From contig QPGO01000073.1 in assembly GCA_008632985.1 (NCBI GenBank), positions 186,001 through 250,000 on the forward strand: a stretch of 64,000 nucleotides of DNA, in the 5' to 3' direction. The notes under the pieces were generated by a model. That model worked only from the letters and a program-made list of their open reading frames with translations. It was not told the origin of the DNA and ran no database searches. The DNA is from Psammoneis japonica (lineage: Eukaryota). Shown here piece by piece: positions 1 to 64,000 of the stretch. How positions within the stretch are numbered: position 1 is the first letter of the stretch; each line of letters starts with the position of its first letter. The position numbers and the translations under genes are program-made.

Positions 1-354
1 CTTTTTTGACTTTTCCCGCAAGGCAGGTACTCATGTGTTTCATAAAAATGTGTAATTTCCATTTATATACATTGTCTAATTGTAGCGTAAGTCTAGCCCT
101 TTCACTTGAACGAATATAGAATAATGTACGCTGTCCATCAAAGAATTATGCGCGGTAACTGTAGTGACATCAAAGCTTGCGTTCAACAAGAAAGGGAAGC
201 CAAGTATCATTCACTTGATGTATCATGAAGTTGTTCGTCTTTGTATACATGCATGAACCAAATCTTCTTTGCCGCCCCATTAACGTCTTCCCATTCCGGC
301 ACTTGCGAGCCCTCTTCGAACCCTTTCCGTCCTTGCACCTTCTCTCGGTCAGTT

Positions 355-1527
355 TTAAGGTACTGGTAGCCGAATATTTCGATCAGCAACTGGAGTGATC
401 TTCCAGCGCTGGCGGAGCTGGTTGCATCGGTGGAGGCGGTCAGTGTAAACTTTGTATCGTGAGAACCCCCTTGAAGTCAGAAAACGAAGCGTCCCAAACT
501 GCTGAATGAAATAGTCGTTGAATGGAAAAAGGCTGTCTCTCACGATCCACAGCTGCGCGTCATTGTCTTGGCGAGAACGAGTGACAACAGAAAACCTGTT
601 GCCCGTGTCTTCATATTCGTCATGCAAGTAATAACCTAGGCTTTTTTGCTGAATGGTGTAAACCACTCCAGTGGGATAGATGCTCCATTCTTGGGACTTA
701 TTGCTCTGTTTAGGGCGAGTGACTACTCGAAAGTGGCCTGATTCGTAAGCATCCAGAAAGCGGGAGTTGCTCTTTTGTTCAACAGTGTATATGGAGAGTT
801 TTTCAGTGCCAAGATTTTCACTTTTAACTATCCAAAGCTGTGTGTCGTTGTCTTGGAAATCCCTCGTGACAACCTGGAAGTCGTGTTCCTTGTTCTCGTG
901 GGCGTCAAGAAACATACGTGAGCTTAAATGCTGGACACGGTATGTGTTGTAACTGCCACTAGGGTAGAAGACCCATTCAGTTTGGCCCGGAATAGAGCCC
1001 CCATCGCGACGAGTTCTAACCCTATAGCGCTCCACGAATCTTCGCCGCAAATAGCGGTTAGTCAAGTCGCCGGTAACAGGTGTTATCCCTACCATGAACC
1101 TTCCGTTCAATACCTGTTGAACTACTGTTGCCACCACACCAACCGGAGTGAAGAGCCATCTTTGGTAATCATCATTTCGAAACAAGGGGTTGGCAAAAAC
1201 GCCCAAATCGTCAAAGCCGAGATCATCGGAGGCCGCGTCCAAATAGCCACCACGACTGTGATTGGGGAGCCTTACGTTCACATTAAAGTCAACGCCTTCG
1301 GCCGGGAAGTAATAGACCTTTTTGTAAAGGATCCCGAGACTACGGGGCCTGGGAATACAACCAATGCACGTCAACAAAGGATCATGCAGCAGACCTAATA
1401 GCATGTCTCTTCGACGTGCGTCACCGGGCGGTGAATCTTCATGTTCTTGAAGTTGACCAGGATCTGCGCCGGTGACCACCGAGAAAGCTACAAGAGCAAG
1501 AATAGCACATTTAAGGATGCGTTGCAT
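355..1527 (-). CDS. Secreted ricin-B/beta-trefoil lectin-like repeat protein
   Basis: 390-aa ORF with an N-terminal signal peptide (MQRILKCAILALVAFSVVTGA). It has ~45-aa repeats of the form Y-x-[VI]-x-[QH]-x-S-x-x-x-[FY]L[DH]...VVTR...Q-x-W, ending in QxW motifs (DTQLW, KSQEW, DAQLW, RQRW). Confidence 0.75.
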   Translation of the reverse strand: MQRILKCAILALVAFSVVTGADPGQLQEHEDSPPGDARRRDMLLGLLHDPLLTCIGCIPRPRSLGILYKKVYYFPAEGVDFNVNVRLPNHSRGGYLDAASDDLGFDDLGVFANPLFRNDDYQRWLFTPVGVVATVVQQVLNGRFMVGITPVTGDLTNRYLRRRFVERYRVRTRRDGGSIPGQTEWVFYPSGSYNTYRVQHLSSRMFLDAHENKEHDFQVVTRDFQDNDTQLWIVKSENLGTEKLSIYTVEQKSNSRFLDAYESGHFRVVTRPKQSNKSQEWSIYPTGVVYTIQQKSLGYYLHDEYEDTGNRFSVVTRSRQDNDAQLWIVRDSLFPFNDYFIQQFGTLRFLTSRGFSRYKVYTDRLHRCNQLRQRWKITPVADRNIRLPVP

Positions 1528-1882
1528 GATTCTGTCTTCGCAACCGCATACTGTATGAATGAGAGCCCAAAGACCGGATTGTTGTAAGAGGTAGGTACTG
1601 TATCAAGCAAGAAGGGAAGAAAGAACAAAACGATTGTGATGCGGTATGTCAAGACAACGATCTTCAAATTGAAAATCTTGAAATCTGGGACATCGCATAG
1701 CGCAATCCCGAAGAACAAATCATCCCGTGACACGACACGACATACGGTCAGACCGTCAGAATTCACTCGGTCCGTCCGGCCGTCGCCGAGCGCGATGTTT
1801 GTGGCGTCCCTTGCCCAGCACCAAGGTTGGGGCCACTGCGGGTGCTGCTGCTCTCCAAGAGGGCCCTAGACTAGAGCATGTA

Positions 1883-2320
1883 AAGAAGTTTGAAAAGAAC
1901 CAAGAGAAGAAGAAAAAGAAGTCAAAAGATGCACAACATGATGCCCCAGTTGTGCTGGTCACATGTGCCAGGACATCACAGCACCCGCCTGAGTGCCCAA
2001 GGACCCGGATCCATTGAAGTCAACACAGCACGCCACTGTTTTCTCATCCAGGTGGATCTGCCTGGTCTTCTCATCACTTTCATTCTGTTTGCCTCTGGCC
2101 AGCCTTGAACGAACAGTGCCACCAAGAAGGCGGCCCCTTCCTCTGCGGGCCTTTTTGGCCTTTGCTCTTCGGGTGACTCTCTGTGTCTCCGGCAAGTTCT
2201 GGTCCTTGCACTGCTGTGGCCATGGCACCCGCTCTCACACTGAGGCTGAGGACTTGGGACACCCACTGGGCAGGGGTGGAAGAGTGCGAAGAGCCAAAGC
2301 TCTGGATTGTCGTCGTTTTG
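1883..2320. repeat. TpA-free degenerate block A
   Basis: No TA dinucleotide seen over ~440 bp, CpG reduced, TG/CA enriched. Flanks have normal composition. Origin not identified. Confidence 0.6.
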
Positions 2321-2383
2321 TATTGAAACTATCCAAAGTAATGCTTGCATGTGTGACACAGTAGCTCAAACATTATCTAGCAC

Positions 2384-3763
2384 CTAGATGTGTTTCGTTG
2401 CATTGGTAGCCATGCATGATGATCCAGAACAAGTCGTCACCTGCTTCCCAAAGATGATTTTCTCCAGTTGATGCCATGACCTATAGCGTGACATGGCTAC
2501 CTGTCTTCCTCTGCAAGCAATTTCAATACGCTCCTCATCATGATCAAGGTAGTACTCCGCTTTGCTCGCCAAATCCTTTGCACTAGAGTACTCAACAATC
2601 GAAATACCATCTTGTAGTCCCTCTGGCAAGGACAGCATCTTGTCTGTCATGACAAGTGGTCCCGCCACAAGGGCCTCCATCAATCGGTAATGGTCTTCCC
2701 ATTTGTCCCTTTGGGCAAGCACGACGATCTTGCTGTTGAGCAAAGCCTGAATATAGCTTGTGGACACACCTTTGCGCCCTTGCGGCCCTGCGTCACCCGT
2801 CAAACCCAAAGAAAACTTGTACTCTGATCTTTCCTTTTGCATGTCTTGCAAGGTGTAAAAGACGACATCACGTAGCGACAAGGGTGACTTCTTCTTCTCG
2901 TAGGCAGCGGGCTCCCAAAAGTAGGCCACATCAAGGTCTCGCGGAAAGCTTGCAATAGAATCGCTAATCGAAGAGGAACGTGCGGTCAAAACGTCCTCAA
3001 TCGCCTGGACAATGTCGGTCCGAACTCCAATGGGTTTGTGTTGAAAAGGAATACCGTTCGGCCTCATTTTCTTTCCTAACTTAACCCATTTTTCAGTGCT
3101 TTGAAATTGGCGATCCATAACCACACATCGTTGATGATACTGAACACTGCCCATGAGGTGTTCCACTGGCTTGCATCGCAGAATATTGCAGTTGTCTTTG
3201 TTATCGACAAAATGAATCGGCCAGGTAGTGCTTAAACCCGCTTGGCTTCGATCAATTTGAGTTTGCTTGGCATTTTCCAACAACTGGGTGCACCAGAGCG
3301 ATTCGCCAGGGCGCCTTTCTAAGACTGTAGTAGGCGAAATCTTAGATGCAAGCTCCGATGCATCTGGTGTGTTCACAATCCACACCAAATTCTCATCAAG
3401 ATTACTCTCGGCGTTTCTCAAAACGGACGATTGAGCAAGCCCATCATCGAAAAAGTGTTTTACAAACGCTTTCTTTTTCTTCCCTTCCATGCGAGGAAGC
3501 ACGAAAACCGACACTGGATACACGGATGGCTCTTCAGCTTGCTTTGTTGCGAAACCATTCACTGGCTGCATGTTCAAATAGGTGCTGAAACTTAGAACCG
3601 CAAGAAGTTGAAAAAGAACCAACGACAGCAACATTAGTGTCATGATTGCCTGAAAGGGAAATCGAAGGCGAGTGGTCATCGTCAAGTGCGCCGCCATTCG
3701 TTGTATGATCATCCGCGTTTCGCATTCTCGAACAACTATCAGCTCGAAAACAAACAATGTCAT
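2384..3763 (-). CDS. Type II membrane glycosyltransferase-like protein (GT-B C-terminal, Glyco_trans_1_2-like)
   Basis: Hydrophobic anchor (LMLLSLVLFQLLAVLSF). C-terminal YIQALLNSKIVVLAQRDKWEDHYRLMEALVAGPLVMTD...YYLDHDEERIEIACRGRQVAM is typical of this family. The true start may be a downstream Met. Confidence 0.75.
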   Translation of the reverse strand: MTLFVFELIVVRECETRMIIQRMAAHLTMTTRLRFPFQAIMTLMLLSLVLFQLLAVLSFSTYLNMQPVNGFATKQAEEPSVYPVSVFVLPRMEGKKKKAFVKHFFDDGLAQSSVLRNAESNLDENLVWIVNTPDASELASKISPTTVLERRPGESLWCTQLLENAKQTQIDRSQAGLSTTWPIHFVDNKDNCNILRCKPVEHLMGSVQYHQRCVVMDRQFQSTEKWVKLGKKMRPNGIPFQHKPIGVRTDIVQAIEDVLTARSSSISDSIASFPRDLDVAYFWEPAAYEKKKSPLSLRDVVFYTLQDMQKERSEYKFSLGLTGDAGPQGRKGVSTSYIQALLNSKIVVLAQRDKWEDHYRLMEALVAGPLVMTDKMLSLPEGLQDGISIVEYSSAKDLASKAEYYLDHDEERIEIACRGRQVAMSRYRSWHQLEKIIFGKQVTTCSGSSCMATNATKHI

Positions 3764-4074
3764 GTTTGAGGCGATCGATTAGAGTTTGACAAGTGCGTTT
3801 TCTCGCAGCGCGCAAGGTGCAGATGCTACCGTATGGGTGTGCTGTCTACGTGTATGTCAGCAAGGCAGGGCATGCCACTTGTTGCCGGCACGACGCTGCA
3901 GAGATCTCAGCAAAAGCAAATGCCCAAGTGGGGTCAGTCGACTTCAGTGATGCCATTCTCAAAAGTGGTTGGGGTTGGATTGATGTGCATTTATTGCGGT
4001 GTACCGGTAGTCTCGCGCTGTGCGCTTCGTGCTTCGTCGTGTGTCTATTTGGGTGTCGCCTCATACTACCGGTA

Positions 4075-6979
4075 CAGGCAGGAGGCACAGTGGGAGCGCG
4101 AGAGCCGCCCAGAGACAGTCTGCCTGCAAACATTTGTGGAAGCACTCGACACAGAGATGTGGCCAATTTGCCGGAATTCTGCAATCACTTGGCCAAGCTG
4201 TTGCTTTTTGCTGACAGAAGGGCACAGTGGCTTGACACCCAGCATGCAAAAAGTGCTGTCTCAGCTGCGTTGAAGTGACACCAAGAAAAAATCAACAAAG
4301 TTGCTGTGCTGCACCTTCATCCATGGCTCACCTGCCTGCACCCATCTTCTCTCCATTGCGAGTGACCAAAAAGAAAGCTTCAGATGTTTGTGCAGAGCTG
4401 GTGTGTGAGAACCTCTGCGCACAAGCCAGGGGCATGCAGGGCAAAAGACGGGTGAGAATGAGGCCAGCCCAAGGATTTTCTCATTGCTCTGGTGGCGGCT
4501 GGTTGGAGGACATTGCAGGGCAGCCAAGGCATCTCCAAGAGGTGCCAACGACATTGAAATCAGCTGGTGCACTTTGCCACCAGGAGAAGTTGCTCAAGCT
4601 TGGCCAATGCTCATGTCTTCTTGTGCTGCAAGCTCAGAGCCTGCAAGCTCAGAGCCAATGCTGTTTTCCAATCTCGCGGTGGCCGCAACTCATGCAAGGA
4701 GCCTGGTGGGTGGGGCTGCAATGGCAACAGTGGCCACTCCTGTTTTGGTTTTTGCTGCCATTGCTGCCATGATTGTTGCTGCAATTGCAGCTGGCCAAAA
4801 TGGTGGCAGCCTTGTGGCTGCTGCCACAGCCTCTTCTTTGGCACCCACCGCTGTTGCGCCCATGCCGACCTCCTGAGCCACAGCCTCCATTGCATTGGCT
4901 GCCACAACCATCACTGTCACAATTTGGTTGCCCCCCCACAAATGGGTTTGTTGGGGGTGTTGCATCATTGCAGCCACACATGGTCATCCTGATGTGCCAT
5001 GCATCAGACAAGAGAGTTGCACATGGCTCAGGTGGGCTCTTGCCCTGCTCTCCTTCTTCAAACCCTCTGTGCATGTGCTGCAATTGCTGCACTTCCTGAC
5101 ATCAGCCACCCACTTGCAGCCCCTGCGTGTGTTTCTGTGTGTGATCCAATGCTGATGTCACCCTTTTCAGATGGTGTTTTGCTGGGTCCCCGGATGCCCT
5201 TTTGCCCCTTCTGCCATTGGCGCACCCTTGTTTCACTGCATGCGCAGTGATTTTCAATGGAAATGACTGGTGTCAATGCCTTGTGGTTCGTGTGCTTGTT
5301 GTCTCATTCGGCAATTTTTTGCACAGATTCAGCACAGTTTCTGCATGGATTCAGTGCAAATTCTGCATGCTTGAGAAATGTCCACTGATGATCACAACGT
5401 CTTTGATGCAATCAACTTCCATCCACACCCATCAGCCCTCAATGACTGCTTTTGCTCCTGCTGGCCACTCAAGTTTTTCACCTTGTGTGGTGACAGCACT
5501 GCCCCTCTTCTTGTGGCACTTGGGGAAATGTTTGTTCAGATTTCCATTTGCTGTGTGGATCAGCATTTCTGTGCAAGATTCAGCACCAATTCTCTGCATG
5601 AAAAAACACTTCTTCCAACATCCTTCTCGTCTTGTCACCAAGGCTCCCAATTTCATGCCTGCAAGTTCTGAACATCCCCTTTTCTGCTTGCTGGGCTTGC
5701 TGGCCTGCCAAGCTGGCTGCTCCAAGCAGTGAACTGTTCATTTTTGTTTCAGCAAATGCAAACGCGAAACTCAGCCAGTCTTTGTTAAAGACAAGACCCG
5801 CCCTTGGAAGCAAGGTTTTTCTCCCAGAGTTTGTGCTGACTTCGAACTCTCCACTTGATGCAACTGTCCTTTGCTGCAGTGGTTTGGGTGCTTTGAATCC
5901 TTTCTGAAAGAAAACAATGACCTCATTCTTGTGCAATTTCTCCTTGACCTGTTGTCTCTGGTGCACACTGCTGCAAAGTTGTGCACATTGACCGGCTGAT
6001 CACATGAACTTCTGCCGTGCCCCTCAAAGGGCATTCCGGAAGGGTGGGTGAGCCGGCACCAGTGTTGCTGGGCAAAGGTGTGATGGCACTTAAAATTGGG
6101 CTTGAGTTTTTTTTGCTGCAATTGCCACCACTGCTGCCATTGTTGTTGTTTGTTTTTCATCTTGTGGCCATTCTTGCTGTCAGCAAAAAATCTTCCCATT
6201 TCCCATGCAGTGCAGCACCTGGAGACCTGACAGTTGGGCAAGATGACAACAGACCTTTGCCCAAAAATGCAGCACTGATGCCAACCCAGCAGAAGGTGTG
6301 GAACAAAGCATTTCTCATCTGTTGTGCTTTGTGAGAGTGCTGGGTGCAGCTCTGGAAAAATTGTGGCTGCCTTTTCGGCAAGTCAGCAAACATGCATTCA
6401 CAACATTGTGGGTGGCAGATTTTGCACAAATCAAGTGCAGTGAGCCATGATTGGATGGTCAAAACTCTCAGCAGTTGGGCCCTCATAACTCCCATGCAGC
6501 CACACTCAAGCATTTGCTGGCAGCCAGCGTTTCATGCAAAAACAATGCTCAAAACAGTGGAGCAATTTGGAGTCCATCATGTGCTGCAATTGATGGGCAT
6601 CTTTGCAAAAAACAATCTTTCACATGCAACAATGCCTCAGTGCCATGCTCTCAGCAAAAACAGGGCACACACAAGTGTGCTCAGAGCTGTCGTTGCCCTC
6701 TTGCACATTGGCTCAATGTGCCCCCCCCTCCAAATGGGCAATGTGGACAAATTGTCTTGCACCACTCACAGCTTGGTGTGCAACACTGCAAACATGTGGC
6801 AATTGACCAATCAAGAACTAAAACTAAAGAAGAGACAAAATGCAGACCCGCTGAGTCCACATGGCGTGCACCAATGGTCAAACAAAAAATGAGAGCCCAG
6901 CACTGTGCGCAGCGACACAAAAGCTTTTTTGGCGGGTGGCAGCGCATGACGCGGGAGGCGGGAGGCACACGCCAGTGGC
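4075..6979. repeat. TpA/CpG-depleted degenerate repeat block B
   Basis: Only about five TA in ~2.9 kb (e.g. GTTAAAG, CTTAAAA, ACTAAAACTAAAG). Many overlapping Cys/His/Gln-rich, Tyr-free ORFs on both strands. Confidence 0.7.
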
Positions 6980-7375
6980 GACGCGTTCCAGACGTAGGTG
7001 GGAATCCGTGTGACATTGGGCCCGTAGACTTCTACGTGCGAGCTCCGTAGTAAAATTATACGGTAATTAAAATGTCAATGATCGCCAACAGAAAATGAGG
7101 CAATTTTGCGAACGCACAAACTCGCACATGATTGAAGTACATCATTTTTTACTTAGCCAGTTACATTCTTCAGACATTGAAGAATGTAACTGGCGCATTA
7201 TTGTTTCTATAAATTTGTTATATAAAACGTCTGGGGCTTCGCAAAACAGCGAGTCTGGACAATTTTTTTTAAATATCACACGTAGAAATCTACGTACGAA
7301 ACATACGACGGATGATAAAAATTATTGTTGTCACACGTCAGTACTACGAGCTCCCACCTAGGGCTGGAACGCGTC
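6980..7375. mobile_element. Non-autonomous TIR element (MITE), 396 bp, 4-bp TSD TGGC
   Basis: Left end GACGCGTTCCAGACGTAGGTGGG matches the reverse complement of the right end, GACGCGTTCCAGCCCTAGGTGGG (21/23). TGGC lies at 6976-6979 and 7376-7379. Subterminal inverted motifs GTGTGACA/TGTCACAC and GAGCTCCGTAGTA/TACTACGAGCTC. AT-rich interior with normal TA content. Confidence 0.75.
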
Positions 7376-7499
7376 TGGCAGTGTTTCCAATCATGAGGCT
7401 TTCTGCCCAGTGCCGCAAAATGATGCAGCAGCAAAGCAACAAACGACCGACTCTTCATCTTCGTGAAGCTTTTTCTCACATTTTTTTCACCGTGTTGTG

Positions 7500-8737
7500 C
7501 GAAGAGACAATGGGTGGGACGCCGAATGCTTGTTGCGGTCATCCCTTTGTTTTTGGCAAAGGTGGGTTTTCTTGCCTCTGGTGAGAGCGTGACATCTGCA
7601 ATTTCAACAGGATGAAATCTTTTCGCAGAGTCAGCACCACCATTTTGATTGCTTTGGCAGCATGCATGTCATTTCAGTCATTTTTTTTATCGTGCCTCAT
7701 GCAGCCACTCTCATGAATGAGAGGGGTCAAAAGTTTTCAAAACCGCTTTGGACGCGGTGACAGAACGATCTGAAGCAGCCTTTTGGAAGGCAAACCACAA
7801 GGGTTGCATCAGGGTGCTCAACTCCAGCACCATTCTCGACTGGGCTCCCCGTTTTCGACCTTTTCTAGACTCATTTGACGCGGATGTGGTCAACGGAACA
7901 GATTTAACACAGAGAGACAAGATCTGGGGTGGTGCAACCAGGGAGTTAGTTTTTGATGCAAATGTTTGCAGAGGTGCCAAGGCATTTCAAAATGCTGGCT
8001 CTGTGAAGTAGCGCATTTTGTTCACAGGTTTCAATGAGAGCTGCGGTGGCATTTCCACCCATGTGGAAGGGAGAACAGTTGACTGGGGCGACATTTTAGG
8101 GCATTGGAAGCGTGGTGGGGTGTGCCCTGGATGACGTTCTTTTGCACATCTAAATCACAGCAACACACTGGGGGTGTTCACTGTGCAACATCATTTCATG
8201 GAACATCCAAAAGTCCACTCGACTCCACTTGGACTCAAGCCTGCCATTTCTCCTCTCCTGTTGAAACACGTTCATGCATCTCCCATGAACAAAACCAAGC
8301 TGCTGATGATCAATGACAACGGCTGGAAACACAGAGCGAACATCGCCAGAGCTGTTGAGACAAATTTCAATGGGACTGCAAGGAATGCTCACAATGTGAC
8401 AAAACAACTTGAGCAACCACAGGAACGTTGCTGTGATGAAATGACTGAATCCAAGTTTGTTCTTTGCCCCTCCGGGTTGGGATGGGACACATGCCATCTG
8501 TGGGAGACCCTGATGATTGGATCAATTCCAAATGTTGAGCAGCACTGCAATCGCAGCGATGGCTGGCATGGAATGCTTGAAGGATTGCCGGTCTTGTGGG
8601 TGGAGAACATGGAACACCTCACACCAGCAGTTTTGGAGCATGAGCTTCAGGAATTGCCACAGAAGAGAATGTTTGAGCATGAGAAACTCACCAAGCTTTG
8701 GTGGGTGAATTTCGTCCATTCCTTGTTGCAACACTGA
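7500..8737 (+). pseudogene. Exostosin/GT47-like glycosyltransferase pseudogene
   Basis: ORF 8174-8737 reads SKFVLCPSGLGWDTCHLWETLMIGSIP...LPVLWVEN...EHEKLTKLWW. The family motif is F.LCP.G.G.DTYR.WE.L..GSIP, so YR has become CH. Upstream frames are interrupted and the 5' limit is approximate. Confidence 0.7.
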
Positions 8738-11700
8738 CAGATGAACCAAGGACACTCATTTTCTTGTGGCATGTCATGACCATCAACAGACGGTGAAATC
8801 AACTGACTGAGGGGTTGCCAACTTGAGAGTCATTTTGCCCAGCAATTGTTGAAATGGAACAAAATTGGTGATCCGTGTGTCCTCGCTTGTCAAAGTTGTG
8901 CGAACTCGTCCACGACGATGGTGCGAAGAAAAGCAAAAAGTTCCTGGGCTTGGCAGAATGACATGGGACGAAAAGCCGGGCTTTTCGCATGCACAGGTTT
9001 CAGTTGAAATCACAGTCTTGTGCCGGATGGTCCACAGCTCAACTGCAGAGGAGCCCAACTAGACTGATTGCAGTGGGATTTTTCAACCACTTGCTGATGA
9101 CACGTTCAAACTTTTTTGTCGCCAGGAGACACCAATCTGAGCTTCACCTCTTTCATTTCATTGGCTCGCATGATCTTCTGTGGATCAGCCATTGTCCAAA
9201 TCTGGTCTGTCCAGCAATTGCCGCATTTGTTTCTGTGGACTCAGATGGCCTCAATTCCTCCAATGTTGGCAGAGCAAGTCATCAGTTCATTCGGGCAGTG
9301 TCTGCAGCCATCTGTCTGTGACTCTTCATCTCACTTCTCAATCCCAAACTGCAAAAACATTTGCAAATGTGCTGACACTTCCGCTGTCAATGGTTGTGTG
9401 GCCTCCTGCAGCCAACAACATACCCAAGCTGCAACTTCAGCTGCCAGCGATGATCATTCTCTTGTGAGGTGTGGTCCTCTCCTTGCACATTTTTGCTGCA
9501 CAACCAACCAACCAGAAAAAATGAACAGATCATGCACAACAGCTGGCTCCCAATGAAAGTGAGGGTCATTTTGTTGTGCGGATGTGGCGTGCTTTTTGTT
9601 GTCACTGGGTTGAAGATTGCTCCTTCAGGGGTGCAAGCATGCACATCAAATTCTTTTGCATTTGTCTTGCCACCAGGACCCAACAACTGCACTGACATCT
9701 GAAGAGCTCATGCTCATGACATGTGCTGCAGTTGCCATGAAGACAATCACCACAGCTTGTCTCCCATTTCAAAGCTGGACAAAGAAAGCAGTCAAAAGCA
9801 GGGCAGTCAGAGGCCCGGCGCCCCAAGTCAGCAGCTTTAGATTCCAAGAGAAAAAGAAGGAAGCTTTGTCATTGCCAGATGGCTTTGCTGTTCCAGATGA
9901 CAGCAATGACAGTGACAAAGATGACGTGCCTCTTTGAGCTGTGACTGCCCGCCACCCAAGAAGGGCACATGTTTTGGCATGATGAGGAAAGGAGCACCAG
10001 TCATGCTGGGAAGGGGAGAAACTGCTCCACCCACAGCTGAGTGCTCGCCATGTTTGGAAGAGGACACTTGGGTCCTGGGCAGGGACTGCCATGGCACAGG
10101 ACACAAAGCACTTTGTTGTGGTCTCTTTGGGAGGGAAGCACCAAAAAGGGCAATGCTTTGAGCCACAACAAACTCCTCCATGGCAAGCAAGCAAGCATGC
10201 ATGCTCACTCTGAGCCACAGCGAGCATCACAGTTTGGTGTCTTTGAGCTGTGATTGGAGCAACACCTTGCTTCAAACTGCTGACACAAGTGTGTGAAAGC
10301 AAGCGACATGATGGTCAAAGTGCTCCAAGTGTGGGGAGCCATGAGCACACAAGCACCTTTGTGCCCCCAGCAAGCCACTGGTGGGTCCACTCTGTTTCAA
10401 ACCATCACACAATTTGGGCTGTCTCTGCTCTCAACATCATCACAAGTCACAAGAGCATCAAAGCAAGTGCCACATGTTGGGCACGCACAGCATCTCTGCA
10501 TGACTTTGGCAGCATTTTTTGCATCTTTTTGCAGCACAATTGCTGGGAACCCACTCAACAATTTTCAAATTTGTTTTGCACAAAACAGCTGGTCAGAGTT
10601 TGCAGAGTGTGCTCGCGCTCACAGATTTTCAATTTTTTGAGCATGTGCTGGAAGCACAGTTGTGCTGAAAAACTTGATTGCCCAATGTGTGAGCTGTTGA
10701 GCTTGTGGAGACAATTCTGTCATGTCCGTGGGCTCTCACCTGCCACCATGGCTGGAGTGCACACCCGCTGAGTGACACGAGCATTGCTGTGCTTCAAAAG
10801 CCAGGCTCTGAAGATGTTGCAGGCACCCAATCTGGCTGCACAATAAAAGAAGGCAAGCATGGTGGCATTTTGAGCCTCACAGCTGGCTGAAGGTTTCTTG
10901 CAATGCAAGTCCTGTCAGGAAGGGGAGATGTGCTGGCATCATGTGCCATGGTGAAAAGAGCACTGCCACCAGGGGTGGGGTGGTGCATGGCAGCAGCAAA
11001 TGAAGGAGATGAGAGTGGCAGAGGCAGAGGCACTGTTTTTTGTTGTTGTTGGATGTCAGCACAACAAGGTGTCTGTTGCAAGCTGTTGGAGCCAAAAGCA
11101 GCAAGACAAAAAATCTCAGATTCATTTGAGCACAGCCATCCAAGAGCAGTGCTGCAAACATTGACATGCACAGGGGCAACAGCACAAAACATGCACATCA
11201 CTTGCACATGATTGTCTTGCAAGTGACTTGTTGAAATGACCAAAATTTTTGTCAACTGTCTTGTGAGCTGAGAAAATGTGAAGTCATGCACTCCAGCTGC
11301 CCTCTGGCACTTTTGCCAGTTTGCCTCAGGGAGTGGGTGGCCAAGCGCATGGCATTGTCCTTGGCCTCAGCCACGCAGTGCCCCCAAAACAGTGGTGCCA
11401 GTCTAAGAAACATGCCATCATCACAAAAACAAAAGCACATCCACTGCAGCTGAAACTTGCTGTGCTTTCATCAGAGTGTGCACTGCAGTGATTGTTGAGG
11501 TGCTGCCTGTCTCACAGCAATTTGCAACCTTTTCACAGGTGACATTTTTGCACTGTGGCAGACAGCTGGTTGGGCACATGGTGAATGTGTGCCAACTGTG
11601 ACAGGCAAACATTTTCATGCTGTGGGGCACTGCCCCCCCCCCCCCCCCCCCCCCTCCTGTGAGGAAAACACATGTCACTGTGAAACAGCCACCCATTTTC

Positions 11701-11799
11701 CCTGTGAGAGTGCCCACCCTCTGTCCCTGCAAAACTGGCACCACCAATGCAGAGAGTGGTGGAACACAAGATTTGGAGTGGGGCCAAAAAAAAAAACAG

Positions 11800-12920
11800 T
11801 CAAGTTCAAAGAGATGGCACTCACTGTGCCAAGGAAAAACAAAGCCTCTGAGCTCCAATCACCTTTGGGACAAGACACCCATCAAGTCAATCTGGAGAAT
11901 GATCAACACAAGTGGGTGGACGCAGAACTCAAGTGGGGCAGACTCAAGGTTAGACTGCAAGCAGGCACATGGCACAATGTGGCAGCACCCCATGCAAAGC
12001 TGCCACTCAGCTTTGATGGCAACAAAGAACTCCAAAGCATTGAGGACACTGCAGCCCAACAAAGAACATGAGCTGGAAAATGTTTTGCATCACAAGAGAA
12101 CGCAAACTTGCTGCAGTCAAGTGACAGCTGCCAGATGTGCTCCCAGACTCATGCCACAAGCCTGGAGCAGCAAAGAGAGTGCAGAGACTCAATGTGGCAA
12201 CGTGGGTGCCAGTGTGTGACATTGAGTGCCCAACTCCACCCCTGGTGTGACTCAAAGAAAACACAGAAATGCTTGAGAAAGCATGCAAGGAAGCAAAAAA
12301 CATCCCAAGTGCCACAGAATGCACTTGATGGAATGGCTGTGGGAACAAGCACCACCTGCATGTGTGCCACAGTGTGCAGGGTGCTGCACAGATGACAAGT
12401 CACAATGGCTGAGTTTGCTCTGAACCTCTTGTGCTGCAGATGACTTGTCAATGACACAGTTGGAGTTTGGAGTGTGGGCTGGAAACAGTGGAGAGACTTG
12501 GGGACTTTGGAAGCCTTGAAAATGAGCTCAACAGCTCAGGCAACCTGCAGTGGGTTGCCTCCCCACTCTCCACCTCTGCAGTCTTTCTGGATCTGGGCAT
12601 GAAAATTGGAGAAGATGGGTGCATTGTTGCCAAACACATCAAAAACCAGCAAACCTTTGTTTGCACATGCTTTGTTTAAAGAGTGTCATTTGTGGCAACT
12701 TGTGATGATTCTGGATGCAAAGCTCTGATGTGCACAGTTGCACCAATGCTGCAGAAAAGATTGCAAAGAGACTTGTCATGAGAGGTCACAACCAAAATGC
12801 CCAGCCGCCACCAAGAGGCATGCCACGAGTGTCAAGATGGCACAGTTGCAACCACAAAACTCAAAAGATGCCCTGATCAAAACCCACCTTGACAAACCAG
12901 AAGGGGAGCAGGTCTCATGA
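11800..12920 (+). mobile_element. Degenerate reverse transcriptase relic, Penelope-like retroelement
   Basis: DGMAVGTSTTCMCATVC at ~12327 corresponds to GTAMGT..ACMYAT.Y. LCCR*LVNDTVGVW at 12429-12470 corresponds to LYYRRLVDDI.G.W. LNSSGNLQW...VFLDLGMKIGEDGCI corresponds to the FLDL motif. Boundaries approximate. Confidence 0.7.
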
Positions 12921-15615
12921 CACATTGAGCCACTGTCATCAGCTGACGGGGTCAAGTTGTTTGCTGCCATGGCCAGTTGTTGACTGACAACAACAAACAG
13001 AACAGTGCACGTGGGTTGTGACAGTGTGCGCTTTTGCTTTTCATTGTTTGGGGGGAGAGCGCACTGTTGTGAAGTGTGTGGAAAATTGTGCATGTAAAAA
13101 AAGAAAAAAAAACACTGAAAATGCCGTGGGCCAACGGGCTGTGCAAATCTGGGAAGTGTGAAGAAAATTGCAAATTGAGGGTGGGAGGGTGCATGCATGA
13201 GGTGGGCTGCACACATGCAAGGACACACACACATGAGCAGGGAGGACAAAGTTAAAACCAAGTTCAGTTGACAGGCATCAAAAGAAAAACAAAGCCAATT
13301 GAGACATCAGATGAAACACTCAAAACAAGCGCATTTTGTTGAACACTGTTGCTGACATTTTTCAAATTTGACTGGCTGACAATTTTGATGGTGGGTGTGC
13401 AAACATTTGCCAAGGAAAGTGGAAACCCCTGAATTGCACCCTCTGGTGTCCCACCAAATGTTGAGAGCCACACAACAACAATTTCCAACAAGACATCTCC
13501 ATCTCCAATCAGGCCATGCTGACTCTTTCAAGGATGCACCGGCACTGTTTTGGGTGGCTCATAATTTTCTGTTTTTTCTGGGTGGCACACCTCACCCACA
13601 CTGTTTTGCAGCACCTCTGTGCACCCCCAAGCACTTGTGATTGCAAGCATGTCTGCCCCCCCCCATCAAGGCTGTTGCGCTCAGACCTTTGTGCAAACTG
13701 CGCTCATCAGCCTTCAAATGCCAACTGTTGGATTTGGTGCAGGGCTGTGTTGTTTAACAGCAAACCACGGTTTTGGGCCAAACTTGCACTGCCCATGGCA
13801 GACAAGCCACAACTTTCCAGCAAATGCCAGCAATTTTTCCACAATCATTGTCTGCGCATTCCATGTGATGTCTTTCCAATGGACAATCAAGCTCTTGCTG
13901 AATTTTTTTGGCAAATGCACACTCAGTGTGGCGCACCTGGATTGTTCAAAAAAATTCACAAGCTCCAGACAAAATCAACTGTGCATTCTGTTTGTTTTTC
14001 AGGCCCCATTTTCACCATGTGCAGCACAGTGTCAAGGACAAACAAAATGGTCATTGCCCCTCCACATCATTGTCAATGCAGCCTGCTTCATTTTTCCAAA
14101 GATGCCTCAGGCACCTTCTTGCATTGAAAGTGTGAGGAAACAGTGCACACCACCCAGCAGCCCTGAAAAAAAAAGAGCTGTTTTGCTCATCAACACATGC
14201 CACCAGAGTGTCTGTCCATTGGATGCAAAGTCTGTGAGATTTCAACCATTCACCAAGCACTGGGATGACAATCGAATCTTTGGGAAGACAAGCACAAGAA
14301 AGGCATTTGAGCAGGAATTGCCGCAACTTTGGCCCAACATGTGATGGGTGAAATGTGAGATCATCACCGACAAAGCTGCAAGGCCAAATGTTTGTCAAAC
14401 AGCTGAGCCTTTCACAGTGAAAACAACCCTTCATTCGGGTCACTGAAATTTGTGCAACATTGTGATGTCTCTTGTTGCTTTGCAACAAAACAAGCATCGC
14501 AACCTCAAAAGACAACACATCAAGCAAAGCAATTGCATTTTAAGCTGCTCACAACGTTGGTTTCTTGACAATTTTGACAGTGCCTTGATTTGTCAATGTG
14601 AAGAGGGTTGATCCATCAAAAAAAGTGCTGCGCACCTCAAACTTCTTTGATCATGGCTCGGCACCATCATTTCTGCCACAGCCACACAACACAGCAATGG
14701 TGCAACAGCAACAAAAAACACATTTGTTTTTAAACACTTGTGAGTGAGTGGAGCAGGACAAATCATGGTGGTTGCATCGGATGTGTGTCATCGAAAGGGG
14801 TGCCATTCGATGTCATCGTGTTGTGGCCGACTTCGGGGACGAAACGATGTCAAGAGGACACAACATCCACAGCAATCACAATGCACACACTGTGTGAACA
14901 ATTTGTGATGCAATGGAATCAACAGATCATTGACATTTCTTTGACAGGGTTTGGGCGCATCATCGAAAATTTGTCACGCGCCATTGTTTTGTCTTCTTGT
15001 GCCAACAAAAGCAACCTCCGCAGCACCAAAAATGAGTTGCCAGCTAAAAAATTGAGCACATCTAAAAACATTGTTCATTTGATGATGTTGATGCATCAAT
15101 GATTGGATCTCTGCAAGGTGCTCGCTGTGTCGAAAATGCGCCGTTGCCGAAACAGCAGAGTTTTTGACTTGGAGCCACTTGGAGCATTTTCGCGGGGAGT
15201 TCGATGTTTTCAAGATCTTCGTCTTTAAAGATTTTTTGCTTCCTCTCGTAGAATCTGCACTGGTGCCTGCGTTTAAAATGATGTGTTTTAAAACTTTCCT
15301 GCTCATTCTACATCATTTTGATTCATCTTTTTGGTTTGGTTCATTCGTGCCTCGGCACCGTTTCAATCCCGAATCACGACTGAGGTTCATGACTCAAATG
15401 TTCAAGCGGCGAAATGAAGATCGCGAGTTCCTGTCGATCACCATCACTTTGAACTTCTTTCTCATCATCGTACCACTGCATTACTCCATTATTACTTCAG
15501 TGTTGGATTTAGCTAATTGAACTGCGTGTAATGCATCACCAACCATTGTGACAGTCGATCAACAGAATACAACACGAGCTAGAGAGAGTATCCGAGGCGA
15601 GTGACACCATAGGCA

Positions 15616-17848
15616 ATGGCTTTGCAATTTGGCCAAATTAAAGTCCGCTACACCTTCTTAACCGGTGTCTTCGTATTGACCGCTTGTCATCTCCTTTTCT
15701 TGGCAAAGGTGGGGAAATTCGTTGCATACATTGAAAATGACGCGTCGACATTTGTTCCGTACATGAGCGAAACGAGCACGTCCGAGAGGACGATGTCGAG
15801 AAGAGAGACTGGTGTGGATCCCAATGCTGCTTTGAATCTTCACAAGGGCTTCCCTCTACAATGTGGTTTGCAGGATGTCGCTTCGTCAGTCATTCATCCC
15901 GGTGCGGAAGGCCTCCTTCACATGGCCCTGTGGAATCCGAATAAACCTTATCTTTGGGGACACCGCAAGTATCACGGCAAGAATATGACCAAGGCTGTTG
16001 AGCTGCTTTCCAAGGTACAAAGTTGTTTGTATACGTTTCTTGATTATTGGTGGGAACTCGCTGAGAAACACAACATGACGCGATGGTCGCTCCATGGCGG
16101 TTCGGCAATGAGTGCCTATTGCCACCGGTCGGCCAATCCCTGGGATGATGACATTGACCTCACTGTCAGTAGCTGCGATGCCTTGTTGAAATTGTTTGAT
16201 GAGGCGCGGAACGTTTCAGACGTACACCCCGACATTGACTTCAAACAGTACAATGACAAAGTATTCGAAGGACGGCTGTTGCCAAACGATGAGTGGATCC
16301 TCCTTAAAGGACCGACACCACCACCACATCGGAAGAAAAACCACAATAACTTTTTCAAGCTCAAGCACGTCAATATGACGCGTACCCTAAAGGAGAAAGA
16401 CCTGTCCGGTATCGATATTATGTGTATGGACCAATTTATTACCCATAAAGAAATCGATCCGATGAATGAGTCAGGGTTTGAAAGTTACCGTGAGTGCTTG
16501 TTTGCTGCTGCTGAGTTGGCTAGTTGTCGCATCTATTCGCCTAACCCATGTTGCTATTTCCCTCCAAATTCCGCTGTTTTTCACAGTAAAGGGAAATGCA
16601 CCTTTGCAGACAGTGCAATTTGGGCCAACTTTCGCAAAGGTCGTTCCTTACCCCGTACTTGAAGAATATGTTTTTCAACGATACCACAAGCGATCATTCT
16701 GTGACTTTCCATATGAGAAGGACCGAATTCAAAACAGAACGATAAGTCAACCTCGCTCGTCACAGCTTCAAGTAGCGGTATCCAAATGGTATACTACAGA
16801 ACGTCAGCGCTTGGCGTGGCTGGATAAGGTAGGCAAAGTATCAGGAAAGGAGCTCACAAAGGAGGTCCCGAACCTTGATGAAGTGGAAATTGATAACTCA
16901 ATCGCAGCCCAGGAATCATGCCAGATTTCAGCAGGCCGCCCGCTCAAAGTTATTGCATTTAACCACGAGCGGGGTACCTATTGGTCCGCGTTTGCGGATA
17001 TGGTTAGAACAAGGGAAGAGCTTGAGAAACCCGATGTTATAATATTGAACGAGATGGACATTGGCATGGCACGTAGTGGAAATCTCCATACAACACGAAA
17101 GCTCGCATTCGAGCTGGGAATGAATTACGCATGGGGTCTCGAGTTCATTGAGCTAACAAGAGGCACGGAGAAGGAGCAGAATGCGACGGAGGGAACGAGA
17201 AATTCTATGGGGCTTCATGGGAACGCAATATTGTCAACTTGCAAACTGTATGACCCACTTGTAGTCCGTCACGAACTGGGAAGCATATATTTTTCGAACA
17301 AAACGAATTGGGAGAATGCTTACGGTTACGAGAAGAGACTCGGTGGTCGGATGGCGCTCTTTGCTCGCACAGGTCATGACGGGCCGCCCAACGCCTCTGA
17401 TGATACATTTGATGAACGCCACCACGTGATTGTTGGATCGGTGCACAAACTTGGGCTCTCGCACCAAGATGAAATTTGGAAGTACTTCGGCACTGGTTGG
17501 CCGCGTCATGATTCGGGCCAGAATGGAACCGCAAGGCAAGCTCCTCCAAATCGAACTGAGTCGAATCGGACCGGAATCATTCTGGCTGGAGATTTCGATG
17601 GCCGCAAGTTCTGTGGACGCCATGGCTTGCACAATCTTGATTTGAACGGGCCGATTTTAAATGCGTTTCGGGCCGACTGCTCCCGACCAGATGAAGCCCT
17701 TCGCAGCGGCAGGCGGCGAGGAGACTGTTTCTGCGGGAACATGGCCCAGCACCAACGGGACAGGGTTGTTGCGCCATGCTTCACACAGAATGGAACGACG
17801 ACTCAAATCGCAGACCATGCCATTTTGGAGATTACGCTGCAGGCCTAG
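15616..17848 (+). CDS. Type II membrane LicD-family nucleotidyl/phosphotransferase fused to an exonuclease-endonuclease-phosphatase (EEP) domain; exons 15616-16489 and 16587-17848
   Basis: LicD motif WSLHGGSAMSAYCHRSANPWDDDIDL. EEP motifs IAFNHERG, DVIILNEMDIGMARS, GNAILS, LAGDFD, ADHAIL. A phase-compatible GT-AG intron at 16490-16586 joins the two ORFs. Confidence 0.8.
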
Positions 17849-18055
17849 CTAGCTAGGGGGGCAGGAGCAGGGAGGCCGTCAAGGCTTCGCGAATCTATTT
17901 CTAGATTCTGTTTGCCTGGGCAATTTGTCATGTGCGAGTCCTTTCTCCTCGATAGTCTTCGTCTTGAGACATCTTTCTCAAAGTTTGTGGTGCTTACATT
18001 ATTAACAAGTCACAAGGCCTTTGATAGTAGGAACCTCTCCCTATTTTAAATCTGT

Positions 18056-18345
18056 CTCTAGTCCTGCACTTGATCGTTAGTTAGATATGGTAGACTCTAG
18101 GGCTACTAGCTAGTAGTCTAATAGTCTCCATATACTCTCTAGAGTGCTCTAGAGTAGAGCCTCTACTAGCTACTATTTACTAGCTAGAGCTAGTAGCTAC
18201 TAGCTAGAGTATAGTATCTAGCTACTACTAGCTAGAGAGAGCGTAGCTAGCTAGCTAATAGTAGCTACTACTAACTGCCGGTAGAATAGAGAGCTACCGT
18301 AGTAGAGTAGAGAGCGAGTACAGTAGTACTGTACTTAGCTTACAG
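18056..18345. repeat. CTAG/TAG/TAC-rich low-complexity intergenic tract
   Basis: Dense irregular repeats of TAG, CTAG and CTAC (e.g. CTACTAGCTAGAGCTAGTAGCTACTAGCTAGAG) ~350 bp upstream of the CHD gene. Confidence 0.75.
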
Positions 18346-18691
18346 ACCTCCCAGTAGTTTACGTAAAGTTCAACATCTTCTGTTCGTCTGTCATGCCTTA
18401 CGTTGCGTACGTGCTTCATCGGTCGTTGGTCTGTCATTCACCCAACTTCTGGTTTTTGGCGCGCCAACTGGTATAAGCTACGTGAAAACCTGCAGCATCG
18501 TAGAACAATACTAACAAATATGTATGTAAATGTCCGTAATAAATCGACGACCGCAGTTACAGTATCTCATCTATCGTCGTCTCGGTGTTTTTTGCTTCCT
18601 CGCTTCACAACGTCGAGGATAGGAGTCGTCGAACATAAGCCTGTGTTTCTGTTGCAGCGGCAGTGCTGATTATCAATCAAGACAACAAATC

Positions 18692-21600
18692 ATGTCGTCG
18701 ACCCGTGTTTCGAGAGTGGTAAGTCACTTATGTGTTCTTCTTATGGTGATTCACGGCATGTACAGTATTGATTCATATAAGTTACATGGGTTTTTTGCTG
18801 TTTTGCTCGCTCTGCCACAGAGTCAAGAAAATGACAATGGGGGAGAAGAAGAAGGAGCAAGGCGGCGTAATCCGCGTCGGGGAGCCACGGCCAAGTCTTT
18901 GAGCTTAACCGAGTCTGACCAAGACACCAACGACGATGACGTGGATGCCTCTTCTGCTGACGAGGAGGAGGAGTCTGAGGAGTCTGAGGACGAAGTGATA
19001 GAGGAGGAGAGGCCAACGAGAGGAGCCAGAAAGAGCAGCCGTAGTCGCACACGTACATCGGCACGATCCACAAAGTACACGGGTGCAATGATGGAGAGAG
19101 ACAATGATGATGATCTAATGGAAACAGACGGCGATGAAGTAGCTCAGTCTCCCCCCAAACGGCAACGTGCCAGGCGTGCGGCTGCACCCAAATCACCGGC
19201 GTCCTGTCATTCGTCACGCCGTCGCCAAGTCAAAACTCAAGTTATGATGTCTGGTGAATCCGATTCGGAATCTTCAGAAGAAGAAGAGGAGGAAGAAGAA
19301 GAGGAAGAATTACAGGACATGAAGATTCAACGCATTCTCGCCAGTCGCTCCGAGCCGCTCAAAAAGTGGAAAACAATTACTGCCAAGATGAATACCAGCG
19401 AAGTGGATTATGGGAGTCGGTGGTTTCAAGAGCCACCGGAAGACCAAGATGAGGATGACTTTGAAGAGCGGTTTTTGTGCAAATGGTCTGACTTGTCATA
19501 TTTGCACTGCTCGTGGGAGACTGAGCAGGACCTGATGGAGCAAGTGGATGGGGCCAAGACATATCTCAATACTTTTTTCCGTAAGTCCGAGAACGGCCTC
19601 TTTTACACCGCAGAAGAAAGGTGTGATGGGGATTATTTTGATCCGGCTTATTGCCAGGTAGATCGGATCTTGGAAATTGATGATCAGGAAGACAACGATC
19701 TCATCATGGACAAGGACGATCCTGACTACGAGGGAGGGACGGGTCGCCAATTTCTAGTCAAGTGGGGAAACACGCCTTATTCGCTTGCGACCTATGAGTT
19801 TGAACGGGATTTGATTCTCAACGAGGTCGATTACAAGGAGCAGTTGGAGGATTTTTTCCGGAGAAGGAAAAAAGTGAGCATTTTGAAGGTCTATGTGTAT
19901 ATCTTTCTGCACTTCATACTCATCCTTTTCTCTCTCTCTCTCTCTCTCTCTTGTCCACAGCCCACAAAGACAGAGCTCAAGGCGGCCTTCCGAAAAGGTG
20001 ACAAGGAGAGCCGCCGAACTTACAAGATTTTCAAGGAAGGGATGAGTGAAGAGACGCAAGTGCAAGACTATCAAAAGGAACTTGAAAACCACGTGTTCAA
20101 GAACGGGGGGCAGCTGCGCGATTATCAAGCGGTCGGGGTCTCGTGGCTCTTGGCCAATCACGTGAATAAACGATCTTCCATTCTGGCGGACGAAGTGAGT
20201 GTTATCAAATTTATGTGTACTTCGTTGTTGCACTTCATCAAACTGATTTTTCTTCTATCCGTTTTTCTAGATGGGCCTCGGAAAGACCTGTCAAACGGCG
20301 GTCTACGTGCATATGGTGGCGTCCAAATTGCAGCGCCCGGGTCCCTTTTTAATTGTTGCGCCTCTCTCGACACTCCCTCATTGGTACCGGGAGTTTTCGG
20401 CATGGACCGACTTGAATACAATTATATATCACGGGAGTGCGAGTGATCGAGAGTTCATCAGGGAATTTGAATTTGCCTACGAAGCGGACCGACCCGTTGG
20501 CGGCAGTGTGGGATTCAATCAAAGTTATCTCAAAAAGTGCCTCCCTAAAAAGAAGAAACGCAGCAACCCTAAAGATGAGATGCGCTGGATGGCACAGGTG
20601 GTTATTACGACACCGGAAATGCTCGTTACTGATGATTTCTCGGAATTAACCGCGGTCAAGTGGGATGTGCTCGTGGTGGACGAAGCGCACCGACTCAAGA
20701 ACCACGCTTCAAAGCTGGCGAATAACCTTCGTGATGAACGTTTTGAATTTGTCCAGACCCTTCTTCTGACCGGCACGCCTATTCAAAACAACATGACGGA
20801 ACTTTGGACGCTCTTGAATATTGTTGATCCTGAAAGCTTTGATTCCATTGACACGTTCTTGGGTGAGTACGGGGATATCAAGAGCAAGGAAAAAGTAGAC
20901 GAATTACATGAGCGCATTCGGCCCTATATCTTGCGTCGGCTCAAGGAGGACGTAGAAAAGAGCGTCCCGCCCAAGGAGGAAACGCTAATTGAAGTGGAGT
21001 TGACGGTTCTTCAGAAACAATACTACCGTGCCCTCTACGAGAAAAATGTTCAGTTTCTCCACCGAAACAAGAAAAAAGCGCTAGACGGCCCCAGCATTAG
21101 CAACCTTGCCATGCAACTCCGCAAGTGCTGCAATCACCCTTTCTTGCTGAACGGTGTGGAAGAAGAAGTGAGGGCGTCCCAGGAGAATATAAGCGAGGGT
21201 GACTTTTTAAGCAAGGCGTCTGGGAAGTTGGTATTGCTGGATAAGTTGCTGCCGCTTTTGAAGAAGGACGGGCATCGCGTTTTGCTGTTTTCGCAGTTCA
21301 AAATCATGTTGGATATACTGGAGGACTACCTCGCAGCACGGAGCATGAAGTTTGAGCGGATTGATGGTAGTATTACGGGGAACAAACGACAAATGGCTAT
21401 TGACCGATTCCAATCAGAGGACACCGGCAAAGATGATGCACCTTTTATCATGCTCCTATCGACTCGTGCCGGAGGAGTTGGTGAGTATTGGCGTGTGTCT
21501 GCTTATTTATGCTTATGGCGAGGGAAACTTCTCACAATGTTCCCTCTGGGATTGCACTTAAAGGAATCAATTTGACGGCAGCTGATACCTGTGTAATTTT

Positions 21601-24600
21601 CGATAGTGACTGGAACCCCCAAAATGATCTCCAGGCTCAAGCGAGATGCCATCGTATTGGCCAGACAAAGAATGTCCAGGTGTATCGCCTTTTGTGTCGA
21701 AAAACGTACGAAATGCAGATGTTTCACATGAGCTCGCTCAAAATGGGACTGGATCAGGCTGTGCTACAGGGATTCGAAAGCGGTACTTCTTCAAATGATC
21801 CGGGTACCATGACGAAGGAAGAGGTGGAGCGCCTCTTGCGCCACGGAGCATACGACATGTTCAATGAAGAGAAGGCTGGAAATGCCGAAGCGGAGTCGAA
21901 CGAGTTTGTTCAACAAGACATTGAAACGATTTTGGCGAGACGGAGTCGCACCGTCGTCCACGAAAACACAGGAAGTAAAAGCAAAGCGGCGGGTGGAACG
22001 TTTTCGAAAGCGGGCTTCAAGGCGGCCAAGAGTCCCGACAAACAGGCGGAAGCAACGAGGATGTTGATATAGATGACCCCGAATTCTGGAAGAAAATGGT
22101 CGGAGAGGGCAAGTTGGAGCAAGATGCGGCGGACTTGACGGGGAAGAAACGCAGCCGAAAGCAAGCCAACTACTCGGAACGGGATTACGAACGACGAATG
22201 AATGCGAGACTGATCGACAGTGACAGCGATGACTCTAGTAGTACCAGCTCTTCGGACAGCGACAGTGATGAATCCGACGAATGGGAAAATGGCACAGAGT
22301 TATTTCCCGGTGGCGAAGGGAGCACCACGACGGGAGACGAAGGAGCTGGTACCGCCGCTCTAGCGACAGCAGTGCCTCGCAAACGTATTAAAAAGAAAAA
22401 GAAAATGGTAGAGCGCAGTAAATGGGGAGGTGGCGGGACCAGCGACTGGGAGAAGGCTGATGTGGAGACGCTCGCCAGGGCTCTTCAGTTCTACGGATAT
22501 GCAAATCTCGAATGGGATGAGTTTGCAAAGAAATCGAATTTCCGAAACGCTCGGACTATTCGACAGACCAGGTACGTGTTGGCGACTTGTGAAAAGCGTA
22601 ACCAGGCGATTGGTTGTTCTCACGATGGCAGTTTCATCCATACGCAGATAAAACGAATGAGTTGGTCGCTTGCTCTTTTGGCTTTACGAGAAGCTGCTGA
22701 CGAAGATGTCCTCGGTGTGAGGCGAAGAGCTGAGAGAGCTGCAGAAAAGAAGAGGGAATCGGAAGGTGTATCTGATGTGCCTTCTGCAGGCAGCGGTGGT
22801 GTGCTCGCGATGTCGTCCGTTGAATCCGACGTTATCAAGAGGCGAGAGGAAGACAAAGGGCAATTATCGATCTCTTTTGGAAAGTTGTGGAAGGTAAACG
22901 CGCCCTGGGCATCTATTGCGGTCAGCGACGCCCTGGCCTTTGCCGAGTCCAATCCACCACGAGCAAAGGAGGTTTTGGATGGAGCTCTCAAAGAAGGCCA
23001 CAGCACGGCTTCAACTCAAACGGACGGCGCTCTTGCTCAGTTTGGTAGGAACATTTGGCCGTCGCTGAAGAGTCGTGGTTGGAAATCCAGTATCGAGGTA
23101 GAGGAAAAGCATGCTGGTAGCACTCATTACCAGTACCAGGGAAAACAGGTATGTTGGCCGAAAGAAGCGCATGTTAGCCCACTTTCTGATACTTATTTCG
23201 ATTTTTGTGTTCTGCACCTGTCATCCTCGGTACAACAGTATCGTACCCCCGATGCCGTTCTACGAGCTGTGCCTTCCATTCATCCTGAACTCTCCAATAC
23301 TGTGGAAACTGTCCTTACTGCGATTGCAGCATCAGAAGAAGAAAGGGAGCGTTCTCGCTTATTGGAGGCGAAAAACGCTAGCCTCGAGCCATCAAAGGTG
23401 ACCCCGGAGTCCTTGTCGCTCTTTTTGCAAATGTACGCTCCATTGCCACTTATCGCCGACCGGAACAAGCATCGAAGGATCCCTATACCAAGAAAACTGC
23501 TCAGTGTTTGTTCAATGTTGCACACTGCGAAGGCTGTGGTGAAAGCATGTTCGGGCTCGTCAGCTGCAAGTGTTGTTGACGAAATTGCGAGGCGGATAAA
23601 TGTGCACAAGAGATTAGCACTGCCTCATCCAGCTTGGGCGCCTCGTCATGATGGCGTGCTTATTTCTGCGATTTCGAAGCACGGCTGGATTGACCATGAT
23701 GCGTGCTGCCGAGCGATCACAGAGGACAGTACGATTAAGTGGGGTCCGCCATTTGATGAAGGCAGGCGTAGAGAAGACAGTGGTCCTGCACCTTCAACGA
23801 CACGGAAGGAAACATTGTCTGAAGAGGAAAGCACCTTGATGTTGAAAGGAGCCGCTCAAAGGGCCGCTACCTTCTTTACCGCAGAACACGACATGATATT
23901 TGGAACAGAAATCAAGGGTTTCAAGCATCACCTTGTCATTAATGCATATGGGTTGGAACGAGTCTTTTCCGACGAACTATCCGAAACCGACCGTGGATCT
24001 GATCCTCAGGTCGAATCCGAAAATCAAGCCGAAGATGAAGGCCAAGGCGAAGGGAAAAAGCCAGTGGAGTGGGTTGTGAACGAGAAACTGCTAGAAGGCT
24101 TCTCAAAAAGCAACGAAGGCAGTGAAGAGGACGATGACGATGAGGCCAAGTCGGATGAGCCCGTAGACCTACCGAACAAGAAAGATCTTTTGAGACGCGC
24201 AAAATCTTTGCTATCCACGCCTTTGGAAGCGCTTCTGAAACAGTCGAATCTGGCTTCCGTGACTACCCAAACAGCCGCAACCGCTCCTCCCAAATATAAG
24301 TATTCGACCCTGGACCAGTCAGATAGATGCAATATCTTGCTGGCGGAAATGATAAGAAGTTTGTTGAAGTCCCCAATGTCGAAGAATGCCAAGCTATTGA
24401 ACGTCTGCCGGAATCTTTGTGTCCACGCTATTCAAGAAGCGAATAGCAGAAGCGACGATCTAAAGTCCATCACGGGCGACGGACGCGACGCGGCGTCCAC
24501 GACGGGTTCACCGTCAGAGGCAATGAAGGAAATTGCCGACCAACTAGCAGAAGTGAAGCGAAGTATGAAGGCTTCTGCTCGCCAGACTAAGAACGTGTTG

Positions 24601-26213
24601 CGCGTAATGCTCGGCATCAACCCTATTCCGGGCAAGAGCCCTGCTGATGGTCTTTTCCCATCGGAACCAAAGTCCGCCAATACTACCGCAGACGATGATG
24701 ATGCTCATGGACCAGGATACGTAGCTGGGCAGTCAAAGAAAGAAAAAGGCGAAAATGCTTCTGGAGATCGTGCAATTACTAAAGCCATGCGCCGGGCTAC
24801 CATGACTGACGGAAGCGCAATCCTGTTTTCGGATCCGAGCAAGTCGCCAGAGCTTCAGGTAACAGCGACGGAAGCGTTGCTGCTAAGTGTCATTAGCTCT
24901 CAAGGCCTGCCTGTTTGGACTCCCCATTGGAATGACTTGATCGATACACGTAATGTCGACCCGGATTTGCAAGGCCCCGGTAACGAATATGCAATTAGTT
25001 GGCATGGCATGGGATTTGTCGCTGAAGCTGCTGCCGAGGTTTGGCATAACGCAGCGTTGAAGAAGCTCAAGTCAATAAAGAAACAATATGAGAAAAAGTA
25101 TGGCACAGGTCATGCCAAATCGACTCCAGAGGGCATGCGCGCTTTGCGAAAGGTTGAGGCTGCGGAACTCGCCGAGAGGCTAAAGAGACGCGCGGCCGAA
25201 ATCGCAATTGATTACAAGAAAGACCCGCTCAAGCTTGCCAAGAAATGCGTAATGCTTTTGGAAGCTCTACGTCAACGCATGGGACCGCTCATTGGCAAAC
25301 GTGGTGGCGCGGTACAAAAGAGCAAGACGGAAAACTACCTTGGGCCCAAGGTCCTCCGATGGCTCGAAAATGAGCTTGTGCGGTGGGCCAAGTCCCTCGC
25401 GATCCTGGACGCAACCGGAAAACCTCTCGCCAATACTGCCGCCGAGTTCATCGTTGGTATTCCCCGGTACCATGAGGATGATGCCTATTCTGTTGCCGCA
25501 ATCTTTGATAAGAAACTGTGTCGGGATGTCTTCTCGCAGGTAGCACAGCAATCGCGCGCCCGGTCCGTTTTCCTCAAGAACACCAAGGATGAAATCAAGG
25601 AACTCGTCGAGGTTGCGGTGGAGAAATCGTATAACTCAGGAGACAACTGGGAGGGACCAAGTTGGTGGGGAGGTGGCACGAGCGTCTCACCAATACAGCA
25701 CGATTGTGAGCTCTTGTCCGGCTTATTGGAGTTTGGCTTTAGCGGCTTTGACGAGTTTGTGGTAAGATCCGTATTTGTTTTGTGGGCATGAGTATCAGTT
25801 CATATAGTGTGGTCTGATCAATTTCTTTTCTTCTGTACTCGTAGGATTCTTTGCACGGCAATGGAGAGGGATCGAACGCTGACGTGCTAACTCGGACAAG
25901 TGCCCAAAAGAGGGCGAATCAATTGACTCGAGAGCTTAACGCCCTTGATGATACCGCAAACATGATGAAGATTATGCGCGACAAACGCAATGGCGGTGGA
26001 GGAAAGAATTCCTCGTTTGGGATCGATGCCTTTTTTGGTAACAACAACAAGGAGCACGAAGGCGAAGAAGATTCTCCCATTATCGTCTTGTCCGACTCGG
26101 AGGCCAGCACACCAAAGCCTTCTTCTCCGAGCAGCAGTTCAAAGAGGAAAGAAATCGAAATTGAAATCGACGAGGAAACGAGTTCGGCGGAGAAGAAACC
26201 GCGAACGTCGTGA
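18692..26213 (+). CDS. CHD-family chromodomain-helicase chromatin remodeller (CHD6-9-like), multi-exon
   Basis: Two chromodomains (FLCKWSDLSYLHCSWE; FLVKWGNTPYSLATYE). SNF2 motifs ILADE|[71 protein letters not shown]. GT-AG introns at 18719-18820, 19874-19960, 20195-20270, 21481-21563, 22572-22647, 23149-23238 and 25762-25844. Apparent 1-nt frameshifts near 22040 and ~22530. Confidence 0.9.
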
Positions 26214-26381
26214 ACGTTCGGATCGGTGGGTCACACACTCTACCGTAGAGTAGCTTCTACATTGCAGAGAGTACCTACTGCAGTGTAGAAATTGATAGCT
26301 TTTGTGGTTTCTATTGTAGGCATACTCTAGAGTTAGCGAACAATGAAACAACATCACATCGAGGGGACTCACACGCTGTCG

Positions 26382-27050
26382 CTAGTCCAGATTGACGGCA
26401 CAAATCGAAGACTTGAAGCGAGACTTGTTTGTATCACTGTTTTTATCAAAGCGCGTATTGAAGGAAACGTAAACCACAGTGTTCTTTTCCTTGTCGTAAA
26501 TACGCTGCACGCGTAAGGTTTTGAACAACAACGAACGCGATTCCTCAAACACCTCTTCTCCCTGTGGCCCAAGTGCAATGTTGTCAGCGATCTGAACACT
26601 CTTTGATGTCTTGGCACAACCAACCGAAGCAAAGCTTGGATCAGAAAAGAAATCTTTTTGCAGCCGCTCCGTGAGAGGTCGCTGGAAGTTGGAAATATAG
26701 AGCGTCACACCTCGCACTTTGGGGTCATCAAAGGACTCCACATTCAGCGTGTCCTTGAAGACTAGACCACTTCCCTTAATTTCTCCAATCACGCGACTCT
26801 CGGCTGCCTGAGCGACAGAATGAGGAACAACTGCGGGATGTGCTGTCGTCAATGCACCCGTTGCCAGCAAAAAGGCCATGGCTGTCGTTTTTGCCACGTG
26901 TTGAACCGACTCAACTACACCTCGTGGCTTGCCGGGAGCAGCGGGTGTGTTGGGAAGCTTGAGAGGCGAGAAGCCCAAACACACCGGAGCAAGAGCCAAA
27001 GCAAACAACAACAAGACCTTGCGGCGACCACGACGGCTAAAGAGTTCCAT
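26382..27050 (-). CDS. CreA-family protein with bipartite plastid (probably thylakoid-lumen) targeting
   Basis: SGLVFKDTLNVESFDDPKVRGVTLYIS...DPSFASVGC...SLLFKTLRVQRIYD matches CreA. The N-terminus has a signal peptide ending CLG-F, a transit-like region and a second hydrophobic stretch ending AQA. Confidence 0.8.
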   Translation of the reverse strand: MELFSRRGRRKVLLLFALALAPVCLGFSPLKLPNTPAAPGKPRGVVESVQHVAKTTAMAFLLATGALTTAHPAVVPHSVAQAAESRVIGEIKGSGLVFKDTLNVESFDDPKVRGVTLYISNFQRPLTERLQKDFFSDPSFASVGCAKTSKSVQIADNIALGPQGEEVFEESRSLLFKTLRVQRIYDKEKNTVVYVSFNTRFDKNSDTNKSRFKSSICAVNLD

Positions 27051-27345
27051 GTCTCTCGAAGTGTAGAGGTGCGCTTGATGACAGACGATGGACGACAAGG
27101 AAATGGCGATCCATAAAAAATGAGGCGTCTGGCGTCTGAACGTTGTTGACGGATCGATGTGCGCACTCGCCGCACGTGGCGCAGGCAGCAGGTCCTGCTG
27201 AATCCTGAATTCATGTGAGTCGTCTTCCGCGACCACGAGCTATACGAGCTCCATCTATCAGGTAATCGTTTCGTGTTTCGCAGCCACAAAATTCGAAAAA
27301 AATCCAAATCATCGGATTCCGACTTCTGACACAAAAAATGAGGCA

Positions 27346-28497
27346 ATGTTGTCTGTTCGGATCGGTTCGCTTTCGCGTCGCTTCTCGCGGCCTACATGGC
27401 GTCGTTTTACATCCCAATCAAAAGAGGATGACTCGGTTCCCGTCGCTGCTGCACTCATGGCAGCGGTAGCAGGTGTCGTAACCGTGTCGGGTGCTGCTGC
27501 AGTTGTGGAAAACATGACTGCACCCGAAGTCCCAAAGTTTGACTTGAATACACAACGCTTTGATCAATCGCAATTCAGTGGTCGTTTTGCACGCATGCTT
27601 TTAGCGTGTGATCCAAAGCTGCTACTCTACACCAAGGGCCAAGTGTTGGAGTATCAAGAATTAATCAAAACACGCCCAGAAGGAGTTTCGGATCGCGACT
27701 TGTGGGAGGCCCGTCGTATCGTCGAAGCGGCGCTTCATCCCGATACCGGCGAAGTCATTCCACGTCCATTTCGCATGTCGGGCTATGTGCCATATAACGG
27801 TCCCATTTGTGTCGCCATGGTGGCTTCCAAATCAACGTTACCACTCTTGTTTTGGGCGTGGGTCAATCAATCCCAAAACGCGCTGATTAACTACTTCAAC
27901 CGCAACGCTGCAAGTCCCATGTCGAATCGAACTCTGGCAATTTCCTATGCTGCCGCAGTCGGATCCGCTCTTACTGTGGCATTTGGGCTCGCCACGTTGA
28001 TTCAAAAACGCTTTGAACCGGCAAAAGCAAAGGCGTTGCTCCGATGGGTCGCATTTCCAAGTTCAGTAGCGGCCTCATCGCTCAATTGCTACATTGTAAG
28101 AAGTCCTGAAATCGACTCCGGTATTCCGCTCTTGGATGAATCCGGAAACAATGTTTTGCAAGGAGAAACCTCTCAGGAGGCGGCCAAGCGCGGGGTTCAC
28201 TCCACCACAGCGTCTCGTGCCTTGTTGCAAGCACCCGTCTACTTTGTTCCTCCCGTGCTCTTGGCCACGATTGGACCACTGCACCGTTACGTTACCTACA
28301 CGAATCCGCGTGCCCTTGTACCCGTTACGACCTTTTTGCTCTTGACGAGTTTTGGAGTGGGCTTGCCCGCGACGGTTGGGATTTTTCCGCAAATCTCGCA
28401 ACTACCGGCCCAAGACGCCGAAGCGAAATTTCAAGGCCTTGTCAATCCAGCCACAAACAAGCCCTACGAAACTTTTTATTATAACAAGGGATTGTAA
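27346..28497 (+). CDS. Sideroflexin (mitochondrial tricarboxylate/serine carrier, Mtc family)
   Basis: HPDTGEVIPRPFRMSGYVP, FWAWVNQSQNALINYFNRNA and C-terminal YYNKGL. Mitochondrial presequence-like N-terminus. Confidence 0.9.
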   Translation: MLSVRIGSLSRRFSRPTWRRFTSQSKEDDSVPVAAALMAAVAGVVTVSGAAAVVENMTAPEVPKFDLNTQRFDQSQFSGRFARMLLACDPKLLLYTKGQVLEYQELIKTRPEGVSDRDLWEARRIVEAALHPDTGEVIPRPFRMSGYVPYNGPICVAMVASKSTLPLLFWAWVNQSQNALINYFNRNAASPMSNRTLAISYAAAVGSALTVAFGLATLIQKRFEPAKAKALLRWVAFPSSVAASSLNCYIVRSPEIDSGIPLLDESGNNVLQGETSQEAAKRGVHSTTASRALLQAPVYFVPPVLLATIGPLHRYVTYTNPRALVPVTTFLLLTSFGVGLPATVGIFPQISQLPAQDAEAKFQGLVNPATNKPYETFYYNKGL

Positions 28498-29017
28498 AAA
28501 GTAGATGCCGGTATTGTAAAAGTGGGTAATAAGGCCATTTTTTCCGAATACTTGGGCTCACTGTCGTATCGATGTTGACTACTATCGGGCTCCTGGTCCA
28601 CAGGAAAGATTCACGGTTAGGCTAAAGTCCGCTACTGGTAAATGTCGTAGACATGAGTGACATGTCGCGAGATGACAAGTCCATGTATCTCCATGTACAG
28701 TAGTAGAGGGCCCTCTACTCTCTAGCTAGTACCCGTAGGGACTATCGTCTCAAGGATTGAGCGTATAGGGCCCTATGTACAGTATTGCAGACGGCCTGCG
28801 TCTGTCTCCAGCCAGTCGGGACAAACGGAATGTCTTAAACTCCACCCAAAATGTCTTCTTCAACTTTGAGTCCCGCTATCCGATGCCAAGGGCCACGGCA
28901 AACAAAATGCAGTCTCGTTTTCACTGCAGAAGAGTCTCCCCTACATTATGTATCGTTACTATGCGGACACGGCTCAAGCACAAGAGTAAATGCGAGGAAG
29001 AAGAAAAGGAGAATCAA

Positions 29018-30142
29018 ATGGGCAGAAAAATAGGAACTACCAGGAGGGAAAAAGGAGGTGGAGACGGCTCTAGAGGCTCTAGGCTGGAGTCGCTTCTTAT
29101 TTTCGTGCTTCTCACTAATCTAGCTCGGCTTCTGATGGAAAGTCGCGTTTTGTTCTCAGACTTGACCATCAACAGTTTCGTAAATGATTATCGTCTTGCT
29201 TTTCCAGTTAATACATCCGAGCCACCTGCCACCTTTAACACCAAGCTTCTCCGAAACATTTCGTTTGTGCATGTGGGCAAAGCCGGCGGTGTGACAATTC
29301 GGGACACCCTGCGGCTGCCGATAGACCAATGCAGTGACGGAAAAATGCAATATGAGGCCTCTGCTCGTGGTCTAAAAAGTGCGGTACAGTCATGCCATCA
29401 TCTTGTTGTTAAGGATTTAGAGAGTGATAATCACTTGACAACTTTCCTGTACTCAATTCGTGAACCAATTTCAAGAGCGGTTTCTGCCTTCTTATACAAC
29501 CACTACCGCAACAGCGAAAATGATGAAAAATTGCAAAAAAGGAGAGGGAGGAAAACATATGCCTTTTATCATTATTGTTTTCCAACGGTGGAAGACTTGG
29601 CGATGGCAGTTGGTGGTAACAAGAGCTATACCGTTTTGGAAAATCCAGACAATGTGACTACCGAACTCTGTCGCAAGTTGGGATTGAATGTTCTCCGCGG
29701 AGGCGGGCCCAAAATTGTGGCTCACATGCTTTCTGACTACACGTACTATGCAGCCAAGACAATGTACAAAGCAGAACCGAAGGAGGTGATGGTAATTCGG
29801 CAGGAGCATCTAAAAGAAGACATGTTTAGAATTGATCGGTGGATGGGTGGAAACCTTACAAAGTTAGTGAGAGTGGATACACATGGAAGTGAGCGTTATG
29901 AAGTGACAGGTGGGGTCTCAAAAGCGGGTGCAAAAGCGCTGTGTTGTGCTATCCATAAAGATATTGCGGTATACCAAGACATGGTCAACAGGGCCACAAA
30001 CCTACATGAAACCGAGAAAGACGAAACCATGGATGCCGCTTATCGAAGGTGTGGGATTGAGCTAAAGTACGGCAGGACACGAACGACATTCTCGTGGTCT
30101 ACGTGGTTTGATCAAGCATGCGGTAAAAATTGGTTATCGTAA
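29018..30142 (+). CDS. Type II membrane sulfotransferase-like protein
   Basis: 5'-PSB-like FVHVGKAGGVTIR and 3'-PB-like SIREPISRAVSAFLY after a signal anchor. Start Met is inferred (the ORF is open from 28775). Confidence 0.75.
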   Translation: MGRKIGTTRREKGGGDGSRGSRLESLLIFVLLTNLARLLMESRVLFSDLTINSFVNDYRLAFPVNTSEPPATFNTKLLRNISFVHVGKAGGVTIRDTLRLPIDQCSDGKMQYEASARGLKSAVQSCHHLVVKDLESDNHLTTFLYSIREPISRAVSAFLYNHYRNSENDEKLQKRRGRKTYAFYHYCFPTVEDLAMAVGGNKSYTVLENPDNVTTELCRKLGLNVLRGGGPKIVAHMLSDYTYYAAKTMYKAEPKEVMVIRQEHLKEDMFRIDRWMGGNLTKLVRVDTHGSERYEVTGGVSKAGAKALCCAIHKDIAVYQDMVNRATNLHETEKDETMDAAYRRCGIELKYGRTRTTFSWSTWFDQACGKNWLS

Positions 30143-30280
30143 GTTCAGGCATGATGGCATCGCTGTCAATTCTAAGGAAAAGCGCACGCTTTGAGTGAAA
30201 GAACGGAGGGTGAATGCTTCGAAAAGTGGATGAACAATTGTTTGTTGGAACAGAAAAGCGCAATTATAAATAACTTAATT

Positions 30281-30620
30281 TCAGACTTGTCCTTGTCGCC
30301 CTTCACACGCCACACCACAGTGTGTTAACTTTTCGTCGCAAAGATCTTTTGTCGAGCTCTTCAGGAGTTCCACAGATTCGTGCTTCTTGCCGCGGAAGAA
30401 GGACGCCCACCACAGCGGTGTTCCTCCTTTCCCACGGTTTGTTCTCTTGTTGACATTGGTCCCATTGTCAACAAGATTCTGCACAACTTCAACACTGCCA
30501 GCTCAAGCGGCCTCGTGCAAAGGTCTCCATCCGCCATTGGCATCCTCTTGATGAAGCAATGAGGCATCTCACACAAGACTGGCTCAAAGACAGCTTGGGT
30601 TCACCCCTGTTCTGGGTAAT
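30281..30620 (-). pseudogene. Ankyrin-repeat gene fragment
   Basis: Minus strand reads EDANGGWRPLHEAA*AGSVEVVQNLVDNGTNVNKRTNRGKGGTPLWWA. The internal stop is a TGA where CGA (R) is expected. Confidence 0.7.
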
Positions 30621-31830
30621 TAAAAGACTTGCTTCAGTGATGATGCTGCTTGGCTCAGATTCAAATGACACACCTTGAGCGTGGACATTGACACCAGCCA
30701 CTGATGACAAGAAGACCAATGGGGTGATGATGACACGGATGAAGAAGCTTCTGAAATTGACGACAATGCACCCAAGGAATGTGACCATTCTGGTTGGTCC
30801 CTGTCTGCTTCTGCTGCTCTCAACTGTGTGCTGAAAGTGTGGGCCAGCCGGTGCCGGCCTGGCTGGCAAAGGAGTGACACCACTTTAAACTTGGATTTGA
30901 TTTTTTCTCTGCAGGGTCCTCACAAGCCATTGGTGGCAGAACATCACTCTTTCTAAATCTTCCAGAGGCCAGCAAAAGTGATGGCAGAGTTGGTGCACCT
31001 GTCCTTTTTTTCTTCAAAGCCAGCACACTGGCTCTGGCACACTTGGCGCTCCTCAAAAGCCATGCCAGCATGCAAAAGAAGAAGCGACAGTGACGCAGTG
31101 GTGTGTTGCAAGTTTTTGGAAGAGACCTGTTCTAGATTCTGGCAAAGGGTTTGTTGTGACAGGTGCTGCTCTCTTGTTTGACAGAGCCCCTGTCCCCAGC
31201 TCAAAACAGACTCATCTTCTTTGCTCAGCACCGCTCACTGAACAAGCTTTGTGTCATCTGCTGGGGGGCGTTGTTCCTTGTGGACAAAGCTTGCACTGGC
31301 ACCAATGTTGGACAAGGCCGCTGATGACTCTCATTTGTGCTTCAATCAGTTTTGGTGCTCACAGGTTCTTGCAGCCACAGTGTGTTGATCTTGCTGCTGT
31401 GCTGCAGTGCATCTCTTTTTTGGCTTGCCATTTGAGGAGGGGGGTGCCAACAAAAGAGTGTGAGTGACACACATGTGGCACAAAGGACACAAAGAGAGGA
31501 AACATTCAAATCAGCAGAAAATTCATGTCTGGAGAGCAAATCTTCAAGCCAATGTAAGCAACACACAAAGAGGCTGCCAGCAAGGCACAGATTGGAGCTT
31601 GGAGCATGCACCCCTGCTGGCAGTGGGAGGTGTCACTCCCACATCTCGCCGGCCGGCTCTGCACTGCTTGCAGCAGACTTCTTTGCATGGAGACATGGCA
31701 AACAAAAAAGTTCACACACACACACACACATGCAGGGGCATTTTAGCTAGACTCAGCTTGAAAATAATGTGTTGTGGCCAATGGCTGCCCATGGCTCCTT
31801 TTGAGAGAGTGTTCACGCGAGTGTGATGCT
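30281..31830. repeat. TpA/CpG-depleted block D
   Basis: Few TA, mostly TTAA/CTAA/CTAG/TTAG. Tyr-poor ORFs on both strands. Confidence 0.65.
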
Positions 31831-32065
31831 TGCCTGTATGTCCTTGCTTCTCCCGTCAAAACGTGACGTCAGAGCGGCGGCAGCATCTGTCCATCGTCTG
31901 TTTTCGCGAAGCTAGTCGTAAATTCTACGCAAATCCATACCAAACCTCACATACACGATTTCCACATGGCTTCCTGGTATGGGTCACGCGACCGACACGA
32001 GCAACAACGACAACGACAAACGACACAAACACAACGAACATCATAACAACAAACAACAACAGACC

Positions 32066-32334
32066 ATGGTTCTTTTGACTGCAGCCGCCGTCACAGCCGC
32101 GGGTTATGGTGCCTATCGAGGAGGTAAGGCGCCATTGAGAGTACCAAGGAATCTCTCCAAAAACGAAAAGAACGAAAACCAATTTTGAAGGAACGAAAGG
32201 AATTCGCCAAGGATGCCAAACAGAAAAGCAAGGACCGTAAGGAGCGATTGGAAAAATTAAAAAGCATGCGTAATGAAAATAAACAACAGAAGAATAATGG
32301 GGGGTTATCGAGATTTCGACGAGGATCGAGTTAG
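32066..32334 (+). CDS. Small basic protein with N-terminal hydrophobic helix (requires a 1-nt frameshift near 32130)
   Basis: MVLLTAAAVTAAGYGAYRGGK continues in the shifted frame as AIESTKESLQKRKERK...RFRRGSS*. Preceded by a CAA-rich leader. Confidence 0.4.
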
Positions 32335-33051
32335 CAAGACGATACACACAAGGACCTCCAAAATATGCTCTGGGGATGAAACATACCGTTTTCTGTCTTG
32401 CACGCAGAAAACGCGACTGGCGGTTCCTCCCATACGATACAAACAAATGGGATGAAACTATTCATGGTTGCTTTATAACTCCAAGTATAGATCATTATAT
32501 CAAACTTCTGGTTTGTGTCTTTTACTCTAATTTGTGTTTTGTATATGGTGAAAATAAACATGCTGCGTAATTTGATGTTTGAAGCCTGCCCCTCAGTCCT
32601 ATTGACACCATGAGCTTATTACTGGGTATTGCTATGGAGGTTTGCTACTACTACTCAGACAAGCAAAACCCACGTGAGTTTTCGTAGCAACGTAAAAGTC
32701 GTTAGTTCGGCCTTGTAAAAAGCGCAATGATTATTTCCCAGTGTTGAGATTTTCAGAAACGTAACGTGCCGGTAGCTGGTAGTCTACAACACGAGAAACT
32801 CTCTACAGTATACTGAACGAGAAAAACAACAACAGAGAAACTCTCTATTGAACGGGAAAAACAACAAAAGTAGCACTATTCATAATATCAATGTAAAGAT
32901 TGGTTCTCTCTAGAGCTGTACTTGGCAGAACTAGTAGTAGAGAGAGAGAAACAATGCACGACACTACACAAACAGAGTTTAGTACCTATTACAGTACAAA
33001 CCCAGATTCCACCACCACTACTCCACCGCACTACACTATTCCACTTCTAAA

Positions 33052-34183
33052 CTACGCACGCCGATGAGGAATATACCCCTCCTCGACGTCGTAGGCTCGT
33101 TTCAAGGCCCGCCAGTCCTCCATGGTAAAGGCCACAACGGCTTGACGGTCCTTGCCGTGCTTGTTCATATTGGCAATGGCCCGCACCTTGGGTTGTCCGT
33201 CCTTTTCGACACTGATCCGGGCCGATCCCTTTTTAATCATGTAGGAAAAATAAAACATATTTTCCACCGTTTGTGTAAAGGAATGGGGATTCAACAGATA
33301 GGGAATGGCGTCGATATTGTACGACGCGCTGTCCTTTTTTAAAGCACGCATGGCTTGGGCCTGTTGGTCTTGTGGCAACGCTTCAATGGCGGCGGCCCGT
33401 TCCGCAAAGGCTTGGCGGCATTTGGCCGTGAGAGTCTTGTTGAGTACCTTGAGATTCTTTTCCACATGCGATTTCTTGGCCTTGTTTCGTGCTTCGTCTT
33501 CTTCTTCTTCTTCCTCCGGTTCTTCTTCGTCTTCGGATTCGACACGCGCCTTTTTCTGACGTTGCTTTCGTTCCTTGGGCGTATAGTCGGCCTGGAGTGG
33601 ACCGTTTAAAAAGGTCGTGTAGGGTACCGCGTTAAAACACGCTCCCGCTTCGTACGCCAACGTGTCCCACGCAAGACAGCCATTGGGCAAGCGGCATTTC
33701 TGCAACAACTTTTGTTTGAGCTTACCAGCGTCGTAGCGGGGAGTCTAAAGAAATAATAAATCACAAGCAGTAGTCAATAAAAAACTTTGCGCATACGCAG
33801 GTTCCATACAGAGCTCCATACACAAAAAGCATACAGTATACACAACACACACTCACCTGTACTAAATGATCCACTTGACGTGCAGCTCGAGCACTCATGA
33901 GATTGACATTATCCCCATCCAACACGGCTTCTCGTGTGTACTTGATCTTATCCCACAAGTGTGTCGATTGATTGCGAAGCGTACCAAAGGCTTGGTGGGA
34001 AGGATTTTGCAGCTCGACCGATTTGGAGGAAATTTCTTTTCCCAACTCTCGCAATTGACCACGAAGTTCACGTCGTTCACGATCCGTTTGACCCGACTCT
34101 TGCATGAGTTTGAAACGACCACGGGGGCGATCGTCGTCGTCATCTTGAGATGAAGGGGAAGAGCGTTTGCGGTGGGGCGTCAT
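33052..34183 (-). CDS. NSE4: Smc5/6 complex kleisin subunit Nse4; exons 34183-33857 and 33744-33052
   Basis: N-terminal RERRELR...TREAVLDGD and C-terminal LLNPHSFTQTVENMFYFSYMIKKG...QAVVAFTMEDW motifs. In-frame GT-AG intron at 33745-33856. Confidence 0.85.
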
Positions 34184-34519
34184 GGCGTGTTCTTGTTGCG
34201 TTGTGTTGTGACTGCGTTCGTTTTGTGTGAAAACATGCCGCCGCGCCAAACGGTGGATGGCGTAGGTTCTGGTACAAAGGGTACACAGAAGACCGACGCG
34301 GCTTTGGCCGGCGCGTAGAATCCTATGTGATTTATTCAGAAATTTAAGGGCGTATAAAATATTCATTTATGACTAATTTAAGTTATTTGAAATATATAAC
34401 ATTTTGGATATTGATGTTTATCAATGAAAATGCTAGCTTCACGACTATATATTTTCAATGATCCGACGTCATCTTTCGAAATTTCGTCTTGCCCACTTGG
34501 TTGCCAACACAGTGGTGAG

Positions 34520-34616
34520 CGGTTTCTTGTCCTTCTTCTTGGCAGCGTCACCAGCACAAACATGTGTGTGAAAGGGACGCGACTGTTGTGTGCAAGGCAC
34601 TGTTGTCATTGTTGAT

Positions 34617-34652
<36 letters not shown>

Positions 34653-35040
34653 TGGCTCACACACAAGCAGAAAACGGAGAGCTGCTCCTCTGCCGCAGAG
34701 AGACATGCGAGGAGGGCATTCTCTGGAAATGAATGTGCTGGATTTCTGCTTGCCATGTGATGCTCAACCATGATTTTGTGTCTTTGTTGTGTGAGCAGTG
34801 GTCTGAGCTGACTTTGTCATGCCAGAAAAGCATGTGCTCTGGTCAGCCGCAGGGCCAGCACAGCATGTGCCAGAGCAGTCGTGCCAAACCAGAGAGGGGA
34901 AGAGCCAGCCATTGCAGTGTCACAGGAGATCTGAGTCATGTGCAGTAACAGCACAGTGGATGTCTGAACAAGTCTCTGGTCTCTCTACAGTGGTTGGTGG
35001 GAGTTTGATCAGAGGTGTCAGTCGATTCTTCCAGGAACTC
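34520..35040. repeat. TpA-depleted block E with (GA)n microsatellite (~34619-34647), flanking the copia 5' LTR
   Basis: Only a couple of TA in ~500 bp; TG/CA rich. Confidence 0.6.
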
Positions 35041-35316
35041 TGACAGGATTTGAACAGGATTTGGATGCGCGCGAAGCATCGCGCGCTGTTTAGTTTACCG
35101 CGCACAGTTTTGTGTGCTTTAGTTCCGCGCGTTCACGCGCGATGCAGTTTGCTTTCGAGCCACAAGGCTCACAAGAATGACAACAGTGGCCCGATTGTGC
35201 CGACTCACACGTCTTTCGGCTCCTGTGACGGTCTCTGAGCGGAGACTCATCTGCTGTTTAGACAGCAGTGAGGAGTTGTTGTTTGAATTCTTGCCATTTG
35301 CCTTCAATTTCTGTCA
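35041..35316 (+). repeat. 5' LTR
   Basis: Starts TGACAG and ends CTGTCA. 266/276 identical to the 3' LTR by manual alignment. Confidence 0.95.
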
Positions 35317-36258
35317 GATTAACAGTCTTGCTCATTGTCAACCCATTGAGCAACCGCCATCGTCGTCGTTGATTTACCAACGACGCCACTTCAATTCTGC
35401 GTGGACCTCCGTACACATTCTACATACATCGGCAAGTCTACGCGCGTTCAACACCAGGGCATCGGCAGGAAGTTAACGTCACCGTCAAGTCTCCTTACCG
35501 CTGGATGTCTGGATTGATTGCACTGCCTTTGATTGCTGAAGACTTGCATTCAACGGTCACATCCAAGTCCATCCTTGATCATCATCCCTTGACACACCTG
35601 TTCCTCGGTTGACGGTCAAGAACCCCACATGTTCAAGGATCTTAGTCGCTGAAGACACACACACATGTGTGCACATCCTCACGGCCAAGAACCTTTATCC
35701 ACTCTTCGGACTGCGGTTTTGCTGCCACTCTGCAAGCACACCGAGTCCACAGCACCTGATCTGCCCCGGACTGCTGGTGCTCTGCAGTTCTGCTGGGTCC
35801 ACGAGGACGACTGTGAGAGCAAGCAGCCGTGATCACAGCCTGCGTTGGGGCGAGGGTGCTTTCCCGCGTTTGTTCGTTCGTCCACAGTGCCCAACGCCTG
35901 CGTCAACTGGCCAGCCTGATCGGGAAATCCAACCGACATAAAATGAGAACGGTTCGGGGGTCTTGTCCACCTCTAGTCAGCTTACCTGCAGGGGTTTACA
36001 ACCCGCCACTCCGCTCGTAAGCAACCCAAAGCGCCACTGGCTGCGGGTTCGGACGTGCCGGCACAACTCTACGGACCGGATGGGAAGTTTAGCACTTGAC
36101 AACGAATGGGATAACAAAAACCCGGCGACTTCTGATTTTAAGATAGTTCAAGATTTCAAGTCAAGTCCATTTCAAGTCAAGTCCATTCTCACCCAAGTTT
36201 CGAGTCTACCTTCGCTTCCCAACCAGAATTGATTGTCCTGACACCACTTTTGTCTACC

Positions 36259-39200
36259 ATGGTTCTCACTCTTCAGCAACAAACCGATGGTTTCGAGCAC
36301 GTTGTTGGAACCGTGCTTGCCCAAGGTGCTGGGAGTCCTCTTCGTTTGGCTTTGGCCCAAGACGGCACGGACTCGCATCAGGAACCATTCACGTTCATGC
36401 CGTCCCAAATCGACTCGCTTGAGTGCGACAACGGCACTGATGTGATCCCTTTGCCCCGTGGTTATAAGAACATGTTAGCAGCACCAGTCAGTCTGTGCAT
36501 TGTCAAAGCACACAAAGGTCTTGACGTTGCCAACGACTCCTCCTTGTTCACGCATGACGAGTTCCTTGCCTGCCGCCTCAGCCCCGACTGCATGTCTTCT
36601 GTGTCCATCGGCAGCTCACCCCTTGCACCTCCACATGTCACCAACCCGACCAAGGCACGCGACCCGGTGCGGGACTTCAAGCGAGGCATCAAGCGTGATC
36701 CCACCGCTTTCACGGCTCTCAAATCCGACAAGCAGTGGCACACTTGGCACACCTCACTTGTGGCACAAGCCCGTGCCCAAGACGTCGAGTGCATTCTAGA
36801 CTCGTCGTACAAACCGACCAGCCCCGAAGACAAACTGCTCTTTGCTGAACAGCAAAAGTGCATGTTCGCCGTCTTCGAACGCATCCTTCTCACCGACAAG
36901 GGCAAGGCTCTCATTCGCGAAAATGTGGGGTCTTCTGACGCACAGACCGTCCACCGCTCCTTGTCTGAGCACGCGCTTGCCTCCACCCGCGCATCTGTCG
37001 AGTCCTCCACCCTGCTCACGCACCTCACCACCGCACGTCTTGGTGATGGCACTTGGAAAGGTCCGACCCACGGGTTCATCCTTCATTGGCAAGATCAGTT
37101 GCGCAAGTGCGAGGCACTCATCCCGGCCAGTGACCACTTCTCTGAAGGACAGAAGTGCGTCATGCTCGAGAATGCCGTGCACCCTGTCGAGGAACTCCGT
37201 GCTGTCAAGAACCAAGCTGATCAGCATCGTACGCAGAGTGGCAAGAGCCTCACATACGATCAATGCTGTGGCTTGCTCCTCTCCGCGGCAGCTCAGTACG
37301 ACAGCACGTTTCAACCCAAGACGACACCTCGAGCTCCCCGACGCGCCACACACGCACACGACGTCTACTCCGAGGAACCGTCCGACGATGTGTTCTACGA
37401 CATTGACAGCGACGTTGACGTCCTTCAAGCCAATGCTGCCTGCACCCGCGGTCCCAGCCTCACCGGTGTCCAATGGAGACGTCTCCCTCCCGACCACCAA
37501 CGGCTCTGGGATTCGTTGCCCGATTCCTCCAAGGCGATCATCCTTGAGCATTCTCGTCCGCCTCCCCGCAACCCGCGAGCCAGTGACTGCCATGAGTCTG
37601 TTGCGGCCAACCTTCACGACCAACGCCTTGGGAGTGACGGTGATGTCAACTTGTCCAACACGACTCCTGCTGACTCTGGTGACTCCGCTCCACATGTTGA
37701 CGCCACTTTGGACAATCCCATCCTGGCGCACCTCACCAAGCGCAAGCCACTGCCACCCGGTGATCTGCAACGTCTGTTGTCTCCTAACCAAGCCCCCAAT
37801 GCCAGTCGACCGGGGCCATCCGCCGCTTCCTCTACCCCGCCAGCTTCTGCAGATGACACAGAACTTAACGGCCGCACTTGCCGCCGCGTCAACAACCACA
37901 ATGTCATTTGCTCTGCCTCTGCTCATCGCTCCACACGCACTGGCGCTCTAGTCGATCGTGGGGCCAACGGCGGCATTGCTGGCGACGACGTTCGCGTCAT
38001 TGCACGCACCTCTCGCCAAGTCGACGTTCAGGGCATTGACGATCATCAATTGGTGGACATCCCCATTGTCACCGCTGGTGCCGTCATTGAGACCCAGCGT
38101 GGTCCCGTCATCGCCATCCTCCATCAGTGCGCATGCACGGGCAAGGGCAAGACCATCCATTCCTGCGGCCAGCTCGAATGGCACAAACAGGATGTCAACG
38201 ATCGCTCTGTCAAGGTGCCCAACGGCTTGCAACGCATTGCCACTCCTGATGGCTGTGTCATCCCCATTGACATCAAGGCTGGCCTGCCTCATGTTGCCAT
38301 GCGACCTTGCGCTGACGCCGAATGGGACACCCTGCCCCATGTCATCCTCACCGGCGATGACACATGGGACCCTTCCGTCCTCGATCACTCTGTCACTGAC
38401 GACGACCAGTGGTACGACGCGATCTCTGACCTGCAGGACGACCCCACTGCCAACCCATTTGACGAAAACGGCAACTACCGTCACCGTGTCGTTGTCAACG
38501 AGACCATCTTGTCCGCTTCCTTGTCTGCCGATCACGCGTCCGCCCTCGATGATCACCTCATTCCGAACGACGACGTGTTCTACGCGTGTCATCTGCATGC
38601 GATTGACCCCAAGGGCGATGACGTTCCACCTCCGGAGCGCACTGTACAGCCCAAGGACCCCCCCTTCGAGTCTCTTCGGCCTTGCTTTGGCTTCCTACCC
38701 ACCGACACGGTCCGTCGTACTTTTGACTGCACCACGCAGTGCGCCCGCATGCCCGCCGGCACACACCTTCGCAAGGCCTTCAAATCACCCAACCCCGCCC
38801 TTAATGTGCACCGTCGCAACGAGCCCATCGCCACTGACACCATTTGTGCCGACACCCCGGCCGTCGACTCTGGTTGCACCAGCGCCCAACTGTTTGTTGG
38901 CACCGAGTCTACCGTCACTGACGTCTACGGCACTAAGACGGACAAAGAGTTTGTCAACACACTTGAGGATCAGATCCGTGAACGTGGTGCCCCATCCAAA
39001 CTCATTAGCGACCGTGCTCAAGTTGAGATCAGCAACAAAGTGCTCGGGATCCTGCGCGCCCTCTTCATCTCCAGCTGGCAAAGTGAGCCTCACCAGCAAC
39101 ACCAAAACTTTGCCGAGCGTCGATGCCAGACTGTGAAGCGCATGGCGAACACTGTCATGGACCGTTTTGGTTCGCCCGCCCACACATGGCTGCTGGCGCT

Positions 39201-41928
39201 CATGCACGTGTGCTTCACACTCAACCACACAGCGTCCCCACGTCTCCACTGGCGCACGCCCCTCGAGACTCTCACTGGATCCACCCCGGACATCAGCCCA
39301 TTGCTTCGCTTTCACTGGTGGGAACCAGTGCACTTCCACCTTGATGACTCCGATTGGCCGTCCGAATCCCGTGAGTTGCGTGGACGCTTCGTTGGCATTG
39401 CTGAGCACGTCGGCCACCAGATGACCTTCAAGATTCTATCTGACGAGACTCAGAAGATCCTCCACCGGTCCAACGTTCGCTCCGCTGCCCCCGATCCTGC
39501 CGTTCGAAACCTGCGTCTTGATCCTCCTGATGGGGAGCCACCTGAACCCATCATCAAATCTCGCCATGACGACAACCCCGTCGATTCTCCTGATGGGGAG
39601 ATCAGGACACCCAAGATGCCAGTTTTCGATCCGCAAGACATCATTGGACGTACCTTCCTCATGCAGCCACAAGAGGATGGACAACGCCACAGAGCTCGCA
39701 TCGTCAAGGCCGTCGAAGACCACGAATGGAAAGTGAACGGCAATCCCGAGCTCACCAAGTTCGTCTGCTCTGTCAACAATGACGAATACGAGGAAGTCCT
39801 TGCCCACAATGACATCATGAATCACATTGAGCAAGAAGACGAAGACACCACCATTTGGAAATTTCGACGCATCGTGTCACACGAAGGACCTCTGAAGCCT
39901 CACGACCCAACCTGGAAAGGCTCAAGCTACAACATCATGCTTGAATGGGAAAGTGGGGAGATCACGTCCGAGCCTCTTGCCATCATCGCCAAGGACGACC
40001 CCGTCACCTGTGCCATCTATGCACGAGAGAACGGACTCCTCGACACGGATGGCTGGAAGCGGTTCCGCACCATCGCGAGGCGCCAAAAGAAGCTATTTCG
40101 CATGGCCAACCAAGCCAAGCTTCGCTCCTTCCGCACTGCACCTCGCTACAAGTGCGGATTCGAAGTTCCCCGGAACTGCAAACACGCCATGTCACTGGAC
40201 GAACGCAACGGCAACCGCAAGTGGGGAGACGCAACTAATCTCGAGATGGACCAACTCGACGAATACGAAGTCTTCCATGACTGCGGGCCCTTCAAGTCTT
40301 CCACTCCTCCTGCGGGACACAAGAAGATCCGAGTGCACCTGGTGTGCGACGTGAAACACGACGGTCGCCACAAGGCACGACTCGTAGCCGACGGGCACCT
40401 CACGGACGTACCTGTCGACAGTGTCTGCTCCGGAGCAGTCTCCCTCCGTGGCCTTCGGCTGATGATTTTCCTGGCCGAACTCAACGAGCTGGAGACATGG
40501 GCCACCGACATTGGCAATGCCCACCTTGAAGCCACCACCAAGGAGAAGCTTTACATTGCAGCTGGACCCGAATTTGGCAAACTCGAAGGACACATCCTTG
40601 TCATCCACAAGGCACTGCATGGACTCCGCAGCTCCGGTCTCCGCTGGCACGAGCGCTTCGCCGACTGCCTGCGAGCTGAAGGCTTCTTCCCCTGCCGCGC
40701 CGAACCCGACATTTGGATGCGCAGGAACGGCGACCACTGTGAATGCATTGCCGTTTATGTGGATGACCTCGCCATTGCCATGAAGGACCCTCAATCTTTC
40801 GTCGACACTCTCACGGAAAAGTGCAAGTTCAAGCTCAAGGGTGCGGGACCCATTGAGTTCCATCTGGGTTGCGACTTTTCCCGGGACCCCGACGGAACCT
40901 TGTGCCTGTCTCCGCGCAAGTACATCGAGCGCATGGTCGACAGCTGCGCCCGACTGTTTGGGGAGAAACCTGCCACCAACGCCCTGTCACCTCTAGAGAA
41001 GGGTGACCACCCCGAACTGGACACTTCCGAACTGCTGGGACCCGACGGCATTCACAAGTTCCAGTCTCTTGTTGGTTCACTCCAATGGGCAGTGTCCCTT
41101 GGTCGAATTGACATCACCACGGCCATCATGTCACTCTCCAGCTTCCGAGCTGCGCCCCGTCAAGGCCACTTGGATCGTGCCAAACGCGTCTGTGGGCACC
41201 TCTCCAAGATGCGACACGGTGCTCTCCGCGTTCGCACGGAAGAGCCCGACTGTTCGGATCTCCCTGCTCCGGCCTGTGAATGGATGCATTCCGTGTGTGG
41301 TGAAGCAGAAGAGATGATCCCGAAGGACGCTCCACCACCCCTTGGCAAGTTCGTCACTGCCACCCACTGCGTCGATGCAAACTTGCACCATTGCATGCTC
41401 ACCGGACGCTCTGTCATGGGAATGCTCCACTTCCTCAACAAATTCCCAGCTGATTGGTTCTCCAAGAAACAAGCCACCATGGAGACTGCAACCTGCGGAT
41501 CTGAATTTGTTGCCGCAAGGAATTGTGTTGAGCAGATTGTCGACCTGCGCATCACCCTGCGCTGCCTTGGCGTCCCGACCCGCAATGTTGGATGCATGTT
41601 CGGTGACAACAAGTCGGTTGTAGACAGTGCCACCATCCCGCACTCCAAGTTACACAAGCGACACACCGCACTGTCGTTCCACCGTGTGCGTGAGGCAATT
41701 GCCTCTGGTCACCTTGAGTTCCACTTCATCGAAGGCTCCCGCAACCCTGCTGACATTCTCAGCAAGCATTGGGGTCACTCCCAAATCTGGGACCTTCTCC
41801 GACCCCTCATGTTCTGGAACTTCATTCCATCCGAAGTCGAATCTGTTTCTGTGGCTCCTCAAGCAAACTGGGGAGTGACAGGATTTGAACAGGATTTGGA
41901 TGCGCGCGAAGTATCGCGCGCTGTTTAG
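36259..41928 (+). CDS. Gag-Pol polyprotein (protease, integrase, chromo-like segment, RT, RNase H), Tyr-depleted
   Basis: PR: LVDRGANGGIAG. INT: LISDRAQVE, SEPHQQHQNFAERR. RT: HKARLVADGH, DIGNAHL, KALHGLRSSG, VYVDDL. RH: VDANL, GSEFVAA, GDNKSV, NPADILSK. Confidence 0.9.
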   Translation: MVLTLQQQTDGFEHVVGTVLAQGAGSPLRLALAQDGTDSHQEPFTFMPSQIDSLECDNGTDVIPLPRGYKNMLAAPVSLCIVKAHKGLDVANDSSLFTHDEFLACRLSPDCMSSVSIGSSPLAPPHVTNPTKARDPVRDFKRGIKRDPTAFTALKSDKQWHTWHTSLVAQARAQDVECILDSSYKPTSPEDKLLFAEQQKCMFAVFERILLTDKGKALIRENVGSSDAQTVHRSLSEHALASTRASVESSTLLTHLTTARLGDGTWKGPTHGFILHWQDQLRKCEALIPASDHFSEGQKCVMLENAVHPVEELRAVKNQADQHRTQSGKSLTYDQCCGLLLSAAAQYDSTFQPKTTPRAPRRATHAHDVYSEEPSDDVFYDIDSDVDVLQANAACTRGPSLTGVQWRRLPPDHQRLWDSLPDSSKAIILEHSRPPPRNPRASDCHESVAANLHDQRLGSDGDVNLSNTTPADSGDSAPHVDATLDNPILAHLTKRKPLPPGDLQRLLSPNQAPNASRPGPSAASSTPPASADDTELNGRTCRRVNNHNVICSASAHRSTRTGALVDRGANGGIAGDDVRVIARTSRQVDVQGIDDHQLVDIPIVTAGAVIETQRGPVIAILHQCACTGKGKTIHSCGQLEWHKQDVNDRSVKVPNGLQRIATPDGCVIPIDIKAGLPHVAMRPCADAEWDTLPHVILTGDDTWDPSVLDHSVTDDDQWYDAISDLQDDPTANPFDENGNYRHRVVVNETILSASLSADHASALDDHLIPNDDVFYACHLHAIDPKGDDVPPPERTVQPKDPPFESLRPCFGFLPTDTVRRTFDCTTQCARMPAGTHLRKAFKSPNPALNVHRRNEPIATDTICADTPAVDSGCTSAQLFVGTESTVTDVYGTKTDKEFVNTLEDQIRERGAPSKLISDRAQVEISNKVLGILRALFISSWQSEPHQQHQNFAERRCQTVKRMANTVMDRFGSPAHTWLLALMHVCFTLNHTASPRLHWRTPLETLTGSTPDISPLLRFHWWEPVHFHLDDSDWPSESRELRGRFVGIAEHVGHQMTFKILSDETQKILHRSNVRSAAPDPAVRNLRLDPPDGEPPEPIIKSRHDDNPVDSPDGEIRTPKMPVFDPQDIIGRTFLMQPQEDGQRHRARIVKAVEDHEWKVNGNPELTKFVCSVNNDEYEEVLAHNDIMNHIEQEDEDTTIWKFRRIVSHEGPLKPHDPTWKGSSYNIMLEWESGEITSEPLAIIAKDDPVTCAIYARENGLLDTDGWKRFRTIARRQKKLFRMANQAKLRSFRTAPRYKCGFEVPRNCKHAMSLDERNGNRKWGDATNLEMDQLDEYEVFHDCGPFKSSTPPAGHKKIRVHLVCDVKHDGRHKARLVADGHLTDVPVDSVCSGAVSLRGLRLMIFLAELNELETWATDIGNAHLEATTKEKLYIAAGPEFGKLEGHILVIHKALHGLRSSGLRWHERFADCLRAEGFFPCRAEPDIWMRRNGDHCECIAVYVDDLAIAMKDPQSFVDTLTEKCKFKLKGAGPIEFHLGCDFSRDPDGTLCLSPRKYIERMVDSCARLFGEKPATNALSPLEKGDHPELDTSELLGPDGIHKFQSLVGSLQWAVSLGRIDITTAIMSLSSFRAAPRQGHLDRAKRVCGHLSKMRHGALRVRTEEPDCSDLPAPACEWMHSVCGEAEEMIPKDAPPPLGKFVTATHCVDANLHHCMLTGRSVMGMLHFLNKFPADWFSKKQATMETATCGSEFVAARNCVEQIVDLRITLRCLGVPTRNVGCMFGDNKSVVDSATIPHSKLHKRHTALSFHRVREAIASGHLEFHFIEGSRNPADILSKHWGHSQIWDLLRPLMFWNFIPSEVESVSVAPQANWGVTGFEQDLDAREVSRAV

Positions 41929-42151
41929 TTTACCGCGCACAGTTTTGTGTGCTTTAGTTCCGCGCGTTCACACGCGATGTAGTTTGCTTTCGAGCCACAA
42001 GGCTCACAAGAATGACAACAGTAGCCCGATTATACCGACTCACACGTCTTTCGGCTCCTGTAACGGTCTCTGAGCGGAGACTCATCTGCTATTTAGACAG
42101 CAGTAAGGAGTTATTGTTTGAATTCTTGCCATTTGCCTTCAATTTCTGTCA
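41876..42151 (+). repeat. 3' LTR
   Basis: Direct repeat of 35041-35316, followed by TSD AACTC. Confidence 0.95.
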
Positions 42152-42520
42152 AACTCGACAAGCACAATCGGAACGTGCTGCATGCTGCGAGCGCTGTATG
42201 TTCGACCGCGCGCGGTCAAAGTACGTACGTCGTCACGCAAAAACCGCAACGGCTCGCGGTAGTAGCGGTATCGCGGTGATAAAGCCACAATAACAACTAC
42301 CGGCACAAACTGTTGACACCCTTCCACAAAGAACCAAGAAGAAGTAGAGAGGTCAAAAGCTTACATCTATACTCGATAGTGCATCAGTCTGTTGTTGAAG
42401 TGCTTACATCGAACGTATGTTTTTCTAGAGAGTTTGAAGAAAGAAAACATACCGAAAATACAAAACTCGCGAACCATACACATTATTTACAGCGAGACCG
42501 CGTTTGTTTCTCAGAAAAGC

Positions 42521-43870
42521 ATGAGGCGACGAAAAACTCTAATACAACATGTTGTTGTTCTGAGTACTATACTCCTACTCATGATGGTGACAAATAATAG
42601 GGTGAGCAGTTTGGAAGTGATTCCTGAAAAAATAACAGAGGAAAAACTCCAAGAAGAATATGTTGCACCACCACCGCCTCCCATAACAACAACAGGCAAT
42701 AAGAGACCACCGTTTGGAAAGACAGTAGAACAGGCGGAACACGAATCCTCATCATCATCCAACAATAATAATAATATGCGTTGTCGTTGGGGAGAACATT
42801 GTCCACAACAACAACAAGATGACGAACAGCAAGACGACGACGAAGAAGAGAACAATCGAACATTATTATTTCCTCCACCTCCTCCATCTACGGCCCTTCC
42901 GTTTGTTCCTCCCAAGGTGAATTCGTTTGAAGGAGGCATCATGGTTCCACATTACAAACCTCCCGAAGGATTTATTCTAACGGCTCGTGTTTATACAGAT
43001 CCCGACGACAAATTGGCTCATTTTGACAACAACGAGGGCGGTGGTGGATTGGTGTTGCCCTATTGGGAATGCGGTGCCGCCGGATCCACCACTTCACCGC
43101 TTCAAGTCAAGCACGCGTACTTTCGTCATGCTCTCGGTCACACGACGGTATCATCATGGTCGGGAACCGAGTATGGTCCTCATCCACACTTGTTGATTCC
43201 ACTCACACCGTTGGAACTCGTTTTGAATAGCGGAGAATCCAAACAATTCAAAGCCGGCGATGTGATTTTGTTGGAGGATGTGTTGAGTTCGGGACACAAA
43301 ATCAAGGGTATTTTGGAACACGTGGATGCCTTGATTGTTACGTTGCCACAACATTATCATCATGTCGGAAAAGATCGATCATCCTTATTATTGCACAAGA
43401 ATACACAAGCGCCAGAGCATCCTTGTCCCAACGAGTATGGGAGTGTCGCAGACAACAAAGCTTCCAATAGAGGCTGGATGATTGGGAGTGGCGCGTCTTC
43501 CAAGACGACACGTCAAGTTGTCTTTGGCAGTGTCGGTGCCGCCATGTCGGGCATGACGGCTCTCTTCTTGACCAAGGTGGCACCGCTATGGTTGTCAGTG
43601 GGGATTGGGGGTACGTGCTTTGTGGTGGGTGGGACGGGAGCTGCTGTGGTTTGCGGAGAAGCCATTGTTGAACAGATCCAGACCGTCATGGAACGAAAAC
43701 GATTAAACAAGCAACAACAAGAAGAAGACGAACTAGTACAGCCACAAGAACAGGATGAATTTGTTAGTATTGAGAAAGAGATGGAGGATTTTGTGGAGAA
43801 TCCAATTTTGGAACCCGAGATTGTGGATCACTTGATGAATGCAGAAGAGTCCATTGCACAAGAAGCATAG
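42521..43870 (+). CDS. Membrane protein with cupin-like domain
   Basis: N-terminal hydrophobic signal and low-complexity linker. Cupin-like PHPHLLIPL...SGESKQFKAGDVILLED...GH motif, two Gly-rich TM segments and an acidic tail. Confidence 0.65.
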   Translation: MRRRKTLIQHVVVLSTILLLMMVTNNRVSSLEVIPEKITEEKLQEEYVAPPPPPITTTGNKRPPFGKTVEQAEHESSSSSNNNNNMRCRWGEHCPQQQQDDEQQDDDEEENNRTLLFPPPPPSTALPFVPPKVNSFEGGIMVPHYKPPEGFILTARVYTDPDDKLAHFDNNEGGGGLVLPYWECGAAGSTTSPLQVKHAYFRHALGHTTVSSWSGTEYGPHPHLLIPLTPLELVLNSGESKQFKAGDVILLEDVLSSGHKIKGILEHVDALIVTLPQHYHHVGKDRSSLLLHKNTQAPEHPCPNEYGSVADNKASNRGWMIGSGASSKTTRQVVFGSVGAAMSGMTALFLTKVAPLWLSVGIGGTCFVVGGTGAAVVCGEAIVEQIQTVMERKRLNKQQQEEDELVQPQEQDEFVSIEKEMEDFVENPILEPEIVDHLMNAEESIAQEA

Positions 43871-44015
43871 CAACTTCAAACCTATCTCATTTGACGGTTC
43901 GACAAGACTAGACAACAAGTATAGCTTTCATACGATACATAACATTCGCGAAGTTCAAGAAATACACGTCGGCGTTTCAATTAATTGTAACTAGCATCTA
44001 CGGTATTGCAGCTAG

Positions 44016-47000
44016 TTATCGCAAGAGCTTCTCACGAATCAGGGTAGCAACAGGCCATTCAGACAAACCATAGGTTGGGTCGTTGTCCATGCTCTTGTCA
44101 TCGGTCATGCTCTTGTTCACCACCCGCTTCATTAACCGCCCGGCGTCATTGGGATCAACAGAAACAAGCAACGCTGCCAAGGCAAAGGCGTCGCGCTTGC
44201 CATAAGTGCTCGCCATGGATTCTGTCGCCATTTGCCGTACAAGTTCAATCCTGCCCTCCGCCAGCAAGTAGGCACCGACACAGACCACCATGGACTGTCC
44301 GCCTTGATCATGTCCCCACTTCCAAGGCTGTAATCCACGTCCCATGTCGATTCGGCTTATACTTTCCAACCCATGTGTCTCAATGATTTGTTCCAAACGA
44401 TCCGTAAAGCGGTATCGGAAACAAAAGTCCACCATGGTTTCAACCGACAACTCGAGATGGTCCATTGCCATTTCTGGTAAACCACGACGATCCAAAAAGG
44501 CAGCTAGTGCTTCGTGGTCAGACGCGGGAAATGAGGCTAGCCATTGCTGGGCGCTTTCAACATCTCCAGCACCCAGCAAGCTTCCAATCCGTACAAGCGG
44601 ATGTCGCAATGGAACACAGTGCAACCCACTGACCGTAGACAGTAATAAACTTCCTCGTTGATAACCGAGTATCGACGGATGATTGAGTGACATGGGGATT
44701 GTAGGAGGCGACCAAGATTTGTACTTTGGCTTGAGTGCAATCAAATCCCTACTTGGAAGGCAAGATACGTCTTTGGACGCCAGCAGAAAGCTATCAAGGT
44801 GACAAATGGCATCTTGGTCGTCCAGATTACCGAGGATAATGCATTGAACCGATGCATTTGTTGCGCAGTAAAGTACTCCCCGAACAAACTTGAGACTCGT
44901 GACAGTCACGCCAGAGTCCATTGGAGATGATCCAAGCAAGACAGACGTTCCCAAGAGCGTAAAATTGGGCTCTTCCGAAAAATAGACAAATACCCTCGTA
45001 CCAGATACAACGGCACAAAGACGGCCATCTTCGTTCCATTCCACCAAATCAGGATACGGCAATGTAGGTCCGGACATGATGAAATCGGTTGCGGCGCTAC
45101 TTCGTGGCGTGGTGTCACCTTGGCCGGTAGTAGTAGATGCTTTTCGGGTATAAAACTGCGCGGCTCCGTCTCGGTCGTGATGAGATGCCACACACAAGAC
45201 GGGACCACCAAAGAGTGTCGTGGGAGGGTGACGGTTCCGCAATTCCATGTAGCCCAGAGTCGTGGCGGTCGCTGCGGCAATGCTTCCACTGTACTCGACA
45301 GCGTCAGCCTTGACTCCCACGAGTGCCTTGATTTCGATTCTGGCCTTGAGTTTTTCCGGATCAAACGATGCCCACCTCCTTTGGGCGGGCTGACGCCCAC
45401 AATAGGCGACGCCAGGCTTTGACTGGACGGTGATACCAATGGATTATTACTGGATTTGTTCCGATGCATTACCTTTTCAATCTTGTTGAAATTAAAGGAT
45501 TTTCGTATTCTCGATTTGCCAGAGGAACCAATGTTGTGGTCTTTGTTTTGCGGTGTGTTGGTGCCATGCGTCGTTGATGATGATACGGACGATGCAGACG
45601 ACATTGTTGTGACGACCGTATCGGCACTTGAGCTCGGCAATAACGTGGTTTGTCGCTGTTCCTGTTCCGACATGGCTGGATACAAGAGAGCAAAATGATC
45701 GTCATTGCCAACCCACGCAAAGGACGAAATACCCTTGCCCGTTGCCACGGCAGGAGAGTAGGTGGAAGTAGGCACAGACGACGACAATAAGTTTGGATTC
45801 TTGCGTCGTCGTTGCAACAAACTTGGTAAATGCAACACTTCGTATTGTTGCTCTTCTTGCCAAAACAAACACACATACAAGTGACTGGGACTCTTGAGAA
45901 ACCGTGGTGGTAGTCGCACAGTCGCTGCTGCTGCTTGCGGGTCGGGTGGACCCGTGGGAGACTGGTACAAGACTTGAGGTGGACCGGACCGGATTCTCGC
46001 GTAGCCAACCGGATTCTTCTCTCCCTTTGCCATGGGAGCCCAAAACACGGACGATTGCTGTACCCAAAGCACGCTGCCATTATTGGTATCCGTGGGAGCT
46101 TCGGATTCCAACAAGTACTGATGGAGGCTACTCGTGGACGACGGAAACCATCGTCCGGTTCCAACCGCATGGACACTAAACCAAAGTTGGTGTTGACCAT
46201 CAAACACGAAGAATCTTGATTCTGACAAGAGAGCAAAGAATGTATATGCACAGGCCCATCAAACATGGATCCAATATTGACGTAATGAGTAATGGCAGGA
46301 TCCTTGATTACGTTGGGTTGCTTATGGATTGATAGTGATGCATCACTGTCGTCGTCGGTAGAACACGACAAGATCGCAACATCTCCACGATGCGTGCCAA
46401 GGGCACACGTGATGCACGAGTCGGAAAAGGCCGGTGGCAACCATCCCGGTAGCAACGTGAGACGTCCAGCGTCGGCCAAATCCTTGGGCAGAGCGACAAT
46501 CAAGAGTGGATCGTGTTTGGGAATACTGTGATTGCCTCCAACAGTCTTATTGGTTCGAATACTCAAATTCCAACAAATCAAATGTGGACGAGAACCGCTA
46601 CTGCTGCTTTTGCCGGGTCCCTTGTATCCCGTCGGAACAAACCAAAACAACAAATTGCGATGCTCATCATACGACACGAGTAAATGCTCCATAAAGGAAT
46701 GATGCTCCGTGGATGACGACATTTCTGTGTTGCTGTTGGAACTGGGTGATAGTAGCATGTTGTCATTGCTGCTACTTTCCTTCCACGAAAAGGTTGTGGT
46801 CCAATCATGTGTCAAGGTATGACCCTCCATGCGTGCCACGGGTGGGCGCACATCTAAAATATCGTGTCCGTGATTGGCAACCACATATTCCCACAGGATT
46901 GCAATTCCCTTGTGACTAATGGCAACAAATCGTCGAAATTGTTTTTCATCTCGAGAATACAAGTCACTGCTTGGATTGACGGGAAGGAGATGTACCAAGT

Positions 47001-47783
47001 AATCCTTTTTCTTATCCGACATGGCCGGACCACGGACACTCTTGACCACATGATGGTTGCGGATATCCATGATGCGTAATGTCCCGTCCATGCAACCCAC
47101 CAACACCAAATACGGAGTCAACAGTAAGAGATTGGTAGTAGGAGGCGTTCCTTTGCCCAGAGTACTCTCACTAATAACGGCGAGAATCAAATCCGATTTG
47201 GAATTGTTATTGTTGTTGTTGTTTACTAATCCGGGCAAAGGTCGGTGTTGAATGGGACGAATATTGAGAATCAGAATCAATTGATGAAACTGAACCACCA
47301 AGGCTTGTAGACGATTTCCAAGAGACGGTTTGATTTGTAATTGTTGTTCTTGAGTACGAGCAAAGGTTGTCATGCCACTGTAAAAGAGTGTGGCTGCATC
47401 ACAAAAGTCGAGTTTCTGCACAGATCCCAAATTTGTTGTTGTTGTTTTTGTTTTATGGACAAGTGCTTGTTTGATTTCAGACAAGGAGATTGCAAACAAA
47501 GTACTACCACGTTGATAATCTTGAACGACAATGGTATCCTCGCCTAATGACGACGACGATGATAAACAATACGCAACTCGTGATTGGGACGGATGCACCG
47601 TCACGTGTTGCATACTGCTGCTGCGCAATGACAGAGAAGAAGAATCATTGTCTCGTTCAAAGGTTTTTTGATACAAATTTGTTTCGACAAAAGCCTTGGT
47701 ACGTTGTTCAGGTGTTCCATTGGATGGTATAGGAGGTGGAGCCAACGGAGGCGGTGTGACGAGGCGTTCAATCACGTCTTCAT
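44016..47783 (-). CDS. Large WD40/beta-propeller plus alpha-solenoid protein (coat-like; possibly TSET/TPLATE TTRAY-type), with apparent frameshifts
   Basis: Three overlapping minus-strand ORFs (45469-47775, 44906-46228, 44016-45320) read as one protein. WD-like segments (LVLVGCMDGTLRIMD; LVEWNEDGRLCAV) and a helical tail (HEALAAFLDRRGLPEMAM). Family assignment is tentative. Confidence 0.6.
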
Positions 47784-47976
47784 GGTGATTGATGATGCAA
47801 ATAATGATGGAGGTATTTTTTTCTTTTCTTCAGAGCGTTTTTGTGCGGTGTGCAACGACGGACAGACTTTTTTTTGAATATTCGAACGACCGTTATTTCG
47901 CAGAGTTTCGTCAGATTTTGCTTGTATGAATTGCCGATGTCCGTTGCTGTCATTCTGAGCGTATCAGAGATTTTGG

Positions 47977-48627
47977 ATGTATGCCGCAATCACAATGAAC
48001 AACAGATTTAGTGCGCCTCACAAAAACGATAAATCAATACCTCCCTCTAAAAAGATGAGCATGCGGGACCTGGTAAATGCAGTCGCGTGGAATGAAAGGC
48101 TCAGCGAGCTCATCATCTACAAACGAATTCACGGCCATTGCAACGTCCCTCAGAAATACAAAGAAAATCCCTCTCTTGGCTTTTGGGTCAACAAACAACG
48201 CGTAAGTTTTTTTCTATAATACTGTACAGTGCAATTGACAAATATGTGTCTCGAAATGCTGATATTATGCTCTCTCTGCTTTTTTTTTGTTTTGTTTCTG
48301 TAGATTGAGCACAAGCTTCGCGAAGATGGTAAAAAGTCTGCCATGACGGATGAAAAGGTGGAAGCCCTGGAGGAGATTGGATTCGTCTGGGCCAAGCGTA
48401 GAGGCGACAATTTGTGGATGACGAGATTTGAACAGCTCCGCGAATACTATTGCGAGCATGGCAATTGTTTGGTTCCCACCAAGTACACCAAGAATCCGCC
48501 CTTGGGTCGATGGGTCAGCACGCAGAGGTGGCAATACAAATTATTCCAGAAAGGAAAGACGTCATCCATGACGAAGGAGAGGATTGACAAATTGAACTCC
48601 ATCTGTTTCAAGTGGCGACTGATCTAG
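47977..48627 (+). CDS. Helicase-associated (HA) domain repeat protein; exons 47977-48201 and 48304-48627
   Basis: Two HA repeats W...L..Y...HG.C.VP.KY..NP.LG.WV..QR...MT.E....L..I.F.W. In-frame GT-AG intron at 48202-48303. Confidence 0.85.
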
Positions 48628-48654
48628 AGTAGGTAGTGCGAACCATTCCTTCGC

Positions 48655-48908
48655 AAACTGTATACATACAGTAGTGCCGTGTTATTGTGTCGTTGTCGAG
48701 TAAATTGTTCATACTCCTACTGTAGTATTTTTGTTGGGGCGGAACCCGCCAAGCATACAGTTGTACTAGACTCATGACCGTGTCAAACTGCATACATAGT
48801 GCCGTATTATTGTGTCGTTGTCGCGCACATTATTCATACTCCTACTTTAGTATTTTTGTTGGGGCGGAACCCGCCAAGCATAGTTGTACTAGACTCATGA
48901 CTGCGTCA
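48655..48908 (+). repeat. Tandem duplication of a ~125-bp unit
   Basis: Two copies of AGTGCCGT..TTATTGTGTCGTTGTCG...TTCATACTCCTACT.TAGTATTTTTGTTGGGGCGGAACCCGCCAAGCATA..GTTGTACTAGACTCATGAC. Confidence 0.85.
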
Positions 48909-49264
48909 TCTCTGCCAATGAGTGCCGTTTCCAAAACAAGGAGCTACAATGTGTTCTGTGGCAGCCCTGCCGACAAAATGAAGCAGAGCGAGGATATACG
49001 GTACATGTGCTGCTGCTATCGTCCCTCAAGAGATTTTTGCAATGTTACATCTGCAAAGAGACTCGGCTCACCATTGTCCTCTATCCAAGAATTCCGAAAA
49101 TGCAATTCTCACCAAGATGAGCAACACGCTCTTAAAGATGTATTGTAGAAACACTTTCGATTCCGACAGAGCACTAGATCTTTGAATGTTTGCTGGGGTC
49201 CAACAAGTCAATTTTGAACATTCGAAGTTGTCCGCACAAGCCACTGCAAGAGCTGCAATCATAC

Positions 49265-51280
49265 GAATTCGCATTCACCAAGATCAATCGCACCTGTGTT
49301 GGCAGGCTTGGATTCGAGCAAAAACTGGTTGAGCAGAGATGAAGCTTCATTGTCGATGGGAGCAACCACAATTGCTGCAGCAGAGCCACGTGCACCACAG
49401 ACAAAAGTCCACATCCAGTTTGGGAGGTGGATCATCATCAGCAAATGGGAGAGGTGTTGGAGACTGGCAACCAAAGCATCCACAGAAGGCCCTCAAAGAC
49501 AAGGCCACAGGGGGGATGTGAAGAGTTCTTTGGAGGCTGGAGTTGGGTCAATGTTGGTGACAAGAGAGGGTGCCAGCAGCAAATCCTGCAGGACGAGAGA
49601 GGAGCTGTGGGTCTCTGAGCTCCTCCTGCTCAAGATGCAAGATGTGGAGATCAGCCACAGAGTGCAAATCCCCAAGCAGGGCTTTGAGCATGTGGTGAGA
49701 GGGCATTGTTTGGGAGAAAAAGAGCTGGCATGCTGGCAGTGGCAATGGAGTCTCTGGCAGAAAAACACAACAACCTGTGTTCCAGAAACCTTGCCAAAGC
49801 AAAACAGCAGGCAAGAAGCTGGGTGAGAACAGTGCAGCTGCCAGATGTCCATTCCTCAGCCAACAAGGGGCAATCCAGAAGGACATCATCTTGAGAAACA
49901 TTGGAGCAGGTTTCCATCATGTGCTTGGAGCAATGCACAAGACTGGTCATTGTGGATTCTTGCATGTGTCAGCGCCATCAAACTTGAGAGCACCCAGGTT
50001 CCATGTCATGAAGTGTGGTGAGCTTGCTTGCTGTGTGGGCACACATGTGACACATTGTGGATTTCAAAAGTGTGCAAGCTGCAGTCAGCTCCAGAGACCA
50101 AAGAGATGCAAATCCACAGTCTCACAGAGGTTTTTGGTGTCACAGTGCTCCTGCTCCAATGACAAGCAGACAAAGCACAAGTGGTGTGCCCAGAACAGCA
50201 GAGTTGCATTTCGTTGGGGCCACTCAAATGCCACCAACACAAGATGTGAAAAGACAGCTGAGTCTGCACCAGATGAGTGGGGTGGGTTGGGGTGGCAGAA
50301 GAGTTGGGCTTGGCTTGAAGAGTCTTGCAAATTGCTGCCATTTTCCTCATCTCAATGAGCAACCTCACCATGACAATGGGCCAGGTCTCTTGTTTGCATT
50401 CAACCAAAAGACAATGGTGGCACACTTGACAGCCAGCTGTGCTGTGTGTTGGTTGGTTGCTGGAGCATGCTGGGAGGGAGCACACAGCTGCAGCGTGGTG
50501 TGCTGTGACAGCAGTGTGGAGCTGGGGGATCAGAAGAGCCTGGAGGAGTCAGAGCTGTGTCCCATGGATGAAAAGACCTGGGATCATTTGGGGATTCAAG
50601 TGAGCTTGTTGTGTTGGCACACAACACACCCCCATCCCCGTGTGCAGGTGTCACAGCCAATGTGGTCAAGACCAAAGATTGGTGTGTGCCATGGTGTGTC
50701 ATCATGACAAGTCTGGCACTTTCTCCCTTGAAAGAAGCAGCACACATGCACCAATCTCTTGTTTTTCCTGCACACTCTCTCTCTTTCTCTGCTGAAGTGC
50801 TGCATCAGCTTGTTCTTGCAAAGTGTGTGTTGGTGTGGGAGGAACTGCAGCAATGGCTTTCTGTGGCATGTTCTGTTTTCACATGCCATTGTTGCTGGTT
50901 TCTCCCCAATGTCAGCGGGTGACAAAAAAGACATTCCACTGCAAGCGAGCCAAACATTTTTGCACATCTTCCGCACCTGCTCTCAGCACGCCTCATTGTC
51001 GGGTGTGTGCGGCAGTTTTGAGAGCAGTGCCACAAAAGAAACAAGAGGAGGGACCCCATGTGTTCCTCACCTTAATGCAGCACTTTGCCATTGGCCAAAT
51101 GCACTGGCATCATGCGCCATGTTTTTCTCGTGCTGCTGTTGTCTTTTTTGCACAGCTGCAAATGATGATGAACAACACACACAGGGTGGAGGGGAGATGC
51201 CGATGCACATTTCGAATTCATCGTCGCGCGGTGCCGCGCCCGTTCACGCCACCATTTCCGGGTTTCGGGGACGGCGGACG
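49265..51280. repeat. TpA/CpG-depleted block F
   Basis: I found a single TA (CTTAAT, ~51073) in ~2 kb. Confidence 0.75.
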
Positions 51281-51351
51281 CCATGACCGAGAGAAAATAA
51301 TGAGAAAACAGCACCGCTATTATTTGTCACATATAATAACAACACGACGGC

Positions 51352-52651
51352 ATGGTTCAAATTGGAGGTAGACTAAAGAGAGAAAGACCTCTGAGTCTTT
51401 TGGGAGCCGTCAACAAGTTGACCTTATTGGGTTATCTTGTTGCGCGGCGGTGACGTTGTGGCGTGCTGTTATTTTTGTAGAGGAAACAAAGCAGAGTAGC
51501 AGTATTGAGCAGCCAGATTGGTGCCAGAACGTGGCGTTGGCAAGAGCACAACTCACCGACACAAAATTACATGTATCCTATCCGTGTGAGGGCAAACAAC
51601 ACGCCACCTCGGCGATTGTCACCATGATTACCGGTGGTGTCTCGGAAAAGGAAAAGCTGCGCAATTTGTTTAGTGTCGGTGATTACGTTCACGGAGCCAT
51701 GGCATTGGGTGCATCGATTCAGCAGCATGTAGACATGTCGGATACACATCAGCTTTTATTCATCAAGGAGGGGCTAGTGCTAACTCCCGAAGATAGGGCT
51801 CGACTGGAAGCGGTTGGATGGACTCTCGGTACGACGCCAACTTTGGAGATCTCGGCTGAAAATGTGCCAAACTTTCCGCGATGTGAGTGCCTGTACTGTA
51901 CTATAAACGCCTCGACTGTAGTTGTTTGAATATTTTGTGAATCGATATCAGCACTACTCACTCTCAATACAATCTCTCTCCTTGTGTTGTTGTTTCAGAT
52001 AAAACAACGTATACCAAACTGACGGCGCTTGGGCTTGCCGAGTACAAATGTGTCCTCTTTATGGATGCCGATACGCTCGTGGTGGGACCACTGGACGAAA
52101 TATTGGATTGCAAAATCTTTAATGACGATGAGCCTCAATACAAGCTCGCGGGTGTTTTAGACTATTATCACTATCAGTGGCAGCATTTTAATACGGGTTC
52201 CATGTTGTGGCGCACAAGTGCGGAGGAAATGATGCGAATCCAAAAACTGACGCGTGATGCTAGCTTCATGAAGAGATTTGAGAGTGATCAGATCTTTCTC
52301 AATAATGTGTATCCGGATCGAATGAACAAGCAAATAAACCAAGCCATTGTGAATGGGACGAGTCCAAAACAAGACTGGGGTTCTGTCTTTGCTCTACCGT
52401 GGGATTACAATGCACAAACACACGTCGAAGTGCAACTTGCGGATTATTGGATACAACACCGATCCACTGTGAAGATTATTCACTTTACCGAAAAGAAGGG
52501 TTGGCAATGTGAGGAACGACATGAACCGCCGCCGCCGTCTGGGAACGAAACCCAAAAACGATGTAATCGTAACGTCCCCATGTGCTTTTGCCGTGAAGCT
52601 CACTTGTGGTGGGATGCTTTGCGCAGAGCAGAGCAAATGAGTAAGACGTAG
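51352..52651 (+). CDS. GT8 (glycogenin-like) glycosyltransferase; intron 51883-51998; apparent 1-nt frameshift near 51445
   Basis: YVHGAMALGASI, R|YKTTYTKL, DxD motif FMDADTL, FNTGSML, SDQIFLN, LPWDYNAQ, KIIHFT. Confidence 0.85.
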
Positions 52652-53084
52652 TTTAGCATATATCACAGTACGGTATATTGTCATTGACGACTCGTGTCTA
52701 CATGTTATTGATAGCGTTGGTGTTTGAGTTTTTGACGCCAGACTTCTTGGAAAACTACGTTTGCCTGCCATACGGGTAGTTTGGCTAGCTCGAGAGAGGC
52801 ACATTCTACCATTTCTACACAGGCATGAACCTGTGATTTCTATGCCCGCCAGTTCCGTACAATAAAGTACAGCTCCAGAGCGGGTCTACAAGCGATGAAG
52901 AGCAAGCAAGTCTTGTCCGAGATGTCTACAACAGCAACAATGATGGACATGTACCGTTCGAAATAGCAAGTCATCGCTTGCGGGCTTTCGATTGAAACGT
53001 GTAGATTTCAGTACTCTTCTACGTGAAAGAGCTACTAAAAACAATAAATTCGAGCTCGTGGTTAATCGCATTTCGCATGTTTAA

Positions 53085-53584
53085 GGTGGTACGGGTACAA
53101 AAGTGGGCCAGATTCTACCGGTACGCACGTAGAGAATAGTATGTTTTCTACACAAATCGCCAAAGTCGGCTCGCCAACTTGAACCCTCTCCAGGACGATG
53201 GAAACTTGGACATTTCACATAACAAAGTGTTTGGACTACTTAATTACACTTCCCTCGACTTGTTTATGAAGAGAAGTTACAAGTTTCCATGGGTTTCTCG
53301 TTTTGTATTGCTCTTTAAAACTCGAACGTCGCGATTTCGGCACCTTTCTGATTAGATTCGTTATATATCCTCGGAAACCTATGAAAACTTACTTGTAACT
53401 TCTCTCCCTAAACAAGTCGAGGAGAGTGTAATTAAGTAGTCGAAACACTTTGTTATGTGAAATGTCCAAGTTTCCATCGTCCTGGAGAGGGTTCAAGTTG
53501 GCGAGCCGACTTTTGCGATTTGTGTAGAAAACATACTAAGCTCTACGTGCGTAGAATCTGGCCCACTTTTGTACCCGTACCACC
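53085..53584. mobile_element. Foldback MITE, 500 bp, ~210-bp TIRs, TTAA TSD (Kolobok-like termini GG...CC)
   Basis: TTAA|GGTGGTACGGGTACAAAAGTGGGCCAGATTCTAC ... GTAGAATCTGGCCCACTTTTGTACCCGTACCACC|TTAA. The inverted match extends to ~53297 and ~53374. Confidence 0.9.
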
Positions 53585-53615
53585 TTAATGTGCCTTTTTG
53601 CATTCGGCAAAGACA

Positions 53616-54027
53616 ATGGCGCCGCTGTGTGGAGGGCATTCGGAAGTAAAACCGGCTACGCTTGAAGTGCAGGTAAGACAATCTTGTACTCTAGGATCAT
53701 AATTTTCAAAGAGGCGGCGCTCATCCAAAAGTTCATTCTTCTCGCTTACGAGTGCAGGAACTGGTCAAAAGCGTGCAGCCTGCCACCGAAGGAAAGTTGG
53801 GAAAGAGCTTTCATGTCTTTCAGGCGACTCATTTCAAGTCACAGGTTGTTGCTGGAATGGTTTATCATGTACGAGTTGAGGCATCTAATGCAGCTGATGA
53901 GATTGTCCTAATCTTGCGAATATTTCAACCGCTGCCGCATACAAAGGAACCTGTCCAACTGGAAGCGTTCAAGCAAGTATCCGATCAATCCGATACGAGC
54001 ATACCGACGCTAGCGCCCACTCTATGA
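53616..54027 (+). CDS. Stefin-type cystatin (cysteine protease inhibitor); exons 53616-53672 and 53758-54027
   Basis: MAPLCGG N-terminal Gly motif, QVVAG reactive-site motif and RIFQPLPH. In-frame GT-AG intron at 53673-53757. Confidence 0.85.
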
Positions 54028-54254
54028 AACCCTTTCAACAGTAAATGCAGATCTAGTCGCGACGAGATAGTTTCTTTTCCTTTACAATACTAATAATTTT
54101 GCAGATGGCGGTGCACGCAGGAGCGATCGAGGCCCTTCGTTATAAAGGAATCCTGTAATCTCCAAAGCAAAGTTTCGTCGATCGTTATTCTTATACCAGC
54201 AACGGATAACTGCTGTTTCTTTTCCCTTACAATGTATGAACGAGTTGTGAATAT

Positions 54255-55670
54255 CTAATTCTTTGCAGAAGACGACTTGGCAGGACATCCATTCTTGGAT
54301 GGAATGCATTTCCGGCTGTGCTCTGTCGAGGCAAGGCTTACAATACCCGTGCCACCTGTCAAACGCATGAATGAATAGGAGGACAACCGTGAATGATTAC
54401 CCACGGAATCTCTGTTAAAGCCACAGAAATACCAGAAATTGCCGCAATCGCCAAAGTCTTTCATTCCGGGCTTTTCGTTGGTATCGCAGCAGCTATCCGT
54501 AGAACCCAGTTCGTGTACACGGTTAAAGTCCTTTGCTGGAAGCACCCTGGACGCGTCTTGTACAATGCCGTTCAAATCAAGTGGATGTGGTATCGGCTGA
54601 AGGCGATGTGGAACAAGGATCCCACCTTGATCCATTACGTCAAGCGATTGTTGCGAGAGACGGGCATGGATAATCTGATCCGCCTCGGTCAAAAGCACGT
54701 ACTTGAAGCGCTCTGGTGATGAACCCAACCACTCTTTTCGTGCAGGGCTTTTAGACATATCTCTGAAAGCATCACCCAGTCCTTGCAGGGCTCCTTTTGG
54801 CACGTTGACTTCGACGAATCTTGATTTGACATCCTTCGTCATGACATATCCCAATTCAGTGTCACCTACAGTAGCCGAGAACGAAGTGCCACCAAGAACG
54901 CTAATACTTGCATCTTTCTCCTGGAACCTCAATAAATTCTGAAAAGCTTTGAGTGTGAGCTGTGTGTCAGTGTCGTAGTAGCCAACCACAACGACTCGAG
55001 CAATTCCGTGCCGTACTAGCGCGGCAATGGTAGCTTCAAGAGCCGTACGCCAGATATTCTGGTCCAATTTATCCTCTGCCGTCACACCATATGGAATGAC
55101 TGCGATCGTGGAACTCATAAAATTCGAATCTGCTGGGCTCGACATGGCGCGCTGAACGTATGCTTGTAGCTTTCCAACAGCAAAGGAGCGACCGCTCCTG
55201 TCAATCTGCTTCCACCATTTGGACAAATGTTCTGTGCAAAAGTCAAGCCAGTCCACAGCCATTCGCGCATCATCGATACCTCCTGCAGTATGTAGAATTG
55301 GTACAAAGGCGTCGGCCTCCACACTATGGATCTGACTGGCGTTCATTTGAAGAAATCGGGGCAACGACTGCCACCACGATGCAGCAAAGATATCGAGATG
55401 TTCCAACTCTTGGGTCGGTACAAACGCCATGGTTCTGTTGGCATTCTTTTCTAGACTACCAAAGTCTTTAGATGATGGCCGGTTTCTTACGTGACGGACA
55501 TTACGGTCATCAAGTCGACCATTCGGCGTCAATGCATACTCTGGTCCATTCGCCCTTATCGCAGCAAACTGATGGTATGTCAAGCAATGATAAACGAAAA
55601 CCACACAAACGGTAACAAGCGTGAAGAAAATCGACCCCGTAGAAGGCAAGCAGTTGATAGGTTTCGCCAT
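54255..55670 (-). CDS. Type II membrane hypothetical protein, possibly glycosyltransferase-like
   Basis: Signal anchor (IFFTLVTVCVVFVY), KYVLLTEADQIIHAR, PHRLQPIPH and a Cys-rich C-terminus. Start Met is inferred. Confidence 0.6.
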   Translation of the reverse strand: MAKPINCLPSTGSIFFTLVTVCVVFVYHCLTYHQFAAIRANGPEYALTPNGRLDDRNVRHVRNRPSSKDFGSLEKNANRTMAFVPTQELEHLDIFAASWWQSLPRFLQMNASQIHSVEADAFVPILHTAGGIDDARMAVDWLDFCTEHLSKWWKQIDRSGRSFAVGKLQAYVQRAMSSPADSNFMSSTIAVIPYGVTAEDKLDQNIWRTALEATIAALVRHGIARVVVVGYYDTDTQLTLKAFQNLLRFQEKDASISVLGGTSFSATVGDTELGYVMTKDVKSRFVEVNVPKGALQGLGDAFRDMSKSPARKEWLGSSPERFKYVLLTEADQIIHARLSQQSLDVMDQGGILVPHRLQPIPHPLDLNGIVQDASRVLPAKDFNRVHELGSTDSCCDTNEKPGMKDFGDCGNFWYFCGFNRDSVGNHSRLSSYSFMRLTGGTGIVSLASTEHSRKCIPSKNGCPAKSSSAKN

Positions 55671-57270
55671 CCTTGCAGCGATGAAAGCTTGTACTTGTTT
55701 TCGTTTGTACACGGTGCGACAACGCCAAACTCGAAACGGGGGAAAAAGTGAGGGAAATCGCAAGCGCCACCAACTTACGTATCGCGTTTGGTATCTTTCC
55801 ACATAAATGACGTCACAAAAATCTAACGGGACTGAACAGCGGGATTGAACAGAATGGCGAAGCTGTTGTCGGACGCAAATCCAGTCACAAAGCTGTGGAA
55901 ATGCCGGTACTCGACGAAATGAGAGCTGTTTCATACCGTGCAGTATGGTTTGATGGCACATCTTTCATTCTTGAGTTGGCCGACACTATGATTTGTAAGA
56001 GTACAGGATCCTGCGATGTGTCACACATCTTGTACGATAAAACATAACATCGCCATGGTGATTCAGGCACTGACGACACTGCGTTTTAAAACGTTCCACT
56101 TCAAGATTGACCACGCCGCCAACACAATGGATCGCTGGCATGACCGCATGCATCACTGGTAGACACATTCCCGAACTATAGACGGAATGACGAGATACTG
56201 GGCATTGAAAATCGAATCATTTAACATGCAGATCCTGAACCACCGCCATTGGCGATAACGTCAATTCTTCGATCCAGCTATTACGTGTACGCCGTTTTCT
56301 CCATTGCCCACTCCGATGGGAGGGTGTTGTATCGAAAGATGACCCGCAGAATCCTCTCTGTCATTGACATTACAGTCAGGCCAACGCATTGCCGTTTCCA
56401 CGCAAGAACCATACCGCCAGCGAGATGTTGCGTCAAAAAACATCTTTCACTTCGTTGATCCCATGTTTTTTACTTGTGGCGCAGACGTAAACCAACACTC
56501 TCTCGTAGCGCCACGGAGCACTGATGACTTATATCGTGTGTTCTCGGACATTGATCCTTCCTGGTCCAGCATTGCTTTTTGCGCAAATCATTTATATTTG
56601 CTTCCAAAGGCCAGCAACAATAGATGCTGTGCGACCTGCAATTGACACAAGGATGCTGAAACAAACCATTTTTGCAGCATGAACAACCAGCGTCAAAAAA
56701 TTATGCCGTCAATCTCAAAGTGTTTACTTTCTCGAGAGCTCCATACGTAAGCAACAGCCTACTTCATATCATGGACCAGAACAGAAAACTGCTCTAGTGT
56801 GCAGCCACCGCTCGACTCGCCATATCACCTTTTGCAGACAAACAAAAGAAAAGGGAAGAAAGCAGGATACCTCTGCTACAAAAGAGATCTTTCTAGAGAC
56901 AGAGAGGCAGAGTTTGGATGATGATGGATTCGAATGGTAGATTCGGCCTTCTTGGCGCTTGTCGATCAATCGATGGCACATTATAGTGCACTCCAGAGGC
57001 TAAAAACGTTTTGACGGCAACGGGACTAGCTTTCAGTTGATTGAATAAAGATCCTACTAGAGAGAAGTTACAGTGCACGGACCAGAAGAGGCCAGACGGA
57101 GATGCCTCTTGGAGGACCAAGTTATGGAATGCAACACAACAGACTTCTAGCCAATGCGGTTCGTGTACAAGACGTCGACCGTCTGGCATGTGGAAACATA
57201 GATTCTCTACGCCATCCATCGTTGAGAGCAAAAGGTGAGCTCATCTACCCAACAGTCCTTTTTTTTTGCG

Positions 57271-59334
57271 TTAGACTTTTTCCTTGTACTCCTCTGTTAG
57301 TTCCATCACTTCGTCCAGTTTTTTCAACAAGTCGGCTCGATTCATCTCGCGAAGTTTAACCGGATCATGATCCATCCAGTACCTGTCAAAGTCGAAAATG
57401 CGAATGTACTCGCCTTTTACAATCATATTGCAACACGTATTCAAATCGAGTGGTCTGATGCCGTTTGCCGTGAAGATATCATAGGCTTGGACTAAAAAGT
57501 CACTGTAGTAGGAAAAGTTTGCCGACCATTCATTCCGGTGCTTATTCTCTTCACTTTCGTTCTCACCCTTTGGGATGATGTTTTCCATGACGAGAACGTG
57601 ACAATCGTCGTCTTTGTGGTACAATGCTGGGAAGAAGCGGGTGTCGTTTAGCACGTCAAATGCCAGTTTTTCGCGTTGGTATGTTGCGGGTAACATGTGT
57701 TTCACGACATTGTCACGGTTGATGCAAATTGTGGTTTCATTACGACGACTATGGCACTTACTTCCCTCAAAGTAGGAGTCCAGTTGGGACTGTCCACAGC
57801 CCTCACCCACGTGCTTCATCTGCCAATTGCGGGGATCTTCTTGTTTTTGCCGATGTTTCTCTGTGAAATCCTTCACTTCAACGAGAAGATCTTTAAAGTG
57901 GGCACGATTAATCTTGCGAACGGCGGCAGGCTTCCGATTCAACCAGTACCTATCAAAGTCGAATATACGTACGTAATCTCCTTTTACAACCATATTGCAA
58001 CAGGTGTTCAAATCTTTCGGCATGATGCCGTTTGCCGTGAATATTTCGTAAGCTTCTGTTAGAAAGCCACGGTAGAACGTAAAGTTTGCCGACCACTTGT
58101 TAATGGGGCTCATGCCCTTTGGGATAATGTTTTCCATGACAATCACGTGACAACTGTCGTCTCGGATGAACAGTTCTGGAAAGAACCGAGTATTGTTTAG
58201 CACTTTAAATGCCTCTGTTTCGTGTCTGTATGTTCCCGGTTGCATGCGTTTTACGACATAATCTGGATTGATGCATACCGTCGTTACATTATTGCTACGA
58301 GTTTCGCACTTGTTCCCTCGAAAGTACAAGTCCAGCTGTGACTGCTTGCATTCTCCATTGCTGGTCGAACGCATCAGTTGCGTAATATTGGCGGCGTTGT
58401 CGGGTTCCGCTACGCCTTTGTCGATGGAACCATTCTTCTTTGGCATGCTCTCGTCGGAAACTTCATTCACAGCAGCAGCAGGTGACACAGGATGTTGACA
58501 CGTGCTTTTTGGGCTTTCCTTTTGCCTGTGCTGCTCTGTCAAAACCTTGACCTTATCCAGTATTTTGTTCAAGTGGGCGAGATTGGTCTCGCGAATGGCA
58601 ACAGGATCCTGATTCAATTGGTACAGATCAAAGTCGAGTATCCGTATGTTCTCCCCTTTTACAATCATGTTACCGCATATGTTCAAATCATGCGGTTTTA
58701 CGCCGTTTGCCGTGAATATTTCATATGCATCACTTAAGAAGTCGCGGTAAAACGAGTAGTTGGCCGACCATTCATTCTTGTGTTTTATCCTTCCCTTTGG
58801 GATAACGTTTTCCATGACAATCACTTGGCAACTGTCATCTCGGTGGAACAACTTTGGAAAAATCTGGGGGTCATTTAGGACTTCGAATGCTCTTGTTTCG
58901 TTAACGAAACGTCTTTCCATTTCCATGTGTTTCACGACATAGCCAGGATTTATACATACCGTTGTGCCATCGCGACGTGTCTGGCACTTGTTCCCTTGAA
59001 AGTACAAGTCCAGCTGTGATTGCTTGCATTCTCCCTCGGTACTGGAACTCATCAGTTGCGTAATATTGGCGGGGGCATTGTACAACGGCTTCGACACGTT
59101 CACTTTCTGTTTTCGCATGCTTTTGTCGGCGGTTTCTTGCTGAACGGCGGTAAGCGAAAAAGAACGTTCTGCCTCAAGTGAATCAAACATTTTGTGAATC
59201 TTCCATTCATTCAATACCTTGCTGTCGGAGGATAGCTTCACCAAAAGGAGAGCAATGCCAAAAACAAGAGCGACCCCGCGTGTTCCTCGTCGTCGCGGCT
59301 CTTTGCCATTGACAAATTCACTAGCATCGGCCAT
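57271..59334 (-). CDS. Membrane-anchored protein with three tandem atypical kinase-like domains
   Basis: Three ~190-aa repeats, each with VVK, E (alphaC), FP.L, VMEN, P-x-DLN-x-C-x-N (catalytic loop-like) and IRI[LF]DFD (DFG-like). N-terminal anchor ALVFGIALLLV. Confidence 0.75.
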   Translation of the reverse strand: MADASEFVNGKEPRRRGTRGVALVFGIALLLVKLSSDSKVLNEWKIHKMFDSLEAERSFSLTAVQQETADKSMRKQKVNVSKPLYNAPANITQLMSSSTEGECKQSQLDLYFQGNKCQTRRDGTTVCINPGYVVKHMEMERRFVNETRAFEVLNDPQIFPKLFHRDDSCQVIVMENVIPKGRIKHKNEWSANYSFYRDFLSDAYEIFTANGVKPHDLNICGNMIVKGENIRILDFDLYQLNQDPVAIRETNLAHLNKILDKVKVLTEQHRQKESPKSTCQHPVSPAAAVNEVSDESMPKKNGSIDKGVAEPDNAANITQLMRSTSNGECKQSQLDLYFRGNKCETRSNNVTTVCINPDYVVKRMQPGTYRHETEAFKVLNNTRFFPELFIRDDSCHVIVMENIIPKGMSPINKWSANFTFYRGFLTEAYEIFTANGIMPKDLNTCCNMVVKGDYVRIFDFDRYWLNRKPAAVRKINRAHFKDLLVEVKDFTEKHRQKQEDPRNWQMKHVGEGCGQSQLDSYFEGSKCHSRRNETTICINRDNVVKHMLPATYQREKLAFDVLNDTRFFPALYHKDDDCHVLVMENIIPKGENESEENKHRNEWSANFSYYSDFLVQAYDIFTANGIRPLDLNTCCNMIVKGEYIRIFDFDRYWMDHDPVKLREMNRADLLKKLDEVMELTEEYKEKV

Positions 59335-59599
59335 GTCGTTCTCGCGCTGCCGTTATCTTTCATTACTGTCCCTGCAGTTTTCGTTGCTTGGGTATCAAAG
59401 ATGGTAAATAGAGCTTTCGATTGTTGTCATCAAAAATGTATGGCCAAATAAATGAGGTGCGGTGAGCAAAACAAAGGTTCTCGTTTCTCTGCAGCATCGA
59501 GGCAGTCATCGTAGGACAGATTCGCTAAAACTGCCCACTTCTTCGTGTCGTTAAGTAAAAATATCTGACTTCGTTATGCGGCTGATAACACCTCTGCTG

Positions 59600-62500
59600 C
59601 GTCTTGCTGCTCCTTCCCAGGCCTTCACAACCCCATCAAACGATGCAAACTCGACAAATGTCAACCACGCACATCGTCTACAAACCAACGGGATTAGCAG
59701 CAGCTTCCACACCAGAAATCAAATCTGTCCAACTTACCCCCGATGAGCCCTTGAATCTGCTGACCCCCAGAAAAACATTGCTGGCACACTTTTGTCGGGT
59801 GTGGCCACTTGCAGACCTCCCACCTGGGAGTGGGGTGTGGCACCCAATCCAGCCTAGAGGCCCTTCAAGCAGAGAAGAAATCAAAACTCAGAAAAACAGA
59901 TTCCTCCATCACACTCAGCACCCTGCTCACATCCGCCCAAAGTTTTTTTCTCTCTCTGTGCACTTGGCAAAGGTTTCAGACAACATCGCTGGCCACTCTT
60001 CAAGCAAATCCACTGTGCTTCTTCCAAATTGCACCTGGCCCACCACAGCCACCATTGCCATTTTCACAAACCATGCACAGGTGTCTTTTTTGTCAGCCCT
60101 CCCACATTGACCAAACTTGTTCACACTCCACCTGCGACCCCTCCAAAGCAAAAACTGCACATTGGCACACAAATGATGGAGCCCAAACTCAATCTGTCAG
60201 TCCAAGCAATCAGCCATTGCATGCAACCATTTGTGCAGCTTGCCTGTTGTGTCCTCTTCCTGACATTGTCCTGCACGTTGTTCCTCTTCCTGTTGAGTTT
60301 TTTCCTGCTGAGAGCGCTTCCTTGCATGCATCCCAGAGTGCCTCTGATGCCAGAGCCATGCTCATCAACTCCTGCACCACCATTTGCATGTGCTCTCCTC
60401 CTGCAGCAATTTTTTTGTTGAAGCAAGATTGTGAGCTTGCCATGTGGCCACACATTTGTTGACAACACCTTTGTCGGTGTGGCCCCAATCAGTGTTTTGG
60501 CTGACTGATGGAGCACAATCCATTGCATGACATCGCTCCACAGGAGTGACAACAGAGCTTGAGCTGCTCCTCAAAACCTGGAGTCAGCCAGCTCAACTCC
60601 CTGCATTTGTTCCTTTGTGCACTCAACAAGCCCGCAAGCACACCAGAGCTCATGGTCGCTGTGAAGCATGACGCCAAATGGGGCAACTCTGACTTGTTCA
60701 CAACTTGCCACTTGACACCACACTCCCACCATCTCACATTGTTGCTCCCACAAAAACCATTTCCTCCATCTGCTTTCCTGCTCCAACTGGTTGCACTGGT
60801 GTTCATTTGTGTTGTTTGCAAGTGATCTTTTCTGTTTTGCCATTGTGTTGGCTTCTCCCAGATTTGCTCAAACAGGTCTCTGTGCCAGTTTTGTGAGCGT
60901 GTTTTTAACTCAACATTTGAGTCATTCAAATCCTTCCAAAGCTTTGAAATGTGCTCCACTGTGATCAATCCAAACATGCAAGTGTGCATTTTGTCAAATT
61001 TTAATTTTGTGGCCTTCAAGATGAAGTTTTGTCAATGGCTGCCAGGTTGCTCATTCCTTCATCTTTTCTGACACCCTCCTGTCATCAGTCATCAACACAC
61101 CACAACAATCTCATTTGGCACAAAAAATGCAATGCCTCCATCTCCAACTGGCATGACTGTTGCCCAAAGAGAACAGTCACATCTTTGAAAATTTGTGTCC
61201 ATGCAGATTTGCCAACCCATTTGGCCACAAAACTGCACATTCTCTGTTCCCCCATCACAGATGGTTGAAGTTGGCACTGGGGGATTGATCTTTGCTTTGG
61301 GTGCACTCTTTTCAGTCAACCCCATTGTGCCAAAACTTTGTTCAGAAAGAAACAAAATTCTTGTGATGGAAGCACCAATCTTTTGTTGCTTCTGCAGATC
61401 AATGCCAAACACTGCCCAACTCATGACAAGAAGGATGATGAAGCTCAGTGCTGCATGTGCCCAACAGGTGGGAATGAGCACCTGACAAGCAATTGCAAAA
61501 TCACCACAACTGCCACCAAGATTTTGCACAACCACCAGCAACATGACCAAATTGATGCTCAATTTCTGGCATGTGACGGTGGCACAGGAAACGTGTTCAG
61601 GCAATTGTGACAGTTCATTGCACAAATGTCAATGTGACACCAGTGCCAACTTCAACCAGCTGTGATGGAAACAGAGAATGTGCAGTTTTGTGGCAAAGTG
61701 GGTTGGTGAATCTGCGTAGACATCAGAGAGCAAAAAATTTGGAGGAAAATCCAACTTGCTTGACACATGACCAGTCTTTCCCAAATGTGCATTTTGGGTG
61801 GACCAAAAATTGGCACTTTGGTTGAACCAAAACATTTTGGTTGACCAACTTGCAAACCAACCAAATCAACTTGGTGCGCCAATTTGATGTTTGTGAAATC
61901 TCGACCAAACTCATTTTGTGCACATTTTTTCTGCACAAACAAAATGCTGGTGCAGCTCAAGCAAAATTTGTGCAGTGTGTTGACATGCATGGTTGCTTTC
62001 CATTGGTGGAATGTTCCCTCTGAAGCACACCAAATTCTGCCAACCAAAATGATGTTTTCAAGAAACAAAATCATTTTGGTCATGAGCATCAATTTTGTCA
62101 ACAAATTGCACCAACCCAAGTGCCCATTTTGGTCAACCAAAATGCACACTCAGGAAATGCCATTGCAGAGTTTTGGATCCAGAAAAGCAGGGCACACTTC
62201 ATTCAGGACATGACATGAACACAAACAACATTGCACTCTCACTCATGCAGCCAAAAATTGTCAACTGCATGAATGGAGATGTTTTTCACGAGTGCAGATT
62301 TGTCAAAACAGCAACATGTCTTCAATCAAATGGAGAAATCACCTGACTGCAAATCAAACGCTCTTGATGGCAGGAATGAGACCTGGATCATTGGTGTCCC
62401 AGAGATGTGCAATCTTGGGCTTGCTCCAATCCATCTTCAAGAATTGGAAAAATCTGCTTCACTCCACAGTCATCTTGCAAAGTGTCCTGTGACCGCTGCC

Positions 62501-64000
62501 CCCAAAACCTGGAGCTCATCAAGTCATCAAGTTGCAGCTTTGTGGTTCTCTGTCTTGGACAACAGTTGACATTGTCCTGTTGCATCGCCCCATCATGTGT
62601 GCCCTGTTTGTGATCACATTGAACTTTGAGAAATGACACTCCAGCAAACACATTGCCACTCTGCTCCATTTGATTTCTGGATTTGATGTGCCCAACACCT
62701 TGACATCCATCCATCAAACAAAAAGTGGCTTCAATCTGACCTTGCTGCAGCAGCTGCTGCTTTTGCCACCAAAAGCAAATGTCAATGGGGAGCCACACTG
62801 AACCTGAAAGCAAGTCCTGTGCCAAATCAAAGGAAAATTAACCAAAAACAACACCTCATCACACCAGCCAAACTGATGACACATGAAGTTCAATGATGAA
62901 ACAAAGACATCAAATGCAATGCTGGGCAGTCTGAAGTCAAGACAATGGCTCTGGAAAAAATGCCAAGCTGTGTCCATTCGTGTGTCCTTTTGTTCAAACA
63001 AATGCGGAGCAAGATGCTTTTCTGCCAGAGCAATGCCTGCAACTCAACTCTGACAAAGATTGCAGCACAGACAAGAAAAGGTGACACCTGCTGTTGGATG
63101 CTTGCAGCTGGAGAGCCTCTCAAATTGTCCTTGAATTGGCTGAAGCAGCAGCCCCATGGATCTGGGATTCTTGCCACACCTCAAATGCGCTTGCACAAAT
63201 GGGGCCATTAGAATTTCAAACAAAACTCTTTTCAATCTCCAGCAAATGCCATTTTCAATCTGTTTTGCCTGGGAATCATGTTCCAGAGCAAATTTTTTGC
63301 TGTGGTGCAGGGTTGGGAATGATGTGAAGCCCACAGCATTTTGCAGAAAAATGCAAGCTGATGACTCGGTGACCATGACTCCAAACCAATGACTTTTTTG
63401 CAGAAAGCTGCAAGTTCTCACATTTTTCCCAAACACCAGAGCTCAGTGCAAAAATGGCGCAGTTCCAGAACATTTCCCTGGAGCAGCCCTGGTCTTTCTC
63501 AACTGCTCCTGCTGGCATTTGTGTGATGCACTCCAGCCCCGCCCAGGTGGGGCTCCATGTGACGTGGGCCTGCAGAGCTCCATTTGCAAGCTCCACAGCA
63601 AAGTTGTCAAGCAGCAAACGTGCAAACAATTGTCAACAGAAAAAGAGACAATTTTGCAAATGTGCCTCCTCTTTCACAGTTAAGCACATAATTTCAAGTT
63701 TGCCTGGGTGCACTCTTCAGACACCCAGCCTGGTTTTGCCGCCACCGATGTTGGCTGAGCACCCAATCATGTCAAACACTGCCATCAAATGATTGCTGAT
63801 GTCTTGTTGCCCATGCATTTGTTGTGTGCAAGCAACCCAGCAATTCAACAATGGAGCAATGGAGCTCAAATTGCAATCCATCCAATCATTGCAACAAATG
63901 AGTGACAAGTTGCCATGTCAGTGGAGTGTGTCATGCAGTTGCACAAGAGTGATTTCGATGACAATTGCAAGTGAGTGTCTCAAATTCATGGAGACATTTT
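59600..64000. repeat. TpA/CpG-depleted block G (degenerate elements; runs off the window)
   Basis: About a dozen TA in 4.4 kb, mostly TTAA/TTAG/CTAG. Contains inverted repeats. Confidence 0.7.
61786..62148. mobile_element. Degenerate TIR element relic
   Basis: TGTGCATTTTGGGTGGACCAAAAATTGGCACTTTGGTTGA resembles the reverse complement of the right end, TGTGCATTTTGGTTGACCAAAATGGGCACTTGGGTTGG. Repeated TTGGTTGACCAA/TTGGTCAACCAA motifs. Confidence 0.55.

What the first reader, a model, noticed from the sequence alone, without database searches (positions are those of the whole stretch)
4075..15300. Mosaic of sharply bounded TpA-void domains
Seen: blocks 1883-2320, 4075-6979, 7376-15300, 30281-31830, 34520-42151, 49265-51280 and 59600-64000 (about 40% of the window) have almost no TA. 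Intervening genes have normal TA and Tyr content. Transitions occur within tens to a few hundred bases, e.g. CATACTACCGGTACAGG at ~4062-4078 followed by ~1.7 kb without TA. Inference: the mutator is confined to chromatin domains, probably the CpG-methylated or heterochromatic repeat compartment, and leaves a permanent sequence map of it.
Basis: partly seen in the sequence, partly recalled or inferred. Interest (0 to 1): 0.85.

Follow-up and report, generated by a model that had tools for sequence, protein, structure and literature searches.

The report
TpA-erasing hypermutation domains in a diatom
In this diatom chromosome piece, silent stretches and a retrotransposon have had nearly every TA dinucleotide changed to TG or CA while neighbouring genes are untouched, which points to a targeted DNA-mutating defence so far described only once, in an unrelated alga.

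Summary
Seven blocks (18,767 nt) hold 39 TA where 754 are expected at the rate of the flanking DNA (P = 3e-262). CpG is also low there (o/e 0.23) and CA/TG are high (o/e 1.8).

It is mutation, and its direction is shown three ways:
- A glycosyltransferase pseudogene inside a block has His or Cys at 7 of 9 conserved Tyr columns.
- A high-copy Copia element has Cys or His at 30 of 47 conserved Tyr columns, while Arg, Phe, Trp and His are kept.
- A decayed MITE copy has CA/TG at 10 of 13 TA sites of the intact copy.

Nine of the 10 differences between the Copia LTRs are TA in the 3' LTR against TG/CA in the 5' LTR. I read this as change after insertion, on DNA, stopping at a boundary. Leftover TAs are mostly YTAR (27 of 37 against 15% outside). 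CpG loss is slower and separate.

The host is a diatom. The closest known case is TpA hypermutation of integrated viruses in Bigelowiella natans (2026 preprint). None of 74 related Copia loci shows it. The "repeat compartment" holds only partly. Chromatin state and enzyme are untested.

The parts
1883..2320 (.). TA-void block v1 (438 nt, 0 TA, CG o/e 0.38), between two genes
4075..6964 (.). TA-void block v2 (5 TA, TA o/e 0.03, CG o/e 0.24, CA 1.82, TG 1.87). It starts 311 nt upstream of the start of gene 2384-3763(-).
6965..7378 (.). MITE-like insertion with terminal inverted repeats. TA (o/e 0.91) and CG (1.5) are normal, so it is unmutated inside the largest void.
   Evidence: family relation to 63523-63723
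7379..15044 (.). TA-void block v3 (20 TA, TA o/e 0.04, CG o/e 0.25). TA returns gradually over 15045-15226. The left 1.4 kb keeps more CpG (o/e 0.4-0.57).
7721..8734 (+). Pseudogene of a GT47/RXYLT1-type glycosyltransferase with 2 in-frame stops and no Tyr. Seven of 9 conserved Tyr columns read His or Cys.
   Evidence: Pfam RXYLT1_C 1.1e-7; 24 homologues, best 4e-81; alignment and counts
30327..31554 (.). TA-void block v4 (TA o/e 0.06, CG 0.31). The piece 30358-30569 has a look-alike elsewhere in the genome that keeps TA and CG where the window has CA/TG.
34451..35040 (.). TA-void block v5 (2 TA). It starts 85 nt upstream of the start of gene 33761-34366(-) and abuts the Copia 5' LTR.
   Evidence: bridged by an X1 contig
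35041..35316 (+). Copia 5' LTR with 4 TA. It has TG (7) or CA (2) where the 3' LTR has TA.
35317..41875 (+). Copia interior with an open 1,899-aa frame (36229-41928, RVT_2). Tyr is 0.9%. Thirty of 47 conserved Tyr columns read Cys or His. CpG is intact (o/e 0.93 with the 5' LTR).
41876..42151 (+). Copia 3' LTR, spared (13 TA, o/e 0.70). It lies 241 nt from the start of gene 42392-43870(+). The target-site duplication AACTC flanks the element.
49263..51072 (.). TA-void block v6 (0 TA in 1,810 nt, CG o/e 0.15), at single-copy word depth in run X1
59856..64000 (.). TA-void block v7 (7 TA, TA o/e 0.02, CG 0.15); runs off the window
61196..61722 (.). Inverted-repeat element inside v7 (arms of about 85 nt, 88% alike). 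The arms differ by CA against TA, TG against CG, and TG against CA.
63523..63723 (+). Decayed copy of the MITE at 6965-7378. Of 13 aligned TA of the intact copy, 7 are CA and 3 are TG. Of 14 CG, 5 are TG and 5 are CA.
   Evidence: score 156 against a shuffled maximum of 52.5

Best explanation
A DNA-level mutation process, restricted to certain regions, turns TpA into TpG or CpA (A:T to G:C transitions on either strand). It acts on silent, mostly transposon-derived or decaying DNA of this diatom and spares active genes with about 60-600 nt around them.

- **Speed.** It is far faster than ordinary mutation. In the 5' LTR, about 1.2 hits per TA accumulated in the time the two LTRs gained a single other difference.
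- **Reach.** It runs nearly to completion. TAs in the context YTAR (TTAA, CTAA/TTAG, CTAG) resist.
- **Effect on genes.** TA to TG/CA can never create a stop codon. Reading frames stay open while Tyr becomes Cys or His, which ruins the encoded proteins.
- **Second process.** A slower CpG to TpG/CpA decay, expected from cytosine methylation of the same DNA, follows. Together they give the old "void" blocks (TA o/e 0.03, CpG o/e 0.23). The Copia element shows the early stage (TA o/e 0.21, CpG 0.93).

Shown here: the signature, its direction, the independence of TA loss from CpG loss, and the YTAR bias. Supported, given that inferred LTR polarity: action after insertion on DNA, and regional confinement.

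Inferred: the target is defined by chromatin state (silent or heterochromatic, with boundaries set by neighbouring promoters). The chemistry is enzymatic deamination of adenine in DNA (A to inosine, read as G), as proposed for Bigelowiella natans. The process works as a genome defence.
For: 1. **Signature.** 39 TA in 18,767 nt against 754 expected; CA and TG o/e 1.8, symmetric on both strands.
2. **Direction, pseudogene.** At 9 columns where 17 homologues mostly have Tyr, the pseudogene at 7721-8734 has His 5, Cys 2, Leu 1, Phe 1 and Tyr 0. Homologues tested the same way keep Tyr in 133 of 151 cells, with His in 3 and Cys in 0 (Fisher P = 9e-9).
3. **Direction, Copia.** At 47 columns where 60 homologues have Tyr, the window copy has Cys 20, His 10, Tyr 12, Phe 4 and Trp 1. 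Controls give Tyr in 2,501 of 2,773 cells, His in 35 and Cys in 16 (P = 3e-37). The same copy keeps Phe 32/34, Trp 22/24, His 32/33, Arg 62/66 and Leu 78/83. The reverse change (His or Cys to Tyr) is seen at 0 of 40 columns.
4. **Not a property of the Copia clade.** In 74 related loci from metagenomes the share of Tyr positions reading Cys/His is at most 0.09 (median 0.03), against 0.57 for the window. All 78 loci have TA o/e 0.35-1.01 and a longest TA-free run of 409 nt or less.
5. **DNA transposon relic.** 10 of 13 TA and 10 of 14 CG of the intact MITE read CA/TG in the void copy.
6. **After insertion and bounded.** Of the 10 LTR substitutions, 9 are TA in the 3' LTR against TG/CA in the 5' LTR and 1 is at a CpG. 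The target-site duplication is intact, so the element is not a recombinant. TA loss is alike in the 5' LTR (9/13) and at interior Tyr codons (30/47).
7. **Contrast.** A repeat pair in TA-normal DNA (53122-53553) has 0 of 8 such differences.
8. **Family variation.** The best-supported variable sites among the many Copia copies in run X1 include TA against TG/CA sites (37256, 37298, 40346, 40559, 41297) and CA against TG double sites (39331-2, 41115-6, 40426-7). A RIP-type change cannot give the double sites.
9. **YTAR.** 27 of 37 residual TA in voids are YTAR, against 236 of 1,524 outside (P = 3e-14). In the LTR pair 3 of 3 YTAR sites are the same in both LTRs, against 1 of 10 other TA sites (P = 0.014).
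10. **Precedent.** In B. natans mutation-accumulation lines, 230 of 231 hypermutations in two silent viral inserts are A/T to G/C, all at TpA, at about 1000 times the background rate (preprint 10.64898/2026.01.13.699255; abstract, sections 6 and 11, and passages read).
Against: - Chromatin state, methylation and expression were not measured, so "silent chromatin" is inferred from CpG decay and from boundaries next to gene starts.
- An intact MITE (31 TA) lies unmutated inside the largest void. Either the process is episodic or no longer active there, or the insertion is very recent.
- Most void DNA has no recognisable origin. 143 of 144 ORFs have no credible Pfam hit, ORF lengths and codon periodicity are at chance level, and word depth is single-copy. 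That it was once transposon or foreign DNA is shown only for small parts.
- The LTR polarity rests on parsimony with the Tyr evidence. The letters of other copies at the 9 LTR sites were not among the rows shown (260 rows not listed).
- All read support comes from one sample and contigs only. The sequencing platform is not on record.
- No enzyme could be sought because no genome is held.
- From memory only: ADAR prefers UAG and the natural ADAT2 site is Y-U-A, and neither predicts YTAR resistance.
Confidence: 0.8

Rival explanations
1. There is no targeting. A slow TpA to TpG/CpA bias acts genome-wide on all unconstrained DNA, and genes and promoters keep their TA by purifying selection. The voids are simply the oldest neutral DNA.
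For: Voids fill intergenic space and stop 64-570 nt from coding regions. Most void DNA looks non-coding. CpG decay shows the voids are old.
Against: - The two LTRs of one element are the same age and both non-coding, yet they differ 9:0 in TA loss.
- Several kilobases of intergenic DNA keep TA o/e 0.5-0.9: 47776-49262, 51073-54254, and the foldback element at 53085-53595.
- Genes keep TA o/e 0.6, including at silent sites.
- A Copia with only 10 LTR substitutions in 276 nt has already lost about two thirds of its TA. That requires a rate far above background.
Confidence: 0.08
2. Editing happens before integration. Transposon RNA or cDNA is edited (ADAR-like A-to-I or similar) and the edited copy is then inserted, as with APOBEC- or ADAR-marked retroelements in animals.
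For: The hardest-hit recognisable element is a retrotransposon. On its sense strand TG outcomes outnumber CA 27 to 12 (P = 0.02). ADAR favours a U before the edited A (stated in the preprint's discussion).
Against: - Reverse transcription makes both LTRs identical, yet they differ at 9 TA sites.
- A DNA-transposon relic, a host-type pseudogene and anonymous single-copy DNA carry the same signature.
- In the voids CA and TG are enriched equally on both strands.
Confidence: 0.04
3. The polarity is reversed. A RIP-like C-to-T process (CpA to TpA) hit the TA-bearing copies, and the TA-poor state is the original one.
For: Taken alone, each pairwise comparison (LTR pair, v4 look-alike) can be read either way. 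All 10 LTR differences are G/C in the 5' LTR against A/T in the 3' LTR.
Against: - Conserved Tyr columns polarise the change as Tyr to Cys/His in two unrelated genes.
- 0 of 33 conserved His and 0 of 7 conserved Cys columns became Tyr.
- CA against TG at one site cannot arise from CpA to TpA.
- Seventy-four related Copia loci have normal Tyr.
- RIP would litter frames with stops, yet the 1,899-aa frame is open.
Confidence: 0.02
4. It is a sequencing artefact. A modified base at TpA (and 5mC at CpG) in heterochromatin is systematically miscalled, so the voids are not in the DNA.
For: The platform of the runs is not on record, and all runs are from one sample.
Against: - Contigs built from the reads of X1 by k-mers reproduce voids v4-v6 with 0-1 other letters per contig.
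- Those contigs cross the void edges.
- They differ from the window by small indels elsewhere, so they are not derived from the window assembly.
- The pseudogene also carries stops and many non-TA changes.
- Thousands of Copia contigs show the sites as polymorphic, not uniformly converted.
Confidence: 0.03
5. The regional process is the same but the chemistry differs. Thymine at TpA is modified (for example oxidised to 5-hydroxymethyluracil, or further) and mispairs with G. This gives T to C on either strand, instead of adenine deamination.
For: The double-strand outcome (TA to CA and TG) is identical for damage to T or to A. Nothing in the window distinguishes them.
Against: There is no direct evidence either way. 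The only published proposal for this signature is adenine deamination by an ADAT2-like enzyme, itself untested.
Confidence: 0.2

Closest known systems
TpA hypermutation of integrated viral DNA in the chlorarachniophyte Bigelowiella natans (Mettrop et al., bioRxiv 10.64898/2026.01.13.699255, 2026)
   Same: - Only TpA is hit, giving TpG or CpA depending on strand.
- It is confined to particular regions while the rest of the genome mutates normally.
- The targeted DNA is silent and can be single-copy.
- The long-term footprint is TpA-poor, CpA+TpG-rich clusters, partly with reverse-transcriptase and DDE domains.
   Different: - The host here is a diatom (stramenopile), not a rhizarian.
- The recognisable targets are a Copia retrotransposon, a MITE relic and a host-type pseudogene. 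There are no viral genes: 0 viral domains among 144 void ORFs.
- Depletion is near total (o/e 0.03, against Rho 0.45 for their NCLDV region).
- A CpG decay is superimposed. The preprint text has no occurrence of 'CpG'.
- YTAR resistance and the LTR boundary are seen here.
- Ongoing mutation was measured there and only inferred here.
- Their supplementary tables, which hold the site contexts, could not be read.
Repeat-induced point mutation (RIP) of fungi
   Same: It is a dinucleotide-specific, regionally confined hypermutation of DNA that disables transposons and leaves a permanent compositional footprint next to normal genes.
   Different: - The polarity is opposite. RIP is C:G to T:A, mainly CpA to TpA, and it raises TpA and makes stops. 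Here TpA is erased, GC content stays near 50%, and no stops are made.
- RIP needs duplicated sequence. The voids here are at single-copy depth.
- Dependence on a sexual cycle and on RID is unknown here.
CpG decay of methylated transposons (5-methylcytosine deamination), known for diatom transposons
   Same: CpG o/e is 0.15-0.4 with TpG/CpA excess in the voids. Many related Copia loci from metagenomes show the same decay (CG o/e 0.09-0.5).
   Different: It cannot remove TpA. In the window the Copia has lost TA but not CpG, so the two processes are separate.
ADAR or APOBEC hyper-editing footprints in animal retroelements
   Same: Deaminase-type transitions with a neighbour preference that inactivate mobile elements.
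   Different: Those act on RNA or cDNA before integration, are strand-asymmetric and are limited to retroelements. Here the two LTRs differ, both strands are hit, and DNA transposon relics and a pseudogene are included.

Membership tests
TpA-targeted regional hypermutation (B. natans type) | Changes are A:T to G:C transitions at TpA, giving TpG/CpA | tested here: met
   Conserved Tyr reads Cys/His at 7/9 and 30/47 columns. MITE relic: 10/13 TA read CA/TG. LTR pair: 9/10 differences.
TpA-targeted regional hypermutation (B. natans type) | Confined to discrete regions; the rest of the genome has an ordinary spectrum | tested here: met
   TA o/e is 0.03 in voids against 0.61 outside. LTR asymmetry is 9:0. 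A repeat pair in normal DNA shows 0/8 such differences.
TpA-targeted regional hypermutation (B. natans type) | Rate orders of magnitude above background | tested here: inconclusive
   The LTR pair has 9 TA-site changes against 1 other change, roughly 300-fold per dinucleotide. This rests on a single background event, and no per-generation rate is available.
TpA-targeted regional hypermutation (B. natans type) | Target is integrated viral DNA | tested here: not met
   There are no viral domains in 144 void ORFs. The identified targets are a Copia, a MITE relic and a glycosyltransferase pseudogene. The preprint itself suspects transposons as further targets.
TpA-targeted regional hypermutation (B. 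natans type) | De novo occurrence in living lines | not testable with these tools
   Only contigs of one sample are available.
Fungal RIP | C:G to T:A transitions, CpA to TpA, with TpA enrichment | tested here: not met
   TpA is erased, not enriched. 0 of 40 conserved His/Cys columns became Tyr.
Fungal RIP | Acts on duplicated sequences | tested here: inconclusive
   The Copia is highly repeated and is hit. Voids v4 (right part), v5 and v6 are at single-copy word depth, and the voids are not similar to each other. The tool warns that contig depth is not a copy number.
CpG decay by cytosine methylation | CpG depleted with matching TpG/CpA excess | tested here: met
   CG o/e is 0.231 in voids. 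MITE relic: 10/14 CG read TG/CA.
CpG decay by cytosine methylation | The DNA is 5mC-methylated | not testable with these tools
   No methylation data are available.
Pre-integration RNA/cDNA editing (ADAR/APOBEC type) | Both LTRs carry the same edits; strand asymmetry; retroelements only | tested here: not met
   The LTRs differ at 9 TA sites. CA and TG are equally enriched in voids. A MITE relic and a pseudogene are affected.

The most novel reading that the evidence does not exclude
Diatoms, or at least this lineage, have a dedicated chromatin-guided DNA-editing defence that works like a RIP in reverse. An enzyme, most simply a DNA adenine deaminase, is recruited to newly silenced DNA and erases TpA, sparing YTAR. 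It kills transposon proteins by Tyr to Cys/His changes without ever making a stop codon, and it halts at promoter-defined boundaries. Because the same signature occurs in a rhizarian alga, the system would be old within the SAR supergroup or repeatedly evolved. The TA-void map would be a fossil record of past heterochromatin.
Probability: 0.4. Interest if true: 0.92.

Novelty: new variant of a known kind. Interest (0 to 1): 0.8.

Why it matters
- **A new class of genome defence.** Targeted A:T to G:C hypermutation at TpA has been reported once, in a 2026 preprint on one alga, and only for viral inserts. Here the same signature is seen in a diatom. It is driven to near completion, acts on a very abundant retrotransposon family, and has a readable boundary and a resistant sequence context. 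That makes the idea testable in a group with genetic tools.
- **An enzyme search.** It gives a concrete assay target: TpA against YTAR substrates. A natural DNA adenine deaminase would also interest base-editing work.
- **Annotation.** In the voids only TGA stops remain, so open frames up to 259 aa arise by chance. Hypermutated transposons keep intact-looking frames. Gene and "active transposon" calls in such genomes will be misled.
- **Dating.** LTR-divergence dating of insertions will be badly inflated if TA sites are not masked.
- **Mobile elements.** TA-free DNA also lacks the TA and TTAA target sites that some transposon families use (recalled knowledge, not tested here).

Tried and rejected
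- **Whole genome.** None is held. Copy number, other Copia copies and candidate enzymes could therefore not be examined.
- **Earlier scan notes.** There are none on this genome and none relevant elsewhere.
- **RNA.** No RNA holder is listed. Nothing can be said about expression.
- **Origin of the voids.**
  - Pfam on 144 stop-to-stop ORFs of 70 aa or more gave one credible hit, the pseudogene. Six other hits had E of 0.001-0.007, all below the curated cut-offs.
  - ORF lengths are not above dinucleotide-shuffle expectation. Only the top-5 mean of v6 is higher, 188 aa against a 95th percentile of 158.
  - Codon periodicity is at chance level and the translations look random.
  - For these reasons I ran no further search on them.
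- **Similarity among voids.** blastn found only the MITE relic and the v7 inverted repeat.
- **A simple single-strand motif (TAY).** Rejected. Three GTAR sites in the LTR read GTGR in the 5' copy, and Tyr codons gave His as well as Cys. Only "YTAR resists" holds.
- **LTR polarity from other family copies.** The LTR sites were not among the 40 rows shown; 260 rows were not listed.
- **The signature in relatives.** It was absent in 78 metagenome loci holding related Copia elements. These are unnamed environmental contigs, so this does not show which diatoms lack it.
- **Literature.** Searches found the B. natans preprint and nothing on TpA loss in diatoms. bioRxiv supplements are closed, so the preprint's table of mutated sites, which could confirm or contradict YTAR resistance, was not seen.
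- **Copia TA-poverty as codon usage.** Considered and rejected.

Full report
**1. The observation**

The window (64,000 nt, 49% G+C) has 1,713 TA (o/e 0.41) and an excess of CA (1.35) and TG (1.39). TA normally recurs every 16 nt (median). Even so, there are TA-free runs of 1,713 nt (4074-5785), 1,811 nt (49263-51072), 1,122, 1,051 and 1,006 nt.

I set the blocks at 1883-2320, 4075-6964, 7379-15044, 30327-31554, 34451-35040, 49263-51072 and 59856-64000.
- Together they hold 39 TA in 18,767 nt. The TA o/e of the rest of the window predicts 754 (Poisson P = 3e-262).
- CG o/e is 0.231, and CA and TG are 1.80 and 1.84.
- Outside the blocks, TA is 0.608, CG 1.025, and CA/TG 1.15/1.18.

Some edges are sharp to the base (34450/34451, 2320/2321, 4073/4074). 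Others fade over about 200 nt. CpG is kept for 200-400 nt inside the TA-void edges, so the CpG void is nested in the TA void.

**2. The host and its genes**

Long intron-free frames encode a ricin-type lectin, glycosyltransferases, a CHD-type chromatin remodeller (the chromo-domain and SNF2-helicase frames at 18692-21575), CreA, sideroflexin and Nse4. Every named relative of the sideroflexin is from a diatom: Nitzschia, Mayamaea, Pseudo-nitzschia, Cyclotella and Striatella. The best identity is 72%. The host is therefore a diatom whose own proteins are not in that collection. No whole genome is held.

**3. It is mutation, and the direction is TA to TG/CA**

(a) Of 144 stop-to-stop frames of 70 aa or more in the voids, one has a credible Pfam match. 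It is 8135-8734, with RXYLT1_C at 1.1e-7 and Exostosin at 1.2e-5.
- Read through its two in-frame stops, 7721-8734 finds 24 relatives (best 4e-81, 46% identity; the named one is from Nitzschia).
- At the 9 alignment columns where 17 relatives mostly have Tyr, the window has His 5, Cys 2, Leu 1, Phe 1 and no Tyr.
- The relatives, each tested against the others, keep Tyr in 133 of 151 cells, with His in 3 and Cys in 0.
- Tyr codons are TAY. His is CAY and Cys is TGY.

(b) 35041-42151 is a Ty1/copia element: 276-nt LTRs 96% alike, RVT_2, and the target-site duplication AACTC.
- Its 1,899-aa frame is open, but Tyr is 0.9% and His 4.7%. Host proteins have 2.7% and 2.5%.
- Against 60 relatives of 59-71% identity, the 47 conserved-Tyr columns read Cys 20, His 10, Tyr 12, Phe 4 and Trp 1. 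Controls give Tyr in 2,501 of 2,773 cells, His in 35 and Cys in 16.
- Other residues are kept: Phe 32/34, Trp 22/24, His 32/33, Arg 62/66, Leu 78/83 and Ile 34/42.
- The damage is therefore almost purely at TA. CpG-containing Arg codons are intact, in line with CG o/e 0.93.
- The frame stays open because TA to TG or CA cannot produce TAA, TAG or TGA from a sense codon. This follows from the code table.

(c) This is not a habit of the Copia clade.
- Seventy-eight related loci from metagenome contigs have TA o/e 0.35-1.01 and no TA-free run above 409 nt.
- In the 74 loci with enough aligned Tyr, the share reading Cys/His is at most 0.09 (median 0.03), against 0.57 for the window copy.
- The peptide patterns used to find these loci contain no Tyr, so hypermutated copies were not excluded by design.

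(d) 63523-63723 in void v7 is a decayed copy of the intact MITE-like insertion at 6965-7378.
- The alignment score is 156. The maximum for shuffles is 52.5 and for all other void tiles 58 or less.
- Of 13 aligned TA of the intact copy, the void copy has CA 7, TG 3 and other 3. Of 14 CG it has TG 5, CA 5 and other 4.
- The arms of an inverted-repeat element at 61196-61722 differ in the same ways.

**4. It acts on DNA in place, quickly, and within bounds**

LTRs are identical at insertion. Here they differ by 10 substitutions. Nine are TA in the 3' LTR against TG (7) or CA (2) in the 5' LTR, and one is CG against CA.
- The 5' LTR keeps 4 TA and the 3' LTR 13.
- The 9:0 asymmetry has P = 0.004.
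- In the 5' LTR this is about 1.2 hits per TA, against one other change in the two LTRs together. That is roughly a 300-fold excess, though it rests on one background event.
- The loss in the 5' LTR (9/13) matches that at interior Tyr codons (30/47). This fits one in-place episode covering the 5' LTR and interior and stopping at the start of the 3' LTR. The TA at 41912 is the first after 41651.

The element sits between an old void on its left (34451-35040, 2 TA) and the TA- and CpG-rich 241 nt before the start of gene 42392 on its right. The spared LTR is the one beside a promoter.

As a contrast, a foldback element in TA-normal DNA (arms 53122-53284 and 53391-53553) has 8 arm differences, none of this kind.

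The polarity of the LTR differences is inferred. A RIP-like CpA to TpA change in the 3' LTR would give the same pairwise picture. However, the interior shows 0 of 40 conserved His/Cys columns turned to Tyr, so no such process is seen in the element.

**5. Read evidence**

One run (X1) holds 0.81 of the sampled words of 2400-12399. X2 and X3 come from the same sample, all are kept as contigs, and no RNA run is listed. I laid the three runs on 30300-50299.
- X1 contigs cover voids v4 (right part), v5 and v6 at word depth 46-57, the same as the genes (49-70). Contigs cross the edges at 34451 and 49263 with few other letters.
- X1 differs from the window by small indels at 32062, 33747, 33778, 45228, 45923, 46142, 47615, 48244 and 48253. 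Its contigs are therefore not a copy of the window assembly, which argues against an assembly or base-calling artefact.
- The tool warns that contig depth is not a copy number. With that caveat, the voids look single-copy, while the Copia bins sum to 66,000-147,000 with 13,461 contigs laid, which indicates a very abundant family.
- Among its variants, transitions dominate: 227 places against 59 transversions.
- The best-supported variable sites include TA in the window against TG in most copies, at two Tyr codons (37256, 37298). They also include TG/CA in the window against TA in 15-49% of the depth (40346, 40559, 41297), and CA against TG at one dinucleotide (39331-2, 41115-6, 40426-7).
- The last kind needs an ancestral TA or CG hit independently on either strand.
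- The short piece 30358-30569 has a look-alike elsewhere. That copy keeps TA at 3 sites and CG at 4 sites where the window has CA/TG, with one CG site the other way.

**6. A resistant context**

Of 37 TA left in the voids, 27 are YTAR (TTAA 14, CTAA 5, TTAG 5, CTAG 3). Outside the voids 236 of 1,524 are YTAR (odds ratio 14.7, P = 3e-14). In the LTR pair, 3 of 3 YTAR sites are the same in both LTRs, against 1 of 10 other TA sites (P = 0.014). A simpler one-strand motif (TAY) does not fit the outcomes.

**7. Two processes**

The Copia has lost TA but not CpG. The voids have lost both. Void edges and the pseudogene segment keep part of their CpG (o/e 0.4-0.57) with TA already gone. TA loss is therefore the faster process and CpG decay the slower one. 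CpG decay alone is common in the related Copia loci (CG o/e down to 0.09).

**8. What the voids were**

Apart from the pseudogene, the MITE relic and the inverted-repeat element, their origin is unknown.
- The blocks are not similar to one another.
- Their open frames are no longer than dinucleotide shuffles give. Only the top-5 mean of v6 is above the 95th percentile.
- Codon periodicity is at chance level.
- The intact MITE inside the largest void (31 TA, CG o/e 1.5) shows that the process is not continuous there, or that the insertion is very recent.

**9. Mechanism**

Shown: the signature, its direction, its independence from CpG decay, and the YTAR bias. Supported, given the inferred LTR polarity: action on DNA after insertion, and regional confinement.

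Inferred: targeting by silent chromatin with promoter-set boundaries, enzymatic adenine deamination, and a defence role.

A route through thymine modification would give the same double-strand outcome and cannot be excluded.

The other rivals are argued against in the fields above. They are a genome-wide bias with selection, pre-integration RNA/cDNA editing, reversed polarity, and an artefact.

**10. Comparison with what is known**

The full-text searches found one description of this signature, the preprint 10.64898/2026.01.13.699255. I read its abstract, sections 6 and 11, and passages. Its supplements are closed.
- In Bigelowiella natans mutation-accumulation lines, 231 of 302 nuclear mutations fall in one NCLDV insert and one virophage insert.
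- 230 of those 231 are A/T to G/C, all at TpA, at about 6e-7 per site per generation.
- The genome has 124 clusters of TpA-poor, CpA+TpG-rich windows.
- An ADAT2-like adenine deaminase is proposed.

The window shows the same signature and the same regional character. It differs in several ways: another supergroup lineage, transposon and pseudogene targets rather than viral ones, near-complete erasure, a superimposed CpG decay (the preprint text has no occurrence of CpG or diatom), the YTAR exception, and a boundary readable inside one element.

Fungal RIP works alike in purpose but has the opposite polarity. A paper on diatom DNA methyltransferases notes RID-related DNMT4 enzymes in diatoms with unknown function (PMC9998398, passages read). 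That paper concerns cytosine, not TpA. I found nothing in print on TpA loss in diatoms.

**11. Verdict**

Its identification with the repeat or methylated compartment is only partly supported and was not directly tested. This is a new variant of a kind known from a single recent preprint.

Noticed in passing
window 18060-18330: A low-complexity tract made of CTAG/TAGCTA-like words (71 TA in bin 18001-18500, o/e 1.79) lies upstream of the CHD-like gene at 18692. It is rich in the YTAR context that resists the TA-erasing process.
   Followed up: no
window 6965-7378: A MITE-like element with terminal inverted repeats ends a few bases before the first ATG of the glycosyltransferase pseudogene. It is unmutated although it lies inside the largest void.
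   Followed up: partly
window 53085-53595: A foldback element with 163-nt arms 95% alike lies in TA-normal DNA. None of its 8 arm differences is of the TA to TG/CA kind.
   Followed up: partly
window 57271-59334 (-): A 687-aa open frame is built of about three internal repeats of 550-680 nt (70-87% alike). It has no Pfam match.
   Followed up: no
window 44016-47775 (-): Three long frames overlap in different phases (434, 440 and 768 aa, no Pfam hit). Contigs of run X1 carry small insertions relative to the window at 45228, 45923 and 46142. This may be one gene split by indel errors or allelic indels in the window assembly.
   Followed up: no
window 34618-34648 and 19925-19953: (GA)n microsatellites. 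One lies inside void v5, the other inside the CHD-like gene region on the opposite strand.
   Followed up: no
void blocks generally, e.g. window 13565-14341: Only TGA stops remain in the voids, so open frames up to 259 aa arise by chance. They would be easy to mistake for genes.
   Followed up: yes
L010, L025, L030, L043, L076 (metagenome Copia loci): Related Copia elements from environmental contigs show strong CpG depletion (o/e 0.09-0.24) with normal Tyr and TA. This is CpG decay without TpA loss.
   Followed up: partly

Follow-up and report, generated by a model that had tools for sequence, protein, structure and literature searches.

Hypermutation of foreign DNA from TpA to TpG or CpA has so far been described, among the sources available, only in a 2026 preprint on the rhizarian Bigelowiella natans (Mettrop et al., bioRxiv 10.64898/2026.01.13.699255). 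In mutation-accumulation lines of that alga, 230 of 231 changes in two viral inserts were A-to-G or T-to-C; the authors place all of them on TpA at ∼1000 times the background rate and name an ADAT2 homologue as a candidate enzyme. The words "context", "flank", "trinucleotide", "tetranucleotide" and "CpG" are absent from the main text (10.64898/2026.01.13.699255). Fungal RIP works the other way, by C-to-T changes mainly at CpA that make TpA (PMC2621366). For a DNA-editing derivative of the tRNA adenosine deaminase (TadA/ADAT2) lineage, the TadA-8e variant ABE10, preferential editing of A in a "YAC" context is reported (PMC13109818).

Here we describe a 64-kb window (the whole stretch of DNA analyzed) of the diatom Psammoneis japonica, in which nearly all TA in old, transposon-filled stretches has become TG or CA. 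As in B. natans, the change affects TpA only, consists of A-to-G or T-to-C only, and is restricted to stretches of foreign or repeat origin that lie next to genes evolving normally. The preprint likewise describes TpA-depleted clusters enriched in CpA and TpG, with reverse-transcriptase and DDE transposase domains among the depleted genes. The hosts differ, a stramenopile here and a rhizarian there, as do the targets, which are TE graveyards, an abundant copia family, a MITE and the relic of a host-type gene here and, as reported, viral inserts in B. natans. The extent differs as well: TA o/e has fallen to 0.035, a near total loss, compared with the 0.45 given for an NCLDV insert of B. natans. 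Fungal RIP shares with our locus transition-only hypermutation of repeats, a dinucleotide preference, and compositionally odd blocks beside normal genes, but it raises TpA and lowers GC, whereas here TpA is destroyed to the point of near absence and GC is unchanged (0.485 in the depleted blocks vs 0.488 for the whole window); we therefore rejected it as the cause.

Layout of the depleted blocks

Six depleted blocks, 18,521 bp in total, occupy intergenic spaces between Pfam-matching ORFs, and the change to undepleted DNA at every block edge takes no more than a few hundred bases. Taken together, they have CG o/e 0.225, TG o/e 1.85 and CA o/e 1.81. They include a MITE copy and adjoin a copia element, and one of them holds a host-type glycosyltransferase relic:

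4080..6940, no strand: hypermutated block 1; in 500-bp windows TA o/e 0-0.1, CG 0.13-0.5, TG/CA 1.6-2.0
6940..7382, no strand: unmutated MITE-like insert of ∼430 bp with long terminal inverted repeats, within the hypermutated tract; inverted ends read directly
7365..15200, no strand: hypermutated block 2, central to the finding; TA o/e 0-0.12, 22 TAs left
8135..8737, + strand: relic of a glycosyltransferase (C-terminal part, GT47 / RXYLT1) within block 2; Pfam RXYLT1_C E=1.1e-7
30400..31700, no strand: hypermutated block 3; 6 TAs left
34460..35040, no strand: hypermutated block 4, adjoining the copia 5' LTR; 2 TAs left (GTAA, CTAC)
49270..51070, no strand: hypermutated block 5; zero TA in 1.8 kb
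59860..64000, no strand: hypermutated block 6, running past the window end; 7 TAs left
63523..63939, no strand: old mutated MITE copy in block 6, aligning to the insert at 6940..7382

The glycosyltransferase relic also matches Exostosin_GT47 (E=1.2e-5), below that family's cut-off. Pfam searches gave no match for the five + strand ORFs upstream of it, and none for the 6 stop-to-stop ORFs of block 1.

Flanking sequence of the surviving TAs

The initial annotation of this DNA had reported about 27 surviving TAs in its blocks B and C, about 20 of them flanked as pyrimidine-TA-purine (YTAR). Our recount over 5780-15070, with the MITE insert masked at 6940-7365, gives the same figures: 27 TAs, comprising 20 YTAR, 5 RTAR, 1 YTAY and 1 RTAY. 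Across all six blocks 42 TAs survive, of which 29 are YTAR (TTAA 14, CTAA 7, TTAG 5, CTAG 3), 10 RTAR, 2 YTAY and 1 RTAY. The share of YTAR in blocks 1 to 6 is 4/5, 16/22, 4/6, 0/2, 0/0 and 5/7, respectively, and these per-block counts bear out the further claim that the excess extends to blocks D and G of that annotation.

The excess holds against every null that we applied, with the caveat that the main test comprises only the 42 block survivors and the 13 TAs of an LTR pair considered below. In undepleted DNA the YTAR share is 15.9% (253/1590; Fisher p=7e-14 against 29/42), or 18.2% (117/643) outside long ORFs, and it is 4/31 in the unmutated MITE. NTGN/NCAN contexts inside the blocks, which give the null expectation for TAs that arose secondarily out of TG or CA, are of the YTAR type in 21-24% of cases. 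Binomial probabilities for 29/42 are 2e-14 against a share of 0.159, 2.5e-9 against 0.25 and 1.3e-4 against 0.40. There is also a dose-response, the YTAR share falling from 0.65 through 0.47, 0.36 and 0.35 to 0.13-0.17 with rising local TA density. Since the mutator makes only transitions, it cannot alter whether a flank is a purine or a pyrimidine. After correction for ancestral composition, NTAN survival is far from uniform across contexts, so that the flank dependence put forward in the initial annotation holds.

Survival is graded rather than all-or-none. Rough estimates, for which the ancestral composition of the blocks was assumed, put TA survival at 24% for YTAR, 3.0% for RTAR/YTAY and 0.41% for RTAY; the corresponding values of -ln survival (1.44, 3.51 and 5.49) are near additive. 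Among the non-YTAR survivors, RTAY is rarer than RTAR/YTAY (p=0.019). TA is thus most sensitive in RTAY, next in RTAR/YTAY and least in YTAR, and the preference reaches the next base out: among survivor half-sites (n=84), TAAA is enriched 4.4-fold, TAAC 3.0-fold and TAGA 2.6-fold, while TATT stands at 0.13-fold and TATA does not occur. The bias is local, with a reach of ∼3 bp beyond which positions resemble background, and it is strongest at TTTAAA-like sites. The description of YTAR as resistant therefore stands in the sense of slower loss, by a rough ∼4-fold per strand, but not in the sense of immunity, since 4/4 YTAR sites of the old MITE copy have changed and not a single TA is left in block 5.

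Loss of TA in the copia element and the MITE pair

A copia element between blocks 4 and 5, flanked on both sides by the target site duplication (TSD) AACTC, provides the only comparison with a known ancestral state:

35041..35316, + strand: copia 5' LTR, partly hypermutated, aligned to the 3' LTR; 4 TAs left (TTAG three times, TTAC)
36229..41928, + strand: copia polyprotein ORF, 1899 aa, open; RVT_2 (E=1.2e-24) is its sole Pfam match
41876..42151, + strand: copia 3' LTR, adjoining undepleted DNA; 13 TAs kept

The LTRs of a retrotransposon are identical at insertion, so the changes between them happened in DNA after integration. The alignment shows 10 mismatches in 276 nt. In nine, a TA of the 3' LTR is matched by TG (7) or CA (2) in the 5' LTR, and the tenth is CG vs CA; the 5' LTR thus has 4 TAs vs 13, with CG at 21 vs 20. 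The nine mutated sites lie in 4 RTAR, 3 YTAY and 2 RTAY contexts, which gives 0/3 mutated for YTAR vs 9/10 for other TAs (p=0.014). The initial annotation was right that three TTAG sites are common to both copies and that all nine mutated sites are non-YTAR; it overlooked a fourth common TA (TTAC, 35096).

The interior of the element has TA o/e 0.21 with CG o/e 0.92, and its open ORF carries the mutator's signature. Tyr makes up 0.9% of the ORF vs 2.8% in host ORFs, and His 4.7% vs 2.5%; at 29 positions with Tyr in the relative L001, the ORF reads Y at 6, C at 6 and H at 5. The family is very abundant, with a summed contig depth >1000x the single-copy level in a public sequencing run (X1). Long reading frames stay open in the blocks, since the change removes TAA and TAG and cannot make an in-frame stop out of a sense codon. 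Such open but dead frames would mislead gene prediction, and since the blocks keep long ORFs, the annotation of TEs, the prediction of genes and dating by LTRs will be biased in genomes of this kind.

DNA other than retroelements is mutated too, namely the old MITE copy and the glycosyltransferase relic. The unmutated MITE has TA o/e 0.71 and CG o/e 1.3, with 31 TAs. None of the 26 TAs that align is retained in the old copy, where 14/26 read TG or CA and the rest fall in poorly aligned parts.

Loss of CG is a separate process, because it lacks a flank bias and is much slower than the loss of TA. Surviving CGs show no YCGR bias (49/244 in the blocks vs 503/2215 in undepleted DNA), and the 5' LTR has lost 9/13 TAs, whereas 1/21 CGs changed (p=9e-5). 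The CG-to-TG/CA loss in the older blocks resembles the decay of methylated CpG, and 5-methylcytosine deamination is most likely its cause. As the whole cause we rejected such decay; it cannot remove TA and explains the CG part only, as the copia interior illustrates.

Candidate mechanisms

We consider it probable that these patterns reflect a DNA-level TpA-to-TpG/CpA activity with a local sequence preference, enzyme-like in character and aimed at repeat-filled or silenced diatom DNA, although the catalyst itself is one that we infer. The argument of the initial annotation for a specific catalyst over generic GC-biased drift is supported to this extent: drift is rejected by the unchanged GC, the confinement of change to TA (and, separately, CG), the sharp block edges, and the ∼3-bp flank dependence. 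An A-to-G change on one strand or the other would yield TpG or CpA from TpA, and the chemistry would most likely be deamination of adenine to inosine in DNA. The graded survival fits a scheme with independent attack on the adenine of each strand, in which one unfavorable flank per strand would slow the reaction ∼4-fold and YTAR would be the sole class unfavorable on both strands. Rates would then be fastest at RTAY, intermediate at RTAR/YTAY and slowest at YTAR, with T-tract/TA/A-tract junctions (TTTAAA) slower than any other site.

A TadA/ADAT2-type enzyme is one candidate; T or U precedes its target A, as T necessarily does at any TA site. Natural tRNA substrates of this lineage include Y-U-A-R loops, which is the context that resists here. 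Block products lean to a TAY target (YTGY 654 vs RTGR 444, compared with 783 vs 711 in undepleted DNA; p=3e-4), resembling the reported YAC preference of ABE10, but polarized events do not establish a 3'-pyrimidine rule: the ratio of events in a Y-T-A-Y to those in an R-T-A-R strand context is 10:3 for the two MITE copies, 4:3 for the two LTRs and 1:5 among the run-contig rows shown, or 15:11 overall (p=0.56), with neither flank singled out.

The wider proposal, which we put forward tentatively, is that diatoms possess a dedicated DNA base-editing defense, related to the chlorarachniophyte system and independent of cytosine methylation, that erases TpA from transposons and silenced DNA, with RTAY as its optimal site and T-tract/TA/A-tract junctions refractory. 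If true, TA editing would be an old and widespread defense of SAR-group protists. The saturated end-state seen here extends TA-directed hypermutation to the diatoms, which rank among the most important marine algal groups, and the flank rule (RTAY fast, YTAR slow, TTTAAA slowest) offers a biochemical fingerprint for candidate deaminases or thymine oxidases.

Attack on thymine rather than adenine is the first alternative and in our judgment an unlikely one. A TET/JBP-type oxidase would make 5-hydroxymethyl- or 5-formyluracil in TpA, and the flank bias would be the preference of the oxidase; 5-formyluracil mispairs with G, which would give T-to-C. TA-to-CA on one strand is TA-to-TG on the other, so that editing of A and of T cannot be told apart by sequence alone, and TG and CA products are nearly equal in number in the blocks (2062 vs 2166). 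The sole study of the phenomenon, the B. natans preprint, speaks for adenine in that it proposes a putative adenine deaminase.

We regard as improbable an origin with no dedicated enzyme at all, through a repair or replication bias of heterochromatin or the chemistry and flexibility of TpA itself, with YYRR geometry (TTAA-like) less prone to change. The resistant class is symmetric in the duplex, and the pattern could also follow from the structure of YYRR steps rather than from recognition by a protein; the polarized events, moreover, yield no single strand-specific flank rule, and strand-run clustering of TG vs CA is absent from the saturated blocks (runs z -1.8 to +1.1; overdispersion 1.25 vs 1.23 in undepleted DNA). 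Against this stand an unmutated MITE inside a saturated tract when an old member of its family is fully mutated, the 9:0 difference between the LTRs of a single element, and the 1000-fold local rate in B. natans, reported as switched on only in some lines. Because of these three contrasts, we favor a targeted, regulated activity.

ADAR and APOBEC offer an animal parallel, a deaminase-type hypermutation with nearest-neighbor preferences directed against selfish nucleic acids. ADAR acts on double-stranded RNA, however, and APOBEC deaminates C, whereas the changes here affect A:T pairs of integrated DNA, with TAG among the disfavored contexts. That ADAR-like A-to-I editing of transposon transcripts was fixed by reverse transcription is very improbable, and we rejected it: the LTR differences postdate integration, the saturated MITE and glycosyltransferase relic are not retroelements, and both strands are mutated about equally. 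TAG (UAG) is, furthermore, the preferred triplet of ADAR, yet it is among the resistant contexts here, as the enriched TAGA half-sites and the survival of 3/3 TTAG sites in the LTR attest. The abundance of the copia family would suit such editing, as would the preference of ADAR for U before the edited A that the B. natans preprint mentions.

Just as improbable is that the YTAR sites, instead of having survived, arose anew through C-to-T at YCAR/YTGR, or that selection has kept them. C-to-T at CA does create TA, and CA and TG abound in the blocks, but YCAR/YTGR account for only the 21-24% of these contexts given above; the three LTR TTAG sites, ancestral because they are common to both copies, survived while 9/10 other TAs were lost, and TE debris shows no evident function on which selection could act.

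Modified bases can give systematic miscalls on some platforms, but a sequencing or base-calling artifact is scarcely credible, as contigs of run X1, built from exact 31-letter words at ∼50x depth, match block 3 with 0-1 differences and span 34656-35061 (block 4) with 0 differences, in a run that may underlie the assembly itself and is to that degree not fully independent.

The same contigs also show two haplotype or strain differences, at 30448-30449, where the window has TG and run X1 has CA, and at 31837, where the two differ by TA/CA.

TA-depleted blocks in the window

The window is eukaryotic DNA with few introns and carries genes for a sideroflexin, a chromodomain/SNF2 helicase, Nse4, glycosyltransferases and a copia-type reverse transcriptase. 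The best named relatives of the sideroflexin are all from diatoms, at 67% identity in both Nitzschia inconspicua and Mayamaea pseudoterrestris, 61% in Pseudo-nitzschia multistriata and 60% in Cyclotella atomus, with up to 72% identity to unnamed transcripts. On that basis the window is taken to be diatom DNA. The intergenic space contains six blocks, summing to 18,521 bp, in which TA is near zero, CG is strongly depleted and TG/CA is almost doubled:

Block 1, 4080-6940, TA/CG depleted
Block 2, 7365-15200, TA/CG depleted
Block 3, 30400-31700, TA/CG depleted
Block 4, 34460-35040, TA/CG depleted
Block 5, 49270-51070, TA count of 0 across 1.8 kb
Block 6, 59860-64000, TA/CG depleted

Pooled observed/expected (o/e) ratios for the six blocks are 0.035 for TA, 0.225 for CG, 1.85 for TG and 1.81 for CA, with no shift in GC content (0.485 versus 0.488 for the window). 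TG and CA products are about equally frequent (2062 versus 2166), and no strand clustering of the two was seen in the saturated blocks. A sequencing artefact was rejected as the source of the pattern: contigs assembled from exact 31-letter words of a public run at ∼50x depth reproduce blocks 3 and 4 with 0-1 differences, though the run may be the assembly's own data and so is not fully independent.

A change of TA to TG or CA removes TAA and TAG and never creates an in-frame stop from a sense codon, so long open frames persist in edited DNA; the interval 4080-15200 overlaps 37 stop-to-stop ORFs of at least 110 aa. A Pfam search of 25 stop-to-stop ORFs from the blocks left 24 without any match, and the remaining one is a gene relic:

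8135-8737, host-type glycosyltransferase relic (C-terminal half of GT47/RXYLT1; RXYLT1_C E=1.1e-7, Exostosin E=1.2e-5), inside a hypermutated tract

There is no second copy (paralogue) of this relic within the window, and it may represent collateral damage or else a duplicate that was targeted. We note that a low-complexity stretch rich in CTAG/TAG lies at 18080-18330, upstream of the chromodomain helicase gene, and that the 500-bp interval holding it (18001-18500) has a TA o/e of 1.8, a composition opposite to that of the depleted blocks.

Flanking bases of surviving TAs

The initial annotation had claimed that TAs flanked by a 5′ pyrimidine and a 3′ purine (YTAR) make up about 20 of the ∼27 survivors, and our recount of 5780-15070 without the insert at 6940-7365 returned exactly 20 of 27. 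Across all blocks, the 42 surviving TAs comprise 29 YTAR, 10 RTAR, 2 YTAY and 1 RTAY, whereas YTAR is the least common class in the undepleted DNA of the window (253/1590, 15.9%; Fisher's test, odds ratio 11.8, p=7e-14). Its share is 18.2% (117/643) in undepleted DNA outside long ORFs and 4/31 in the unmutated insert, and the excess persists even when the ancestral share is set at an assumed 40% (binomial p=1.3e-4). We rejected the possibility that the YTAR sites are TAs newly made from TG/CA, for then their flanks should mirror those of NTGN/NCAN; the YR class amounts to only 21-24% of these in the blocks, and the YTAR share of the survivors exceeds that (p=2e-10). The bias is also independent of the chosen block borders, since binning each TA of the window by the count of other TAs within 300 bp gives the same trend, with YTAR shares of 0.65, 0.47, 0.36, 0.35, 0.13, 0.16 and 0.17 as neighborhoods go from TA-poorest to TA-richest. 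Nor is it a by-product of neighboring edits, because a process limited to transitions keeps the R/Y class of the flank.

The local bias is real, but the motif originally proposed is too short, as the effect reaches the next base out. Relative to undepleted DNA, the 84 half-sites of the survivors are enriched for TAAA (4.4x), TAAC (3.0x) and TAGA (2.6x); TATA is absent, and TATT and TACG occur at 0.13x and 0.17x of their undepleted frequency. A occupies the next position outward in 35/58 YTAR half-sites of survivors versus 183/506 (p=5e-4), and the TAA:TAG ratio is 49:21 versus 677:663 (p=0.002). The junction of a T-tract, TA and an A-tract is therefore the most refractory site; beyond ∼3 bp from the TA, base composition is that of the background.

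Resistance of YTAR is relative and graded, not absolute. Assuming that the blocks started out like undepleted DNA in TA density and NTAN shares, rough estimates of survival are ∼24% for YTAR, 3.0% for RTAR/YTAY and 0.41% for RTAY, and RTAY is too rare even among the non-YTAR survivors (1/13, p=0.019). The corresponding values of -ln survival (1.44, 3.51 and 5.49) are near additive, as expected if the adenine of each strand is attacked independently. Under such a scheme, RTAY would offer two good strands, RTAR or YTAY one and YTAR none, and a single unfavorable flank would slow attack on its strand ∼4-fold. At RTAR/YTAY sites, the ratio of changed adenines in a Y-T-A-Y to those in an R-T-A-R context is 10:3 in a pair of MITE copies, 4:3 in a pair of copia LTRs and 1:5 in the public-run contigs among the matches listed; pooled, with this last share again among the matches listed, it is 15:11 (p=0.56). 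Product counts in the blocks lean to TAY as the target (YTGY:RTGR 654:444 versus 783:711 in undepleted DNA, p=3e-4; RCAR:YCAY 677:447 versus 837:660, p=0.03), a lean to which ancestry could contribute.

Paired copies and the order of TA and CG loss

Self-comparison of the window yielded only two usable copy pairs, the MITE copies and the LTRs of one copia element with a 5-bp target duplication, AACTC:

35041-35316, copia 5′ LTR, TG...CA ends, adjoining depleted block 4 at the right edge of the block
41876-42151, copia 3′ LTR, TG...CA ends, adjoining normal DNA

Differences between the two LTRs of one element arise after integration. There are 10 across 276 positions, nine of which are TA in the 3′ LTR and TG (7) or CA (2) in the 5′ LTR; the tenth is CG versus CA. 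All nine TA losses thus fall in the LTR adjoining the depleted block, and none in the LTR adjoining normal DNA. TA as the older state is supported by other copia copies in the public-run contigs, where T at 35077 and A at 35188 are in the majority (54% and 71% of summed depth). The nine lost sites are 4 RTAR, 3 YTAY and 2 RTAY, and three TTAG sites are common to both LTRs, as the initial annotation had stated; a fourth shared TA, a TTAC, had been overlooked. Loss is 0/3 for YTAR versus 9/10 for the other classes (p=0.014), which, together with 29/42 in the blocks versus 253/1590 in undepleted DNA, supports the reading of an enzyme-like flanking preference against YTAR. The original observation is confirmed and its interpretation upheld, subject to three corrections: the graded resistance, the reach to TAAA and the missed TTAC.

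In the old MITE copy (63523-63939), aligned to the unmutated copy at 6978-7382, 0/26 aligned TAs are kept, among them 0/4 YTAR, so the pair is saturated and uninformative on the relative rates of the classes. Because the unmutated MITE sits inside a saturated tract, mutator activity is not a mere constant property of place; it has either ceased at that tract or is directed at particular elements.

TA loss and CG loss are two separate processes, the former fast and first and the latter slow. This order follows from the changed sites of the LTR pair (TA 9/13 versus CG 1/21, p=9e-5), from the copia interior (TA o/e 0.21, CG 0.92), from block edges such as 15100-15470, where CG is restored and the few remaining TAs are still mostly TTAA, and from the window showing no stretch with depleted CG but normal TA. 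Surviving CGs have no comparable flank bias (YCGR 49/244 versus 503/2215 in undepleted DNA). Slow CG loss is expected from 5-methylcytosine decay in silenced repeats, and the CG loss seen here would match it. A 2352-bp metagenome contig with a related copia (L001) has a normal TA o/e of 0.60 and a low CG o/e of 0.24, so in the element of some relative CG has decayed with no editing of TA.

Putative catalyst and the edited repeats

Oxidation of thymine at TpA would leave an identical sequence pattern. Because the LTR differences are post-integration and the DNA transposon and glycosyltransferase relics are saturated, the mutator acts at the DNA level; these same observations, with TG about equal to CA, led us to reject transposon-RNA editing as the main route. 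The preferred triplet of ADAR is TAG, which does not fit, TAG being among the resistant contexts here. A pyrimidine 3′ of the target A, as in the 'YAC' context described for the TadA-type editor ABE10 (PMC13109818), would fit the TAY lean of the block products, as a lead only.

In print, the nearest parallel is a 2026 preprint on Bigelowiella natans mutation-accumulation lines, whose main text reports 231 mutations in two integrated viral regions, 230 of them A-to-G or T-to-C and, according to the authors, all at TpA, arising at ∼1000x the background rate in some lines only (10.64898/2026.01.13.699255). That genome has TpA-depleted, CpA+TpG-enriched clusters in which transposon domains are enriched, and its authors suggest an ADAT2-like adenine deaminase (10.64898/2026.01.13.699255). 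In a lineage other than that of B. natans, the window captures the same kind of process at saturation, a process otherwise known from one preprint; a literature search for such TA hypermutation in diatoms found no report. The words context, flank, trinucleotide, tetranucleotide and CpG are absent from the preprint's main text, and the flank rule seen in the window is the first sequence fingerprint of the putative catalyst.

The copia ORF (36229-41928, 1899 aa; RVT_2 the sole domain recognized by Pfam) is fully open yet carries the mutator signature, with 0.9% Tyr, 4.7% His and 2.7% Cys versus 2.8%, 2.5% and 2.1% in eight host ORFs. L001, its sole metagenome relative (49-51% aa identity, 3.7% Tyr), is too diverged for nucleotide comparison and was used for a Tyr test only: at the 29 positions with Tyr in L001, the copia ORF has Tyr 6, Cys 6, His 5, Phe 5 and other residues 7. 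The ORF is open but, from its residue composition, looks edited to death; an open frame in such genomes need not mean an active element. Summed contig depth in the public run is 66,000-270,000 over 35041-41870 versus ∼50 for flanking single-copy DNA, and the family is therefore extremely abundant. Transitions, in either direction, account for most differences among its copies (A>G 93, T>C 98, C>T 108, G>A 90; each transversion type 4-21).

Over 30001-41870, the public-run contigs differ from the window in at least 41 places. The 15 TA-type differences among the matches listed are 9 RTAY, 5 YTAY, 1 RTAR and 0 YTAR; among these matches, the absence of YTAR is only suggestive (chance 0.07 at a 15.9% share). 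In the young copia, among the matches listed, TG:CA is 7:2 in the LTR versus 2:10 in the 350 bp that follow (p=0.009), a hint, within those matches, of strand-coordinated editing episodes. At 30448-30449, two adjacent changes give TG in the window versus CA in the run, as would result if the same TA had undergone editing on one strand in one haplotype or strain and on the other strand in another; with a TA against CA difference at 31837, this is a hint of recent activity.

Tandem Repeats Finder found no arrays in the window. A 687-aa ORF with no Pfam match (57271-59334) holds three diverged units in tandem, each of ∼560 bp (68-74% identity), at 57263-59072, and a 508-bp near-palindrome at 53081-53588 is 84% identical to its own reverse complement. 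Finally, 51040-51146, at the right edge of block 5, matches 59260-59360, ∼500 bp left of block 6, over 107 bp at 75% identity, and the two may be termini of a single repeat family.

Follow-up and report, generated by a model that had tools for sequence, protein, structure and literature searches.

The window analysed here, 64,000 nt of the diatom Psammoneis japonica, contains a retrotransposon whose two LTRs, identical at insertion, now differ almost only where one reads TA and the other TG or CA. Its sideroflexin likewise marks the host as a diatom. The locus raises the question of which way these sites changed, when they did so, and how far the responsible process reached beyond the element. 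The features are listed in Table 1.

Table 1. Features of the retrotransposon and of the TA-depleted DNA in the window
Feature	Position	Strand	Details	Basis
Target-site duplication, left copy	35036..35040	+	AACTC	read directly
5' LTR	35041..35316	+	276 nt, TG...CA ends; retains 4/13 TA of the 3' LTR, 9 now TG (7) or CA (2)	
gag-pol ORF	36229..41928	+	1899 aa, open, without stop	
Reverse transcriptase domain RVT_2 (PF07727)	40309..40944	+	residues 1361-1572	E=1.2e-24
Purine-rich tract	41865..41875	+	polypurine-tract-like, GGGGAG end adjoining the 3' LTR	read directly; function inferred
3' LTR	41876..42151	+	276 nt; 13 TA, 0 converted relative to the 5' LTR	
Target-site duplication, right copy	42152..42156	+	AACTC	
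Saturated block	4101..7000		TA 5, CG 44, CA+TG 629 (two flagged segments)	
GT47-type glycosyltransferase pseudogene	7811..8731	+	46% identity to P0241 over 311 aa	
Saturated block, 7 kb	8001..15200		TA o/e 0.02-0.06, CG o/e 0.05-0.47, CA/TG o/e 1.7-2.0	
Short saturated block	31001..31700			
Older TA-free, CG-poor block adjoining the 5' LTR	34501..35040		34601-35000: 2 TA, CG o/e 0.14-0.29	
Saturated block	49601..51200		1 TA, 12 CG, 384 CA+TG in 1600 nt	
Saturated block extending past the window end	59801..64000			

The element and its LTR pair

The element has the traits of the Ty1/copia type, namely direct 276-nt LTRs with TG/CA termini, a 5-bp target-site duplication (AACTC) on both sides and an RVT_2-type reverse transcriptase. 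In the Pfam search an rve domain was found neither in the Psammoneis element nor in its unmutated homologue P0014, and upstream of the reverse transcriptase a 21-member profile weakly matched retroviral integrase cores (E=0.002-0.007, profile positions 918-1016). The GC content of the element was 56% vs 49% for the window. Its family was extremely repeated, with a summed contig depth of 46,525-229,504 compared to 47-62 in the flanks.

The LTRs were 96% identical. The first-pass annotation had described the LTR pair, the duplication and 10 differences in 276 sites, and every context that it listed was found again. All ten differences were transitions, and at each of them the 5' LTR carried G/C and the 3' LTR A/T (sign test, p=0.002). 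As had also been claimed, alignment of the LTRs gave TA in the 3' LTR against TG (seven sites) or CA (two sites) in the 5' LTR at nine of them, while the tenth was CG in the 5' LTR and CA in the 3' LTR. TA positions make up 26 of the 276 positions of the LTR, and the binomial probability of nine of the ten differences falling there was 5e-9. Conversion of TA was 0/13 in the 3' LTR vs 9/13 in the 5' LTR (p=4.6e-4). When adenines on both strands of the LTRs were tallied, TA had changed at 9/26, AA at 0/45, CA at 1/37 and GA at 0/35 (p=5e-7). The change was TpA-specific: 9/26 TpA adenines had changed compared to 1/117 other adenines, so that the enrichment over other A/T contexts, set beforehand as a test of the idea, was present. 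Used as a clock, the LTR pair gave 1.18 events per TA vs 0.002 per other site, a ratio of about 590 that is rough because the background is a single event and that is at least about 106 with the 95% upper bound on the background.

The boundary of conversion lay at most about 100 nt from the first base of the 3' LTR, since the Tyr codon at 41776 was converted and the TA at 41912 was retained. Run contigs covering the two insertion junctions (34656-35061 and 42124-43500) showed 0 differences from the window and ended before reaching the outermost sites at which the LTRs differ (35077 and 42113), so that the alleles are assigned to the 5' or 3' LTR by the assembly alone. The runs (X1-X4) were from a single sample, possibly the source of the assembly itself.

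Polarity of the changes and their extent in the window

In an alignment with 50 homologues, 26 of the 38 conserved Tyr columns were Cys or His in the Psammoneis copy. The same count was 0 in 41 of the homologues, 1 in eight and 2 in one, and homologues from other hosts (65-73% identity) have Tyr where the Psammoneis copy has Cys or His. These columns indicate that the polarity was TA to TG/CA, opposite to that of RIP, as had been proposed. The scarcity of Tyr was likewise borne out (about 18 in about 1890 aa had been counted): the ORF contained 18 Tyr in 1899 aa, or 0.95%, vs 3.81% in 93 homologues with a minimum of 3.13%, and its Cys content was 2.74% vs a maximum of 1.41% among the same 93. 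Among seven motifs said to have lost Tyr, six showed consensus Tyr at every claimed position, whereas in HCVDANLHH only the first claimed Tyr was conserved.

Depletion of TA was seen in all three codon phases (9.5/6.8/6.8 per 1000 codons vs means of 37.2/41.7/72.2 in 37 relatives) and was as strong in the synonymous phases as in the Tyr phase. Both strand outcomes were present, as had been suggested, with 33 TG and 14 CA (TG excess, p=0.008). The suggestion of missense damage with an open frame also held, as 1899 codons were read without a stop. A single TA conversion accounted for 30 of 91 differences at conserved columns, and for no more. The observed/expected ratio (o/e) of the element was 0.17-0.24 for TA and 0.93 for CG.

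Other genomic copies were compared using the run contigs. At 42022/42023, TA in the 3' LTR and TG in the 5' LTR are joined by CA, which accounts for 67% of the depth of other copies. At four adjacent pairs the window has CA and other copies have TG, and all 27 transitions among 33 listed variant places fall in CA, TG, TA or CG. Part of the variation between copies was CA/CG or CG/TG, for example at 41046 and 41337.

About 17 kb, or about a quarter of the window, consisted of TA-free, CG-poor blocks in which CA/TG was about 2 times the expectation. A scan of TpA and CpG along the window, one of the checks suggested by the annotation, gave a TA o/e of 0.32-0.70 for host ORFs (CG about 1), 0.17 for the element and 0-0.08 for the blocks. 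The downstream flank and the host ORFs were normal in composition, unlike the element and the blocks, and the signature is regionally restricted beside normal neighbouring DNA. In the old blocks the CG o/e was 0.05-0.3. The GT47 pseudogene contained 0 Tyr and 6.2% His, and within its C-terminal 200 aa all 8 conserved Tyr were gone (3 His, 3 Cys, 1 Leu and 1 Phe). The block adjoining the 5' LTR had a depth in run X1 at the level of the flanks (47-59), i.e. single-copy, and run X1 contigs reproduced 34656-35040 with 0 differences. Repeats had been named as the target of the process. The window gives this view no support: the single-copy block and the pseudogene have the same signature, and the 3' LTR, of the same sequence at insertion, was untouched.

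Alternative explanations

With the mutational process real, the asymmetry of the LTRs could still be secondary, both LTRs having been mutated or mutable and the 3' copy having since been replaced, through gene conversion, by the sequence of an unmutated LTR from another locus. Potential donors abound in this family, and the boundary coincides with the LTR edge, as expected if homology limits the tract. However, most LTR copies seem to be converted at the one informative listed site (67% C at 42022), so that a fully unconverted donor would be unusual, and no tract end or mosaic was visible inside the 3' LTR. We regard gene conversion as unlikely.

Editing before integration, by an ADAR-like activity on the element RNA or by deamination of cDNA during reverse transcription, could also have been carried into the insertion. 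ADAR/APOBEC editing of retroelement RNA or cDNA affects one strand, precedes integration and leaves the LTRs alike; it too is a hypermutation of retroelements with a neighbour-base preference, and the Psammoneis case differs from it in having both strands affected and unequal LTRs. In the strand-transfer scheme of reverse transcription both LTRs are copied from one template, so pre-integration edits cannot differ between them, and they differ at nine TA sites. The changes in the LTR arose after insertion. Some interior changes could descend from an edited template, A to G exceeds T to C on the sense strand (33:14), and ADAR favours U 5' of the edited A (Discussion of bioRxiv 10.64898/2026.01.13.699255). 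Against this stand both strand outcomes within one element and the same signature in a flank block of single-copy depth and in a non-TE pseudogene. An ADAR/APOBEC-type origin was rejected for the unequal LTRs and the two strand outcomes, and pre-integration editing in general appears very improbable.

It is also very hard to accept that TG and CA were written where the DNA still has TA, through a modified base at TpA or polishing confused by repeats. The depth of the family invites consensus errors, the window and run X1 differ by 7 substitutions and 4 insertions in 33724-34371, and the LTR-specific alleles are those of the assembly. Yet run X1 contigs contain TA, TG and CA as alternatives among copies and reproduce the TA-free flank without difference, and miscalling on both strands of the palindromic TA should have left CG and TA as well, of which the blocks have almost none. 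The same replacement of Tyr by Cys or His occurs in separately assembled metagenome contigs (L076 and L068), and the Bigelowiella natans events discussed below were called from Illumina reads (bioRxiv 10.64898/2026.01.13.699255).

An equally small chance is given to error-prone repair synthesis of the polymerase-eta type in silenced DNA, acting instead of a base-modifying enzyme. In somatic hypermutation polymerase eta produces A to G at WA motifs, with TA among the hotspots, and both the hotspot and the presence of a strand bias would fit. The WA signature was rejected because AA had changed at 0/45 vs 9/26 for TA; moreover, the Bigelowiella natans events were all at TpA (bioRxiv 10.64898/2026.01.13.699255).

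Scarcely credible is the opposite polarity, in which RIP-like C to T change at CpA (plus CpG) made the TA of the 3' LTR from an ancestral state kept by the 5' LTR and the interior: the LTR pair by itself gives no direction, RIP classically turns CA/TG into TA and C to T on the 3' LTR would fit the tenth difference (CG vs CA), but homologues carry Tyr at the 26/38 columns, which contradicts it for the interior, the element is TA-poor rather than TA-rich (o/e 0.17-0.24) with 0 stops in 1899 codons, so that fungal RIP was rejected, and TA, TG and CA coexist at 42022/42023, where TA alone lies a single step from each of the other two.

Proposed process and its known counterparts

We consider it likely that the element underwent TpA-specific A:T to G:C hypermutation after insertion and that the same process, at saturation, made the TA-free blocks. 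A Ty1/copia-type retrotransposon would have landed in the diatom chromosome beside an already silenced block, and about 70-75% of TpA in the 5' LTR and the interior would then have been turned into TpG or CpA at a rate at least about 100-fold above background substitution. Each event destroys its own target, so every site finishes as TG or CA. Since the process removes TAA and TAG, makes no stop and turns Tyr into Cys or His, the element would be crippled by missense with its frame open. Once saturated, and with CpG decay adding its slower changes, the process would yield TA-free, CG-poor blocks, one of which includes a host-type pseudogene.

Position along the chromosome or the state of the chromatin, and not homology of sequence, would direct the process. 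As to the chemistry, adenine deamination in DNA is a tentative guess, and modification or mispairing of the TpA thymine a distinctly weaker one. The wholly spared 3' LTR (0/13) is predicted by no simple targeting model.

The C:G to T:A changes of fungal RIP fall mostly at CpA, raise TpA, create stops and lower GC. Both RIP and the Psammoneis process would hypermutate mobile DNA by transitions in a specific dinucleotide context, disabling it where it stands and leaving a scar detectable by a dinucleotide index; the latter changes A:T to G:C at TpA, removes TpA, makes no stops and raises GC. Decay of methylated CpG converts CpG to TpG or CpA and leaves TpA untouched. It has the same TG/CA products and accounts for the CG loss in the old blocks, but the young element has kept its CG (o/e 0.93) at a TA o/e of 0.17, so the loss of TpA is separate from CpG decay and faster.

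The annotation had known of no described pathway of this kind. The same signature is in fact reported in a 2026 preprint from mutation-accumulation lines of Bigelowiella natans, in which the DNA of integrated NCLDVs and virophages undergoes TpA to TpG/CpA hypermutation: of the 231 mutations that arose de novo in two viral regions, 230 were A to G or T to C, all 230 at TpA, and an ADAT2-like enzyme is the proposed, unproven candidate (bioRxiv 10.64898/2026.01.13.699255). The two cases have in common changes almost only of A to G or T to C on TpA with TpG or CpA outcomes, particular affected regions beside normal neighbours, and a rate far above background (by orders of magnitude in B. natans). 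The preprint also describes 1-kb clusters depleted in TpA and enriched in CpA+TpG, and TpA-depleted CDS enriched in reverse transcriptase and DDE domains. Its host is a chlorarachniophyte, the present one a diatom (stramenopile), and in place of integrated viral DNA the affected sequences here are a host-type pseudogene and an LTR retrotransposon whose LTR pair supplies an internal clock. Unlike in the B. natans account, the Psammoneis blocks are saturated (TA o/e 0-0.08) with CpG also lost, and one of two LTRs identical at insertion was spared. The B. natans events were seen de novo, whereas those of Psammoneis are known from their signature in the sequence. A term search showed that CpG, LTRs, retrotransposons and diatoms go unmentioned in the main text of the preprint, and our literature search found no report of TpA to TpG/CpA hypermutation from diatoms. 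By analogy, the process would be one already described in kind, with the diatom as a new member, and we infer that it is the same as that acting de novo in B. natans.

If real, A:T to G:C editing at TpA as a defence is not peculiar to one chlorarachniophyte and occurs also in diatoms, whose genomes are TE-rich and which are a dominant group among marine primary producers. Large tracts free of TA and CG, which gene finders will misread as long ORFs in all six frames, would thereby be explained. Silenced foreign DNA in the genomes of protists could be found with a simple dinucleotide index, the LTR pair would serve as a natural clock for the rate, and the spared and hit LTRs would give a natural contrast for what directs the process. 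An enzyme able to edit adenine or its paired thymine in chromosomal DNA, at a dinucleotide that is a palindrome, would also be of technical interest. A wider and, as a whole, rather doubtful reading is that diatoms and chlorarachniophytes share an old dsDNA editing system, directed by chromatin domains rather than guided by homology, that removes TpA from DNA that is silenced or foreign at hundreds of times the background rate. Combined with CpG decay, this system would yield DNA without TA or CG, unable to encode Tyr or TAA/TAG. Active retrotransposon lineages might respond by purging synonymous TpA without giving up their Tyr codons, a response suggested by locus L021. On this reading the 3' LTR, spared beside the normal flank, would mark a chromatin boundary at about 100-nt resolution.

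Among 79 metagenomic relatives, two (L076 and L068) carried the same signature, and the median share of Tyr replaced by Cys or His was 4%. L068 retained 14 of 37 aligned Tyr (11 Cys, 5 His). L076, with a TA o/e of 0.02, retained 1 of 37, and with 9 Cys and 13 His it reversed the excess of TG over CA seen in the Psammoneis element (33:14).

Divergence of the LTR pair at TpA

A repeat search of the window returned one direct repeat pair, the two LTRs of the element (276 nt each, 96% identity; Table). Each LTR starts with TG and ends with CA, and AACTC flanks each copy. When the two were compared position by position, exactly 10 differences were found. All 10 were transitions, and in all 10 the 5' LTR carried G or C and the 3' LTR A or T (sign test, p=0.002). 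Nine of the ten were TA in the 3' LTR versus TG (seven) or CA (two) in the 5' LTR, in agreement with the observation of the first-pass annotation; the tenth was CG in the 5' LTR and CA in the 3' LTR. TA-internal positions account for 26 of the 276 in the LTR (p=5e-9 for 9 of 10 differences falling there). The 3' LTR kept 13 of 13 TA, whereas the 5' LTR kept only 4 of these (p=4.6e-4).

Features of the element and of the sequence around it, by window position
Feature	Position	Strand	Description	Basis
5' LTR	35041-35316			Repeat search
3' LTR	41876-42151			Repeat search
Open frame between LTRs	36229-41928		1899 aa, 18 Tyr, RVT_2 reverse transcriptase domain	
GT47-type glycosyltransferase pseudogene, diatom type	7811-8731	+		Pfam and relatives
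Saturated blocks	4101-7000, 8001-15200, 31001-31700, 34501-35000, 49601-51200, 59801-64000			Dinucleotide profile
Chromodomain and SNF2 helicase gene (CHD-like)	18623-25791	+	Three long ORFs	
Tandem units	57263-59072		Three units of ~550-600 nt, 68-74% identical	

With the 3' LTR set as the ancestral sequence, all adenines on both strands were sorted by their 5' neighbour. A->G changes were found at 9 of 26 TA, 0 of 45 AA, 1 of 37 CA and 0 of 35 GA (p=5e-7). Enrichment of TpA over other A/T contexts, the lack of which would have spoken against the TpA-directed hypermutation first proposed for the element, was thus present. The tally as a whole excluded an A:T->G:C bias irrespective of context, and the contrast between AA and TA excluded a WA-type signature.

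A rough LTR clock gave 1.18 events per TA in the 5' LTR versus 1 change per 500 non-TA site-lineages, a ratio of ~590, or ~106 with the upper 95% bound on the background. Since CG in the element was still intact (observed/expected ratio, o/e, 0.93), TpA loss was much faster than CpG decay. The element still contained 68 TA. All four TA retained in the 5' LTR were in TTTA. The -1 base was T at 6 of 16 retained TA sites versus 6 of 47 converted ones, counts too few for a conclusion on context.

Polarity of the change in the element and its relatives

The RT half of the element protein had 1537 database relatives, and the best 120 of these 1537 were 52-73% identical to it. No integrase was detected in the element protein by Pfam; a family-profile search gave a weak integrase-core match upstream of the RT. 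Composition was compared with 93 of the best 120 relatives, each longer than 1700 aa. Tyr was 0.95% in the element versus a mean of 3.81% and a minimum of 3.13% in the 93 relatives, while Cys was 2.74% (mean 0.93%, maximum 1.41%) and His 4.74% (mean 3.53%, maximum 4.26%).

For an alignment with the element, the first 50 full-length sequences (1800-2000 aa) were then taken from the best 120 relatives. At least 80% consensus was reached in 766 columns, and the element deviated at 91 of them, including 17 Tyr->Cys and 9 Tyr->His changes; it kept Tyr in 9 of the 38 conserved Tyr columns. The number of Tyr->Cys/His changes was 0 in 41 of the 50 relatives, 1 in 8 and 2 in 1. The first-pass annotation had read the polarity from Cys and His at conserved Tyr positions, and with 26 of the 38 columns so changed in the element versus 0-2 in each relative, this argument was right. 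In six of the seven protein motifs it cited, Tyr was the consensus at all positions claimed; the seventh had it at one of its two claimed positions and not at the other. Reverting a single TG or CA to TA restored the consensus at 30 of the 91 differences, and the remaining 61 are ordinary divergence.

The frequencies of TA per 1000 codons in the three codon phases of the element were 9.5, 6.8 and 6.8; in 37 relatives that have long ORFs the corresponding means were 37.2, 41.7 and 72.2. As TA was depleted in all three phases, the loss was caused by mutation and does not reflect which amino acids are used. The TA->TG/CA signature is real and far beyond chance, and its polarity is opposite to that of RIP. 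The 47 conversions inferred, 9 of them at LTR sites and 38 in Tyr codons, gave TG in 33 cases and CA in 14 (p=0.008). The presence of both outcomes indicated that both strands were hit, with A->G on the sense strand in excess in the element.

Metagenome contigs scanned with the family alignment yielded 79 loci. At the protein level these contigs shared ~62-66% identity with the window element, and at the nucleotide level the closest of the 79 loci reached ~70%; they represent other families, possibly from other hosts. The median share of Tyr->Cys/His was 4% in the 80 sequences (79 loci and the window element). Two of the loci, both related copia elements, shared the signature of TA loss and Tyr->Cys/His change. 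Locus L076 was saturated (TA o/e 0.02) and had also lost CG (o/e 0.44); 1 of its 37 aligned Tyr was kept, and 9 had become Cys, 13 His and 8 Phe. Locus L068, with a TA o/e of 0.31, kept 14 of 37 (11 Cys, 5 His). In a third locus, L021 (781-aa ORF), Tyr codons were normal at 37.1 per 1000, but TA was nearly absent from the other two phases (3.8 and 2.6 per 1000 codons; the lowest values in the 37 relatives were 16.9 and 36.0). Possible explanations are adaptation of this lineage, under selection, to mutation directed at TpA, or just the codon usage of the host.

Saturated blocks, host genes and the insertion site

In a 1-kb dinucleotide profile of the window the element was a mild case. The sliding-window comparison of TpA and CpG o/e suggested in the first-pass annotation, when run within the window, located TA-depleted, CG-poor blocks beyond the element that were far more extreme. 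The six blocks, in which almost no TA was left, together covered ~17 kb with 36 TA, 198 CG and 3956 CA+TG; o/e was 0-0.08 for TA, 0.05-0.47 for CG and 1.7-2.0 for CA/TG. Their sequence was complex and not made of simple repeats. A tblastn search of the window with two unmutated polyproteins matched the element only, so no block was recognisable as a copy of it, and self-blastn of the window showed no block to be a copy of another.

Because TAA and TAG were gone, ORFs 110-259 aa long occurred in each of the six frames of the blocks, and such spurious ORFs could mislead gene finders. When 56 block ORFs were searched against Pfam, one credible match (GT47/RXYLT1_C) was found; two were sub-threshold only and 53 had none. 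The GT47-type pseudogene was 46% identical over 311 aa to its relative P0241, and its relatives include a diatom protein. It contained in-frame stops, and its start was in normally composed DNA and its body in a saturated block. No Tyr was left in it, versus 4.0% in 20 relatives, and His was 6.2% over the whole match and 9% in the C-terminal 200 aa. Of its eight conserved Tyr none survived: three had become His, three Cys, one Leu and one Phe. At a conserved Arg position the residue was now His with the codon CAT, as expected from CpG decay.

The host ORFs of the window had TA o/e of 0.32-0.70, CG o/e of about 1 and 1.4-5.3% Tyr. They include genes for a chromo-SNF2 helicase, CreA, sideroflexin, Nse4 and glycosyltransferases. 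The best named relatives of the sideroflexin were from diatoms (62-70% identity), indicating that the host is a diatom. An Rfam search of the window gave no matches. A dinoflagellate spliced-leader motif likewise had none in the window, and a dinoflagellate host was rejected in view of the sideroflexin. The CHD-like gene, encoding a chromatin remodeller, adjoins silenced blocks. The three tandem units lie inside a 693-aa minus-strand ORF without a Pfam match.

An old block made up the 500 nt ahead of the 5' LTR; 34601-35000 had 2 TA, a CG o/e of 0.14-0.29 and sequencing depth at the flank level. The sequence downstream of the 3' LTR was normal, with 13 TA and a CG o/e of 1.5 in 42201-42400, indicating that the element landed at a pre-existing boundary. 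Conversion at the 3' end of the ORF was as heavy as elsewhere in the element. Between 40945 and 41776, Tyr was the majority residue in 13 columns and had been lost from the element in all of them (11 Cys or His, 2 Phe), and 41001-41600 contained no TA. Beyond this, conversion ceased, the 3' LTR having kept all of its TA.

The two LTRs were identical at insertion and yet were treated very differently, which argues against targeting by sequence homology alone. A candidate explanation compatible with the asymmetry is an effect of position or chromatin; the 3' LTR may, for example, lie within a putative active promoter region of the ORF starting at 42380. The main alternative is gene conversion of the 3' LTR, which may also explain its sparing.

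Precedent and copies in the source sample

The first-pass annotation was not aware of a described pathway of this kind, but the same signature was in print in 2026 for Bigelowiella natans. According to the available text of that preprint (bioRxiv 10.64898/2026.01.13.699255), 15 mutation-accumulation lines yielded 302 nuclear mutations, and 231 of these lay within two integrated viral regions. A->G or T->C changes made up 230 of the 231, each of the 230 on TpA. The viral regions mutated at a rate of ~6e-7, compared with 3.5e-10 elsewhere. Reverse transcriptase and DDE domains were over-represented among TpA-depleted CDS, and the authors proposed an ADAT2-like deaminase. When the available main text was searched by term, none of CpG, LTRs, retrotransposons, diatoms and stramenopiles was mentioned in it. 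The same kind of search found no TpA, hypermutation or RIP terms in the available text of three diatom papers (PMC2806351, 10.1101/2025.10.24.684338 and PMC6604790). The literature searched thus held one direct precedent for TpA hypermutation, and none for diatoms. In B. natans the host is a chlorarachniophyte and the target an integrated virus, whereas in P. japonica they are a diatom and an LTR retrotransposon. The process is therefore already known as of 2026, and the host lineage and the class of target are new. The element adds an LTR-pair clock for TpA hypermutation, and the window adds saturated TA-free, CG-free blocks amounting to about a quarter of its gene-rich sequence. We infer both the enzyme and the targeting rule; that one LTR of an identical pair was sharply spared bears on target choice.

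The element was present in the sample of four sequencing runs (X1-X4), which are kept as contigs, are possibly the assembly's own source, and have no platform on record. No RNA datasets carrying it were listed. Over 33500-43500 the flanks had a contig depth of 47-62, and the element was matched by 13,375 contigs with a summed depth of 46,525-229,504, a sum that is not a copy number; this depth indicates that the family is very highly repeated. The family was extremely abundant in the sample, being assembled even in three very small runs with zero depth at the single-copy flanks.

The X1 places varying among copies comprised 69 A>G, 70 C>T, 55 G>A and 52 T>C, with 42 transversions of all kinds together. 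Details covered 40 of 303 entries, 33 of them in the element and none at the nine LTR sites. Among these 33 were 27 transitions, all 27 within window CA, TG, TA or CG. Four adjacent pairs among the entries covered were CA in the window versus TG in other copies, and four Tyr codons kept in the element were TGC in 80-93% of the other copies' depth. Site 42022/42023 was TA in the 3' LTR, TG in the 5' LTR and CA in 67% of the other depth. Such three-state sites are the pattern expected from independent hits on one ancestral TA. Contrary to a pure TA reading, position 41046 was CG in the window and TG in all others, 41337 was CA in the window and CG in others, and six transversions occurred, all among the entries covered.

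Two contigs, of depth 59 and 56, covered the insertion junctions and agreed with the window at every position. They ended short of the first and last differing LTR sites, so that the assignment of alleles to the 5' or 3' LTR comes from the assembly alone. Within 33724-34371, X1 differed from the window by 7 substitutions, mostly transversions, and 4 small insertions, and a two-allele bubble was found in X1 at 33750-17 with depths of 29.3 and 22.3. These discrepancies point to heterozygosity in a diploid source, to another haplotype or to local errors in the assembly.
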